Source: Mobula hypostoma
Taxonomy: Eukaryota
NCBI RefSeq assembly: GCF_963921235.1
Contig: NC_086108.1
Coordinates: 13,144,001 to 13,208,000, forward strand
Direction of reading: 5' to 3'
Length of the DNA stretch: 64,000 nt
The translations under genes and the position numbers were made by a program. Below the pieces are notes generated by a model. That model did not search any database and had not been told where the DNA came from. It saw only the letters and a list, made by a program, of their open reading frames with translations. Below are positions 1 to 64,000 of the stretch, one piece after another; within the stretch, counting starts at the first letter, position 1, and every line of letters starts with the position of its first letter.

Positions 1-106
1 TCCCTTTGTATAAACAAAGTTGCTCCTCAGGTCCATCTTGAGGTAGCTAGCATAGTTAGCACAAGGCTTTACAGTGCCGGCAGGGTCCACTTGAACTTGT
101 TATGTG

Positions 107-640
107 GCCATACCATCTCAGCTTCCTCTTCTTTACTGTGGACAGTAGATCTTTGTAGTGTCTCATGTGCTGGGTGATGGTCCTTCATGCTTTGTCGTTT
201 GAGACATGGTCTGTATAGGAGATGCCAAGGAGCCTCTGTAGCATCTCATTTCTACTGCCTGGATCTTCTTTTGCAGTTCTGTTGTCAAAGTCCATGATTC
301 ACATGCATACAAGAAGACAGAGAGCACAAGTGCATATAGGAGTTTCAGCTTGGATCTGAGAGCGATGTTATTGCCTCTCCAGTTTGGTTTTAGTTTAGCC
401 AGCGTTGCTGTTTCTCGAGCTGGCCTTGCAAAGACTTTAGGTTTTGATCCTTCCTGGTTGATGATGGCACCAAGATACTTGAACCATTTGACAGTCTCTA
501 GTCCTTGTCCACTGACAGTGATTTTTGTCATCATTGGCTGTTCACTGTTGCTCAAAGGCTTGGTTTTCTCTGTGCTGATCTCTGTGCCATACCTGGTAGA
601 TGTATTGTCCAGAGCAACAGAGATCCTCAGCAATAAACAG
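107..640 (-). mobile_element. RTE-clade LINE fragment (RT C-terminal region)
   Basis: ORF 163-633 contains FKYLGAII...LVLSVFLYACESWTL...IQAVEMRCYR, typical of RTE ORFs. Confidence 0.8.
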
Positions 641-784
641 GGAACTATTTACTAAAGGCCCACACTCAATGATTACGGAACAGCTTTTTCCTCACCCATC
701 CACTATCAGATTTCTGAATGGGCATCGAACCCATGAACACTACATCACTACTTCTTTTGCACTACTTATTCAGTTTAATATATG

Positions 785-918
785 TGGCATGGTAGTGTAA
801 TAGTTAGCACAATACTTTACAGTATCAGCGAGCCAGGTTCTCTTCCCATCACTGCCTGTAAGGAGTCTGTACGTTCTCTCCATGACCGTGTGGGTTTCCT
901 CCGGGTGCTCCAGTTTCA
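785..918 (+). mobile_element. tRNA-derived V-SINE/HE1-like SINE fragment
   Basis: tRNA-like head (tggtagtgtaatagttagcac...ccaggttc) followed by the core gtgggtttcctccgggtgctccagtttc. Related copy at ~13505-13785. Confidence 0.7.
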
Positions 919-1297
919 AAGATCTAAGTACATACACTCACCCTAATTCACAGTTTTTCTCTATTATTATGTATTGCATTGTTCTGCTGCCACATAACAA
1001 CAAATTTCATGTCAAATGCTGGTGATATTAAACCTGATTTTGATCTCATTTGCAGACTTACACACCACACCTTGCACATTCTTATCCAAATCATTGACAT
1101 AGATTGCAAACAAGAGGACCTAATACCAGCCCTGAGGCACACGACTCGTTATGGGCCTTCAGCCCAGGAAACTACTCTCTCCGAATCAGAGTCAGCTTTA
1201 TTATCATAGACATATGTCAGGAAAGTTGTTATTTTATTACCGCGGAATAGTGCAAGACTTAAAAAATACTATAAGCTGCAAGGATAAATAAATAAAT

Positions 1298-1638
1298 CGT
1301 CATCATCATCATAGTGTGCCATGTCGTAGGACGTAGGCAATCATAGTCTTTCCATGAATATGATTGTTCTTGGCAAATTCTTCTACAGAACCGGTTTGCC
1401 ATTACCTTCTCCTGGGCAGTGTCTTTACAAGACTGGTGACCCAATCTCTTCCGAGATTGTCTGCCTGGTGTCAGTGTTCGCATAACCAGGACTTGAGATA
1501 CGTACCAGCTGCTCATACGACCGTCCGCCACCTGCTCCAGTGGCTCCACGTGACCCTGATCGGGGAGGGGGGGCTTAGCGGAGGGAAGGAGTGCCTTATA
1601 GCTCCTTTGGTAGAGACACATCCCCACCCCGCCACCCA
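1298..1638 (-). mobile_element. Short non-autonomous retroelement with (ATG)n tail
   Basis: Minus strand ends ...aatggcaaacc...ttgccaagaac...gatgatgatg. Second diverged copy at ~17500-17845. Confidence 0.6.
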
Positions 1639-2836
1639 AAATTAATAAATAAATAGTACTAAGGAGGAATAGTGAGGTAGTGTTCATGGGTTCATGGTCC
1701 ATTCAGAAATTGGACGATGGAGAGGAAGGAGCTGTACCTCCTCGTTGAATGTATTATTGAGAAGTCATGTTCCAGATGGTGAAGGTCCCTAATGATGGAG
1801 GCCACTTCCTTGAGGCACCAAGTCTGCTGCTGTAGCCCATCCACTTCGGAGTTTGACATGTTGTGCTTTCAGAGATGCCCTTCCGCACACCACTGTTGTA
1901 ACGCGTGGTTATTTTAGTTACTTTCAGCTTCCTCTCAGCTTGAACCAGTGTGGCCACTCTGACCTCTCTCATGAACCAGGGGTTTTTTACCCACAGAACT
2001 GCCACTCACTGGATTTTTTTTTCTGCTTCTCACACCGTTCTCTGTAAACTCTAGAGACTGTTGTGTATGTCTAGGGTCCTCTCCTCAACAACCACCATGA
2101 GATTACCTTCAGCAGGACTCCAGCTTTTGAAGACAGTCAATCATCCCAAACTTTTAAGGAAAGTAGGGGTAGGCAATAAATCTGGCCTTGTCACTGATTC
2201 CTACATCAGAGAACTAAATTCAAAGTTCAAAGTAAATTTTATTATCAAAGTACATGTATGTCATCATAATACAAACCTGAGTTTCATTTTCAGCAATCTA
2301 CAGAATAGTAACTATAACAGGATCAATGGAAGACACAAAACGAAATATAAATAAATGGCAATAAATGACAAGAACATGAAATACTGAGATAAAGAGTCCT
2401 TAAAGTGAGATAATTGGTTGTGGGAATATTTCAGTTATGGGGACACACAAAATCCTGGAGGAACTCAGCAGGCCAGGCAGCATCAATGGAAAAGTGTGAA
2501 CAGTTGATGTTTTGGGTCAAGACCCTTCATCGAGGGAAAAAAAACACAAAATTGAAAGAGTCCAGGCATATTCAGCTCAGCTCAGTTCTAGTTCAGTCCA
2601 GCAGTGTTATTATCTGCAGACCGCCCCAATCAAAGTCGCACAAAACAGCAACAATAAAAAGGAGGGATCAGAAAGCAGATCACATCATAAAGTGACCCAC
2701 AGCGTCCAATCTTTAAACCACATTGACTAAACCTTGCCTAAGACCCAGGACTGTAACGGCGTGGAGGGAGAGAGAGGCCGTTTGAATGCAGGGGCCTTAT
2801 TTAATTAACTTTATCTGTGAATTGATTCTGTTCCAG

Positions 2837-2914
2837 ATGAATATCGGTCTCTGTGCCCTCAAGGGCGAGGGTTTATTTCCCTTCCACACCCAACACGTGA
2901 AAGGAGTTACACAG
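2837..2914 (+). CDS. LTBP4: LTBP4 internal exon (C-terminal tail of a TB/8-Cys domain)
   Basis: ttccag|AT...ACAG|gtgagt, phase 1-1, 78 bp. Translates (D)EYRSLCPQGRGFISLPHPTRERSYT, matching the LTBP 'SLCPxGRG' TB tail. Confidence 0.88.
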
Positions 2915-3559
2915 GTGAGTAAACTGCCAGTGGGCCTTGGAGACTGAGGGTCTTAGAGAGTATGTAAGGATCTTTTTGAACTTCTTGGAAGCTGAACTGC
3001 TCTGACTTTCATCCCCTGCATTAGTTTCTCATCCATCACTCAGTGTAGTCCCTGCTCTTGCTGGCTGCACAGTGCTGCTGTGCCCACGGTCAGTGTGAGA
3101 TGCACTTTTGCATCGATTGAAATATCGATGAGAGCAACTTTGATTTCACCCTCCAGACACATCCACAGAGAGAGCCCAGGCCTCCCTCTCATTGTCTACA
3201 CTTGGTGATGACAACACCACGCTCATCTCCAGGGATTGGAAATGCTTTAAGAAGAGAGATAGCAAAATCTGCAATAAAACTACTCCAAAATGGCTCAGCA
3301 TCGAGCTCACCAGGTGATGATTGTCACCTTCCCCGCCCACCACTGGGGCCCTGGTTCTCACATTTGGCTTTTAATCCATCAGGGGTTTGCTTCATGAACT
3401 CCATTTCAAATCATACGATTCACAGGAACAATACTGCAAGATATGTTTAAATAAGTAAATTGTAAGTGTGTTGTAGTATTAATTATATAACTGTACAGAA
3501 ATCTGCTAGTCCATAATCACCAAAGTCCGAAGTGTGGTGTGTATGTTCACAGGGGGAAA

Positions 3560-4530
3560 CTTTTTCCCTGAATAAACTAATACTCAGTACAGTACACAAA
3601 CTTCCTTACCCAGGCTGAACAGTAACGCTGACTCTTTACCCGAATAAAATCAAATCAAGTTTAATTATCATTTAACCATATAAGGTGCAAAACATACACA
3701 GCACATTCAAATAAGCAAGCAAAAAAAAAACACCATAGTCATGCAAAAAAAAACACACTTATATAGCCCAAGACTCTGAGTGACATGTCCCACAAATGGA
3801 TGGTACAGTTCCTGGCAGTCCAGCCTGACATTGCACCGATCGAACACTGGAGGGCCACACTGACAGGAGAGGCCATCCCTAGCCGAGCGTAGACGCCACG
3901 CTGCACCGCCTCTGGCATCTCCTCTCCCAGACTGCAGCAGTGTGCAAGCCTCCAGCTTGAGGCCTAGTCCTCACTACAACCGAGTCTACGCAGCTCCCAC
4001 ATCATCCGTCATTTCACCGGACAGGCCTGCAGTATCTTACATTAACAATGTCCAACAGGGTCTTGCAGCCACAAGAGCTACATCCAGGACATTCAACTGT
4101 GTCTACACTGCATGCCGCCTTTGCGCACCAGCTCCATTGTCTCCAATAGAGCCTCTCCAAACCCATTCTGGCCCCTCCAACATGCCGGCCAGCTCCTTTG
4201 ACACCGCAGCCAGCTACTCAGATCAACGAACAGCTCACTGATGGCATGGGCCTTTAGTACCCAGTTCTTGGAGTCCAGTATTGTCTTGCAATCATAAAAA
4301 ACACATTTAACAAAGAAAAAAACCTTAGGTTGGCCCCCGAGAGGCTGCTGCATCCAGATGTGCCACCATGTTAGCAGAAGTCCCTATTAACCTATTACTC
4401 AGTACAGGACACCAAGGAATGGTCCTTACCCTAGCTAAATAGTAACTTTGGCCCTTTCCCTGAATAAACTATTACTCAGTACAGTACACAAGGGAATGTT
4501 CCTTCCCCTGGCTGAACAGTAACTCAGGTT
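3560..4530. repeat. ~80-bp tandem repeat (3 copies) split by a ~730-bp insertion
   Basis: 'tactcagtacag(t/g)acac...ccttaccc...gctgaacagtaac' recurs at ~3581, ~4396 and ~4473. Confidence 0.7.
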
Positions 4531-4936
4531 CTTCAAAGTTCAAAGTACATTGATTATCAAACTACGTATACATTATACAACCTCGAGATCCGTCTTCTAG
4601 CAGGCAGCCACAAATCAAAGAAATCAAAGAACCCATTAAAGCAAAAGAAGACCGTCAAACACTCAATGTGCAAAGAAAAAAAAACAAATAATGCAAACAA
4701 TAAAAATAAGCATTAAACTGAAGTTCACGAAATTGAGTTAGTAGCCATAAAGCCAGTCATTACTGCAGCTGATCAGAAGCCTGTGAGGTTCAGGCCACAG
4801 CCTCAGTTCAGCACAGAGACGAATAAACCTCGCGTAACAGCACCAACACCCTGCCGTTTTCAATCTGGCCCAGCGCTTAAATTATCCAAACCTTAAATCT
4901 TTGGATAAGAGCTTAATTTGATTCTCTGGGTCACAG

Positions 4937-5065
4937 ATGCCGATGAGTGTACGCTGTTTGGGTCGGAAGTCTGCAAGAATGGCGTGTGCGTCAACACGAT
5001 TCCAGGATACTCCTGTTATTGTCCATTCGGATACTATTATCATTCCACCCTCCTCGAGTGCATTG
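4937..5065 (+). CDS. LTBP4: LTBP4 exon, calcium-binding EGF
   Basis: cacag|AT...ATTG|gtgagt, 129 bp. (D)[42 protein letters not shown], six-Cys cbEGF consensus. Confidence 0.93.
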
Positions 5066-6016
5066 GTGAGTGTCAGTGGACGTAGGGAATGGGTGGGAGG
5101 GGGAGCTGGAAGGAACAATGTCAAACATTCCGAATGGTGTTTGACTGAAGTACAGGCCACAGCAAGACACAGAAGATCAGAGAGAAAGGGATGGAGGAAT
5201 GGAGTTAGAGATGAGGCTGACATTTTGAAACTGGGGAAAGACTGGAAATATGGAGGCAAAAACGGCAGATGGATGGAGAGATGGGCTGAGATGAAAAGGA
5301 GTAAGAAGTGGTGAGAGATGGGGTGAAACTGGGGAAGACAAACTGACACAAGGATCTACACAGTGAATCTGACTCAAGTTCATGACCTGAATGGTGGGGG
5401 TCCTGGATGATGGATGCTGCTTTCTAGGGGGCAGATCCTTGTAGATGCACTCAATGGCAGGAAAGGCATTACTTGCGATGGACTGGTCCGTATCCACTAC
5501 TTCTTGTAGGCTTTTCCACTCTTGGATATTGGTCTTTCCATATCAGGTTGCAATGCACTTGAATGGAGCTGGTGAGTGATTTGATATTGCATCAAACATC
5601 TCCTGAAATGATGGGGATACCCTTTGAGGAGAAATTGAAGTATTTTATTTTGTTGAATTTCAGAGAATGAGAAATTCATTCATGAAATACTGAGAGGGTT
5701 GGAGGGAAGTTCACCAGTCCAGAATTAGAGTGTCACAAATTCAGAATGAGGGATGGAGATATGTTTGCCTAGGCCAGAATTAGTGTGCCACAAATTCAGA
5801 ATGATTTTTTTGTCCACTGAACTGTAGGGAACTTATTGTCACCCAGTAGGTTTTTCCCTTCTGTCAGGTTGCTGTCCCCAAAAAGCAGGGCCCCAGGGCC
5901 GAATGGCCTATTCATAGGTGGTTTGGGCACAGACTCGACAGCTCCTCTTACTCACCCACGTTGGGATCAGAATTCAGGATTATTGGCTTTAAAGTTAATC
6001 TGTTCTGTCTTGTCAG

Positions 6017-6160
6017 ATAACGATGAGTGTGAGGACGCAGATGTTTGTGACAATGGAGATTGTGTGAACACAGTGGGTTCCTATTACTGTTCGTGTCAGC
6101 CTCCCCTCATCCTTGATGTCACTCTTCGCAGATGCACCTCCAACGATACCGAGCAGTTTG
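6017..6160 (+). CDS. LTBP4: LTBP4 exon, calcium-binding EGF
   Basis: gtcag|AT...TTTG|gtaagt, 144 bp. (D)NDECEDADVCDNGDCVNTVGSYYCSCQPPLILDVTLRRCTSNDTEQF resembles LTBP4 'DNDEC...CVNTVGSYHCTCEPPLVLD...RRCVSN' as recalled. Confidence 0.93.
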
Positions 6161-6819
6161 GTAAGTGGCAGAGTATTGTCCAGGGCAAGTGGAATTCTCT
6201 CGTCCAGTCCCCATCCCGGCCCTAGTCCGGTCCCCATAGCGGCCCTTGCCCAGTCCTCGAACCAGCTCTTGTATGGTTCCCATCCCGCCCCTTGATCAGC
6301 CCACAATGTGGCCCTTGACCTGTATCCCAGCCCTGGTCCAGGCCCTATCCCAGCCTTTCAATCCTGGAGACAGAGATCCCCTAAAGGTACCAGAATGAAT
6401 TTTTGCAATGCTGTAGGTTGAAAGCCCACAAACAGATATTTGGGAAATTATGTTAATTTTTTGGTGCCATAATCTCAGAATGGCTGGAAAATCTCCTCCC
6501 ATGGCATTCATTTGTAAGATTTGATCTGACAGACTGCATGGCATATTTCCTGTTGCAAAGTGATTCAGTCAGGTTATGGATGAAGTTCTGAGTTCCTTGA
6601 ATTCACCTTAGCGTCTGGTGGTGTCTGATCCTGGGCTAAGGCCTATGAGCTGGTGTCACAGGTGGATAACAAACATGGTTTTGTCACTTTTTAACTCTGC
6701 ATTTCCACCATCTCGTCTCTCGTCCTACTCTCCTTCCCTCCTCCTGTAACACTCTTCCCTTCCCCCATCTCCCCTCTTCCTTCCCTCATCTCACTCTCTC
6801 TACTCCTCTCCCCTCACAG

Positions 6820-6972
6820 ATGTCCACATGGCTCTCTGTTGGCAGGAGGTAGGTCGCAATTACCTGTGTAAAAGGCCTTTTCTGGAGCGACTTACAACCT
6901 ACACGGAATGCTGCTGTCAGTATGGTGAGGCATGGGGAATGGACTGTGCCCTGTGCCCAACCAGAAATACAG
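6820..6972 (+). CDS. LTBP4: LTBP4 exon, last TB (8-cysteine) domain
   Basis: Polypyrimidine tract, cacag|AT...ACAG|gtaac, 153 bp. (D)VHMALCWQEVGRNYLCKRPFLERLTTYTECCCQYGEAWGMDCALCPTRNT, with the TB 'ECCC' triplet and the LTBP4-like 'CWQEVG'. Confidence 0.95.
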
Positions 6973-7854
6973 GTAACGTCACCCTCTCACCTCCACCCAT
7001 CTCCAGTTCCTGACCAACCACTAAACTGACTCCAACACTACCATATCTACAGGAAGCAATACTTTAGAAAACATTTGTAGTCCTGTGTTCTCTGAGATGT
7101 GTTTGTGTAAAGGGAGTAGGAAATGTTAAAGATATTGTCACAGTTCAGGTAGATGGATCCCTAGGCCCTGATTAAATCTATTTCAGAAAGCGAGAGTGGA
7201 GATTGCTTTGGCTGTGCTGGGGATTTTTGCAGCTACTTCGGCTTTGGGAAACGTACCAGAAGACTGAATGTTGTTCTCTTACAGGCAGTGAGTCTTACAT
7301 CAAAGCTGAGGAATTAATTGGAAGAATATCAAAGGTCAGGAGATCTACTCACTTAGAAAGGCGAGACTGATTAGGGGGAGTTAGCAAGTTGAGAAGGGAT
7401 AAGCCTGATGGTAAGCTTTCAACGTAGAGAATGGTGGGTACATAGATGAGCTGCCAGTGGAGGTTGTAAAGACAGATAAAATACAGATACTTGAATAGGA
7501 AGAAGCTGGCATTAGCAAGCAATGCGACGAAGGGTGACAAACTTGGTTCACAAAACTACTGATTTCACTTCATTTCCGCCCTCCTTTTCTTTCTGTTCTC
7601 CTGCTGTTGGAGCCTGTGATCTACATTTTGCTAGTGCATCTTTGGGCTGATTGAGCAAACTGGTGCCTTGCTGTCTCCTACAGAGTTCAGTGAGGTTTTG
7701 TGCGGCCTGGAGGCCGTGAAGCCTGGAGATGGGACGCAAGCCCATGATCGGCTCCATTCTCGCTGACCTCACCGACTAAAGCATTGAGGAAGATTGAAAT
7801 CAACGAGGATGAGAACAGAAGAGGGGCGGATGTTCTGTGCCGTCTACCTGCATG

Positions 7855-8085
7855 TAACCAGTCTCTCTCTCCTCACTCGCTGCTCCCGGAGGAAGCGCTT
7901 GACCGGTCTCTCTCTCTCCTCACTCGCTGCTCCCGGAGGAAGCACTTGACCGGTCTCTCTCTCTCTCCTCACTCGCTGCTCCCGGAGGAAGCACTTGACC
8001 GGTCTCTCTCTTCTCACTCGCTGCACCCGGAGGAAGCACTTGACCGGTCTCTCTCTCTTCTCACTCGCTGCTCCCGGAGGAAGGT
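7855..8085 (+). repeat. ~47-49 bp minisatellite (~4.5 copies) inside a non-autonomous retroelement (~7540-8545)
   Basis: Repeated ggtctctctc(tc)nctcactcgctgctcccggaggaagcacttgacc. Confidence 0.85.
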
Positions 8086-8719
8086 GCCTATGTACAAATG
8101 TTCTCCCTCCCCCTTCTCGCTGGATGGTGCCAGAGTCCATGGGTCTTGGGCAAGGTTTAATTGACACATTTTGTGGATTGGACTCTGTAGTTCACGTTAT
8201 GATGTGTTTCTGGTTTCTGGTCACTCGTTTTTTTGTTTCTGTTTTGTGGGAGTTTGATCAGAGTGGCCTAGCGCTGTAGCCTACGGATAGCGAGAGACTT
8301 GGTGCTCGATTGAACTGAACTGAGTATACCTGGAATCTTTCAAAGGCTTTGTTACTGAGACTTTTGAATTCTGTGTTCCTTGCTCACGTTTTTTCTCACC
8401 ATTTGCGAGAGTTGGTTTTTTTTTGCACGTTCGGGATTTGATATTTTCTCTTTGAGTAGGTTCCATGGTTTTCTTTGTTCCGTGGCTGCCTGTGGGGAAG
8501 ATGAATCCCAGGTTCTATACTGCATACGTTCTTTGGTAATAAACGTACAGGCCTATTGCGAGTGAATGGAATTCGTACAGACTGGTATCACAGTTAGCAT
8601 GGAGGAGATGGGCAGAAGGACCTGTTTCTGTGCTGCACACCTCCAAGACTCGATGGTTCTTTGATGCATTTATACTCATCCTATGGAAATATCACTTACA
8701 TTCTCCCAATGGTCCCATG

Positions 8720-9125
8720 CACTCATCCAAGAGGACCACAAAACCTTGTCATAGATTTGGAGGCTTGCGTGCCTCAGTGACCTGGAGAGTGATGTTGGCT
8801 GGGGTCAGGGCTTTATGCTTTGGCTTTTGATAGAGTCACCCATGCCAAACAGGTAGAGGCCAGACTAAGAGTGGTCCACCGGTCCTCTAGGTTCGGGGGT
8901 TCAGCTCAGGGCTAACAACCCTGTCTGGTCAACAAAACTGTTACAGAAAGAGCAATGAAGAATCCTACATCTGAGTACGACAATATTCCTGAGTCTCCAC
9001 CCAGGACTTGTATGACTGACAACAGGAAGCTACTGACATGACGAAGGAAGCCCTGAACATCACCAGAGTTGGAGGAACTTCATTGCTGCCCTAAACACCA
9101 GCAGTGTAACAGGCAGTAGTAAGTC
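8720..9125 (+). mobile_element. Bipartite RTE-derived non-autonomous element
   Basis: RTE-like 5' leader joined to the 3' end ...ttcattgctgccctaaacaccagcagtgtaacaggcagtagtaagt. Reverse-complement copy at ~15215-15600. Confidence 0.65.
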
Positions 9126-9411
9126 CCATCAACCGACGCATTGCCAATTCCACCACTCGCCAACACATTAGGGATGATTTACAGCATGCCTTTGGGACAT
9201 GGGAGAAGACGGGAGCGTGCAAACTCCACACAACAGCACCAGAGGTGGGCACTGTATCTGGGTCTCTGCCCTCTCCACCAGTGACAGTCCAGTGCCTGTG
9301 GGAGATGGTCAATGGCCAAAGGATGATTTTTTTGAGGCCAAAGGGGTAGAAGGGAGAGGTGAAGTGAAGAATGAGGAATACTTGATATTGAAGCCCTCTT
9401 TTTTCCTGCAG

Positions 9412-9864
9412 AGTATCACAATGCGTTGTGCAGCTACCTGAGTTCACCCACTGAGGAAGACGATGGTTACCCTTATGGGTTGGAATATGAAAACTATGGT
9501 CCGCAGTTTGAACCCGAGTTCCCTCCAGATACCTTCCGGACCTACGATCCCCAAGAGTACGATGCTGGCCCATCTCCCCTCAGTGACGGACGAGGGGCCA
9601 GTCCCCCGGAGTTCGAGCCGTTCCCAGCTGCAGACCCTCTGGGTGGCCGTACGCTCTACGAGTCTCGCCGACAGCGCTCGGGGCCAGGCCACAGTGAGCA
9701 GAGCTCGCCCTCTCGATCCCGCTACCGGCCTCGAGCCAGGCACACCGGCCGAGGCTTCAGCACCAGGAGCACCCGGGTCAGCTTGCCCGAGCAGCAGAAT
9801 CGTCAGCCAGACGCTGCACCAGACCCCCACCCTCACCTCATCAGTAACAATGGGCAATATCACA
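9412..9864 (+). CDS. LTBP4: LTBP4 exon, end of TB domain plus Pro/Tyr/acidic then Arg/Ser-rich linker (3' end uncertain)
   Basis: ttttcctgcag|AG acceptor gives (E)YHNALCSYLSSPTEEDDGYPYGLEYENYGP... In-frame phase-1 donor candidates are A|GTGAGC after 9693 and A|GTGAGT after 9864. A phase-0 G|GTCAGC follows 9776. Confidence 0.7.
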
Positions 9865-10285
9865 GTGAGTATTATCATGTCACTACGGACCTGGTCTCTC
9901 TCCCTCCCCTCCACTCCCACCCCTTTCCCTCTCCTCCCTCCACTCCCAGCCCTTTCCCTCTCCTCCCTCCACCCTCACCTCATCAGTAACAATGGGCAAT
10001 ATCACAGTGAGTATTATCATGTCACTGCGGACCTGGTCTCTCTGCCTCCCTCTCTCCCCCCTCCACTCCCACCCCTTTCCCTCTCCTCCCTCCACTCCCA
10101 GCCCTTTCCCTCTCCTCCCTCCACCCTCACCTCATCAGTAACAATGGGCAATATCACAGTGAGTATTATCATGTCACTGCGGACCTGGTCTCTCTCCCTC
10201 CCACGCACACACATTTCATCAGTAGCAATGGGGAAGATGAGAGTGAGGGAAATCGTGTCACTGCAGACCCTGTCCCTCTCTCGTC
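9831..10285 (+). repeat. 142-152 bp tandem repeat (3 copies plus 1 diverged), each with a CT-rich spacer
   Basis: cctcacctcatcagtaacaatgggcaatatcacagtgagtattatcatgtcact starts at 9831, 9973 and 10125. Confidence 0.9.
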
Positions 10286-10339
10286 CTCTCCATTCCTCTC
10301 GCTCCCTTCTCATCCTCTCCCTGCGTCATCCCCATATTC

Positions 10340-11938
10340 TCTTTTTTAGAAGAGGTTATCAAAGTTCCCACATGGGGCGGTGCTCAAGAAGGTTCAGTCG
10401 CTCGGTATTCAAGATGAGGTAGTAAATTGGATTAGGCATTGACTTTTTGGTAGAAGCCAGAGAGTAACAGTAGATCGTTGCCTCTGACTGGAGGCCTGTG
10501 ACTAGTGGTGTGGTGCAGGGATCGGTGTTGGGACCTTTCTTGTTTGTCATCTACATCAACGATCTGGATGATAATATGGTTAACTGGATCAGCAAATTTA
10601 CAGATGACACTAAGATTGAGGGTGTAGTGGACAACGAGGAAGATGATCATAGCTTGCAGTGGAATCTTATCCAGCTGGAAATATGGGCTGAAGAACGGCA
10701 GATGGAATTTAATGTGGACGAGTGTGATGTTTTGCACTTCAGTAGGACCAACCAGGGTAGGCCTTACACAGTGAACAGTAGGGCACTGAGGAGTGTGGTA
10801 GAACACAGGGATCTGGGAATACAGGTACATAGTTTATTAGAAGCGGTGTCATAGGAGATAGGGTTGTAAAGAAAGCTTTTGATACATTGGCCTTCATAAA
10901 CCAAAGTATCGGGTACAGGAGATGGGATGATATGTTGAAGCTGTATAAGGCATTGGTGAGGCCTAATTTGGTGTGCAGTTTTGGTCACCTACCTATAGAG
11001 AAGATGAAAATAAGGTTGAAAGAGTACAGAGTAAATTTATAAGGATGTTGCCGGGTCTGGAGGACCTGAGTTATAAGGAAAGATTGAATAGGTTAGGACT
11101 TTATTCCTTGGAATGTAGAAGATTAACAGAGGTATACAAAGTTACAAGGGGTATAGACGGGGTAAATGTAAGCAGGCTTCTTCCACTACAGTTGAGTGAG
11201 ACTACAACTAGTGGTCATGGGTTAAGGGTAAAAGGTGAAACGGTGAAGGGGAACATGAGGGAAGCTTCTCTGCTCAGAAGGTGGTGAGAGTTTGGAATGA
11301 TCTACTGACACAGTGATGCATGCAAGCTCGATTTCAGCATTTAAGATGTTTCGCTATGTACGTGGATGGTAAGGGTATAGAGGGCAATGGTCCCAGTGCA
11401 GGTCAATGGGAGTAGGTGGCTTAACTGGTTCGACATGGATTAGATGAGCCAAAAGGCGTGCTTCTGTGCTCTCCTTTTCCAGAGGACTAGAATATAAATG
11501 CAAGGATGTAATGTTGAGACTTTATAAAGTGCTGGTGAAGACTCACTTGGAGTATTGTGAACAGTTTTGAGCCCTTTAGCTAAGAAAAAGTGTGCGGACA
11601 GTGGAGAGGGTTCACGACAATGATTCCGGAAATGAAAAGATTATCACCTGAGGAACGTTTGATGGTTCTGGGCCTCTACTCACTGGAATTTCGAAGAATG
11701 GGGGAGAATCTCTTTGAAACATATCGAATGTCGAAAGGCCTCAGTAAAGTGGATGTGTGGAGGATGTTTCCTATAGATGGGGGGGTGTGATTTCAGACCA
11801 GAGGACACGGAATAGAGGGGTGTCCTTTAAGAATGGAGATGAGGAGGAATTTCTTTAGCCAGAGAGTGGTGAACCTGTGGAATTTGTTGCCACAGTCGGC
11901 TGCAGAGGCCAAGTTATTGGGTATATTTAAGGCAGAGC
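10340..11938 (+). mobile_element. CR1/HER1-type LINE fragments (RT and 3' region)
   Basis: SGVVQGSVLGPFLFVIYINDLD...SKFTDDTKI; QFWSP...ERLNRLGLYSLE. Confidence 0.9.
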
Positions 11939-11939
11939 G

Positions 11940-13140
11940 ACATACAAAATGCTGGAGGAACTCAGCAGACCAAGTAGCAACTATGAAAAAGTGTTAACAG
12001 TTGACGTTTTGGGCCAAGAATCTTTATCAGGACTGAAAAAAGGAAATGAGAAGTGAGAGTAAGAAAGTGGAGGAGGGGTAGAAGAAGTACAAGGTAGTCG
12101 GTGATGTGTGAAACTGGGAGAAGGGGAGGGGAGAAGGAAAGAGCTGGGAAGTCAATTGGTGAAAGGGATAAAGGGCTGGAGAAGGGAGAATCTGATAGGA
12201 GAGGGCTGAAGGCCGTGGAAGAAAGGGTAGGGGGAGGAGCGTCAGAGGGAGGTGATTGGTGATAGAAGATGAGGTGAGAGAGGGAAACAAGGATAGGGAA
12301 TAGTGAAAGTGGGAAGCAACTATTGGAAATTCAAGAAATCGATGTTCATGCTATCAGGAAGGAGGCTACCCAGACAGAGTATGGGGTGTTGTTCCTCCAA
12401 CCTGAGTGTGGCCTCATCACAACAGTAGAGGAGGCGATGAACAGACATGTCAGAATGGCAATGGAAGTAGATTTGAAATGGATGGCCACCAGGAGATTCT
12501 GCCTTTTCTGACAGACAGAGTACAGGTGCTTGGTGAAGCAGACTCCCAATCTTCGTCGGGTCTCACCAATATACAGGAAACCACACCAGGAGCACTGGAT
12601 ACAGTAGATGACCCCAACGGACTGACAGGTGAAGTGTCGCCTCACCTGGAATGGCTGTTTGGTGCCCTGAATAGTAGTGAAGGAGGAGGTGTAAGGGTTG
12701 GTGTGGCACTTGTCCTGCTTGCAAAGATAAGTACCGGGAGGGAGATCAGTGGGGAGGGGCAAATGGACAAGGGAGGCGCTTAGGGAACGATCCCTGTGGA
12801 AAGCAGAAATTCGGGAGGAGGGAAAGATATGCTTGGTGGTGGGATCCCATCAGAGATGGCAGAAGTTATGGAGAATAATGTGTTGGACACGATAGGCGAG
12901 GACAAGAGGAACCCTATCCTTGGAGGGGTGATGAGTGGATGGGGTGCGAGCGGACATGCGTGAAATGGAAGATGCAGTTGAGGGCAGTGTTGGTGTGGAG
13001 GAAGGGAAGCCCATTTCTTTGAAGAAGGAGGACATCTCTTTAGTTCTGGAATGAAAAGCCTCATCCTGAGAGCAGATGCAGCAGAGACAGAGGAACTGAG
13101 AGAAGGGAATGGCATTTTTACAAGTGACAGGGTGGGTATG
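11940..13140 (-). mobile_element. Penelope-like element (PLE) 3' part: GIY-YIG endonuclease remnant plus pseudo-LTR
   Basis: ORF 12346-12762 has FQVRRHFTCQSVGVIYCIQCSWCGFLYIGETRRRLG..F..HL (GIY-YIG). The distal end carries a degenerate hammerhead motif at 11998-12035. Confidence 0.85.
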
Positions 13141-13504
13141 ACAGAAATGGCGAAAAAGATCCCCTGCATGCTCTCATCCACCCCATGACACCTTATTCTT
13201 CCTCCTGTCACCTCCATCCTTTTCCTCTCTCCCTGCTGTCCCCCTCTGCCCCCTCTCTATTGTCAGAGCCCTGTGCCTGTTATAATCCCTGTAATGTTTT
13301 GTAACTTCAAAACATTAAATTAATTCAAATGAAGGCACAGGAGTCCAAAATGTACGTCTAACTTCGTGCTTATTTTAAGCAAGGTGCACAGGTATCACAT
13401 GGTAGCGTGATGACATATGGAATTCACGTATTTGTACATATAACCCATGATCGATAATTTGAATGAACAAGAACATTTGGTCAACCAGTCTATAGACAGG
13501 ATTA

Positions 13505-13785
13505 TGCACCATGGTAGAGTAGTGGTTAATACAACACAGTACAGTACCAGCAACCCAGATTCAGTTCCCAATGCTGTCTGTAAGGAGTTTGTATATCCTC
13601 TCCATGACCAAGTAGGTTTCCTCCAGGTGCTCCAGTGCCCTCCCACAATCCAAAGATGCTCCGGTTGGTAGGTCAATTGGTCATTGTAAATTGTCCTGTG
13701 ATTAGACTGGCATTGAACCAGGGGTTGCTGGGAGGTGCAGTTCGAAGGGATGAAAGGACCTATTCAGCATTGTTTCTCAATGAGT
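13505..13785 (+). mobile_element. tRNA-derived V-SINE/HE1-like SINE
   Basis: tggtagagtagtggttaatac...ggtttcctccaggtgctccagtgccctcccacaatccaaaga. Confidence 0.7.
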
Positions 13786-14024
13786 ACAAGTAACATCTTT
13801 CCTCCATTAACTCCATTAGTGACATTAACTTTGGATTTTACCCACACTTACCTGTAACACACCACAAACTGCGCATAGCCGCCACGGCCCATTTGTGATG
13901 CCCTCGCACTATCCTCACCCTGCCAGGATGAGACGGTTTCCTCCCACAGTCCAAAGACGTAATAAAACGGAAATATTAAATACACAGCAATCGCAGAACC
14001 TGACATTGTGCCGCTTTGATCCAG

Positions 14025-14174
14025 CCCGGTTCCAGCAATACAACAGCCTGCGGGTGGAGGAATGTGGAATTCTGAACGGCTGTGAGAATGGCAGGTGTGT
14101 CCGTGTGCCTGAAGGCTTCACCTGTCACTGTGATGCCGGCTACAGACTCGACATGACCAAGATGACTTGCATTG
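14025..14174 (+). CDS. LTBP4: LTBP4 exon, EGF-like domain
   Basis: gatccag|CC...ATTG|gtacgg, 150 bp. [50 protein letters not shown]. '[10 protein letters not shown]' and 'YRLDMT' are LTBP4-like. Confidence 0.92.
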
Positions 14175-14655
14175 GTACGGAGTTGGAAGGGGGTGCTGGT
14201 GCAGGGGGAAGGGAGGCGCTGGGGGTTTGGAAGCTCGGCTTTAGGCCACAGTGAGGCAGGTTGGCCCAACAGCTGCTTCAGGCCAGGATAATGGCTCCTC
14301 TCACACACCCAGCTCAGAGATTTATTTTATCGAAAAACTGCACGTCCACAGAGTGTGATAACTCAAGTGTACTCCTGCGGTGTGCGAGCTGGCTGTGAGT
14401 GGATGCTACAAGAGGTGTGTCTGTGTGTGTGTGTGTGTGTGTCTGGGGTGCACAGGGGATGTGGGGGGGGGGAAATGAGTGTGCAGAGGGGTGAGTCCAT
14501 TAATGGATCTGCAGGGGAGAGGGTGCACGTGGGTGTGAGTCTGTGGGGAATGAGTGTGACAAGCTATTTGTTGAGGAGTGGGAACTAAGTGGGTTGTGAA
14601 GTTAGTGAGAATGATGAGCTGAACACAGCCGCTAACACATTTCCTTTGGTTTCAG

Positions 14656-14825
14656 ATATAAACGAGTGTGACGAAGTTGAAGATCCCAAAGTTCTCTGCA
14701 GAAATGCCAAATGCGTTAACACGGACGGCTCGTATCGATGCATCTGCTTACGCGGTTACGTGCTGTCACGCCAGCCCAATTACTGCACAACCGTGCAGGG
14801 GAGCATGAGGGGGGCAGGCTTGTGA
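14656..14825 (+). CDS. LTBP4: LTBP4 terminal coding exon, final cbEGF and stop
   Basis: tttcag|AT acceptor. (D)INECDEVEDPKVLCRNAKCVNTDGSYRCICLRGYVLSRQPNYCTTVQGSMRGAGL*, TGA at 14823-14825. Confidence 0.93.
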
Positions 14826-15214
14826 AACCAAAGATTAAGAATAGCAACCAGTTCCACGTTTAAGAGACGAGTGGAGCATTGTTGAATAATCAGGGTGGGA
14901 GGTATTTATTTCACTGCTATTTAATTGATATTGGGGAGAGGCGGGGAGAAGCACAACTTATCATATGAGAGCACTTGGACTTCGAGTTTTTAACTGGGAT
15001 TGTACTGGTCTTCAATCCAGCAGCTCTGCATTCCATCAGAACCTGACCTGCTGGCAGCAACTGTTCCTTGTATATAACGGTCCAGTATCATTAAAAACAA
15101 TCTGGTCTGCATACAATGAATTAATATCATGCAATGTTGTTGTTGAATCTATTGTACTCAGAGTCCATGCTGATAGCTGTCTCAGTTTCGCTGAGCCACC
15201 TACAGATGACTCAC

Positions 15215-15600
15215 TATTAATTTTGCTCACTGACCATTACACCGCTGGCATTTAGAGCAGCAATGAGAGTCCTTTATCTCTGGTATTGTTCATCATGTCA
15301 GTAGCTTCCTCTCTGTCTTCACTGGCAGTCACGCAGGTCCCGGGTGGAGACTCAGGAGTATCGTTGCACTCAGATGTTGAAGGATTCTTCATTGCTGTCT
15401 CCAGAAGAGTTTTGTTTTATCAGTCAGGGTTGTCAGCCCTGAGCTGGAGGGCTGGACCACTCTTAGTCTGCCCTCTACCCTTTGACCATTTGGCATGGGT
15501 GACCCTACCAAGCCCTGACTGCAGCCAGCAGAGCTCTCTGGGTCATTGAGGCACACAAGCCTCCAATCCCTACGACGAGGTTGTGGTCCTCTTGGAGGTG
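15215..15600 (-). mobile_element. Bipartite RTE-derived element, antisense in the presumed LTBP4 3' UTR
   Basis: Reverse complement aligns by eye over ~380 bp with 8720-9125. Confidence 0.65.
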
Positions 15601-15944
15601 ACTATTTATTGAATGGGTAATATATTTCACTACCATCTTTCAGGCTTCTATCCCTCCTTCCACCCTCAGAGAAACTCCTTTACGCTGCCGTGGCGCAGAA
15701 TAGGACTTTATTGTCATTGCTCAAGACAATGAGATTGCATTGTCTCATTGAGGCTGATCGACTAAGCAACTAATGCAAGTATGATGATCTATCGCCAATA
15801 GCTCACATGAGCCAGTCAAGCAGTGGGGCAGCTTACATCTTCTTCAGGATTATCAGAGGACCCTTTTGAATCAGGGTATCAACTGTACATCTTGCAATCC
15901 TGAACTCTGTTACTGGGCAGCAAGCAACACTAAGGGATGTAGTA

Positions 15945-15950
15945 AATAAA
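15945..15950 (+). terminator. Candidate polyadenylation signal for LTBP4
   Basis: First AATAAA I noticed in non-repeat sequence downstream of the stop. No transcript evidence. Confidence 0.3.
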
Positions 15951-18900
15951 GCTGGAATTCAGCTGGGATTTGCCAGAAATTTGGGCTACAATCGCTATGG
16001 ACTCTGATCTGAAATGGATGTTACCCACTCCACCACAAGGAACATACAATCTGTCTCCGCAGTCAGAGTGTAAGTGGTCCATTAAGTTCCTCCTTTGGCT
16101 CATTTAAGTGGCTTGTCACTTCTTTGAAGGAATTGGGGCTATTGTTTATCTTGCAATAGTGCTGGACCCAGGGTCATAGAGTTGTAGGAGAGTACAGCAC
16201 AGAAACAGGTCCTTCAGCCCATCTAGTCCATGCTGAACGATTTAGACTGTCTACTCCCATTGACCTGCACCTCCGTATCCCTACCATCGATAAGCTTCTC
16301 TTAAACGTTGAAATTGAGCTGACATGCACCACTCATGGTGACAGCTCATTCCACGCTCTCACCACCGTCTGAGTGAAAAAGTTTCCCCTCATGTTGCCCT
16401 TCAACTTTTCCTCCTTTCACCCTTAACCCATGACCTCTGGTTGTAGTCCCACCTAACCTCAGTGGAAAAAGCCTGTCATAATTCTGTAAGAGTTTTCAGG
16501 CTGTTTCTCAAAGGTGAGTTTCAGGGATTCAGAGAGCGCGTGGTGCAGTCAGCACTGTTGTCTATTCCTCATTTCCTTTGAGAAGCTGGCGTGCCCTGCC
16601 TTCCTGAAGTGGTGCAGTTCTTCTGGTGAAGATTCTGCCATAAAGCTGTTGGATAAGGAGCTCCAGAATTCAGAGCCAACGGGGAAGGGGTGTAGAGCCA
16701 TCAATTCTTCTTTTAGCCTTAAAAGAGCAGAGCGAGGGAGGGACTGCACTGGCGAGCATTCATCCTGCCACCAACTACCCACTCCTCATCAACAGTGCAT
16801 TGGTTCTGCCCTAAACACTTTGGCCATAAAGTGGCTTCCAACTCTGTGAATTCGATTTCCATCCATTCAGGTAATACTGGAGAGTCAAACATCAGATTGA
16901 TAACGAGGCATCGGTTCGTCCATATTCCCCACCCGGGCACTACGGTATCTCTTCCAGAGTTCACTCTCTGAGATCGCTGCTTCTGTGCTTAGTTCTTCCG
17001 TTACAGTCCTGGAAGGAACACCTCCATCTCCTTGCAATGTGTCTGTAGAGAGAGCGAAAGACTGGGATCAGATTCTGTGAAAGGCAATGTTTACCAATGG
17101 GCAATCCCAAAATATCCAGAAAGAATAATTAGAATTAGAGTCAGAGTCGGGTTTAATATCACCCACCAGCATGTGTCGTGAGATTTGTTGTCTTTTCAGT
17201 GGCAGTACATCGCAATACATAATGCAGACAAAAACGTGAATTACAGTGAATATATATACTTATGGTAATTCACATTTTGTCTCTTACGTATTGCATTTTA
17301 ACACATATATAAAATAGTAAAATAAGTAGTGCAAAAATAGAAATAAAAAAGTAGTGAGGTAGTGTTGATGGGTCCATTCAGAAATCTGATGGCAGAGGGG
17401 AAGAAGCTGCCCTGGAACATGAATGAAATTGCTGCAGTGTTGGTAACTACTGCAATATCATCCATGCAGTCTCAATTGAGCAAGCCCATGTTTCACACTG
17501 TTCATTCATTTGTTCGTTCATCGTGTGCCGAGTCCTATGAGGTGGGCGTTCATGGTCTTTCCATAAACGTGACTGTTCTCGGCAACTGTTTCGACTGAAG
17601 CTGTTTGCCATTGCCTTCTTCTGGACATGCCTCCCCAGCCATCATAATGCTCACCAGAAATTGCCTGGTATCAGTGGTCGCATCACCAGGACTTGTGATC
17701 TGCACCAGCTGCTCAAACAACATTCCACCACTTGCTCCCGTGGCCTCACGTGACCCTGATCAGTGGGGGGGGGGGAGAGAGGGGAAGTAGGTGCTACACA
17801 TTGTCCCCTACCCCTCCTTTGGCAGTGTCACATCTCCACCCGCCCCATCACCCCCCCCGCCATACCTTGCCTCAATATCTCAGATTTAGAACAGAGCAGG
17901 ACCAATGGAAATCTCAGAATATTCCCAAATGTTATCACCTTAACTAGTACCTATGAATATCATTGTACTTTCACTCGAAATACTGCATCTTTTGTATAAC
18001 TTTAAAAAGAATGAGCGCATCTTTTTAGCCTGATGTACTGTCTTTCTATACTTTGTTAATCATCTCAAATTAAAAGACAAATTAAGATGTGCCCTAAATA
18101 TTGCTGTATTGTAAATTCTTATCTGAGACAGAGTTTGAAGTTTTTGCCACCATAGCGTCACAGGTGGTTTTTAAACCATTTCTTACAGAAATTTAGACCT
18201 GTACATTCTAGGTGTTTTGCTATGTTATCAACTAAAAACTGGGCTGGTTCTGCTTGCCGCTCTGCGCCGTTTATTCAGCTCAGCACCGAACTGAGGCAGC
18301 GGCCTGCTCCAACTGCAATGATGCCTGGCTTCGCATCTTTCATAAAACTTCAGTTGTGAATGCTATTTGCTTACTTTTATTGGTTGCTCAATTTTTCTTC
18401 CTCTCTGTGTATTGGGTGTTTGAAAATCTTTTTTTTAAAATAGGTTCATTTTGGGTTTCTTTGTTCTGTGGCTGCCTACAAGGAGATGAATCTCAAGCTT
18501 GTATAATGTATACATACTTTGATAATGAACTTGGAACTTTAAAATCTGACATTTGACCACGAGAAGACATGAAAACACATGCTAACTGTCTTGGAGCAAA
18601 AAGCAGAGAAGCTGAGGGAGGGATTTCCAGGGACTGCAGCATCAGTAGCTAAAGCTACAGTCACTATGAGAATGCATTTGAAAGTCAGAAATAGAGGAAT
18701 GCAGCTTTCCACAATGCTGGAAGGGGTTTCAGAGGTAGGAGGGATTAAGCCTGAGAATACAGGCCTGAGAAGTTCAAAGTTAAAGTGTTGCTTACACAAA
18801 GATTCAAAGTACATTCATTATCAAAATATATATGCAGTATATAACCCTGAGATTCGTCTTCCTACAGACAGCCATGATACAAAGACCAACCATGGAACCT

Positions 18901-21099
18901 ATTCAAAGAAAAAACATAAACCTCCCCTTCTACCCTCATAACAAAATATTGCACAAACATCAACAGAACAAAGCGAAAACACAGAATATAAAACATCAGA
19001 CCACAAAGTCATCAAAACAGTCCGAGAATATTCAGTTCAGTTCAATCTAGCACTGTTGTGTTTGTTGACTTCAGGCCGCAGAACCAGTCTGCCCTGATCA
19101 AAATCGCACAAACAACAACAAGGAAGGAGCAACCAGGAATCAGAAACACATCGTAACATAAACTACAGAATGCAATCTACAAACTGCACCAATTAAACCT
19201 TGTTCAAGACCCAAGACTCTAGCACTATCCTCCAGCAGCATCGAGCAACGGGGGTGGGGGGGGGGCGGAGGAGAGAGAGCGAGAGACAGACTGTTTATAC
19301 GCAGACCCTAGCTAGCGTCATCTTCTTCATCCTTGGAACCAACTAAGGTCAGGGAGTACATAGAAATGGAGTCTGGTGTGAGTCAGAATGCAGGCTGGAA
19401 CATGAATTTACCGAAACTGGGTAGAGGGAGCTGACAAGAGAAGTGCGGGAAAAGTTGTGCCTGGAGTGTTGAGGCAAGGGACAGGGCCAGGCAATGTTAC
19501 AGAGCTAGGAAAAACAGGTAATTAGAAGTAATTATGAGGTCTTGCCTGCAACTCTGGTTCACAGTTCAACTTTGGGTAGTTGTTCGTGAAGGGTTGGAGT
19601 TAGCTGTCAGGGAAACGAGTTTGGGATAGGGACCATGTCCTACATCTTAACTCCTAACAATAATTGGTTGATGTAAATGACTTTGTCTGAACTGGGCTGT
19701 CACAATTGATCAAAACACTATTGGGGAGAAATCTGATTGACTTAACATTTTATCTCTGAACAATACCCAACCCACCAGCACCCTTGTGAGAACTTGCTTC
19801 AGCCAAATCCTAGCAGTATAGAAAATCTGACTAGCTTCATATTAGTATAAATCATCTCCAAGGATTGCCACCTTGCCGTGGTGGAGAGGCTTGTGAAACT
19901 CCAAGATGCTGAGAACAATGCCTTCTGGAGTTAAGCTTCTGGTAGGGTCACTCATCGCAGTAAGGTCAAGGGGGAGGTTCCAGACAAAGAGTGATCCAAC
20001 CAAGACGTCAACGGTGGAGCTGGCGGAAGATGATGACACATCACTGAAGGGTCCCTAGTTGAGTTGCACTCCATGTCACTGGACCCTGACCCCAATCTGT
20101 CAAAGACCATATGGTGGCTGCCTGTGCGTCAGCCTCCCCACATTACAATCACACTCAGGCATTCTCCATTAAGGTAACAATCCTTTGGGAGTATACCATG
20201 CACATTACTAATATAAATACAATATGTGTGTTTAATATTGATTAATGCTACATTCCCTGCACAGAGATCCATTGCACTGTCATTGGGGATGATAGTTTAC
20301 CTCAACCTACAACTAAGACTAAAGTGGAGCCTTGCTGCCATACGTTTAAAAATTTAACCACTGGATATACAAATCCACACTCAGTGTGCAAGACAAAAGG
20401 GATAGAACCCTGTGAACAGACTTCCAATCAATCTGTACAAATTTGGCTGGATTGGTGGATCCTATCTGGCAGTAAGATCACCTGTAAGCCAGAAGGAAGC
20501 AGCAGAGGCTAGCTTATTAGATATATTATTGAAGATACTGATTATTGCATGGCAGGGGAAATAAGGGTTTCAGAGAAAAGGCAGGTAGATGTAGCTAAGT
20601 CCATGGCTAGAGCATTGCCTGATTGGCAGGGGATAAAGAGTATGAATAAAGGGGGCCTTTTCTGGTTGGCTGCCAGTGACTAGTGGTGTTCAGCAAGGTA
20701 TGGTGTTGGGACCACTTCTTTTTATGTTGTCTTTCTTTCTTTATTAATCTTTTTATTGATTTAAAAGGAACATAAATACAAACAAGAGGAGAATTACTCT
20801 CAAATATATATATATCAATATCAATAACAATACAAACAGATTGAAATAGACATTATCAAAATCATACATAGTGTTAAGCTAGTATATAATATATAATAAA
20901 AAAGAAAACAGCAATTCTCCTCTTATCAGTTCATGAAGAGGAAAGAAAAAACTTTGAATTTTAAATGAAGGAAAAAACCCCACTACACTATACAAAAAAA
21001 GGAGAAAAACGGGACTGGGCAGACCATTCTGAGGATACGACCAAAAAAAAAAGACTTTCTGATCAAATCTAAAACTTTGGAAAAAAAGTTGTAAGAGTA

Positions 21100-21890
21100 A
21101 TATCAAATTAAGTGTATTAGATTTATTACTTTTGCAGAAGGATTTACGACTCAATTACGTTGGCTGATACCTGATCTCGAATTGAATTAAGAGGTGGCAA
21201 AACTCTTCCCGAAGCTGAACAAACAAAGAAATCAGGGGAAGTCTCTACTTCAGAAAGAATGCTCTCTGTAATAGAAGTTATAGATGCCAAGAGCGGTACG
21301 GTAAACACCAAAATTGATAAGCTGACAAACACTAATGAAAAGCTTGAAAAAACTATTTTTGCTGTTCAGGAATCTTTGAAGAATCTGGAAGATCAATATC
21401 AGATGCTTAAACAGAGCACTCCTAGAATTGAAAGAGAACAAGAGTCAACGAGTCAAACTATTAAAGAACAAGAATTGAAATTATCTTCTATGGAAAAGAA
21501 AATTAGTGAGGTTACTTCGGAGTTATCAAGAATTAAGAAGAAAACGATCGATCTGGAAAGCAGAAGTCGCAGGATGAATTTACGCATACTGGGTTTGCCT
21601 GAAAATACGGAAACCGGTGAGCCATTAAAGTTCTTTTCGAACATACGTTATATTCACTTTTTAGTGAGATTTTGAAGCCTGTCCGCTACTGGACAGAGCT
21701 TACCGAATTCGACGTCCCAAGCCTTCAGCCGAAATGAAACCTTGTCCTATTATAGTATGTCTGCATTATTTTACAACCAAAGAAGCTATTCTTCGGGATG
21801 CAAGGAAAAGGGATAAGCTAATTTATGACGGAGCAAAGATTCGTATAGTTGAAGATTTTACTCCAGAGGTTTATGTTGAGAGAATTATGT
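21100..21890 (+). mobile_element. L1/Tx1-type ORF1p remnant (coiled coil, RRM, CTD; frameshifted)
   Basis: Heptad-rich region, then DLESRSRRMNLRILGLPE, LDRAYRI, PIIVCLHYFTTKEAILRDAR...KIRIVEDFTPEV. Confidence 0.85.
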
Positions 21891-22128
21891 TGAAAGTTTC
21901 CCCACTAAACTTTTCCCAATGCCAGCTACCAATGACAAGATTTTTGGTTTGACAAACTGCTTCATCCCACCACCAGTGCTGCACTAACAGTGTTGTACCC
22001 ATGATCAGAACTCTAATACAAGAACATTAAGTCAAAGGGTTGGGCAGGGGCTTCGAAGGGTTGGGTGGGGGCTACGAAGGCTACAGTATAGATCTTATTT
22101 AGGAGCTGCATTAAAAGAGTATGCATAG

Positions 22129-22944
22129 TGTGATGAGGTCCTAAATTACCCCTATGAACTGTATTTTTGAAAAGAGAGAGAGAGAGAGTTGTTCAACACC
22201 AGACACCTTGTTATTAAGAGAGAGAGAGGCAAAGACTGCTTGAAGATGGTGTTGTGCTTTCTCTGCAGCATGTTTACACTTTGCAAGGACACTGGCAGCT
22301 TCCAAGTTCTTACAGAGAGAGAAAGGAGGAGCTGCTTGATGGACAGCTGGTGTTCAGCACGGTGAGATAAATAGAAGGTCAGCTGTTAGACCTACAGACA
22401 CATGGTTTTGGACACTGAATGAGCTTTGTTGTGCCCACAGAAAAGGTGGGTTTTGGAGGATCAAACAGGAGAATCGATCAGTGGCTCTCACAGTGTGGAA
22501 AAGGTGTGACTGGTGGGGAGTTATTCGTGTGCCCAACCCTCGCCTGGGTTGATAATTCCACCACAGAAGAATGGTCCCCTTTGTTGTGGTCACTGTCAGT
22601 GACTTCTAAAGGATTTCGGAGGACAACAGGAAGATTGACGGTATCAACTCACCTGAAGACTTAAACCTCTCTCTCTCTCTCCATCACTACTCAACTCAAT
22701 ACCATGAACTGAACTGAATGTTACTCATCATTGTAAGACTATCTATTTACCCCTAGACTTGAAGAAGCTTGGTTTATCTGTTTCCATATATATTAAAAAA
22801 TCATTGCTAACCTGTTTGATATATCTGCATTTATATTACTGTATTGTGTAGTTACTAATAAATGATATTCGTTAATAGCAATACCGGACTCCAAAGTGTT
22901 TTCCACTTCTGCTGGTTCTTTAACCTGTCACGGGGTACGTGACA
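22129..22944 (+). mobile_element. Solo LTR (probably Gypsy-type) with 4-bp TSD ATAG
   Basis: atag|TGTGATG...GTGACA|atag, with TG..CA termini, AATAAA near 22857 and no internal domain. Confidence 0.8.
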
Positions 22945-22989
22945 ATAGTAACATCACACTTAGTGTAACAGTATCAGAGCACTGTGTGT

Positions 22990-25718
22990 TGTAATCAAGC
23001 TTGCATGCACCACTTGTGCTAGCAGCTTATTCCAAGCTCATGACCTTGAGCGAAGAAGTCTCCCCTCATGTTCCTCTTAAACTTTTCACCTATCACCTTT
23101 AACCCATTACTTCCAGTTGTAGTCCCAACCAAACTCGTTGAGAAAAGACTGCTTGCATTTACCCTTGATACCCCCTCATAATTTTGTATACCTCTATCAA
23201 ATCTCCCATCAATCTTCTATGTTCCAAGGAATGAAGTCCCAACCTATTTGATCTTTCAATATAACTCAGGTCCACCCGACCCGGCAACATCCTTGTAAAT
23301 TTTCTCTGTACTCTTTCAAACTTATTGACTCATTTCCTGTAGGAGATGACCAAACTGCACACAATATTCGAAATTAGGCCTCACCAATGTCTTATATAAC
23401 TTCAATATTATATCTCATCTCCTGCACTCAGTACTTTGATTTATGAAGACCAATGTGCCAAAAGCTTTCTTTACGACCCCATCTACCTGTGATGCAATTT
23501 TCAATCAATTATGGGCCTACATTCCCAGATCCTTTTTTTCTACTGCCCTACCGTACACTGTGTAAGATCTAGCATGATTTCTCCTCCCAAAGTTTAACAC
23601 CACACAACCATAAGATATAGGAGCAGAATTAGACTATTTATTCCATCTAGTCTGATCCACCATTTCATCATGGCTGATCTAATTTTTCTCTCAGCCTCAA
23701 TCACCTGCCTTCTCCCCATATCTATTCATGCCCTGACCAATCAAGAAACTATCAACGGCTGCCTTAAATATATCAAATGACTTGGCCTCCACAGCTTCCT
23801 GTGGCAAATAATTCCAGATTCATGACTCTCTGGCTAAAGAAATTCCTCCTCATCTCCATTCTAAAAGGATGCCCCTCCATTCTGAGGCTCTGTTCTCTGA
23901 TCTTAGTCTCTTCCACCATAGGAAACATCCTCTCCATATCCACTCTATCAAGACCTTTCACCATTCAATAGGTTTCAATGAGGTCACCCCTCATTCTTCT
24001 GAAATCTAGTGAATACAGGCCTAGAGCCATCAAATGCTCTTCACGTGAAAAGCCATTCAATCATGGATCATTTTTGTGAACCTTCTTTTAATCCTCTCCA
24101 GTTTCAGCATATCCTTCCTAAGGGGCCCAAAACTGTTCACAATACTCCAAGAGAGTTTTCACCAGTGCTTTATAAAGTCTCAACATTACATCCTTAATTT
24201 TATATTCTAGTCCTCTTTAAATGAATGCTAACATCGCATTTGCCTTCCTAACCACAGACTCACCCTGCAAATTAACCTTCAGAGAATCCTGCACAAGGAC
24301 TCAAAGATCTCCTTGTGCCTCAGTTTTTTGTATTTTCTCTCCATTTAGAAAATAGTCAACACTTTCATTTCTTCTACCAATGTGCATGACCAAACTACTC
24401 CCAACACTGTATTCCACCTAATAGTTCTTTGCCCATTCTCCTAATCTGTCCATGTCCTCAGTAGCCTACCTCCTCAAAAACTACCTGCCTCTCCACATCT
24501 TCATATTGTTTCAAACTTTGCAACAAAGCCACCAATTTCATCATCCAAATCATTAACACATAACATATATTTTTATTTATTTTTAAATCAGTCTCAACAG
24601 AGACTCCTGTGGAACACCACTAGTCACTGGCAGCCAGCCAGAAAAGGCTCCCTTTATTCCCACCCTTTGCCTCCTGCTAATCAGCCACTGCTTTATCCAT
24701 GCTAGAATCTTTCCTGTAATACAATGGGCTCATAGCTTGTTAAGCAGAGACATGCAGCATGACATCAAAGGCCTTCTGAAACTCCAAATACACAACGTTA
24801 ATCGAATCTCCTTTGTCTATCTTGCTTGTTATTTTGTTCCAAAGTATTCCAGAAAAGTTGTCTGATAATATTTTCCCCTGAGGAAACCATGCAGACTGCG
24901 GCCTATTTTTTTTAATGAGCCTCATAGTACCCTAAGACTTCATCCTAATAATCGACTCTGACATCAGTCTTCTGCCTTTCTCCCTTCTTAAAGAGTGGAG
25001 TGACATTTGCAATATTCCAGTCTTCCAGAAACATTCCAGAATTTAGTGATTTTTGAAAGATCATTACTAATGCCTTCATGATCTCTTCAGCCACCTCATT
25101 CAGAACCTTGGGGTGTACAGCATCTTGTTCAGGTGACTTATCTACCTTCAGACCTTTCAGTTTCCCAAGAACCTTCTCTCTAGTAATGGTAATTTCACAC
25201 ACTTCATGACCACTGACACCTTAAACATCCAACACACTGCTAGTGTCTTCCACAGTGAAGACTAATGCAAACTACTTATTCAGTTCGTCCATGATTTCCT
25301 TGTCCCCTATTACTAGCTCTCCAGCATCATTTTCCAGCAATAAAAATATCCACTGTCACCTCACTTTTATACTTCATGTATCTGAAGAAATTTTTGATAT
25401 CCTCTTTGATATTATTGGCTAGATTACTTTTGTATTCCATTTTTACCTTAATGACTTCTTCAGTTGCTTCTACTGGTTTTTAAAAGCTTCCCAATCCTCT
25501 AACTTTCCACTAACTTTTGCTCTATTCTATGCCCTCTCTTTGACTTTTATGCTGGCTGTGTGCCTTCCCAATTTCTTCTAGAAATTCTAGCCTTGGCTGC
25601 TCTGCCATCATCCCTGCCAGTGTTCTTTTCCAACCAATTTTGACCACCTCTTCTCATGCCTCTGTAATTCCCTTTACCCCACTGTAATACTGATATATTC
25701 TGACTAGCTTCTTCTTCT
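22990..25718 (-). mobile_element. Nested degenerate CR1 LINE fragments
   Basis: Minus-strand ORFs with KLKGLKVDKSP..VHPKVL, ANVTPLFKKG, VVYLEFQKAFD and RRNFFSQRV. Confidence 0.85.
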
Positions 25719-25719
25719 A

Positions 25720-26366
25720 GCTGGCATTTATAGCGAGAGGATTCGAGTACAGGAGCAGGGAGGTACTACTGCAGTTGTACAAGGCCTTGGTGAGACCACA
25801 CCTGGAGTATTGTGTGCAGTTTTGGTCCCCTAATCTGAGGAAAGACATCTTTGCCATAGAGGGAGTACAAAGAAGGTTCACCAGATTGATTCGTGGGATG
25901 GCAGGTCTTTCATATGAAGAAAGACTGGATGAACTGGGCTTGTACTCGTTGGAATTTAGAAGATTGAGGGGGGATCTGATTGAAACGTATAAGATCCTAA
26001 AGGGATTGGACAGGCTAGATGCAGGAAGATTGTTCCCGATGTTGGGGAGGTCTAGAACGAGGGGTCACAGTTTGAGGATAGAGGGGAAGCCTTTTAGGAC
26101 CGAGGTTAGGAAAAACTTCTTCACACAGAGAGTGGTGAATCTGTGGAATTCTCTGCCACAGCAAACTGTTGAGGCCAGTTCATTAGCTATGTTTAAAAGG
26201 AAGTTAGATATGGCCCTTGTGGCTACAGGGGTCAGGGGGTATGGAGGGAAGGCTGGGTTCTGAGTTGGATGATCAGCCATGATCATAATAAATGGCGGTG
26301 CAGGCTCGAAGGGCCGAATGGCCTACTCCTGCACCTATTTTCTATGTTTCTATGTTTCTATGTTTC
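25720..26366 (+). mobile_element. Young 5'-truncated CR1 LINE with (CTATGTTT)n octamer tail
   Basis: Uninterrupted 162-aa C-terminal ORF (YKALVRPHLEYCVQFWSP...) followed by a 3' UTR and three octamer repeats. Inserted into an older minus-strand CR1. Confidence 0.9.
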
Positions 26367-26369
26367 TCA

Positions 26370-29300
26370 AATTTCAGGGTGAATTTGATCATATTATGAT
26401 TTCTTGTCCCAAAGGGTATTTTTTTAAGCTAAACTCTCTAATCAATTCTGGTTCATTGCTCAACACCCAATCCAGAATAGCTGATACCCTAGTGGGCTCA
26501 ACTAGGAGCTGCTCTAAAAAGCCATCTTGTAGGCACTCTAGAAATTCCCCTCCTTGGAATCCAGCATCAACCTGATTTTCCCAATCTACCTGCATGTTGA
26601 AATCCCCCATGACTATTGTTACATTGCCCTTTTGGCATATATTTTCTATCTCTCATTGTAATTTGATGACCACATCCTTACTACTGTTTGGGGATCTATT
26701 GGAACATTCGAGTTTTTCTAACAAGAATAGGCTATTCAGCTCAACAAAGTTTGTGAAATTCCTACTCATATAGTGTGCTGAAATAACTCTTCAGTTTCAG
26801 TCTGAAAGTCTCTAAGGTACTACTCTCAAATACACAACTGGGTAGTTTGTTCCACGTGTCCACAACTCACTGTGTAAAGAAATGCTTCCTGATGTTAGTC
26901 TGAAATCTCCCTTTAACCAGTCTTCACCTGTGTCCTCATTGATGGATTGATTTTGAAGTAGCAGCTGGCATCCACATTACTTATACCCTTAAGGATTCTG
27001 TCATGTCTCCTCTCATTCTACATCTGCTTAAGGTAAAAAGATTTAATTCTTTCATCCTTTCTTCATAGCTTATACCCTGCAGACCTGGAATAAGTCTAGT
27101 CACCCTTCTCTGAACTCCCTCCAGTGTCTTCACATCTCTCACAAAATAAGGAGACCAAGACTGTACACAGCACTCAAGGTGTGGCCTCACAAGCTCATGT
27201 TACAGATTAAGGAGAACGCCTCTTGACTTGAACTCCACTGAGCGCATTACATAGCCCAACATTCTATTAACCTTCCTAATCACTTCTGTGCATTGCCTAG
27301 TTGTTGATAGTGATGGGTCTACTATGATGCCCAAATCCTTCTCATACAGTGCACTTTCTAACTTAAGGTCCCCCCCCCCATTGTATACTTATATCTAATA
27401 TTTCTACTTCCTATATATAATACTTTTACTGACATTAAATTTCATCTGCCATTTATCTGCTCACATCTGGATTTTGTTTAGATATAACTGTATAGATTCT
27501 GCTGCCTGACTGTTCTCAGTTCGTCCCCTAATATTGTGACATCGGCAAACTTTACTAGTTTATTTGTTATGTGCTTATCCAAATCATTAATGTAAATTAA
27601 AAACAGCAGTGGCCCCTGATCCCTGTGGAACCCCACTTTTAACATCTTCTAGGTGTGAAAATGATCCTCTTACCATAACTTGATGTTTTCCGTTTTTGAG
27701 CCAATTCTGCACCCATTCGCACACCTTACCCTGAATCCCTACCTGCTGTAATTTGATTATTACCTTCTTGTGGGGTACCTAGACAAAAACCTTCTGAAAG
27801 TATTTGTTCTGAATACAATTCCCTACACCCTTGGAGCTCCTTAGGTTTATCTGTAATGATTATACACCGTCAGATCCTATGTCACCTCTTTCAAATTATT
27901 TGATTCCATTTTTTTAAACTAACAGAGCAACGCCATTCGCTCTGCCTTCCTGCCTGTCCTTTCCTTATAATGTATATCCGTGGATATTAAGTTCTCAGCA
28001 ATTATCTTCTTTCAGCCATGATTCAGTAATGCCTACAACACCATACCTGCCAATCTGCAACTGCGCTTATTCCAATACTGCACGCCTTCAGTCCTGTATT
28101 GACCCTTTTCGATTTTGTCTGATTTTTACGTTACGACTCATCCTGTTGACTGCAATGTTGCCCTTTCAACATCCTCTCCTCACTGCACATTGTCTTTGTT
28201 TGTAAGCCAGTACCTCATCTTCAGCACTATCATCCGCCTTTTCTACAACACTTCTTGCATTGAAATATACGCAGCTCAGGGCACTAGTCACACCATGCTC
28301 AACCTGATGATTCCTAACTTTATCTGAGGTCTAACCAACATCTGCCTCCACAACCTCCCCACTACCTGTTCTGGCACTCTGGTTCCCATCCCCCTGCAAT
28401 TCCAGTTTAAACCCCACCGTGCAGTATTAATAAATCTTCCCACTAGAATATTAGTCCCCTTCTAGTTCAGGTTCAAGCCATCCCTTCCGTACAGGTTCTC
28501 TCTTCCCTGGAAGAGAGGTCAATGATTCAAAAATTTTATGCCCTCCTTCCTACCCCAACTTCTTAGCCAGGTATTAAACTGTATAATCTTTCTATTTCCA
28601 GCTTCACCAGCACATGGCATGGGTAACTAAGGAGACTTAGGAGCTGGTGGTAGACCTGAGGAGAGCTAAGGTACCGGTGACCCCTGTTTCCATCCAGGGG
28701 GTCAGTGTGGACATGGTGGAGGATTACAAATACCTGGGGTTACGAATTGACAATAAACTGGACTGGTCAAAGAACACTGAGGCTGTCTACAAGAAGGGTC
28801 AGAGCTGTCTCCATTTCCTGAGGAGACTGAGGTCCTTTAACATCTGCCGGACGATGCTGAGGATGTTCTACGAGTCTGTGGTGGCCAGTGCTATCATGTT
28901 TGCTGTTGTGTGCTGGGGTAGCAGGCTGAGGGTAGCAGACACCAACAGAATCAACAAACTCATTCGTAAGGCCAGGGATGTTGTGGGGATGGAACTGGAC
29001 TCTCTCACGGTGGTGTCTGAAAAGAGGATGCTGTCCAAGTTGCATGCCATCTTGGACAATGTCTCCCATCCACTACATAATGTATTGGTTGGGCACAGGA
29101 GTACACTCAGCCAGAGACTCACCGAGAAGCAACACAGAGCGTCATAGGAAGTCATTCCTGCCTGTGGCCATCAAACTTTACAACTCCTCCCTTGGAGGGT
29201 CAGACACCCTGAGCCAATAGGCTGGTCCTAGACTTATTTCCTGGCATAATTTACATATTACTATTTAACTATTTATGGTTTTATTACTATTATTTATGGT

Positions 29301-29870
29301 GCAACTGTAACAAAAACCAATTTCCCCCGGGATCAATAAAGTATGACTATGACTACGACTAACAATCCTGAAATCACAAACCTGGCAGTCCTGCTCTTTA
29401 ACTTGGCATCTAACTCCCTATACAGAACCTCACCACTTGTCTTACCCATGTTGTTGGTACCTACATGGACCATGACCTCTGGCTGATCACTCTCCCACAT
29501 AAGAATGCTGAGGAGTCAATCCAAGGTATCCCGGATCCTGGCACCTGGGAATCTCGTCCTCATCCACAGAACCTCCTGTCCATTCCCCTACCTATTGAAT
29601 CCCTTATCACCACAGGGTGCCTCTTCCTCCCCCTTCCCTTCAGAGTCACAAAACCAGACTCAGTGCCAGTGACCGGACCACTGTGACTTTCCTCTCTTAG
29701 GTCGACTCCCTCCCCAACAATATCCTAAGTGATATTGTTGAGAGGGATAGCCACAGGAGTTCTCTGCACTGGCTCCTTAACCCTGTTTCCCCTCCTGACT
29801 GTCACCCAGTTTCTTGTGTCCTGCACTTTGGGTGTAACTACCTCTCTGTGTGTCCTATCTATCATCCAAG
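26370..29870 (-). mobile_element. Older CR1 fragments (endonuclease, RT and ORF1 regions), interrupted by a Rex1 insertion
   Basis: MGDFNMQVDW...FLECLQDGFLEQ; RPHLECCVQSWSP; NWVTVRRG...RTPVAIPLNN. Confidence 0.75.
28628..29360 (+). mobile_element. Rex1/Babar LINE 3' fragment with (GACTAT)n tail
   Basis: YKYLGLRIDNKLDWSKNT...LRRLRSFNI...FYESVVASAI; ends ggatcaataaagtatgactatgactacgact. Confidence 0.88.
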
Positions 29871-30284
29871 AGAACATCTCGCACTTAATTGCATCTGCCA
29901 TTTTTCTCACAATTTTCCAGCTGGTCTGGATCCCATTCTTAAGTTCTTAAAGTCCTCCTCACTGTCCACTACACCTCAATCTTGGTGTCATTTGCAAATT
30001 TGCTGATCCAGTTGACTGCATTATCATCCAGATAGTTGATATAGATGAAGAACAGTAATTAAGTTGAATAAAGTGATAAGATTAGTTAGACACAACCAAC
30101 CATGCATGAAGCAACGCTGTCTATCCCAAATCAGTCCATATCTATCCAATTATTCGTATATCCAGTCCCTTAGACTACGTTCCAAAAACTTCCTCACTAC
30201 TGATGACAAATGAACCAAACAAATTTAAGGGCAGGATGGAAGTTGAAGGCAAAGTTGATTAAAGACAATAAACAGTTCTTTTAA

Positions 30285-30410
30285 GCAACACACATCAAAG
30301 TTGCTGGTGAACGCAGCAGGCCAGGCAGCATCTCTCGGAAGAGGTACAGTCCACGTTTCAGGCCGAGACCCTTTGTCAGGACTAACTGAAGAAAGAGCTA
30401 GTAAGAGATT
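30285..30410 (-). mobile_element. Short Penelope pseudo-LTR fragment with a mutated hammerhead
   Basis: Minus strand AGTC-CTGACAA-AGGGTCTCGGCCT-GAAACGTG-GACTG at 30347-30384. Nearly identical to the 54856-54995 element. Confidence 0.75.
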
Positions 30411-32549
30411 TTATGCCATCCCCAACTGAACCTGCAGCTTGAGGCCCAGTCCTCGCTGCTGCCTCATTGCCTGTCCCACTACCAAGGGAAGGAGGCCTGC
30501 GGCTGCCAATGTCCAACAAGAGAAATGTCCAGGACAGTCGCTCATGGTTTCACCACAGAGCACTTTTGCGCCAACATGAAGTAACCAACCCCAGTGCCTC
30601 TGAGTATCAGACAGCAGGTCTGCACTCAGCTCAGCTCCTCTGAACCCAGTCCGGTTGCTCCTGTGGCCCCTTGTTCCAACTTGAATCCCTCAGCCCGCTG
30701 GCGTGACTCACCTGCCATGGCCCGACAGCCCGATACAACTCTCCTGGTCTGACAGGCTGACTCGCCTTCTCTGAACCACTGGCTGGTTCGTACGACACCC
30801 AGCCGGCTACTCTGAACACTAAGCAGCTCACTGATGCAATACACACTGCGCATGAAGTTATTGGAGTCAAGAACAGTCTTACTTTGTATATAAAATAGAT
30901 TTTACAAAGTAAAAAGCACTTCTGTTTGCACCCCGAGAGGCTGCTGCTTGTATATGTGCCATCTTACCAGAATAACAATTGCATATTATCCTGAAGAGAT
31001 TTTGAATAACAACAGGATAGTTTACATATAACCAGACACAAATGATAAAGTGGGGCTTGCAGTTTTCAACAGGGAAGGCAGAATTGATCACAGCTACGAA
31101 TGTTTCACAACTAAACACTATCCACAACTTCCACTTGCCCATTCTCACACGACCACTAAAATTGAGTCCTTCACCACCCTTAAGACTCATCATCTTACCT
31201 TTGAGGGTTTGCAAGGCTTACTCATCTCCTCTGTGATGAAGAGGGAGGCGGAGTAGTGTTCACAGGGTGCTAACTACTTCCCCCGGCTGGGCAGAGTGAT
31301 CACAAAGCCCTGCCACCACGAGAGTGAATGCCATGAGAAATCTACAAACAGTACTTCATTGTGCCTACCATATCTCCCTTGAACACAGCTGCTGGCTCCA
31401 CTACTATCAGTATTCTAATATGTTGAATTCACAGATGGCTGGCGGAAGTCAGATTTTAACTTAATTCATACTCACATGTGCAAAGACCAAACGAACCTCC
31501 ACAGTGCACTTCCTATTAAAACACGAGAACATTTCTGGTCAGTAATTCAGAAGGTGTGTAGCTAGGGTGGTTGATGGTTGAGTTGAGTTACTGATCTCGT
31601 CAATTTATGTCACCATGCATCATCAGTTTGTGGACAATCAGCAGTGCATTGATGATGTCTCCTCGCATGGTAACAAAATGTTTGCAAGTAAATTGCCAAA
31701 ATTGGAGAACAACTCAACATACCCAGTTTTAGTCCAACCTGTGTCTGGTCATTATCTCTGAGTTTCAGCCTGAGCTGCTCTCCTTGCCATAGTTGATCCT
31801 AGGGTCACTCTGCGATTCTGGATTAATGTGCTTTTCCAGGGTTTGGTAAGGATTTATATCCCATTTCCAAGCCAACCTCCCTCTTATTCCTTCTGTTCTC
31901 CAGTCCAGGGTCCATCTTCATCCATCGCAGGTGGATTATTGATAGCCACAGTATCACCCTGATTTTTTTTTCAATTTAACAATTGCACCTTAAATGATTA
32001 CGACTGTGCCAATCAGCAAAAAGAGGAAAATGGAATTGATTGTTGTTGATAGTTCATATGGGGACTGTACTCATCACAGGGATTTGATAACTAAGGCTTA
32101 TCACTCAGGTATTTTTTTTCCATAGAATCCTATGCCTCCAGTTAACTTGAATTATCATGGTCAGTACCATCTGTACTGATTACCATTGGAAGTGTGTAAG
32201 GGATTGTCTCTTTTTGCCTTATAACAGGTGTGCACTGTCTTATATCAATTTATTAGGCCACCAAGACTTTGGTTCAAGGATGCTACTTATGGGTAAGATA
32301 TTACCAAATTAGTGTGATGCCCCTTACCTCATGTTGATCTGATTCCAACTTGAAGAACACACTTCACAGTGTCTTAATTGACATTTATGGTTTTACAAAA
32401 AAAATTGCTGATTCGGAATCCACTGCCAACTAATCCTAGAGATTTATTTCATCAAGCAAATCATTATCAATCACCTTGTTGATTCTACAAGAACTTCACA
32501 AACCATTAATGATCCCTGTATGTAACAACCTCTATTTGAATTACTCCCA

Positions 32550-33680
32550 AACATTGTGGTGCCGCTAACATTGCGGCCTCTCTCCCAGCTGAGCTCAATC
32601 ACTCTTATGCTCGGTTCAATGTCGCTAACTCTGAGCCTCCGAGGAAAGCCACCGCTACAACCTGCAACCTGGTCATCTCTGAGGCTGAAGCACGCAGGTG
32701 TTTCCAACGAGTGGACAGTCGCAAGGCTGCGGGACCGGACGAGTACTCAGGATGTGCACAGCACAACTGGCAGGTGTGTTTACTGACAGTTTTTAATCTC
32801 TCCCTCTTCCAGTGTAGAGTGCCCTCCTGCTTCAAGTTATCCACCATTGTCCCTGTACCAAAAAAGACCAAGGCAACATGCCTGAACGACTGGCATCCTG
32901 TCACACTCATCTCAAAAATAAGCAAATGCATTGAGAGGCTGGTCAAGGATTACATCTGCAGCTTGCTACCACGTAAACTGGATGTTCTACAATTTGCCTA
33001 CCAATACAACCGATCGACAGACGACACAATAGCCACTGCTCTATATACTGTCCTTACACATTTGCAGAAGAAGGATGCTTAAGTGAGAATTCTGTTCTTG
33101 GACTACAGTGCAGCATTCAACACAATAGTTCCATCCAGACTCTACAAGAACCTCGGCCTTGACCTTGCCTTGTACAGCTGGATCCTGGACTTCCTGCCAG
33201 ATCGCCAGCAGGTGGTAAGAGTGCGCTCCCTCCACCCCTCTGACTCTCAGAACAGGAGCCCCTCAGAGCTGTGTACTGAGTCCCCTCCTTTACTCCCTAT
33301 ATACCCATGACTGTGTCGCCACCCATAGCTCTAATCTGCTAATTAAATTTGCCGAAGACACTACATTGGCCTTATCTCAAACAATAACGAGGAGACCTAC
33401 AGGGAAGACATCATCTCTCTGACGCAATGGTGTCAAGAAAACAACTTCTCCCTCAATGTCGTAAAAACAAAGGAGCTAGTTGTGGATTACAGGAGGAATG
33501 GAGGCGGGCTAACCTCTATCGACATCAGTGGACCTGGGGTTGAGAGGGTAAACAGCTTTAAGTTCCTCGGCATCCACATCTCTGAGGACCTCACGTGGTC
33601 TGTACACACCAGCTGTGTGGTGAAAAAGGCACAATAGCACCTCCTTCACCTCAGATGGTTGAGGAAGCTCGGTATGGGCA
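32550..33680 (+). mobile_element. Rex1/Babar LINE RT fragment (degenerate)
   Basis: RKAAGPD...VFNLSLFQCRVPSCFKLSTIVPVPKK...LQFAY...RSTDD; RILFLDYSAAFNTIVP. Confidence 0.88.
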
Positions 33681-34399
33681 GTCTGTAATATAGCCCCAGT
33701 AACATGGTCATACCTTTCTTATTTCTCAGTTCCACCCATAATGCATCACTAGTCGAGTTCTCCAGTCTGTCCAGACAGAACACTGCTGTGACATTTTCCC
33801 TGACTAGTAACACCACCTTGAATCCCTCCTGTTCTGTCGCATCTGAAACAATGGAAACTCAGAATACTGAGCTGCCAGTTCTGCCCCTCCAGCAGCCAAG
33901 TCTCACTAATGGCCACAATATCATAATTCCAGGTGCTGACTCATGCCCTGAGCTCATCCGCTTTTCCTACGATACTTCTTGCATTGAATTTCTTGCATTT
34001 CTATCGTTGGAAAAAATACTCCCTGTCTACTCTATCTATGCCTCTCGTAATCTGATAACCTATCAGCTCTTCCCCCAGCTTCTGCTGCTCTAGAAAGAAC
34101 AACCCAAGCTTATACTGCCTTCTAACCAGGCAGCATCCTGGTAAACCTCTTCTTCACCCTTTGAAAAGCCTCAACATCCTTCCTATAGTGGGGCGACCAG
34201 AGTAGAAGAGTAGGAAATAATGACTGAAGATCCTGAAGGTTCTCAATTAGGGTGAAGGTGGAAGGGATGTTTCGCCTTAAATCTAGAATGAAGATATGCT
34301 ACATTTAAAAAGTAACACAAAACAAATGAGGCGTTTTTTTCTGCCAACTACTTTTTTTTCCCCCTATCCATACCATATGCCAATATTGTTGGCAGAATT

Positions 34400-34990
34400 T
34401 CAGATGGTGATGAGACGGCAAGAAGGCATGCAGGAGCGAGGTGTATCAGTGGTATTCAGCAATGAGTTGCAACACACATCAGGCCTCAGGGGGGTCAGAA
34501 GTGGAAAGAGCAATCAATTTGAAGTTCCTGGGTATCAAATCTCTGCGGACCTATCCTGGACCAAATATATTGATGCAGCTACAAAGAAAGCACAGCTTTA
34601 TTTCATGAGGAGTTTTAGGAGATTTGGTATGACACCGTATACACTGACAAATTTCTACAGGTGTACCGTGCAGAGCATTCAAAGTGGCTACATCACAGTC
34701 TTGTATGGGCGTGGTGGGGTGGGGGGGGGCACTTCACAAGATCAAAAGAAGCTACAGAGAGTTGTAAACTTAGTCTGTTCCATCATGGGCACTAGCCTCC
34801 GCAGCATCCAGGACATCTTCCAGGAGCAATGCCTCAAAAAGGCAGCATCCATCAAGGACCCCCATCACTCAGGACATACCCTGCTCACAATTCACAGTTT
34901 CTCTCATGATGTATTGCATTGCACTGCTGCTGCAAAAACAGCACATTTCATGACATATGCTGGCATATTAAACCAAATTTTGATTCAGTA
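34400..34990 (+). mobile_element. Rex1/Babar-like 3' fragment
   Basis: ISADLSWTKYIDAATKKAQ...RRFGM...LTNFYRCTVQSI...KKLQRVV...IKDPHHSGH. Confidence 0.75.
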
Positions 34991-35439
34991 CTAACAAGCC
35001 GAGTCCACGGGACTTTACACAAGAGAGGAGGGGAGGGAGAGTGCATATACATTCGAAGTTAGCAAGATAAAATGTGATCCAGTGTAACAGAGATCGCCAT
35101 CACCAGATGTGCATCAACATTTGTAACAGAAGAAGTAAACCGAAGAACATCAGCACTAGGAACCACATCACAGAAATGAAGCAATGCATGGGTTGCACCT
35201 TTGGGTTGGACCTCGATTCTTATCTTTTAATCCTTGAGGAACCAACATGTAAATGGAAATGTAACATTAAAAGCAGGTGGAGTTTACTCCAGAAATTGTA
35301 ACACAGAAATGAAGCAACTCATGTTGCACTCTGGACCTGGATTCATGTGAACTTTAACCAAAAGCAGATGGAGTTCTCAGCCATATAAATTACTGGCAAC
35401 ACAGACTCTCACAAAGTCACTGCAAGCAGGTCCAGAACC

Positions 35440-36185
35440 AGCTGGAGTTTTCCATGGATCCTCAGATCACTGATGTAGGGGCCAATTCATCCGGCCTCTC
35501 CCAAACCCACACATCCCCGATCTGGGGGCCGGTTCAGTTGGACTTCCCCAGACCCACAAATCCCTGATGTGGAGGCCAGTTCATCCGGACTCTCCCAGAC
35601 CCGCAGAGCCCTGATCTGGGGGCCAGTTCGGTTGGACTTCCCCAGACCCACACATCCCCGATCTGGGGGCCAGTTCAGTTGGACTTCCTTTGATCCACAG
35701 ATCACTGACGTGGGGGCCAGTTTATCCGCACTCTCCCAGACCCACAGATTCCTGATGTGGGGGCGAGTTCAGTTGGACTTCCCCAGATCCACAGATCCCT
35801 GATGTGGGGGCCAGTTTAACCAGACTCTCCCAGACCCATAGAGCCCTGATGTGGGGGCCTGTTCAGCTGGACTTCCCCAGACCCATAGATCTCCGATGTG
35901 AGGACACGTTCAACTAGAATTTTCTATGTACCCGCAGTTCCCTGACATGGGAGCGAATTCAACCAGAATTTTCTATGGACATACAGCTCTCTGATGTGGG
36001 GCCAGTTCAGCAGTTATTTTCTGTGGATCTGCAGCTCCCTGATGTGGGAGCCAGTTCAACCAGAATTTTCCGTGGATCTGCAGCTCCCTGATGCAGGAGC
36101 CAGTTCAACTGGAATTTTCCGTGGATCTGCAGCACCCTCACGTGGCAGCCAGTTCAACTGGAATTTTATGCGGACCTGCAGCTCA
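35440..36185. repeat. 47-49 bp minisatellite (~15-16 units) downstream of the SHKBP1 stop
   Basis: Unit gatgtgggggccagttcagttggacttccccagacccacagatccct. A period of 47 was checked at 35472, 35519 and 35566. Confidence 0.9.
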
Positions 36186-36365
36186 TTTCATCTCCAATTT
36201 GAAAGAGAAACACTTGGAGATCAGTAACAACTCATCCAAAGGTCAGGGGTCAGTACCTGCTTCAAATCACCCAACCCAAAAATCTTTCCACACCCTTCCT
36301 TGGAACTCCCAGCTGGAAAAGTCTGGCGGTCTGGATTCACATGAAATGTTGCGAGGCAGTCAGCG

Positions 36366-36909
36366 TTAGAATGAAGTCTCATTCATTCTGGGTCTCGAGG
36401 CAGCTGGTAATTCGGCAGGTGAGCTGAGGGAATTTGCTACTGGCTGGGCTTCCTGTCCGGCGGGACTGGCTTGCATGGGTCTTGATCCCGGTATTGAGTT
36501 GGATTCAGACAGGGTTCTATTTATCACCGAAGTTCTTCTGTCCGACTCACAGCTGAGCCGGCGCAGATCCACAGCACTAAATTCGTTGGAACGTGCCAAC
36601 TCCTGGCAACGCTCCACAAAGCTGCCCCTCTGCCCCAACTTGCTCTCACCCTCAGATGTGGTCAAATTGTCTGCCTGGTGCTGAAAACGCCGTAGCCTCG
36701 CTTCACCAACAGGTTTCAGCATTTGAGCATTTCCCGAGCTAACGAGGTCACTTTTCTCCAGTGACGTTCGAGTAGCAATGGACGACTGCAGGCTATTCAA
36801 ACTGGGAGATCCCTCGCGCTGTCTGGTCAGGCTGGGACTATCCACTCGCGGTCCTCCTGTCCCACTCCGCAGCAGCCTCTCCCGGAACCCATCGGACGTC
36901 AGAAATTGG
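36366..36909 (-). CDS. SHKBP1: SHKBP1 terminal coding exon
   Basis: Polypyrimidine tract, aaacag|C, phase 2. (S)QFLTSDGFRERLLRSGTGGPRVDSPSL...RGSFVERCQELARS...RPRMNETSF*. 'GSFVERCQEL' and the terminal 'NETSF' favour SHKBP1 over its paralogue KCTD3. Confidence 0.9.
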
Positions 36910-37109
36910 CTGTTTCAAGAGAGAAAAAAGGAAAAATAATCTGCAGGAAAAGCCTTCATCTGTCATGAAAACATCAAGCGAGCACAAAACACGACCAGCA
37001 AACAGTCTCACTAACGTTGGCTGAAATTCAACAAAACATGGTGGAGTCACAAGGTCACCTGTGCTGCAACAGTGGCTCCTTCAGAATAAATCAGCTCTCT
37101 TCAGGTCAA

Positions 37110-39890
37110 GCCAAGGCAACTTTATAAACTCTGGTTAGGCCACGTCTGGAATATTGCAAACAATAATGGTCGCCCCACTATAGGAAGGATGTTGAGGCGT
37201 TGGAGAGGGTGCAGAGAGGTTTACCAGGATGCTGCCTGGCTTAGGGGGCGAGTGCTATCACAAGATAACACGTGCAAGCTTGGGTTGTTCTCTTTGGAGT
37301 GGAAGAGGCTGAGGGAAGACCGACTGGAGATTTGTAAGATTGTGGGAGTTTCTTTTTTTCTCCAGGGATGAAATGGCTAATACCAGAGTGCATACATTGA
37401 AGGTGAGAGGGAGTAGGGTCAAAGGGGATGTGAGGGGAAAGTTTTTTTTACTCAGAGAGTGGTGGATGCCTGGAATGCACTGCGTTGTACAGTGGTAGAG
37501 GCAAATATATTAGAGGCATTTAAGAGACATTTAGATGGACACATGAATATGAGGAAGATGGAGGGATATGGACATGATGTAGTAAGGAGGGATTAGTTTT
37601 TGGGGGTTTTTAGACTTACTTTTTAGCCGGATCAATACAACTTTGAGGCCGAACGAACTGTTCTATGTTCTATCTCTAAGGCTGTGTCAGTTGGTTTATT
37701 GTCCAATGTATTGTCCTGTATGACTGTCCATCTGTGTCAGGGTTGTGGCCTTCCACGGCTCAAAGGAACAGGCATCCCAACCAGCATCAGGTCTAGACCA
37801 ATCCAATGGTTTTCATCATCTCCTTTGCACTTTCCTTGTGAATTTGCTATCCTTAAAAGCAGCTTATAAAGACTCAGAGTGGTAGGGTACAGAAATGGGC
37901 CCTTTGCCCCAACCATACCAGTATCTCATCAACATGCGTCAGGACCATAGCCCTCCATACCCTTACCATCCACGTACCTATCCAAACTTCTCTTAAAAGT
38001 TGAAATTGAGCTTGCATGCATCATTTGCACTGGCAGCTCGTTCCACACTCTCACCACTCTCATGTTCCCTTTCAACTTTTCACCTTTCACTGTTAACCCA
38101 TGATCTGGTTGTAGCCACACCCAACCTCAGCAGAAAAAGCCCATTTACATTTACCCTATCTATACCCCTCATAATTCTGTATATCGTTATCAAATCACCT
38201 CTCATTCTACATTCCAAGGAATGAAACATAGAAACATAGAAAACTTACAGCACAACACAGGCCCTTCAACCCACAAAGTTGTGCTGAACATGTCCCTGCC
38301 ATAGAAATTACTAGGCTTACCTATAGCCCTCTAGTTTTCTAAGCTCCATGTACCTATCCGAAAGTCTCTCATCCCTATCATATCCGCCTCCACCACCGTT
38401 GCCAGCAGCCCATTCACCGCACTCACCACTCTGAGTAAAAAAACTTACCCCTGTCATCTCCTCTGTACCTACTCCCCAGCACCTTAAACCTGTGTCCTCT
38501 TGTGGCAACCATTTCAGCCCTGGGAAAAAGCCTCTGACTACCCACACGATCAATGTCTCTCATCATCTCATACACCTCTATCAGGTCACCTCTCATCCTC
38601 CGTCGCTCCAAGGAGAGAAGGCTGAGTTCACTCAACCTATTCTCATAAGGCATGCTCCCCAATCCAGGTAACATCCTTGTAAATCTCCTCTGCACCCTTT
38701 CTATCCTTCCTGTAGTGAGGCGACCAGAACTGAGCACAGTACTCCAAGTGGGGTCTGACCATGGTCCTATATAGCTGCAACATTACCTCTCGGCTCCTAA
38801 ATTCAATTCCATGATTGATGAAGGCCAATACACCGTACGCCTTCTTAACCACAGAGTCAACCTGCACAGCTGCTTTGAGCATCCTATGGTCTCGGACCCC
38901 AAAGTCCCTCTGATCCTCCACACTGCTAAGTGTTTTACCATTAATACTATATTCTGCCACCATATTTGACCTACCAAAATGAACCACTTCACACTTATCT
39001 CGGTTGAACTCCATCTGCCACTTCTCAGCCCAGTTTTGCATCCTATCAATATCCCGCTGTAATCTCTGACAGCCCTCCACACTATCCACAACACCTCCAA
39101 TCTTTGCGTCATCAGCAAACTTACTAACCCATCCCTCCACTTCCTCATCCAGGTCACTTATAAAAATCACGAAGAGGAAGGGTCCCAGAACAGATCCCTG
39201 AGGCCCTCCACTGGTGACCAACCTCCATGCAGAATATGACCCATCTACAACCACTCTTTGCCTTCTGTGGGCAAGCCAGTTCTGGATCCACAAAGCACTG
39301 TCCCCTTGGATCCCACTCTCCTTACTTTCTCAATAAGCCTTGCATAGGGTACCTTATCAAATGCCTTGCTAAAATCCATATACACTACATCTATGGCTCT
39401 ACCTTCATCAATGTGTTTGGCCACATCCTCAAAAAATTCGATCAGGCTCGTAAGGCACGACCTGCCCTTGACAAAGACATTCTGACTATTCCTAATCGCA
39501 TTATACCTTTCCAAATGCTCATAAATCCTGCCTCTCAGGATCTTCTCCATCAACTTACCAACCACTGAGGTCCTAACCTATTTAAGGTCTTTCCTTATAT
39601 CTCGGGTCCTCCAGATCTGGCAACATTCTTGTAAATTTTTCTCTGTATTCTTTCAACCTTATTTACATATTTTGTTATAGAAACATAGAAAACCTACAGC
39701 CACAATACAGGCCCTTCAGCCCACAATGCTGTGCCCAACATGTACTTACTTTAGAAATTACCTAAGGTTGCCCATAGTCCTCTATTTTTCTAAGCTCCAT
39801 GTACCTATCCAGGAGTCTCTTAAAAGACTCTATTGTATCCACCTCCACTACCATCGCCGGCAGCCCATTCCACGCACTCACCACGCTCTG
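37110..39890. mobile_element. Cluster of CR1 fragments in both orientations; the largest (~38225-39570, minus) has an octamer tail
   Basis: WIQNWLAHRRQRVVVDG...QGSVLGP...SKFADDAKIGG; (aaacatag)n tails at 38224 and ~39680. Confidence 0.88.
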
Positions 39891-40585
39891 GCAGGAGATT
39901 GGGGCTGAGAGGGAAAATGGATCAGCCATGATGAAATGGCAGAGCAGCCTCCATGGGTCAACAGGCCTAATTCTGCTCGTATGATTTATGGTCTATCTAT
40001 GCACATCATGTTTGCGTACACTAAGTCCACATATACTTTGCCTATTCAAGTGCTCGTCTAAAGACCTCTTCAATGTAATGATTGCTTCTGCCTGCACCAC
40101 CTCCTCTGGCAAGATGTTTCAGTTTTCAACCATGCTCTGTGTAAAAAAACTTATTCCAAAGATAAATTTCCTACCCCTCACCTTTGCTGTTGATATCCTA
40201 ACCATGGGAAAAACATTTGGACTGTCTACCCCATCTATGCCTAAAATAATTTTATATATTATAAAGCCTCCTTTGTTCTGGAAAAAAAATAAACACAGCA
40301 CGGAGAAAATTTATAAGGACGTTGCCAGGTTTGGAGGTGATATGTTAAACCTGATTCAGATTCTCAAATTTTTAGCTGATCTGTATCCCACTGTAGCCTC
40401 GGACAATCGATCACATCGTCAGTTTTTCCACGATCCAAAAAATTAATTTTACCTTCTACATTCACAACAGATCATGTAATCTTTCACAGTTTCAGAAGTA
40501 GCATTTTGAAGTGACTACTGAAGATCAGCTCTACCAATTCATGCACAGTTGGTGTCAGATTAGAACTTAGGTTTAGACCAATTAC

Positions 40586-40718
40586 CTGGATGACGACAGG
40601 TGGAGGGTAGAGGGCTGGGTGACCGACTGCGCAGGGCTGACATCAGGAGTTCGGGCCAGCGTCAAGTCACACTGTTCAAGTTGCTCCAGGAGCTCCTGTT
40701 GCGTGGGGCCCCCGGACT
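40586..40718 (-). CDS. SHKBP1: SHKBP1 penultimate coding exon (absent from the ORF track)
   Basis: acgcag|AG...CCAG|gtaat, 133 bp, phase 1-2. (E)SGGPTQQELLEQLEQCDLTLARTPDVSPAQSVTQPSTLHLSSS resembles 'GGLTEQELMEQLEHCEL'. Confidence 0.9.
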
Positions 40719-40779
40719 CTGCGTTGGGAAATAATTCAGAGTTTAATGTTCTCCCATGCACATCCTGCCAACACTAACA

Positions 40780-40985
40780 CTGTAAACCCAGTGTCATACA
40801 TCTCTGCACAGAAGGCACACCACACCAATGCAACCCCAGTGTCATATGTCTCTGAACAAATGCATGTCACACCAATGCAACCCCAGTGTCATATGTCTCT
40901 GAACAAATGCATGTCACACCATTGCAACCCTAGTGTTGTATGGTACTGCACAGAAGGCACACCGCACCAGTGCAACCTCAGCCAC
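40780..40985. repeat. 47-bp minisatellite (~4 copies) in a SHKBP1 intron
   Basis: caaccccagtgtcatatgtctctgaacaaatgcatgtcacaccaatg at 40831 and 40878, with diverged flanking copies. Confidence 0.85.
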
Positions 40986-41156
40986 TACCGTGATGACTGG
41001 GCACAACAGGACTGAGAAAGTAAGAGGGGACACAAGAAAGAGGTGGCGAGTTCAGGCAGCACAGGGAGTGAGGCGAGGAGAGGTGTGCAACCAGGGTCTT
41101 TAAACCAAACCGCTTTGCCCGTTTACCCCCCTTCCTCCTCCCGAGAGCCACTTTAC

Positions 41157-41341
41157 CTGCACTTGCTGCTTTGCCGACGGCCTCTATTGCAGTTGTGAGG
41201 TCCCACATCTGAATGCTGCCATTGGAGTGCCCCGTGAACAGGTATCGTCTGGTCCGTGAGCTGATGCGGCTCGAACCCTCACATTCGTGGACAGTGAAAG
41301 CTGTGATGCCAAGTCCATCCACTGAACGGATCTCACAGACC
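41157..41341 (-). CDS. SHKBP1: SHKBP1 internal exon (WD-like repeat)
   Basis: cccacag|G...GCAG|gtaaag, 185 bp, phase 2-1. (R)[61 protein letters not shown]. Confidence 0.94.
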
Positions 41342-42324
41342 CTGTGGGAAGTTGGGAAAGTATAAGGCTTGTCCATTGAATGACATTGCAAGGATTTTTT
41401 TCCCCACGAATCTCCCCAGGACTTTCCGAATCCCTCTCTGTTTGTCAGAAAGGCTGCAATTCCACAAACACGTTCGCCAAAATTGTGCCCATACCCATTT
41501 TCAGTAAAATCAAACATAAAAACAAAATGGTGGAAATAACTGACAAGAAACCAGCATCTGTGTGGAGAGAACAGTAAACAGAGAGGACACAGCATTCAAA
41601 TAAATGGACGTCCATATACTACGGATGTGATGAGGAATTTCTTTAGACACAGAGTGGTGAATCTGTGGAATTCGTTGCCACATGAGGATGTAAGGCCAAG
41701 TCATTGGGTATATTTAAGGCAGAGATTGATAGATTCTTGATTAGTCAGGGCATGAAAGGTTACTGGGAGTAGACAGGAGATTGGGGCTGAGAGGGAAATG
41801 GATCAGCAATGATGAAATGGCAGAGCAGACTCGATGGGCCAAATGGCCTAATTCTGCTCCTATATCTTATGGTCTTAAAATTGGGAAAGAGAAAGAGAGG
41901 AAATAAGTTTGTTTTAAGTTAGAGACTGGACGAGGAAAGATATGGGTAAAATGAAAGGAATTTCTCTGATAGGCTGGGGCCAAATTACAATACAATAGTT
42001 GAAATTATATCTGGTACTCTACTTAGTGGACTGAAAAAGTCAACACTTCAAAGTTCAAAGTCAAATTTACTATCAAAGTACATTTATGTCAACCTGAGAG
42101 TTATTTTCTTGTGGGGATACTCAACAAATCTATAGAATAGTAACTAGAGTGGGTGCAATGAAAGATCAACCAGAGTGCAGAAGACAACAAACTGTGCAAA
42201 TACAAATATAAATAAATAGCAATAAATCACGAGAACCGAGATAATGAGATAAAGGGTCCTTAAAGTGAGATAATTGGTTTTGGGAACATTTTAATGATTG
42301 GGCAAATGAACGTACTTAACCCCT

Positions 42325-43340
42325 AGAGGCCTGTGACTAGTGGTGTGCCACAGAGAACAGTGCTGGGCCCTTTGTCGTTTGCTATCCATATATCAATGAT
42401 CTGGATGATAATGTGGTTAACTGGATCAACAAATTTGTAGATGACACCAAGACTGGGGGGGGGGGGGGGTTTAGTGAACGGTGAGGAAAGCTATCATGGT
42501 TTGCAGAGGGATCTGCATCAGCTGGAAAAATGGGCTGAGAAATGGCAGAAGGAATTTAATGCAGACAAGTGCGATGTTTTGCACTTCAGTAGGACCAACC
42601 AGGGTAGGTCTTACAGAATGAACTGAGGAGTGTGGTAGAACAAAGGGATCTGGAAACACAGGTACTCAATTTGTTGAAAGTAGAGTCCCAGGTAGATAGG
42701 GTTGTAAAGAAAGCTTTTGGCAGATTGGCCTTCATACATCAATTTATTGTGTACAGGAGATGGGATGTTATGTTGAAGTTGTACAAGATATTGGTGAGGA
42801 CTAATTTGGTGTGCAGTTTTGGTCACCTACCTACAGGGAAGATGTAAATAAGGTTGAAAGAGTACAGAGAACATTTACAAGGATGTTTGCCAGGACTAGA
42901 GAACCTGAATGAAAAGGAAAGATTGAGTAAGTCAGGACTATATCCCTTGGAGTGTAGAAGATTGACAGGAGATTTGATAGAGGTATACAAAGTTATGAGG
43001 GGTATAATTAGGGCAAATGCAAGCAAGCTTTTTCCACTGGGATTGGGTGGGACTGCAGCCAGGCATCATGGGTTAAAGGTGAAAGGTGAAAAGTTTAAGA
43101 GGAACATGAGGGGAAACTTCTTCACAAGAGAGCGGTGAGAGTGTGGAACGAGCTGCCAGTGCAAGTGGTGCACGCGACCTTGATTTCAACGTTTAAGGGA
43201 AGTTTGGAAAGGTACACGGATAATAGGGATATGGAGGGCCATGGTCGTGGTGCAGGTCGATGGGAGTAAGCAGTTTCAAAGGTTTCATCTTGGACTAGAT
43301 GGGCTGAAGGGCCTGTTTCTGTGCTGTACTTCTCCATGAC
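42325..43340 (+). mobile_element. CR1 LINE 3' fragment
   Basis: LQRDLHQLEKWAEKWQKEFNADKC; RRLTGDLIEVYKVMRG. Same subfamily as 10340-11480. Confidence 0.88.
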
Positions 43341-44425
43341 TATTACCCTATGACTAAGATCCCCAAGGATCAGAAAATAAACAGACCCATCAGCCTTATT
43401 GTCTGTTCTGATGAAGAATTCTCCAACAGCAATGTTAACTGCTTCTACAGATTCTGTCTGACCCAAGTGTTTCCAGTGTCTTCTGTTTTACAGGGGTTTA
43501 GTGCCATGGACCAATACCATGAAGCAAGGGGTCCATGGACCCCAGGTCGCAAATCCCTGGTCTATGGTAAAGATGAGTCTATAGTTGGGGGCAGAATGCA
43601 GCAAGTTGCTCAGTGGAGGACAGACACTTCCCCTCTGTTGAGGCAATGGAAATATGACATGACAGAAGGAAAATAGGACAGTCAGATGAATTGAACTCCA
43701 GATCCAGCACCATTTCAGAACCCAGGTCCTAGGCCCTGGACCAATGTCAGCTGCTCTTTTGCCAACACCAAGAGCAAAACGCAATGGATCTCTCTCATCT
43801 AACCCAAAACAATTGGTGGTGTCACTCATCCACTCAAACACTAGTATTCCTCACACATCCAACGCTTCAATGATCCCACCATCCCACAATCAAACTGGGA
43901 TCACAAGACACTGGAGCAAAATTAGGCTATTCAGCCCATTGAGTCTGCTCCACCATTTCTCCATGGTTGATCCATTTCCCTCTCAGCCCCAATCTCCTGC
44001 TTTCTCCCCTAACCCATCACACCCTGACTAATCACGAATCCAGCAATCTCCACCTTAAGTACATTCAATGACTTGGCCTCCACAGCCATTTGTGGAAACA
44101 AATTCCAGAAATTCATTGCCCTCTGGCTGAAGAAATTCCTCCTCATCTCTGTTTTAAATAGATGTGCCTCTATCTGAGGTTGTGTCCTCTGGTCTGAGAC
44201 TCCCCCACTATAAGAAATGAAGCATCCTCTCCACATCCACTCTTTTGAGGTACTTCAACATTCGATAGGTTTCAATGAGATCGTCAACTAATTTTTCTGA
44301 ATTCCAGTGAGTATCAGCCCAGAACCATCAAATGCTCCTCATGCGATAAGTCTCTCAATCCTGGAATCATTTTTGTGAACCTCCTTTAAACCCTCTTCAA
44401 TGTTAGCAAGCCTTTTCTTAAATAA

Positions 44426-44922
44426 ACGCAAAGTAATCTGCAGGTGCTGAGGTCAAAACGACACTCACAACACGCTGGAGGAACTCAGCAGGTCGGGCAG
44501 CATCCATGGAAACGATCAATCAACGTTTCGGGCCGGAACCCTTCGTCAGGACTGAAGAGGGAAGGGGCAGAGGTGCGGGGAGGGTGGGAAGGAGAAGGCT
44601 GGTAGGTTCCAGGTGAAAAACCAGTATGGGGAGGGGAAGCAGGGAGGTGATAGGCAGGAAAAGTGAAGAAAGGTTCCTCCTTCACCTTTCCTGCCTGTCA
44701 CCTCCCTGCTCCCCCTCCCCCATCCCTTTATCTTTCCCCTTACTGGTTTTTCACCTGGAACCTACCAGCCTTCTCCTCCCCACGCTCCCCCCACCTTCTT
44801 TATAGGGCCTCTGCCCCTTCCCTTTTCAGTCCTGACAAAGGGTTCCGGCCCGAAACGTTGACTGATCGTTTCCACGGATGCTGCCCGACCTGCTGAGTTC
44901 CTCCAGCGTGTTGTGAGTGTTG
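44426..44922. mobile_element. Fold-back Penelope-derived insertion with a 14-bp TSD, inside a CR1 fragment
   Basis: Arms ~44461-44673 and ~44676-44920 are reverse complements. TSD cttttcttaaataa at 44412-44425 and 44923-44936. Confidence 0.88.
44517..44554 (-). ncRNA. Minimal type I hammerhead ribozyme motif (core intact)
   Basis: CAGUC-CUGACGA-AGGGUUCCGGCCC-GAAA-CGUU-GAUUG: stem I CAGUC/GAUUG, stem II GGG/CCC, palindromic ACGU stem III, GUU cleavage triplet. Confidence 0.65.
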
Positions 44923-46373
44923 CTTTTCTTAAATAAGGAGCCCAAAACTGCTCACAGTTCTCCAAGTGATGCCTCACCAGTGACTCATAAAGCCTCAGCA
45001 TTAGATCCTTGCTTTTATATTCTAATCTTCTCAAAATGAATGCTAACATTGCATTTGCCTTCACCACCACTGACTCAACCTGCAAATTAACCTTGAGGAA
45101 ATCCTGCACAATGACTCCCAAGTACCTTTGCACCTCATATTTTTGAATTCTCTCTCCAATCCTTCTACCAAAGTGCATGACCATAAACTACACTTCCCAA
45201 CTCTATTCCATCTGCCATTTGTTTGCCCATTCCCCTAATCCAAGTCCTCTGTGGCCTTCCTCAGCACCACCTGCCCTTTCACTTATCTTCGTATCATCCA
45301 CAAACCCACCAACTCCTGTTACCATCAGCTCCCCTGAAGTGCGGTGCCACTCTGCCTCAGCTCAATCGTCACTAAAACCCACGCTTACACCTCGCTTCAT
45401 CTCCAGATTCGGCTATTTCAATATCCTGCTGGGTGGCCCGACTCATTCAAACTCGCACAAATCATCCAAAACGCAGTTTCTTTTGTACCTGTCACATCAA
45501 GTTCCATTTTGTAATCATCCTCCAGCCTATATCAGCTCCTTCTCTCACAAGCTTCCTATCCTTTCACCTTCTCAGCACCCCCTAACACATCTCCAAATAT
45601 AATCCTTCTATCATTAGCTGCCTTTCCTGGGAGATTCCAAATCTAAGCACCTCTCATTCAACTTCAAAACTTCTGAAGGTTTCAGGAAGTTCAAAGTACG
45701 TGTGTCACCATATACAACCCCGAGATTCACTTTCCTCCAGCATAATCTATAGAATAGTAACTATAACAGGATCAATGAAAGATCAACCAGAGTGCAGAAG
45801 ACAACAAAACGTGCAAATACAAAGATAAATAAATAGCAATAAATAATGAGAACATGAGATAATGAGATACAGGGTCCTTAGCGTGAGATCATTGGTTTGG
45901 GAAACATCTCAATGGATGGGGATGTGAGTGTGGTTACCCCTTTTGTTCAAGAGCCTTATAGTTGAGGGGTAGTAACTGTTCTTTAACCTGGTGGTGAGAG
46001 CCTTGAGGTTCTTGTACCTTCCACCTGATGGCAGCAGTGAGAAAAGAGCATAGTCTGTGTGGTGGGTTTCTGATGATGGATGCTGCTTTCCTACGACAGT
46101 GTTTCATGTAGATATGCTCAGTGGTTGGGAGGGGTTTACTTGTGATGTACTGGGTCAAATCCACTACCTTTTTGTAGGATTTTCCAATCAAAGGCTTTGG
46201 TGTTTCCATACCAGACCGTGATGCAACCAGTCAATACACTCTCCACTACACAACTATAGAAGCTTGTCAAAGTTTTATATGTCATGCCAAATGCTGTGGG
46301 GTGGGGGACAGGCACACAGTCAAAACAAAGCCAGACACCTTGAATCTGGATGACTGGCCAATCCAGGACTCAC

Positions 46374-46470
46374 CTCCTACCAGTTGAGGACAAACGCACG
46401 AAGAGCTGATTGGTGTCTGGGACAACCTTCTGAATAAAAACCTGCTCCTCATCCCGATCTCCAAATGGGC
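46374..46470 (-). CDS. SHKBP1: SHKBP1 internal exon
   Basis: ttctag|GC...GGAG|gtgagt, 97 bp, phase 1-2. (G)[31 protein letters not shown]. Confidence 0.94.
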
Positions 46471-46627
46471 CTAGAAAAGAGTAAAATCAAGAGGAAGTGG
46501 AGTGGACCAGAAGTGAAGTGGGAGTGAGGATGGATGGAGTGGAGGAAGAGGCGGAACGGAAATGGATGGTGGACGGACAAGTGAGGGGGTAGGGATGGAA
46601 TGCACCATTCATCATCAGGGATCTCAC

Positions 46628-46783
46628 CAATGTCCAGTCCTGCCGAGCATCCTCCATGGCCATCCAAGTCTTCCAGGGAGAGTATTTTGAAGGAAGCAAG
46701 TGGAGTAGATCCTGGCTGGGTGGAGATCATTCCCCGGAACCTGGTCACAGTCCACGTTCGGACATGATTGTTATCAGCACACA
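46628..46783 (-). CDS. SHKBP1: SHKBP1 internal exon
   Basis: acacag|TG...ATTG|gtgaga, 156 bp. (V)[51 protein letters not shown]. Confidence 0.95.
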
Positions 46784-49339
46784 CTGTGTAAAAGACACAA
46801 TTGGGAGCTGATTCTACTAATTCGCTTGGTGAATTCCCCCTCTCTCCACTCCTGTAAGGCTTCCGCTCCAGCATTTAGACCATAAGATACAGGAGCAGGA
46901 TTAGGCCATTTGGCCCATCGAGTCTACTCTGCCATGTCATAATGGCTGATCCATTCTCCCTCTCAGCTCCAATCTTCTACCTTCTACCCGTATCCTTTCA
47001 TGCCCTGACTAAACAAGAATCTATCAACCTCTGCCTTAAATGTACCTAATGACTTGGCCAACACAGCTGCCTGTGGCAACAAATTCCACAGATTCACCAC
47101 TCTCTGGCTAAAGAAATTCCTCCTCATCTCCATTCTAAATGGACACCCCTCTATTCCGAAGCTGTGTCCTCTGACCTTAGACTCCCCTCTATAGGAAACA
47201 TGCTCTCCACATCCCCTCTATCAAGACCTTTCAACCACTGATAGATTTCAATGAGATCCCCCCTCATTCTTCTGAATTCCAGTGAGTACAGGCCTAGAGC
47301 CATCAAATCCCCCTCAAATGACAAGCCTTTCAATCCCAGAATCATTTTCATGAACCTCCTTTGAACCCTCTCTGATGTCAGCACACCTTCTCTTAGATAT
47401 GGAGCCCAAAACTGCTCACATTATTCCAAATGAGGCCTCACCAGTGCTTCATAAAGCCTCAACTTTATATCCTTGTAACATATACGTACTTTGATAATAA
47501 ATTTATTTTGAACTTCGAAAATTGATTTCTTCATCCAACAGGAAAAGCAATAACTACTAATCCTGGGTCACTTCACATATCCCTCCACAAACCTGGCTGG
47601 GTGCTTTCTTGCTCGAGGCACCCTTGTGTATCAGGCCGAGTTTGATGAGCTTTTAGGCTGACATGCTTCCCCAAGCATCAGTGCATCTTGGAACAATGCA
47701 TTGGTCCAAGACTCCCCCACCATCAGAAACATCCTCTCCACACACACACTCTGTCAATGCCTTTCAACTAGGCAAGAACCACATGCAGATGGTCAAAGAT
47801 GACCACTGAACGTTAAACCAATCAGTTCTCTTCCACCCCAGCCAGGCACTAGGCTCCTCAGGGCTAATTCCTTCTCTGGCAGCAGAGAAGGAGATGAGGG
47901 ACAGTGGACCTTGAGAGACCAGGCAACTGCTCCAGTTTAGGATTAAAGTCCAACCAGCTGCGTGGACCTTGGGATCGCCTCACTCTTTTTCCAGCCCTCA
48001 CTCTACGGAAGCTGCAATGATGTGTTTCCGAAAATAAATGAGAATAACCAAATGGTACACAAAAACAGTAGGCCACTTGTGCCACTATTCTCTTCATGTG
48101 CCAGTTCACCATAACCCTCCATTCCTTCATCCTCCACATATTTGTCCATCTTCACCAGTGATCTGGCCTCCACCAGACTCAGGGACAGAGAATTCCAAAG
48201 ATCCACCACTTTGAGAAATCTTTACACATCTCAGTTTTAAATGATTGGCTCCTTATTTTGTCTTCAAGGGGTGATGCTTCAAAAAGACGGCGTCCATCAT
48301 TAAGGATCCCCATCACCCAGGTCATGCCTTGTCGTCATTGCTACCATCAGGAAGGAGGTACAGGAACCTGAAGGCACACACTCAATGATTCAGGAACAGC
48401 TTCTTCCACTCTGCCATCTGATTTCTGAATGAACATTGAACCTATGAACATTACCACACTACTTTTTTTCTTTCTAATTGTGCACTACTTACTTAACATA
48501 ACTAAATATATAACTTAACTAAATACAACTACCCTGTGAAGCCCCTTAAGAGCTTAGGTTGAGTCAGTGGTGAGGAAGGCAAATGCAATGTTAGCATTCG
48601 TTTGCTGAAGACTCAAAATATAAAAGCAAGGATATAACATTGAGGCTTTCTAAAACACTGGTGAGGCCTCACTTGGAGTATTGTGAGCAGTTTTGGGCCC
48701 CTTATCTTAGAAAGGATATGCTGAAACTGGAGAAGGTTCAAAGAAGGTTCACAAAAATGATTCCAGGATTGAATGGCTTGTCATATGAAGAGTGTTCGAT
48801 GGTTCTGGGCTTGTACTTATGAATGAGGGGTGACCTCATTGAAACCTACTGAATGTTGAAAGGCCTCGATAGAGTGGATGTGGAGAGGATGTTTCCTACA
48901 GTGGGGGAGCCTAAGACCAGAATCGAGGGATATCCATTTAGAACAGAGATGAAGAGGAATTTCTTTAGCCAGAGAGTGGTGAATCTGTGGAATCAGTTGC
49001 CATAGATGGTTATGGAGGTCAAGTCACTATGTATATTTAAGGAAGAGGTTGTTAGATCAGGGCATGAAGGGATATGGCGAGAAGAAAGTAGATTGGGGTT
49101 GAGAGGGAAAATGGATTAACAATGATGAAATGGCAGAGCGGACTTGATAGGCCAAATGGCCTAATTCTGCTCCTGTATCTTACTTACGTTCTTAAAATCT
49201 TGTCTATCTGAATGAAGTAACCCTCAGTTCTTCTAAACTCACAGCAATACAAACCCAAAGCACCCACACTGCCATGATACGTCAATTCAGGAATCAAAGC
49301 ACGAGAAGAAGATCTAACAAGGAGAGACAAACTCCCTAC

Positions 49340-49510
49340 CTGAAATGAGATTACGTTCGGACAGTCGAATCTTGGTGATGGGGCTTCGGTGGACACTGAA
49401 TGTCTGAAAGAGCTGAGGTCCTGATCCCACCGTCTCGGGATGCTGAACAATCACTCGCACCATGCCAGAGCTGGTCCCGTACGCAATCTCAATCCAGTTC
49501 CCACTGTCGC
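49340..49510 (-). CDS. SHKBP1: SHKBP1 internal exon
   Basis: gacag|GC...TCAG|gtaggg, 171 bp. (S)[56 protein letters not shown]. Confidence 0.95.
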
Positions 49511-50968
49511 CTGTCACAGAGACCACAGCAAAGAGGCATTCAGCCCTAATGTATAAATAACCTGAAGTATTATTTACATAACAAATACTTGAAGCAGCAA
49601 AGTGTCCCGTGGAACTTTACAGAGCTGCTACCAGAAACTATCAGTCCTCAAAGTGAGATATCAAAAAAGCAAAAGCTGGATCCAAGGAGCAGATACTACC
49701 TAAGGCAAGACAAAGTGCTTTTATTATCAAAATCACAACCGTTCAATTGAATATCAGAGAATGTATGCAGTATACAACCTGAATTCCTTACTCTTCACAG
49801 ACACCAATGAAACAGAGAGATAAAAACCCAAAGAATGAATGACAGAAAATGTTAGAACCCCACGGTCACCCCACACACAAGCAGCAGAAAAAATATCAGC
49901 CCTCCCCCTGCTTGCTCCAGCAAAATTATCCCCCCCACCCACCATGCAAGCAATAGCAAAGCCCCCTCGAGACCATCTAAACCTACTGTCCACCCCAACA
50001 CTTTGACATCTCAAACAGGCCCTCTCTCTCACTAGCGAGGGAGAGATATCACCCCTGCCCCACAGCGAGAGGGGAGAGCAACAGCTCGCTGTTTCGATGT
50101 TACAATCTGCCCTATCGTTTGCCCGAGCCCCCGCCTCGAAGACCCGCAGAACCTGACTCACCATCACATAAACATCATGGAACCAGTTCAAGGAAAACCT
50201 CAAACATCTAACCCGTGAAAAAAAGGATAAAATTGCACAGACAGCAAAAGCTAGCAAACAACAGATAGAATATCAAACCGATAGTATTAAGTTTCGTTCA
50301 GTTCGGCGCTGCTCCACTGGCCAATGCAGGCACCAAGACCACTCTTCGCCAAAGCGATCCAGTCCGCATCAATCGCCCCGATCAAACCGCTCAAAAAGAG
50401 CGAGAAAGGAAAAAAAGAGCAACTAGAGTCCAGGAACGCCTACACGAAATGTAGCAGTAAACTACAGTAATTAGGATCCAGTTCGCTGAATAACACACAA
50501 AAGATGCTGGACGAACTCAGCAGGTCAGACAGTAGCTGTGGAGAGGAATAAACAGACAATGTTCTGGGCCGAGGCTCTTCATCAGAACGGGAGTAGAATG
50601 CTAGTTTAGGGCGGTGCTGAAGGCTCCAGGACGATTACCACACCTGTGCTGAACTGAGACTGAGGCTGGGGGCCTGCTTCGGCCTACATGTCTATGGACT
50701 CACTTTAACGTTCTAAATGCTATTTGCTTACTTTTACTGTTTGCACGATTTGCGGTCTTTTTTTCTCTCTGCACATTGGGCGTTTGTCAGATTTTTTTAA
50801 AATAGGTTCTTCTGTGTTTCTCGTTTTGTGGCTGCCTATAAGTAGACAAATCTCAAGGCTGTGTAATGTAAACATACTTTGATCATAAAAGTACTTTGAT
50901 CCAATTAAAATTGGAGTTGAACTGGACTTTAATGACTTTAAGTAGCAGCAGCACGGATCTGGACTTAC

Positions 50969-51085
50969 TGGTCTTTGGGGTGAGATAGACGCTCAGTGCA
51001 GTAATGGCATCTTCAGATGGATCACAGTAAAGTTCTGTAACAAGCAAATCGTTGTCTTTAATCCGCAGAGGAAACTTCTGGACAT
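50969..51085 (-). CDS. SHKBP1: SHKBP1 internal exon
   Basis: ttccag|AT...ACCA|gtaagt, 117 bp. (D)[38 protein letters not shown]. Confidence 0.94.
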
Positions 51086-51599
51086 CTGGAAAATCAAGCA
51101 ACATAAACAGAATTCCAAAGATTAGAAAAAGTCGCCACAGAGGCTTCACCAGTTCACCTTAGCGTCTCCTATTTCCTCTGCTAAAAATATTGGTTCTGTG
51201 TCGTTTTGCAAGGTAACGCATTACAACCAGGTAGTCAATCAGAACACTGGCAATGAGGGATATGACTATTTCACTAGACAAACCTTACCCTCATCACAAT
51301 TATCCAGAAATGCCATTTGTTCCAGGAAACACGGGCAGTTGACGGAAGAATCCTGCCTCATTCTCCAAACTTTCTGTACAGATAAGCTGCTCCACCTGAC
51401 ACACAACCCCAAACACCCCTGATTTCACCCATCCCACACTTGTGCTGTAAAAATAAGCTAACAATGAGAGAAATCTTTGGAGCCCAGGCTCACAACATCC
51501 TGAAACACCCAGCACCACAGGAGATCAGAACAGGGAATGTAAAGCATTGGGGGTGGGGTGGGCTGGGCTGATGAAAAATACTGTGTTGCCAGCTAAAAG

Positions 51600-51915
51600 G
51601 ACTGTGGGGGGGGGGTTGGGGAGCTGTGGGACAGTTGCGGGGAGGGGTTGGGGAGCCTTGGGACAGTTGAGGGGGGTCGGGGAGCCGTGGGACAGTTGGG
51701 GGGGTGATCGGGGAGCCGTGGGACAGTGGGGGGCGGGGTCGAGGAGCTGTGGGGACAGTGGGGCGGTCGGGGAGCCGTGGGACAGTGGGGGGGGTCGGGG
51801 AGCCGTGGGACAGTGGGGGGGGGGTCGGGGAGCCGTGGGACAGTGGGGGGGGGTCAGGGAGCCGTGGAACAGTGGGGGGGGGGTCGGGGAGCCGTGGAAC
51901 AGTGGGGGAGGGGAA
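51600..51915 (+). repeat. G-rich ~29-31 bp minisatellite (~10 copies)
   Basis: Repeated (g)nTCGGGGAGCCGTGGGACAGT. Confidence 0.9.
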
Positions 51916-52182
51916 GCGGGCAGCTGGAGAACTGTCATTTTGGAGAGCTACTCATACCATATAACTCTAGGTACATTTCCTATTGTTCTTCCGTTACATG
52001 GAATATCTTTTCTTCACCTTAACACCACCCAGAATGAAACTAATGGAGCATATACTGCATCAAATTTGATTTTTTTATGGTTAGTTTCTTCACAAATTTT
52101 CTACTAATTTCTGAGAAAGCTTGAGTAGAATTGTTTCTGTACGCGGGGTCATAACTCAGGGCGCATCCTGTGTTACACCTAC

Positions 52183-52270
52183 CAATATAGTATATCGATC
52201 CGTTATTACAGCCGAGGATTAGCAGGGAGCCAGCAGTATCATAACTGTTTATTGGCACCACATCCTGAAT
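52183..52270 (-). CDS. SHKBP1: SHKBP1 internal exon
   Basis: cccacag|ATT...ATTG|gtaggt, 88 bp, phase 0-1. [29 protein letters not shown]. Confidence 0.93.
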
Positions 52271-53108
52271 CTGTGGGAGAAAAATGATTCAGAATGAGCT
52301 TTAACATCACCAGAGTAGGCTGTGAAATTTGTTGTATTTGTTGCAGCAGTGCAATGCAATACAATACATGATAAATATTGAAAACCAATTTTTAAAAAAT
52401 TATATATATATAGTAATTAAATTTGTTGTGCAAAAACAGAAATAAAAAAGTAGTGAGGTAGTACTCATGGGTTCATTGCCCATTCAGAAACCGGATGGCA
52501 GAGGGGAAGAAGCTGTTCCTGAATCATTGAGTGCGGCCTTCAGGCTCCTGTACCTCCTTCCTGATGGTAACAGTGAGAAGAGGGCATGTCCTGGGTGATG
52601 GGGCTCCCTAATGATGGGAGCCTTCCTTTGAGGCACCACTCCTTGAAAGTGTCCTGGATGCTACGGAGACTGATACCCATGATGGAGCCGATTAATTTTA
52701 CAACTTCAATCCAGTGTAGTACTACTCCCCCCCACAATACCAGATGGAGATGCAGCCAGTTAGAATGCCCTCCACAGTACATCTGTAGAAGTTTGAGTGT
52801 TTTGGTGACAAACCAAATCTCCCCAAACTCCTAATGAAATATAACCACTGTCTTGCTTTCTTTATCGTTGAATCAATATGTTGAGATCCTCAGAGACATT
52901 GACACCCAGGAACTTGAAACTGCTCACTTTCTCCACCTCTGCCTCCTCTCTAAGGATCGGTGTGTGTTCCCTCATCTTACCCTTTCTGAAGTCCACAATC
53001 AGCTCTTTGACCATGGCAAGCGAATGGGGGGGGGGGGGCGGGGGACACTATATAAATGCGAGCACTCCCAGACAGAAACACCAACAACTGCACATTGCGG
53101 ATGTCATC

Positions 53109-54185
53109 TGTTACGTACACGCAACCCTGTGAAAGTATCAGCAGCAATAGAACACACCTGGAGTCTGGTTTTGCTGTTAACTATCACAATTTTATTAGTA
53201 ACTACGTAATATAGTAACTTAAACCAGGTAAACCAAGAGTTAGTAGTGTTATGCATATATAGGTGTAAAAAAATAAAAGTTCCCAAACTTATTCAAGCTC
53301 AGGTGGCAAGAGTTCAGTCTTACGATGGTACGTAAGAAAGTTCAGTTCAACCCACGGAATTGAGGTGAGAGAGAAGTTTTGCAATCCAGATAAACAGGTG
53401 TCGTCAATCTTCCAGCTGTCAGCTCTGAATCCACTTTCAAGTTAGCCAAACGTAGCTTATCACAAAGGGTACCGACTTCAAGGGAAAACTACCAGCCAGG
53501 CAAGGGTAAACACACCGGTAGCCTCCACAAGGTTACCCCAATCACACAACGTGATAGCCACTTATCCAGTCCCACGACATACAAAGTAACTCCAACAGTG
53601 ATTTGCCACAGTGAACTACCACACCCAGGCAAGGGTTAACACACACGTGATATTCCCTAACCAGAAGACCCACTCCTATAGATCAAACTATGTGACAATC
53701 ACACATTCATATTCGCTGGAATCAAACTTACCCTTACGGGCTACTAGGAGAGAGTCTAAACAGTGACCCCTTTGTCACTAGCTTTCTTCTGTTTCAAGCC
53801 TTTCTCTCCCCTCCTCTCTGCAAGTGCTTCCAGATGCAGCAACTTATGAGAGTCACTTATCAATAATCTGGATCGATACTCAACTCACCCCTTGTGGGCT
53901 ACTGAAAGTTTTAACCAGCGACTCCCCCACCCCCGTCACAGGTGTCCTTCCATGACCAATGCCACCTCAGACTCTGACTGTGAAAACGAGAGTGTCCTTG
54001 TAAAAGTCCAAACATGCTGCAGAGAAATGTAAACAAGCTGCCAGCGAAGAATGGCTCTGCCCTCTCTCTCTCTCTAGCAACGCAGTTAGCAGTAGAAGAC
54101 AGCTGCTTTTCGTAATGCTGTACTCAGTCTCTCTCTCTCTTTAAAGGCATAGTCCATAACGAATGAAACTTCAGATCCCATCACA
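53109..54185 (-). mobile_element. Solo LTR related to 22129-22944
   Basis: 53109-53215 aligns with the reverse complement of 22840-22944. The minus-strand start tgtgatggga resembles tgtgatgagg. No clean TSD (catc versus cact). Confidence 0.65.
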
Positions 54186-54855
54186 CACTCACACACCTCA
54201 ACTGGTGACGAAACATCTACAAGCTAATGGCCAAACATGGCGAACATGGCAACATCGGACACTTCAACCCAAGTTACCAACGTATACAAGGCCATATATT
54301 GGAGCAAATTAGGCCATTTGGCCCATCAAGTCTACTCCACCATTTCATCATGGCTGATCCAATTTTTCTCTCAGCCCTGATCACCTGCCTTCTTCCCATA
54401 TCCCTCCATACTCTGACCAATCAAGAATTTATCAGCCTCTGCCTTAAATATACCCGATGACTTGGCCTCCACAACTGCCTGTGGCAAAGAATTTCACAGA
54501 TTCACCACTCTCTGCCTAAAGAAATTCCTCCTCATCTCTGCTCTAAAAGGACACTACTTTATTCTGAGGCTGTCTTAGACTCTCCCACCATAGGAACCAT
54601 CCTCTCCACATCCACTCTATCAAGGCATTTCAACATTCAATAGGTTTAAACAAGGTCACCCCTCATTTTTCTGAATTTTAGTGAATATAAGTCCAGAGCT
54701 ATCAAACGCTTTTCATATGACAAGCCATTACTCCCTGTATACCCATGACTGTATCGTCACCCACAGCTCCAATCTGCTAATTAAATTTGCTGACGACACG
54801 ACATTGATTGGCCTTATCTCAAACAATAACAAGGTAGCCTACAGGGAAGAAGTCA

Positions 54856-54995
54856 AACAACAGGAATTCTGCAGATGCTGGAAAATCAAGCAACACACAT
54901 CAAAGTTGCTGGTGAACGCAGCAGGCCAGGCAGCATCTCTAGGAAGGGGTACATCAACGTTTCAGGCCGAGACCCTTCGTCAGGACTGATGAAGA
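54856..54995 (-). mobile_element. 140-bp Penelope-derived mini-element with a 10-bp TSD
   Basis: TSD gaagaagtca at 54846-54855 and 54996-55005. The Rex1 sequence resumes across the insertion. Confidence 0.88.
54952..54988 (-). ncRNA. Minimal type I hammerhead ribozyme motif (core intact, stem I weakened)
   Basis: CAGUC-CUGACGA-AGG-GUCUCGG-CCU-GAAA-CGUU-GAUG. Confidence 0.6.
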
Positions 54996-56415
54996 GAAGA
55001 AGTCATCTCTCTGACACAATGGTGTCAAGAAAACAACCTCTCCCTCAATGTCGCAAAACAAAGGAGCTGGTTGTTGATTACAGGAGGAATGGAGACAGGC
55101 TAACCCCTATTGACATCAATTGATCTGGGGTTGAGAGGGTGAACAGCTTTAAGTTCCTCGGCATGCACATCACTGAGGACCTCACGTGGTCTGTACATAC
55201 CAGCTGTGTGGTGAAAAAGGCACAACAACGCCACTTTCACCTCAGACTGTTGAGGAAGTTTGGGATGGGCCCCCAAATCCTAAGAACTTTCTACAGGGGC
55301 ACAATTGAGAGCATCCTGACTGGCTGCATCACTGCCTGGTATGGAAACTGTACCTCCCTTAATCGCAGGACTCTGCAGAGAGTGGTGTAGACAGCCCAGC
55401 GCATCTGCAGTTGTGAACTTCCCATGATTCAGGAAATTTATAAGGACAGGTGTGTAAAAAGGGCCAGTAGGATCATTGGGGACCCAAGTCACTATTCTAG
55501 CTGCTGCCATCCAGGAAGCGGTACTGCAGCATAAAAGCCAGGGCCAACAGGCTCTGGGACAGCTTCTTCCACCAGGCTATCAGGCTGATGAACTCACACT
55601 GATTTGAGTGTATTCTATATTATATTGACTGTTCTATTTATTATAAATTACTATGATTGCACATTGCACATTTAGATGGAGACGTAACGTAAAGATTTTT
55701 ACTCCTCATGTATGTGAATAATGTACAAAATATATTCAATTCAATTCAATCCTGGATTCATTTTCGTGAACCAGCCTTGAACCCTTTCCAGTTTCAGCAA
55801 ATCCTTTCTAAGGATAAGGCCCAAAACTGTTCACTATACTTAAGTGAGGCCTCACCAGTGTTTTATAAAGTCTCAACATTACATCTTTGCTTTTACATTC
55901 TAGTCCTCTTGAAATTAATGCTAACAGTGCATTTGCCTTCCTCACCACAGACTCAACCTGCAAATTAACCTTTAAGGAATCCTGCACAAGGACTCCCAAG
56001 TCCCTTTGCATCTCAGTATTTTGTATTTTCTGTCCATTTAGAAAATAGTCAACCCTTTTATTTTCTTCCACTAAAGTGCATGACCATACACTTCCTAACA
56101 CTGTATTCCACCTGACACTTCTTTGTCCATTCTCCTAATCGAAGTCCTTCTGTAGCCTTTATACTTCTTCAGAACTACCTGCCCCTCCACCTATCTTCAT
56201 ATCATCTGCAGACTTTGCAACAAAACCATCAATTCCATCATGCAAATCATTGGCATAAAATGCAATACAATTGGTCCCAACATAGACCATAAACATAGTG
56301 TAACACCACTAGTCACTGGCAGCCAACCTGAAAAGGCTCTCTTCATTCCCCATTCTTTCCCTCCTGCCAATCAGCCACTGCTTTATCTTTCCTCTAATAT
56401 ATAAATATACATTAC

Positions 56416-56531
56416 CTGCCAGTGTTTGGTGACTGCATTCCACACTCCAACCCGCCCTGTGTGACTTGTTGCAATTAGCTGATTCCCCACAAAGAATAAC
56501 CCTTCAAGTGGAGGTCCCAGTGCAAAGGTTC
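56416..56531 (-). CDS. SHKBP1: SHKBP1 internal exon (absent from the ORF track)
   Basis: ctgcag|GA...CAG|gtaat, 116 bp, phase 1-0. (G)[38 protein letters not shown]. Confidence 0.93.
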
Positions 56532-56544
56532 CTGCAGAGACAGA

Positions 56545-57435
56545 AGGATTCAAGATTCAAAGTACATTTATTATCAAACTATGTATGTAGTATACAACCC
56601 TGAGATTCGTCTTCCCATAAGTAGCCATGAAACAAAGAAAAATCATGGAACCCATTCATAGAAAATTATCAAACCCCGCCACCCCACATGCAAAAAATAA
56701 TTGCGCTTAGGACAATAAAAAACCAGTGAAAAACACAGAATACTAAACACAAAATTAAAAGAGTCCAGGCGTATTCGGTTCAGCTCAGTGTTCGTTAACT
56801 GCAGGCCACCTTGATTCAAAATTGCCCAGATTAGTAATTAAAAAAAAAGGAGCAACCATAAACCAGAAACACATCATAATGTGAACTACAGAGTCAAATC
56901 CAAAAACAGTGTCAATTAAACTTTGCCCAAGACCCAGAACTCCGGCACCATCTTCCGAAAGCATCGAGGGGGAAAGAGAGACCATCTGAATGCAGGGATC
57001 TTCCTTCAGGAACAGCGAGCGAGGGCGAGGGCCTGGGAGTAGGAGAGGGCGACTGTCGCACACCGACACCTTCCTCGGGCAGCAGCGAGCGACAGGCTGG
57101 TAGATGGCTCTGAAAACCTTCTCATCTTCTGCACACTCACCTCAATGATTTCAATCTTCCGTGGCACTTTAATCGGCAAGACATCGAGTGGATCATGGGC
57201 TGCACCCCATCTCCAGGCTTCCTGACCTCAAGGTTACAAGCCTCACTGAGCACCCTGAGATAGCAAAGGGCCAGATCGCTCAATTGGCCCAAAATCACAC
57301 CATCAAAATGTAGATCATAGGCTCCAACGGTAGCAAAACCACATTTGACAGAAAAAGAAGATGCGAAAGTAAATGGTAGTTTTGTGTCCCATCTGGAGGA
57401 TGCCACTCGTTGTTCGCTGGCGCCATCTTCTTCCT
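56545..57435 (-). mobile_element. Non-autonomous retroelement family member (5' AAGATGGCG, shared 3' tail)
   Basis: Begins gaagatggcgccag and ends ...tggctac...gaatctcagggttgtatac...tttgataataaatgtactttgaa. Relatives at ~7540-8545, 18770-19320 and 49750-50470. Confidence 0.65.
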
Positions 57436-57744
57436 TCTTCCGTATAGAGTTCAGAGCAGGATGCAAGAATTTTATATCCCCTTTGTTTGATCCTGATCTC
57501 TCAGATCAGACATGACCCAGCTCCCACCCACTGATGCCCATCATGTATGGACAATCAATTACCATGACATCTAGCTCCCATTATTAGATGTCCTATTGCT
57601 TCCCAAATATTACAGTCACCTGACCCTCCTCATCCAATTCATCAGGAAAGAGTGGGTAAGGACAGGGATGTCAGTGACCCCACTAACACAATGATAACCC
57701 CTTATCCATGGCCCTCATGAAGCATGAACTGAAATCTCCATTAC

Positions 57745-57935
57745 CAATCTCACTGCCACTGCCGCCCTCATGGATGGCCCACAGGATAATCTCATTGCAG
57801 GAAGCCACGGCAACCATTTTGTCATTATCGCCGAGGGATCCGCCCATCACCTTGGCATTGAGAGCCACGTGCTCGATGACCCAGTCCAGACGTGGGCTGG
57901 AGAAAACCTGCTGCCAGCCTGACGATTCCTTCAAT
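57745..57935 (-). CDS. SHKBP1: SHKBP1 internal exon
   Basis: catag|A...ATTG|gtaatg, 191 bp, phase 2-1. (R)[63 protein letters not shown]. Confidence 0.92.
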
Positions 57936-58449
57936 CTATGAAAGAGAAAGTTCAGAAAAAGATCAAAATGTCCAGGGGACGGTATCACATGAGGAACTAA
58001 AAGCTTCTTCACACAGAATGCAGATTCGTTCCCACTTTGAGAGAATCAGTCTAAAAAAGCTCAATACCACAAGGATGGATTGGCTCTATGTATGAATAAT
58101 ACAGCTGATCCCCTTCCTGTATCCTCTCTCATTAGCCCTGAATACACTTTCAGATAATTATCCAGCAAACCACTTGATTAAACCTCCTTCACCAGTCCCT
58201 TCAAGATAGTCATTACTCACCGTGTTTAAAAAAAAACGACTTTCCCAAAGTCAGATTCAGTTCTTCTGCCAATCACATTTATTCCATGTCCCCTAGTGCT
58301 TGGCTCCACCACCAACGAGAATGAGAATCACTCTGTTTTTTTCTGTCTATCTTACTTAGAGCTTATAATTAAACTCCGTCATCCTTAAACAGTTTGACAG
58401 GTCTCTTCAGCAAGCCAAAATGCGGCCCCCGGGCCATACTGTACACGGC

Positions 58450-61400
58450 ACCATTAGCAAGTTTGCTGACGACACTAAATTAAGGGTCTTGTTAGCAGTG
58501 AAACAAATTACAATGAATTACAAGGAGAACTTTACCAGTTAGGGCAATAGGTTGAGGGGCGGCAAATGGCTTTCAATTTAGACAAGTGTGAGGTGATGCA
58601 TTTTGGACAATCAAACCAGGGTAAAACCTCTACAGTGAATGGCAGTGCATTGGTAAGTGCTGTGGAACAGAGGGACCTGGAAGTACAGGTGCACAGATCA
58701 CTGAAAGTGGCCCATGTAAGTTTCAGGGTGGTGAAGAGGACATGTAGCATGCTGTCTTTCATCAGTCAGGACATTATGTTTATGAGTAGGGAGAGTATGT
58801 TGCAGTCACATAAATCATTAGTGACACCACACTTGGAGATTTGGTCGCCATGTTAGTGGGAAATCATTGTTCAGCTGGCGAGGGTGCAGAAGAGTGAGAA
58901 CAATCATAGCCGAAACAATCTCTCCTTGCAGCTAAAAGCCTCGTGCATCTTTCTGCACTTTTTCGAGCACTACCATAACCCTTCTACAAGAGTGCTGAAT
59001 AAAAGTGCATGCAGCATTCTAAGTCTGGCCTAACCAAGGACCTGTTCAGCTGCAGCATGATGTCTCAGCTCTTCAGTTCAATAGCTACAAAATCAAACAC
59101 AGTCTATTCACTTATCTCCTCATAACTGAAACGTTCCGGGCAACACCTCACATCCTTCCTATAATGTGAACAAGTAGAAAGGCACCGAACACTCCAGATG
59201 TGGCCATACCAATGTTCCGTTAAATTGTACCACTCCTGTATTCTATGCCTTGGCTAACGAAGGCCAGATTCTCATTCGCCTGCTTCGCCACCTTATCTAG
59301 ACGTGCTGCCACTTTCAGAGATGGAGGTTCCTCTGTTCCTCAATATTCCCTAGCATTTCATTCACATTCTATATTCTACCTTCATCAGATCTCCAAAAAT
59401 AAAGGGAAAACAGAGGTCCATGAGCCAGTCCTCATTGGAAGATCAGAGGTGAAGGTTAGCAGCTTTAAACTTCTATAGATGTGTAATGGAGGGTATTAAC
59501 AGACTGTGTCATGACCTGGTACATAAAATCCTACAGAAAGAAGTGGATTTGGCCCAGTACATCCCAAGCACGTCTACATGAAACACTGTTGTAGGAAAAC
59601 AGCATCCATCGTCAGAGATCCCCACCACCCAAATCATGCACTTCCCTGGCTGCTGCCATCAGGTAGAAGGAATATGAGCCTCAGAACTCACCCTACCAAG
59701 TTCAAGAACAGTTACTATCCCACAACTCTCTGTGTAAAAATATTGCCCCTCATAACTTCTTTGAAATTACCCCCCCTCACCTTAAATGTATGCTCTCTGG
59801 TATGAGGCATTTCAACCCTGGGAAGAAGATACTGTCTGTCTGCTCCAACTATGCCTCTCATAATCTTAAACCTCAGTATGATCTTTCCACGGCTTCCACC
59901 GCTCCAGAGAAAACAACTCGGGTTTGTCCAAGCTCTCATGCCCTCTAGTCTCTAACCACTTCAGGGAGCTATTAACTTGGATCCCACGATCCCTCTGCTC
60001 ATCAACACTGTTGAGGGCCTTACTTTTAACTGTCCCCTTTCCTTTCACCTATCAAGGTGTAACACTTCATAACTGTCCGGGTTAAACTCCATCTGTCATT
60101 TCTCATCCCATATCTGCAACTGATCTGTATCCCATTGTAATATTCGCCAGTCTTCTCCGGTCTCCACAACATCACCAATCTTCACATCAAGATACAGGAG
60201 CAGAATTAGGCCATTTGGCCCATCAACATCATCTGCAAACTTGCCAACCATCCATCTACATTTTCATCCAGGTCATTTACATACATCAGAAACAGCAGCG
60301 GTCCCAGTACAGATCCCTGCAGAACACCACTAATCACAGACCTCCAGCTCAGGTAAGTCCCTTTGACTGGTACCCTCCATCTTCTATGGGCAAACCACTT
60401 CTGAATCCAAATGGCCAGTTCACCATGGATCCCATGCATCTCAACGTTCAAGGTGAGGCTCCTATGAGCTCATCTAAAATCCATATAGACAACTACAGCT
60501 CTACCTTCATCAATCAACCCTGTCAAAGTCAAGTTGGTAAGACGCAACGTGCCCAACACAAAGCCATGCTGGCTCTCTCTAATTAGTTTTGGTTTTCCAA
60601 ATGCACATAAATCCTATTCCTAAGAATTGTCTCCAGTAACTTCCCCATCACTGACTTGAGATCCACTGGTCTATAGTTTTCAGGATTATCCCTGGTTCCT
60701 TTCTTGAATAACAGAACATTTGCTACTTGCCAGTTTTGTGGGACCCAATCTGTGGCTAGAGTACACGAAGATATTGATCAAGGCTCTAGCAATCTCTTCT
60801 CTTGCTCCTCTCAGTAACCTGGATAATACCTCATCACTAATACTCTTTGAGAGACTCAACACTACCTCCTTTTTTACCTCAAAATGCCCTAGCATATCAG
60901 TATGATCAGCATTCATCTCCTTAACTGCCACATCCTTCTCCTTGATAAATTATGATATACATTACTCATTAAGGATCTCACCCACATCCTCCGCATCCAA
61001 ACAAATGTTTCCACCTTTATTGTTGAGTGGTTTTACCCTCTCCCCCTCTCCCTAGTTGTCCTCTTGCTCTTCATCTATGTATACAATGCCTTGGATTCTT
61101 GCACTTACCAAAAGCTTTTAATGCTCCCTCCTGGCTTTCCTAGTTTCCCCCCTTGAGTTTTTTCTCGGCTTCTTTATAATCGTCCAGTGCTCTATTGGAT
61201 TGCAGCTTCCTAAGCTTTACATACTTTTTGTTTTGCTTCTTGACTCTCTCAACATCCAAGGTTATTTCACCCTGCATCTCTGTCCTTCGATCTGACTGGA
61301 ACATACCTGCCCTGAATTCTGCAGTTGGCCTTTAAACACCCTCCACATGTTAGATGCGGACTTGCCCAAAAAGTTATTTCCAATTAACTCTCTCTAGTTC

Positions 61401-63780
61401 TTGCCTAATGCCCTCGTAATTTACCCTGCTCTAATTTAGTACTCGCCCATAACATCCATATTTACCCTTAACTATAGCTGTCTTAAAATTTAAGGAATGG
61501 CAGTCACTGCTCACCCACTGAAAGCTCGCTCACCCAGCCAGGCACGTTACCCAACACCAGATCCAGTATAGCCCCTCCTCTTGTTAGACTATCTACATAT
61601 TGATTTTTAAAAAACCCTCCTGGATGCACCCAACAAATTCTGCCCCATCTAAACCCCTTGCACTAAGAGGGTTCCAGTTTATATTATAAGAAGTTGAGGT
61701 TCCCCACGACAACAACCTTACTGTTTTTACACCTTTCCTTACCCTGCCTGCATATCTGTCCCGGTGGCTACTGGGAGTTCTGCAGTACATTCCCATCAGA
61801 GTGATTTCACCCTTCCTATTCCTGAGTGCTACTCATATAGACTCAGAGGACGAGTCCGCCAGCATCTCCCCTTTGAGTGCAGCTGCAATGTTGCCTCTGA
61901 TTAGTAGAGTTATTGAGAAGTACAGCACAGAAAAAGGTCCTTCGGCCCATTTAGTCCATGCTGACCAATTTACACTGCTTACTCCCATCTACCTGCACCA
62001 GGACCTTAGGCCTTCATACCATTACCATCCATGTACCTATCCAAACTTCTCTTAAAACATTGAAATTGAGCTCACATGCACCACTTGTGCTGGCAGTTCA
62101 CTCCACACACTCACCACCCTCTGAGTGAAGAAGGTTCCCCTCATGTTCCCCTTAAACTTTTCATCTTTCACTCTTAACCCATGATCTGGCTGTAGTCCCA
62201 CTCAAGCTCAGTGGAAAAAGCCTGCTTGCATTTACCTCATCTATACCCCTCAATTTTGTATACCTCTATCAAATCTCCCCTCAATCTTCTATGTTCCAAA
62301 GAATAAAGACCTAACTTATTCAATCTTTCCTTATAACTCAGGTCCTCCAGACCCGGCAACATCCTTGTAAATTTTCCCTGTACTCTTTCAACCTTTTCTG
62401 TAGGTGAGTGACCAAAACTGCACATGATACTCCAAATTAGGGCTCATCAACGTCCTGCACAAATTCAACATAACATCCCAGCTCCAGAACTCAGTACTTT
62501 GATTTATAAAGGCCAATATGCCAAAAGCTCACTTTATGACTCTCCCCACCAGTGACGCTACTTTCGATGAATTATCGACCAGTATTCCCAGATCCCTTTG
62601 TTCTACCACACTCCTTCCTACAAACCATTAGACTTATAAATTCACACGTCTGTACATTGTAACGGAGTCATAACGCAAAGATCTTCACTCCCTCACTTTG
62701 AGGGATGGACGTAAGATTTAAATAAATTCTATTCTATCCTCAATGCCCTACTGCTCACTCTATAACTCATAGCAAAGGAGTTGGTCCTACCAAAGTGGAA
62801 AACCTCGCACTTGTCTGCATTAAATTCCATCTGCCATTTTTCATCCCATTTTCCCAGTTGGTCCAGAACCCTCTGCAAGTCATGATAGCCTTCCTCACTA
62901 TCCACCACACCCCAAATCTTGGTGTCATCCGCAAATGTGCTGATCGAGTTAACCATGTTATCATCCAGATCACTGATATAGATGACAAACAACAATAGAG
63001 CCAGCACCGATCCCTGCAGCACTCCACGAGTCACAGGCTTCCAGCAGTTCAACAACCCCACTTTTACCTCTCTCTACTTTTTACTAAAATATTGAAACCT
63101 GGGATATTAAGCACCATTTCCTATCCCTCTCTCAACGAAGTCCCTGTCATGGCTACAACATCGTAGTCCCATGCACTGATCCATGGTCTAAGCTCATTAC
63201 CTTTACTCATAATACTCCTAGCATTAAATTACACTCACTTCAAAGTATCAGTCCCATCATATCTATTTCTTTGCTCCAGCTTGTTTTTACTGGCCCTGAC
63301 ATCTACCTTTCTCTTCATCCCGGTGCTCCGGTTCCCAGTTCCTTGCTAAACTAGTTTAAACCCTCCCAAGTAGCGCTATTGATCCTCTCGGCCATAATAT
63401 TGGCTCCTCTCCATTTCAGGTGCAACCTGTTCCCATGTTCAGGTCACCCTTACCCCAGAACTGGTTCCAATTATCCAACAACTTGAAACCCCGCTGCCTG
63501 TTCCAGTTGCTCAGCCACTCATTCATCTGTACTATCATCCTATTCCTGCCCTGACCAGCATGAGGTACAGGGAGTAATCCGGAGATTATTACCTTGGGGG
63601 TCCTGCTCATCAGCCTTGTCACTAACTCTCTACACTCACAGCACAGGACCTCTTCCTCCTTTCTACCCATGTCATGGGTAGAATGTGCACCATGACCTCT
63701 GGCTACTCACCTTCCCTCGAGAATCTTCTGCAGCTACTCTGATATATCCTAGACCCTAGCACCTGGGAGGCCCTTAGTAT
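58450..63780. mobile_element. CR1 cluster, mostly minus strand, with ORF1 SGNH-esterase, APE endonuclease and RT remnants
   Basis: 63416-63670 KVIISGLLPVP...NEWLSNW...GFKLLDNW..FWG (CR1 ORF1 esterase). 62729-63061 QGSVL...STFADDTKI. Confidence 0.85.
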
Positions 63781-64000
63781 TATCAGGGATCCCACCCATC
63801 CATCCAGCATCCTCTTTGATTCCTACCATCAGACAGGAGACTCTGATGCATAAAAACAAGAACGGTCAGGATGGGAAACAGTTTCTTCCCTCAGGCCATT
63901 AGTCTTCTGAACTCCCTGCCACATCACATTTGAAATGTTTCTAAATAACTTGTACTGGACCCTATAATATTTAATTTATGCACTTTAATTTATCTATGCA

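What the first reader, a model, noticed from the sequence alone, without database searches (positions are those of the whole stretch)
44426..44922. Fold-back, hammerhead-bearing Penelope-derived insertion with its own 14-bp TSD in a SHKBP1 intron
Seen in sequence: a ~500-bp near-palindrome with arms of ~210 and ~245 bp and almost no loop at ~44674. It is bounded by cttttcttaaataa on both sides and splits a CR1 fragment. Each arm carries a hammerhead-like motif: an intact core on the minus strand (44517-44554) and a G8->A variant on the plus strand (44827-44864). Established: Penelope-like elements form inverted pseudo-LTR structures and carry minimal hammerheads. Inference: this moved as one non-coding unit, either an aborted PLE integration or a MITE-like retro-palindrome. 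It would form a >200-bp dsRNA hairpin in the SHKBP1 pre-mRNA, a possible ADAR or Dicer substrate that also sequesters the ribozyme.
Basis: partly seen in the sequence, partly recalled or inferred. Interest (0 to 1): 0.78.

Follow-up and report, generated by a model that had tools for sequence, protein, structure and literature searches.

The report
Head-to-head Penelope retroelement stump
This 497-base mirror-image insert in a gene intron of a ray-like fish is real, and is most likely the leftover of one insertion by a very common Penelope-type jumping gene, a shape already described for these elements, not a new kind of mobile RNA.

Summary
44426-44922 is a near-palindrome (arms 215 and 249 bp, 12 mismatches in 210 aligned bases, 1-2 nt at the turn) between two identical 14-bp AT-rich repeats. 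It splits a CR1-type LINE relic in a 5.0-kb SHKBP1 intron. Each arm has a minimal hammerhead: core intact on the minus strand, G8>A on the plus strand. Inverted 5'-truncated ends, a one-sided 30-40 nt tail, a target duplication and opposite-strand hammerhead pairs are all published for Penelope-like elements. A related repeat in this window is joined to a Penelope GIY-YIG ORF. The repeat is very abundant in public runs, and the two gaps are deletions in the left arm. I read it as one truncated integration, probably built by fold-back of the new cDNA. Whether other copies share this junction could not be tested; 0 of 5 related copies in the window are palindromic. The RNA hairpin is predicted but editing is untested, and the ribozyme is probably inert. 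Ordinary: new member of a known kind.

The parts
44412..44425 (.). Left copy of the 14-bp target-site duplication (12 of 14 bases A/T)
44426..44458 (-). 33-nt Penelope 'tail', left arm only; ends 117 nt downstream of the start of hammerhead stem II
   Evidence: the copy at 54856-54995 has a similar tail
44459..44673 (-). Left arm: 5'-truncated PLE 3' end (pLTR part), element sense on the minus strand; deletions of 14 bp (at 44570/44571) and 19 bp (at 44626/44627)
   Evidence: family contigs carry both segments (loose ends at 44571 and 44628)
44517..44554 (-). Minimal type I hammerhead, core intact, C3 44549, H17 = U at 44522; sense in SHKBP1 pre-mRNA
44669..44679 (.). Head-to-head turn; both arms are cut off within 1-2 nt of the same template position
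44674..44922 (+). Right arm: 5'-truncated PLE 3' end without tail; ends 84 nt downstream of the start of stem II
   Evidence: this end is a common boundary of family contigs (loose ends before 44461)
44827..44864 (+). Minimal hammerhead with G8>A at 44837 (CpG-type change); antisense in SHKBP1 pre-mRNA
44923..44936 (.). Right copy of the target-site duplication
43899..44425 (-). Host CR1-type LINE relic, part left of the insert
   Evidence: CR1 label from recalled motifs
44923..45298 (-). Host CR1-type LINE relic, part right of the insert
41342..46373 (-). Host SHKBP1 intron (5,032 nt); insert lies 1.45 kb from the donor and 3.08 kb from the acceptor
11944..13155 (-). Related, longer PLE copy elsewhere in the window: post-RT region and GIY-YIG ORF remnant (13155-12323), pyrimidine-rich 3' part, decayed hammerhead end (12039-11944)

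Best explanation
The insert is two 5'-truncated 3' ends of a Penelope-like retroelement joined head to head, most likely laid down in one integration event in which the new cDNA probably folded back and copied itself. Inferred steps: the element's GIY-YIG endonuclease nicked both strands 14 nt apart at an AT-rich site in an old LINE. Reverse transcription primed from the plus-strand nick began at the outer start site (tail end, +117) and stopped after about 280 nt of template (tail plus arm). The cDNA end turned back and copied about 250 nt of itself. The product was resolved at the inner start site (+84, no tail) and joined to the second nick, and fill-in gave the TSD. Since then the arms drifted apart by 5.7% and the left arm lost 14 and 19 bp. 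The hammerheads are passengers and likely inert. The hairpin would form briefly in SHKBP1 pre-mRNA and may be edited, with no sign of a role. Shown: anatomy, TSD, tail, family abundance, left-arm deletions. Inferred: order of events, fold-back, inertness. Probability that it is a one-off PLE integration product by either priming route: about 0.85.
For: One TSD around both arms inside a continuous LINE. [quoted passage not shown] The tail end at +117 from stem II matches the +111 to +118 RT start of the anole element, whose ORF starts at stem II and which prefers AT-rich targets (PMC11167929). The tail-less end is a frequent family boundary: 326 contigs in X1 have loose ends before 44461 with only 0.39 agreement. 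The hammerhead end is 71-73% like 11944-12039, which follows a GIY-YIG ORF that is 65-70% identical to ray PLE proteins and 43% to an RT+GIY-YIG protein. Both arms stop within 1-2 nt of the same template position, which coupled synthesis explains directly. Opposite-strand min-HHR pairs 100-700 bp apart were already reported (PMC4209133).
Against: No other copy with a junction was seen, so 'one-off' is not shown: the joints table hid 455 rows and no genome is held. The turn has no tidy primer stem; DNA folding leaves an 11-nt loop, and the family sequence upstream of the turn was not obtained, so a snap-back microhomology could not be checked. Truncation points are clumped (4 of 5 other copies stop 4-36 nt upstream of the hammerhead C3), so two independent stops could coincide more often than a uniform model says. 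The link to the GIY-YIG ORF covers only about 95 nt; upstream of the hammerhead the match is no better than shuffles (136 of 300 as good). No listed contig spans the turn.
Confidence: 0.6

Rival explanations
1. Same one-off PLE integration, but both nicked strands primed reverse transcription independently (one at the tail start site, one at the tail-less site) and the two cDNAs were joined head to head.
For: The anole PLE protein cleaves and extends both strands, uses two adjacent start sites and is predicted to be a dimer (PMC11167929). The two outer ends here are exactly the two family ends.
Against: It needs both cDNAs to stop within 1-2 nt of the same place; my rough figure is 1-3% if stops were spread evenly over a few hundred bases, more if there is a stop hot spot.
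Confidence: 0.25
2. The palindrome is a non-autonomous mobile unit: a pre-formed hairpin copied as a whole by the PLE machinery, with a fixed junction.
For: One TSD frames the whole unit. Both outer ends carry the cis sequences at which PLE reverse transcription starts. pLTR-framed cargo moved in trans in a rotifer (PMC3846280). The junction test is still open.
Against: 0 of 5 related copies in the window are palindromic, though all five are of other subfamilies. Left-arm letters are rare in the family: at 44576 98-100%, at 44519 95-99.6% and at 44460 98-99.5% of depth carry the right-arm letter in the four runs, so this version did not multiply; an older source palindrome is not excluded. A 215-bp RNA stem would be a poor RT template (inference).
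Confidence: 0.08
3. The hairpin was kept because it acts in SHKBP1 RNA processing (editing, small RNAs, or a ribozyme held off by the antisense arm).
For: Strong predicted hairpin in the sense of the gene. It is the best-paired of 18 inverted pairs in the gene span. The intact hammerhead is on the transcribed strand.
Against: Changes look like neutral decay: G8>A, CpG changes, two deletions. It lies over 1.4 kb from either splice site. A single min-HHR showed no cleavage and the anole HHR needed its protein. The partner motif is on the other strand, so no cis dimer can form. H17 = U is the majority letter in the family (62-99% of depth), not a special feature.
Confidence: 0.04
4. The palindrome is an assembly or chimeric-read artefact.
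For: No listed contig spans the turn.
Against: Arms differ at 12 sites and by two deletions, one has a tail, and a perfect TSD sits in a continuous LINE; a chimeric fold-back gives none of these.
Confidence: 0.02

Closest known systems
Inverted-pLTR insertions of endonuclease-bearing Penelope-like elements (Arkhipova et al. 2013, PMC3846280, passages and Discussion read; Craig et al. 2021, PMC8557442, passages read)
   Same: Head-to-head inverted 5'-truncated ends, one-sided tail of 30-40 nt, one TSD around the unit, palindrome at the junction.
   Different: No ORF left between the arms; TSD 14 bp against 8-10 bp in the rotifer examples; host is a ray-like cartilaginous fish.
Minimal hammerheads of metazoan PLEs (Cervera and De la Pena 2014, PMC4209133, parts 1-2 of 4 read)
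   Same: Type I core, 5-bp helix I, one unpaired base before stem II, palindromic positions 15.2-16.2; pairs on opposite strands 100-700 bp apart were reported in Schistosoma.
   Different: Stem II is short here (4 bp in the fold); H17 is U; one copy has G8>A. Cartilaginous fish are not named in the parts read.
Poseidon element of Anolis carolinensis, PAc (Frangieh et al. 2024, PMC11167929, parts 1-2 of 4 read; 3 supplementary text files searched for three terms, no hit)
   Same: Tail lies between two RT start sites; outer end about 111-118 nt after stem II (117 here); AT-rich target.
   Different: PAc is an intact element tested in vitro; that paper, in the parts read, does not explain inverted insertions. 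Clade identity with PAc was not tested by a tree.
Non-LTR retrozymes (bioRxiv 10.64898/2026.07.22.740005, passages and Discussion read, supplements not seen)
   Same: Short, non-coding, hammerhead-bearing, PLE-derived; reported in one chondrichthyan.
   Different: Retrozymes are head-to-tail tandem units with ribozymes on one strand; here the two motifs face apart on opposite strands.
MITEs / foldback DNA transposons (recalled)
   Same: Short, non-coding, long inverted repeat, TSD.
   Different: Ends are asymmetric by 33 nt, the sequence is a retroelement 3' end, and no uniform copies were seen.

Membership tests
Endonuclease-bearing Penelope-like element | Terminal repeat linked to an ORF with C-terminal GIY-YIG endonuclease | tested here: met
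   Through a related window copy only (71-73% over about 95 nt; ORF 13155-12323). The insert itself has no ORF; upstream of the hammerhead the match is not significant.
Endonuclease-bearing Penelope-like element | Telomerase-like RT in the same ORF | tested here: inconclusive
   The window copy is truncated before the RT core; P0008, 40-43% identical over the shared part, has RVT_1 plus GIY-YIG.
Endonuclease-bearing Penelope-like element | Minimal hammerhead in the pLTR | tested here: met
Endonuclease-bearing Penelope-like element | Inverted 5'-truncated copy at the 5' end (head to head) | tested here: met
Endonuclease-bearing Penelope-like element | 30-40 nt tail at one end | tested here: met
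   33 nt, 44426-44458
Endonuclease-bearing Penelope-like element | Short TSD at an AT-rich target | tested here: met
   14 bp, 12 A/T
Penelope/Poseidon clade (against Neptune) | RT phylogeny | not tested
   No RT core in the window; only the spacing match to PAc.
Mobile non-autonomous palindrome / MITE | Many copies with the same ends and centre and different TSDs | not testable with these tools
   No genome; joints hidden; 0 of 5 window relatives palindromic.
Mobile non-autonomous palindrome / MITE | Symmetric terminal inverted repeats reaching both TSDs | tested here: not met
   33-nt unpaired tail on the left
Non-LTR retrozyme | Tandem direct repeats with hammerheads on one strand | tested here: not met
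   Motifs on opposite strands; no long direct repeat nearby
Active hammerhead ribozyme | Self-cleavage | not testable with these tools
   Core intact on one arm, but the fold pairs it fully with the other arm.
CR1 LINE (host repeat) | CR1-clade RT C-terminus | tested here: inconclusive
   Motifs seen in translation match my recall of CR1; Pfam gave no hit; no repeat library on hand.

The most novel reading that the evidence does not exclude
The palindrome is a member of a non-autonomous, TSD-making retro-hairpin family: a PLE integration by-product that became a template itself and spread with a fixed junction, seeding ready-made 200-bp dsRNA hairpins into ray introns.
Probability: 0.08. Interest if true: 0.55.

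Novelty: new member of a known kind. Interest (0 to 1): 0.2.

Why it matters
As a single locus it matters little. As a class it is useful: how PLEs make inverted insertions is still open (PMC8557442 calls for such work; PMC3846280 proposes self-priming; PMC11167929 shows two start sites and two primed strands). A genome with so many copies allows a census of turns, tails and TSDs that could separate fold-back from two-primer synthesis. This copy, with both arms stopping within 1-2 nt, is one data point for fold-back. If the junction were shared by many copies, it would show an RNA hairpin acting as a mobile unit.

Tried and rejected
No whole genome is held, so the genome-wide junction count was impossible. 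Rfam scan of 43000-46500: 91 matches at E up to 5, none at gathering score, mostly miRNA models fitting the hairpin; no hammerhead family listed. Motif scans for outside copies: viral contigs 0, prokaryote genomes 0, metagenomes 21 loci, all chance matches of 19-25 bases. Sequencing runs: 24 listed, 20 hold part of the stretch, no RNA holder on record; I laid 4 of the 24. Contigs were laid on 44000-44710 only (left flank, left arm, 37 bp of the right arm). The joints table showed 15 rows and hid 455, none shown at the turn; no listed piece spans the turn or the left TSD, so neither junction sharing nor an empty site in organism B or C was decided. In the one RNA-guess run the change spectrum (A>G 9, T>C 8) equals that of the DNA runs, but family copies swamp the locus, so this says nothing on editing. 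Pfam found nothing in the window's own GIY-YIG, LINE and one SHKBP1 frame. Protein read-through could not tie the arms' subfamily to an ORF. The arm differences show no one-directional A>G pattern. Paper searches: 'Penelope + cartilaginous fish + hammerhead ribozyme' 0 papers; searches listed no paper on ray PLE palindromes or on a mobile PLE-derived palindrome family (listings only; the library lacks most subscription papers and Repbase/Dfam). Look-ups of earlier findings by sequence gave nothing, nor did one by seven words.

Full report
Observation. The sequence is as described. A 497-bp insert (44426-44922) lies between two identical 14-bp words at 44412-44425 and 44923-44936. Its arms are 44459-44673 and 44674-44922. 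They differ at 12 of 210 aligned bases, and the left arm has gaps of 14 and 19 bp. The arms meet with an offset of 1-2 nt. It is the only such fold-back my scan found in the 64 kb. With the insert and one TSD copy removed, the flanks align straight through in six other LINE copies of the window, at 68-81% identity, so the insert landed in an older repeat in one event. I call that repeat CR1-type from recalled motifs; Pfam gave no hit. The host gene is SHKBP1 on the minus strand; the intron runs 46373 to 41342. The nearest named proteins are from rays.

Hammerheads. The left arm has a full minimal type I core on the minus strand (C3 44549, cut predicted after 44522). The right arm has the same motif on the plus strand with G8>A at 44837. 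Alone, each folds helix I and stem II but no better than shuffles (25 and 28 of 200 as good). Rfam listed no hammerhead family. Both motifs have U at H17, which is the majority letter in family contigs: 78% of depth in X1, 76% in X5, 99% in X9, 62% in X16.

What it derives from. Five related single-arm copies lie in the window. One (12039-11944, minus) follows a decayed ORF at 13155-12323 that is 65-70% identical to ray proteins with a GIY-YIG domain and 40-43% to an RT plus GIY-YIG protein. So the arms are 3' ends of a Penelope-like element. The tie covers only the roughly 95 nt around the hammerhead; further upstream the two subfamilies match no better than shuffles. The left arm has 33 extra outer bases (44426-44458). 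This fits the PLE 'tail': 30-40 nt, often at one end only, with an inverted 5'-truncated copy (PMC8557442, passages; PMC3846280, passages and Discussion). In the anole element the tail lies between two RT start sites, with initiation 111-118 nt into an ORF that begins at stem II (PMC11167929, parts 1-2 of 4). Here the two outer ends lie 117 and 84 nt from stem II. Minimal hammerhead pairs on opposite strands 100-700 bp apart were reported in 2014 (PMC4209133, parts 1-2 of 4).

Public runs. Twenty of 24 listed runs, under nine organism labels, hold part of the stretch; small shares that I did not lay are no evidence. I laid 4 runs on 44000-44710: 52,206, 58,583, 35,674 and 6,030 contigs were laid, host LINE included. 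Summed depth on the arm in X1 is 0.6-6.9 million against 17-19 for two flank contigs with no differences; the tool warns this is no copy number, but the family is plainly very abundant. Family contigs carry the 14- and 19-bp segments, so both gaps are left-arm deletions. At 44460, 44519 and 44576, 95-100% of depth has the right-arm letter. Loose ends before 44461 (326 contigs in X1, agreement 0.39) mark the tail-less end as a common insertion boundary, though tails of other subfamilies may add to them. The joints at the turn were not displayed, so junction sharing is undecided.

Mechanism. One PLE integration explains the TSD, the two outer ends and the one-sided tail. Two routes give the same product: fold-back of the first cDNA, or two cDNAs primed from the two nicks. 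That both arms stop within 1-2 nt favours fold-back (0.6 against 0.25), in line with the self-priming reading of head-to-head junctions in PMC3846280 (which placed it on an antisense template; the nascent cDNA version is my inference). Against it: no clean primer stem at the turn, no upstream family sequence to test for one, and clumped truncation points in other copies. A mobile palindrome (0.08) is not excluded, but 0 of 5 window relatives are palindromic and this version's private letters are rare in the family. An artefact is very unlikely (0.02), though no read evidence spans the turn.

RNA consequences. In SHKBP1 pre-mRNA the insert is predicted to form a hairpin of about 210 bp that pairs the intact hammerhead completely. 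It is the best-paired of 18 inverted pairs of 80 bp or more in the gene span; the other 17 are 63-85% identical. Editing of such intronic hairpins is expected from general knowledge of ADAR (recalled) and is untested here. A lone minimal hammerhead did not cleave in published assays, and the anole one needed its protein, so the ribozyme is probably inert with or without the hairpin. Nothing points to selection.

Earlier notes of this scan describe other PLE palindromes in this genome, in findings of about 300, 590 and 3,700 bases, and shark copies whose centres differ. They agree with variable turns but are unchecked AI notes and are not counted as support.

Verdict. Real, well formed and ordinary: a new member of a described PLE insertion type. 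My searches listed no paper on this ray family, but the library lacks most subscription papers and repeat databases, and the bioRxiv supplements were not seen. Interest 0.2.

Noticed in passing
window 2443-2540, 30286-30406, 50492-50588, 54856-54999: Four of the five other PLE end copies are truncated only 4-36 nt upstream of the hammerhead C3, which suggests a stop hot spot for reverse transcription near the ribozyme fold.
   Followed up: partly
window 54846-55005: A 140-bp PLE stump with tail and intact hammerhead core (minus, C3 54983) sits between 10-bp direct repeats inside another LINE; a paralogue at about 33400 shows the empty site.
   Followed up: partly
window 11944-13155 (minus): 1.2-kb 5'-truncated PLE with frameshifted GIY-YIG ORF and decayed hammerhead.
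   Followed up: partly
window 44454-44458 and 44923-44927: Three to four A-rich bases match between the target end and the template at the tail-less joint, a possible microhomology for the second junction.
   Followed up: no
window 44570/44571 and 44626/44627: Both left-arm deletions remove the A-rich ATAAAG-containing stretches of the purine-rich strand; may be chance or hairpin-driven slippage.
   Followed up: no
window 41582-41878 with 46874-47172; 46883-47475 with 48627-49182: Inverted LINE pairs (85% and 77%); the first brackets two SHKBP1 exons (46793-46608, 46474-46373), a layout that can favour exon circularisation.
   Followed up: no
window 5821-14254 (plus): EGF-like and other exon fragments that look like an LTBP-family gene tail to tail with SHKBP1; LTBP4 is the neighbour in mammals (recalled).
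   Followed up: no
window 35439-36184 and 9824-10296: Tandem repeats with periods of about 80-95 bp and 142-152 bp; the second lies in open frames beside the LTBP-like exons.
   Followed up: no

What the first reader, a model, noticed from the sequence alone, without database searches (positions are those of the whole stretch)
54856..54995. 140-bp retroposed mini-element consisting of little more than a hammerhead motif and PLE terminus
Seen in sequence: a clean insertion into a Rex1 RT region with a 10-bp TSD (gaagaagtca). The minus strand reads CUGACGA-AGG(GUCUCGG)CCU-GAAACGUU, a complete hammerhead core with a palindromic stem III. A near-identical sibling is at 30285-30410. Established: PLE-associated minimal type I hammerheads and non-LTR retrozymes are thought to cleave as dimers through the palindromic stem III. 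Inference: this is a retrozyme/SINE-like non-autonomous family mobilised by Penelope machinery, and here it lies sense to SHKBP1 transcription.
Basis: partly seen in the sequence, partly recalled or inferred. Interest (0 to 1): 0.75.

Follow-up and report, generated by a model that had tools for sequence, protein, structure and literature searches.

The report
Truncated Penelope retroelement end with hammerhead
The 140-base insert is real and is most likely an ordinary, decaying tail-end copy of a very abundant Penelope-type jumping gene in a ray genome, carrying that family's known minimal hammerhead motif rather than being a separate self-cutting mini-element; the one unexpected lead is that the opposite strand of the same repeat appears as a predicted in-frame extra exon in many devil-ray gene models.

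Summary
In detail: 54856-54995 is a clean insertion with a perfect 10-bp TSD in a LINE RT fragment (Rex1/Babar-like, label recalled), inside a SHKBP1 intron, hammerhead sense to SHKBP1. It carries a minimal type I hammerhead with loop-less palindromic stem III (ACGU). The retrozyme/SINE reading is not supported: no tandem units, no canonical hammerhead, no Pol III head, and neither end lies at the cleavage site. The element ends in the optional ~33-nt Penelope tail (two 3'-end clusters in public contigs). Related ends in the window reach 12, about 30, 119, 163 and about 1,125 nt upstream of the core, the longest into a Neptune-type GIY-YIG ORF. This copy departs from the family majority in stem I, G10.1-C11.1 and the cleavage triplet, so it is probably inactive. 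Open: no ORF link was shown for this exact subfamily, and 5' ends may pile up just past the hammerhead (a preferred RT stop or fold-back). Side finding: the antisense strand forms a recurrent 46-aa in-frame insert in annotated Mobula isoforms (13 of 15 hits share one end), an Alu-like exonisation lead that does not apply to this copy.

The parts
54846..54855 (+). Left copy of the 10-bp target-site duplication; its last two letters also match the family's 3' end (possible 2-nt microhomology at the priming junction)
   Evidence: family contigs run on to 54854 before their loose ends begin (table 7)
54856..54995 (-). 5'-truncated Penelope-like element end: 12-nt leader, minimal hammerhead, pLTR body, tail
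54856..54887 (-). Optional PLE tail (32 nt here), absent from the sibling at 30283 and from the 44925 arm
   Evidence: alignment; loose-end clusters at 54854 and 54886-54890; tail described in PMC11167929 and PMC8557442
54888..54955 (-). pLTR body downstream of the predicted cleavage site; begins with the damaged 3' arm of stem I (one base missing against sibling and family majority)
54956..54983 (-). Minimal type I hammerhead core: C3 at 54983, unpaired A, stem II 54975-54964 (G10.1-U11.1 instead of G-C), palindromic ACGU 54960-54957, H17 = U at 54956
54984..54995 (-). 12-nt 5' leader: 5' arm of stem I plus about 7 nt; 54986-54994 is an 8-of-9 inverted repeat of 54975-54983 (possible fold-back micro-arm, or mutated family sequence)
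54996..55005 (+). Right copy of the target-site duplication
54725..55387 (+). Host LINE fragment (RT FADD motif, C-terminal PF09004 domain); Rex1/Babar assignment is from recall; right end not mapped
52271..56415 (-). SHKBP1 intron that holds the LINE and the insertion
30283..30412 (-). Sibling of the same subfamily: no tail, about 30 nt upstream of C3, core G8A, C11.1U and G at position 17; lies downstream of the SHKBP1 stop codon
44412..44936 (.). Related subfamily: head-to-head inverted pair of truncated ends (119 and 163 nt upstream of C3), one arm with tail, one without, 14-bp TSD at 44412-44425 and 44923-44936
11940..13155 (-). Related subfamily: about 1.2-kb truncated PLE with RT C-terminal part, CX4CxxC-type linker, GIY-YIG with CxxC, stop at about 12323, 293-nt pyrimidine-rich UTR, degenerate hammerhead, pLTR end

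Best explanation
The 140-bp insert is likely a 5'-truncated, now decaying copy of the 3' end (pseudo-LTR plus tail) of a high-copy Neptune-type Penelope-like retrotransposon. Inferred mechanism: the element's GIY-YIG endonuclease nicked the old LINE, its RT started internally at the distal tail site on an RNA that the hammerhead had not cut, copied through the hammerhead, and stopped 5-12 nt beyond the core, possibly with a short fold-back; second-strand cleavage 10 nt away gave the TSD. Shown: TSD, empty sites, tail, motif, family abundance, linkage of a related end to a PLE ORF, variable 5' extent. Inferred: enzymology (from the Anolis element, PMC11167929), uncut template (the insert spans the cleavage site), loss of ribozyme activity in this copy.
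For: TSD and empty sites. Two 3'-end clusters about 33 nt apart with A/T-rich, low-agreement flanks: loose ends before 54854 in X1 and X15 and before 54886-54890 in X5 and X15, matching the two RT start sites of PMC11167929. Summed contig depth over the pLTR body is about 19 times the LINE-flank peak in X1 (11.6 M vs 0.62 M; a rough abundance signal, not a copy number). 196 X1 contigs run on beyond 54988 with a purine-rich consensus, as expected for the upstream UTR (agreement 0.48). Eight related ends in the window by nhmmer (seven built the profile) with measurable 5' extents of 12, <=8, about 30, 119, 163 and about 1,125 nt. The longest joins a frame 59-69% identical to ray PLE proteins and 35-40% to full-length RT + GIY-YIG proteins with the CX2-5CxxC linker that marks Neptune/Nematis. 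Inverted pair with one tailed arm and a 14-bp TSD is the textbook PLE structure. Decay: family contigs mostly read GUC with an intact stem I and C11.1 (A54956G in 82, 82, 81 and 59% of the depth covering that place; loose ends behind 54953 in 4 of 4 runs), whereas this copy has GUU, G-U at 10.1-11.1 and a 3-bp stem I, with predicted stem II probability 0.00.
Against: The ORF-linked copy belongs to a different subfamily (71% identical over 87 nt); no ORF link was shown for this subfamily. 5' ends look enriched near the hammerhead: 2 of 6 measurable copies stop within 12 nt of C3, two further old copies are undetermined (within 58 and 66 nt), and inverted or discontinuous joints recur at 54983-54987 (4 of the 12 rows shown in table 5c, plus an opposite-strand joint in 7 X1 contigs), though joints would be reported there anyway because this copy diverges from the family at that point. 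Purely random truncation is therefore not established. One search used short-read contigs at 85% likeness, showed only the best-supported rows, and for X1 did not count everything.
Confidence: 0.78

Rival explanations
1. The subfamily is a non-autonomous PLE derivative (like the pLTR-derived repeats of Xenopus or MRC1 of Chlamydomonas): short master copies without an ORF are transcribed and retroposed in trans by a Neptune RT/EN, using the pLTR and tail as cis signals; the 140-bp unit is a full-length or nearly full-length product.
For: Very high abundance of the short end; no ORF link found for this subfamily; possible pile-up of 5' ends at the hammerhead edge; pLTR sequences suffice for mobilisation in trans in Adineta (PMC3846280 passages).
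Against: The only same-subfamily sibling differs at both ends; 13 of 15 Mobula proteins show the family continuing at least 17 nt beyond C3, past this copy's end; no promoter-like or Pol III head.
Confidence: 0.14
2. A non-LTR retrozyme: tandem units self-cleave as hammerhead dimers, the monomer circularises and is reverse-transcribed and inserted.
For: Palindromic stem III suited to dimer cleavage (PMC4209133); element and hammerhead majority sequence are intact at family level; retrozymes are reported in one chondrichthyan genome and derive from pLTRs (bioRxiv 10.64898/2026.07.22.740005).
Against: No tandem array at any copy in the window (19 TRF rows, none overlapping a copy); no head-to-tail joint among the 15 best-supported joints, 159 not shown; ends lie about 100 and 40 nt from the cleavage site and upstream sequence is UTR, not the element's own tail; described retrozymes carry canonical, not minimal, hammerheads (PMC7229834 passages).
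Confidence: 0.04
3. The hammerhead of this copy works in the SHKBP1 pre-mRNA (cis dimer with another sense copy in the gene) and affects host RNA processing.
For: Three sense copies lie in SHKBP1 introns (54856, 50492, 44437 arm); the 44437 arm keeps all 13 tested core positions.
Against: This copy has a broken stem I and G-U at 10.1-11.1, and the active fold is not predicted; the 50492 copy lacks G12 and A13; partners are 4-10 kb apart; minimal hammerheads cleave poorly even as dimers (PMC4209133) and the Anolis one needs the PLE protein.
Confidence: 0.02

Closest known systems
Minimal hammerheads (min-HHR) in pLTRs of metazoan Penelope-like elements (Cervera and de la Pena 2014, PMC4209133; parts 1-2 of 4 read)
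   Same: Type I core, no loop III, palindromic 15.2-16.2, unpaired nucleotide before stem II; mostly found as single dispersed motifs of truncated PLEs, including fish Neptune/Poseidon/Xena.
   Different: Stem II here is only 4 bp; this copy has lost G10.1-C11.1 and most of stem I. I found no paper describing the batoid family.
5'-truncated EN+ PLE insertions with optional 30-40-bp tail and inverted arms (Frangieh et al. 2024, PMC11167929, parts 1-2 of 4 read; Craig et al. 2021, PMC8557442, passages; Arkhipova et al. 2013, PMC3846280, passages)
   Same: Two 3' ends about 33 nt apart, A/T-rich targets, TSD of 10-14 bp, uncut hammerhead inside the copy, head-to-head inverted partner copies.
   Different: The ORF-bearing relative here is Neptune-type by its linker motif (no tree built), not Poseidon; the copy is unusually short and may end at a preferred site beside the hammerhead.
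Non-LTR retrozymes (Cervera and de la Pena 2020, PMC7229834, passages; Li et al. 2026, bioRxiv 10.64898/2026.07.22.740005, parts 1-3 of 5 read)
   Same: Non-coding, type I hammerhead, pLTR-related, TSD longer than 4 bp.
   Different: Retrozymes are tandem repeats with canonical hammerheads and circular RNAs; this is a solo, tail-ended copy with a minimal hammerhead and no tandem partner.
Antisense Alu exonisation (search listing only; mechanism recalled)
   Same: An antisense-oriented high-copy retroelement supplies both splice sites of an internal cassette exon in host gene models.
   Different: Here a PLE end; the cassette is 138 nt, frame-preserving and stop-free; evidence is predicted isoforms only; this particular copy is in the wrong orientation and lacks the donor.

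Membership tests
5'-truncated EN+ Penelope-like element | pLTR containing a minimal type I hammerhead | tested here: met
5'-truncated EN+ Penelope-like element | Optional 30-40-nt tail giving two 3' ends | tested here: met
   32-nt extension versus sibling; loose-end clusters at 54854 and 54886-54890
5'-truncated EN+ Penelope-like element | Target-site duplication of variable length | tested here: met
   10 bp here, 14 bp at 44412/44923
5'-truncated EN+ Penelope-like element | Variable 5' truncation and inverted 5' arms among copies | tested here: met
   5' extents from <=8 to about 1,125 nt; inverted pair at 44.4-44.9 kb; randomness of the ends not established
5'-truncated EN+ Penelope-like element | End attached to an RT + GIY-YIG ORF | tested here: inconclusive
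   Met for a related subfamily at 11940-13155; not shown for this subfamily
Neptune clade of PLEs | CX2-5CxxC linker plus CCHH-type endonuclease, C-terminal EN | tested here: inconclusive
   Motifs present in the 12-kb copy's homologues P0001/P0002 and degenerate in the window copy; shared with Nematis; no RT tree built
Non-LTR retrozyme | At least two tandem units each with a hammerhead | tested here: not met
   no head-to-tail joint among best-supported joints; genome-wide arrays not testable
Non-LTR retrozyme | Canonical type I hammerhead with loop III and loop I/II contacts | tested here: not met
   No loop III; no Rfam hammerhead match
Non-LTR retrozyme | Expression as self-cleaved linear and circular monomer RNA | not testable with these tools
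   Only contigs were available; they cannot show RNA ends or circles
SINE | Pol III (tRNA, 5S, 7SL)-derived head and fixed 5' end | tested here: not met
   No such Rfam match at E<=10; 5' ends differ between the two same-subfamily copies
Active minimal hammerhead (this copy) | G10.1-C11.1 pair and a stem I of 4 bp or more | tested here: not met
   G-U pair; stem I 3 bp then two mismatches
Active minimal hammerhead (this copy) | NUH triplet and palindromic stem III | tested here: met
   GUU and ACGU; that GUU is weaker than GUC is recalled
Active minimal hammerhead (this copy) | Self-cleavage as dimer | not testable with these tools
   needs in vitro assay
Rex1/Babar LINE (host) | RT phylogeny / library match | not tested
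   Only RT motif and PF09004 hit; clade name is recalled

The most novel reading that the evidence does not exclude
The 110-140-nt end is a preferred product of the PLE enzyme (internal start at the tail, stop or fold-back at the outer arm of hammerhead stem I), so rays have been flooded with a SINE-sized unit without any separate SINE master; and the antisense strand of that unit acts as the rays' Alu, supplying a ready-made 138-nt, frame-preserving cassette exon (acceptor in the tail, donor about 17 nt past the hammerhead) that is really spliced into many host mRNAs.
Probability: 0.3. Interest if true: 0.55.

Novelty: new member of a known kind. Interest (0 to 1): 0.24.

Why it matters
As it stands the insert is ordinary genomic debris of a described class: dispersed minimal hammerheads on truncated Penelope ends were reported in 2014 and the tail was explained in 2024. 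It would matter more if (a) 5' ends truly pile up at the hammerhead, because that would give the first in vivo footprint of what the motif does during Penelope retrotransposition, an open question since cleavage was dispensable in vitro; or (b) the antisense cassette exon is real, because a non-mammalian vertebrate would then have an Alu-like source of in-frame exons from a Penelope element, and, if it is not real, many ray gene models contain a systematic repeat artefact.

Tried and rejected
Own genome: none held, so no genome-wide copy number or end table. Rfam: no hammerhead family matched, on the window or the locus; the many miRNA hits at 44.57-44.79 kb are the inverted PLE pair. Exact-pattern scans of metagenome (2), prokaryote genome (1) and viral (1) contigs: 0 matches each. 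A 14-nt degenerate motif scan was barely above chance (5 matches, 1.94 expected) and is not used. Folding of the 140 nt: z = +0.77, no special stability. TSD search for the other copies found none of 7 nt or more adjoining 30283, 12030, 2461 or 50492, and only an unconvincing 11-mer 923 nt away for 43399. The 43399 row was mis-registered by one base and was dropped; the other 7 rows are used. Pfam on 236 stop-free frames of 70 aa or more gave no GIY-YIG hit on the degenerate 12-kb copy; its identity rests on homologues. No laid contig spans the whole locus, so presence or polymorphism of this insertion in other animals is unknown; RNA status of X15 is a guess, so nothing is concluded on expression. 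The attempt to link this subfamily to an ORF through annotated proteins failed: the 15 hits run into host sequence. Lunse et al. (PMC5785218) is not held; seen only as cited in the review PMC6765202 (passages). Searches gave listings only and are not used as evidence. No supplements were read; the closed supplements of the Li et al. preprint list chondrichthyan retrozyme families and may bear on novelty. An origin by cleavage at the hammerhead was rejected because the insert spans the cleavage site.

Full report
Observation. The stretch 54856-54995 is a clean insertion. The 10-mer GAAGAAGTCA occurs only at 54846-54855 and 54996-55005 in the window, the host RT frame continues across the site, a paralogous LINE copy at 33287-33679 lacks the insert, and contigs in 4 of 4 public runs skip exactly 150 nt with 10 shared letters (most likely paralogous LINE copies, not the orthologous site). 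The host fragment has an RT FADD motif and a PF09004 domain; the name Rex1/Babar is recalled. Exons of SHKBP1 run on the minus strand (best hit SH3KBP1-binding protein 1 of a stingray, 98% over 54 aa; exon map), and the insert lies in the intron 56415-52271. The genome is therefore a cartilaginous fish, most likely a ray.

The motif. On the minus strand the insert reads a 12-nt leader, CUGACGA, an unpaired A, a 4-bp stem II, GAA, the palindrome ACGU and U17. This is the minimal type I hammerhead of Cervera and de la Pena (PMC4209133, parts 1-2 read), which Rfam models do not detect here. This copy is damaged. Contigs of the family mostly have C at position 17 (82, 82, 81 and 59% of the depth at 54956), and loose ends behind 54953 in 4 of 4 runs show the base missing from stem I and C11.1. 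The copy has G10.1-U11.1, GUU and a stem I of 3 bp; two of the three changes are CpG-type transitions; the predicted probability of stem II is 0.00 and the 140 nt fold no better than shuffles (z +0.77). Of 7 window copies scored, 1 (44437 arm) keeps all 13 core positions, and it too has U17.

What it belongs to. A profile of seven copies finds eight related ends in the window, the eighth weak. At 11940-13155 such an end follows a 293-nt pyrimidine-rich UTR and a broken frame 59-69% identical to ray proteins and 35-40% identical to full-length RT + GIY-YIG proteins. Those proteins carry the CxxC inside GIY-YIG and the upstream CX2-5CxxC linker of Neptune/Nematis elements; no tree was built. At 44412-44936 two truncated ends sit head to head inside a 14-bp TSD, one with and one without a tail, the arrangement drawn for PLEs in PMC8557442 and PMC3846280 (passages). 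The finding's insert carries the tail, its sibling at 30283 does not. In public contigs loose ends cluster before 54854 and before 54886-54890, with A/T-rich, low-agreement flanks, the signature of two internal RT start sites shown for the Anolis element (PMC11167929, parts 1-2 read). Summed depth on the pLTR body is about 19 times the LINE-flank peak in X1, so the family is very abundant, though this is no copy number.

Discrete family or truncation. Measurable 5' extents upstream of C3 are 12 (this copy), at most 8 (2461), about 30 (30283), 119, 163 and about 1,125 nt; two old copies are undetermined. In X1, 196 contigs continue beyond 54988 with a purine-rich consensus, and 13 of 15 Mobula proteins show the subfamily continuing at least 17 nt past C3. 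So -12 is not a fixed family end. No copy lies in a tandem array and no head-to-tail joint is among the 15 best-supported joints (159 not shown). Neither end is at the cleavage site, so the template was not a cleaved monomer. Retrozymes as defined in PMC7229834 (passages) and the 2026 preprint (parts 1-3 read) are tandem, with canonical hammerheads. Against my reading: I could not tie this exact subfamily to an ORF; the ORF-linked copy is only 71% identical over 87 nt; and ends may be enriched at the hammerhead edge (joints at 54983-54987, with the caveat that the reference diverges there). Earlier agent notes on this genome report such a pile-up (e1-9958889), a lead I could test only in part. 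In this copy 54986-54994 is an 8-of-9 inverted repeat of 54975-54983, which fits a short cDNA fold-back at the outer arm of stem I but also fits mutated family sequence.

Mechanism. Most likely (0.78): target-primed reverse transcription by a Neptune-type RT/EN, internal start at the distal tail site, passage through an uncut hammerhead, stop 5-12 nt beyond it, TSD on second-strand resolution, then neutral decay. The enzymatic steps are inferred from the Anolis work. Rivals: non-autonomous pLTR-derived family (0.14), retrozyme (0.04), ribozyme acting on SHKBP1 pre-mRNA (0.02). Orientation is uninformative: 3 of 7 intragenic copies are sense to their host gene (the LTBP-like gene on the plus strand is named from EGF/TB domains and recall).

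Side finding. Searching with the sibling's plus-strand frame gave 15 proteins among 82 candidates, all annotated Mobula isoforms of 14 unrelated genes. Thirteen end the repeat-derived piece at the same residue (GLTEGR) and 10 contain the same start (EFCRxWKF), which corresponds to CAG|GAATTC at 54861-54864. Against solved homologues the piece is a clean in-frame insertion in 3 of 3 tested: MAGOH, SGT1 and AS3MT. This suggests a 138-nt antisense cassette exon, Alu-like, but rests on predicted models and the search selects for in-frame cases. I found no report of it in one paper search or in two look-ups of earlier notes. It does not apply to this copy, which is in the other orientation and stops short of the donor.

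Verdict. Real feature, known kind: a short truncated Penelope end with a degenerate minimal hammerhead. I found no paper on the batoid family, but the architecture is in print. Interest 0.24, raised slightly by the possible preferred stop and the exonisation lead.

Noticed in passing
window 54864-54995 (+ frame) and 30283-30411; proteins P0276-P0290: The antisense strand of this PLE end appears as a 46-aa in-frame internal piece in annotated Mobula isoforms of 14 genes; 13 of 15 share the C-terminal boundary, 10 of 15 the N-terminal motif; clean insertion in MAGOH, SGT1 and AS3MT. Possible Alu-like exonisation or systematic annotation artefact.
   Followed up: partly
window 54986-54994 and 54975-54983: 8-of-9 inverted repeat with a 2-nt spacer at the 5' junction; possible micro fold-back of the cDNA at the outer arm of stem I.
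   Followed up: partly
window 54984-54995, 44550-44660, 44722-44831, 12031-12140: Just upstream of C3 the copies read pyrimidine tract (78-84% in the three long copies) + CAG|TC, like a 3' splice site at the 5' arm of stem I; the Drosophila virilis Penelope intron ends at the same place (PMC4209133).
   Followed up: no
window 51103-51086 (-): The 3' splice site of a SHKBP1 exon is identical over 18 nt to the pLTR/tail boundary of the element (54895-54878); no hammerhead upstream, so probably chance or convergence of a splice-acceptor-like sequence.
   Followed up: partly
window 30271-30209 (-): A short, old PLE RT-coding fragment lies 12 nt downstream of the sibling's 3' end (E 2e-4 within the window); partial tandem or insertion into an older PLE relic.
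   Followed up: no
window 44412-44936: Head-to-head inverted PLE pair with a 14-bp TSD in a SHKBP1 intron; forms a long hairpin that draws spurious Rfam miRNA hits and could be an editing or small-RNA substrate.
   Followed up: partly
window 13156-13260: Purine-rich stretch directly upstream of the 1.2-kb PLE copy looks like an inverted UTR arm.
   Followed up: no
window 5821-14822 (+) and 36369-57961 (-): An LTBP-like gene (EGF-Ca and TB domains) and SHKBP1 lie tail to tail here.
   Followed up: no
window 35463-36184 and 51599-51913: 47-49-bp and 30-bp minisatellites just downstream of the SHKBP1 stop codon and in an intron.
   Followed up: no
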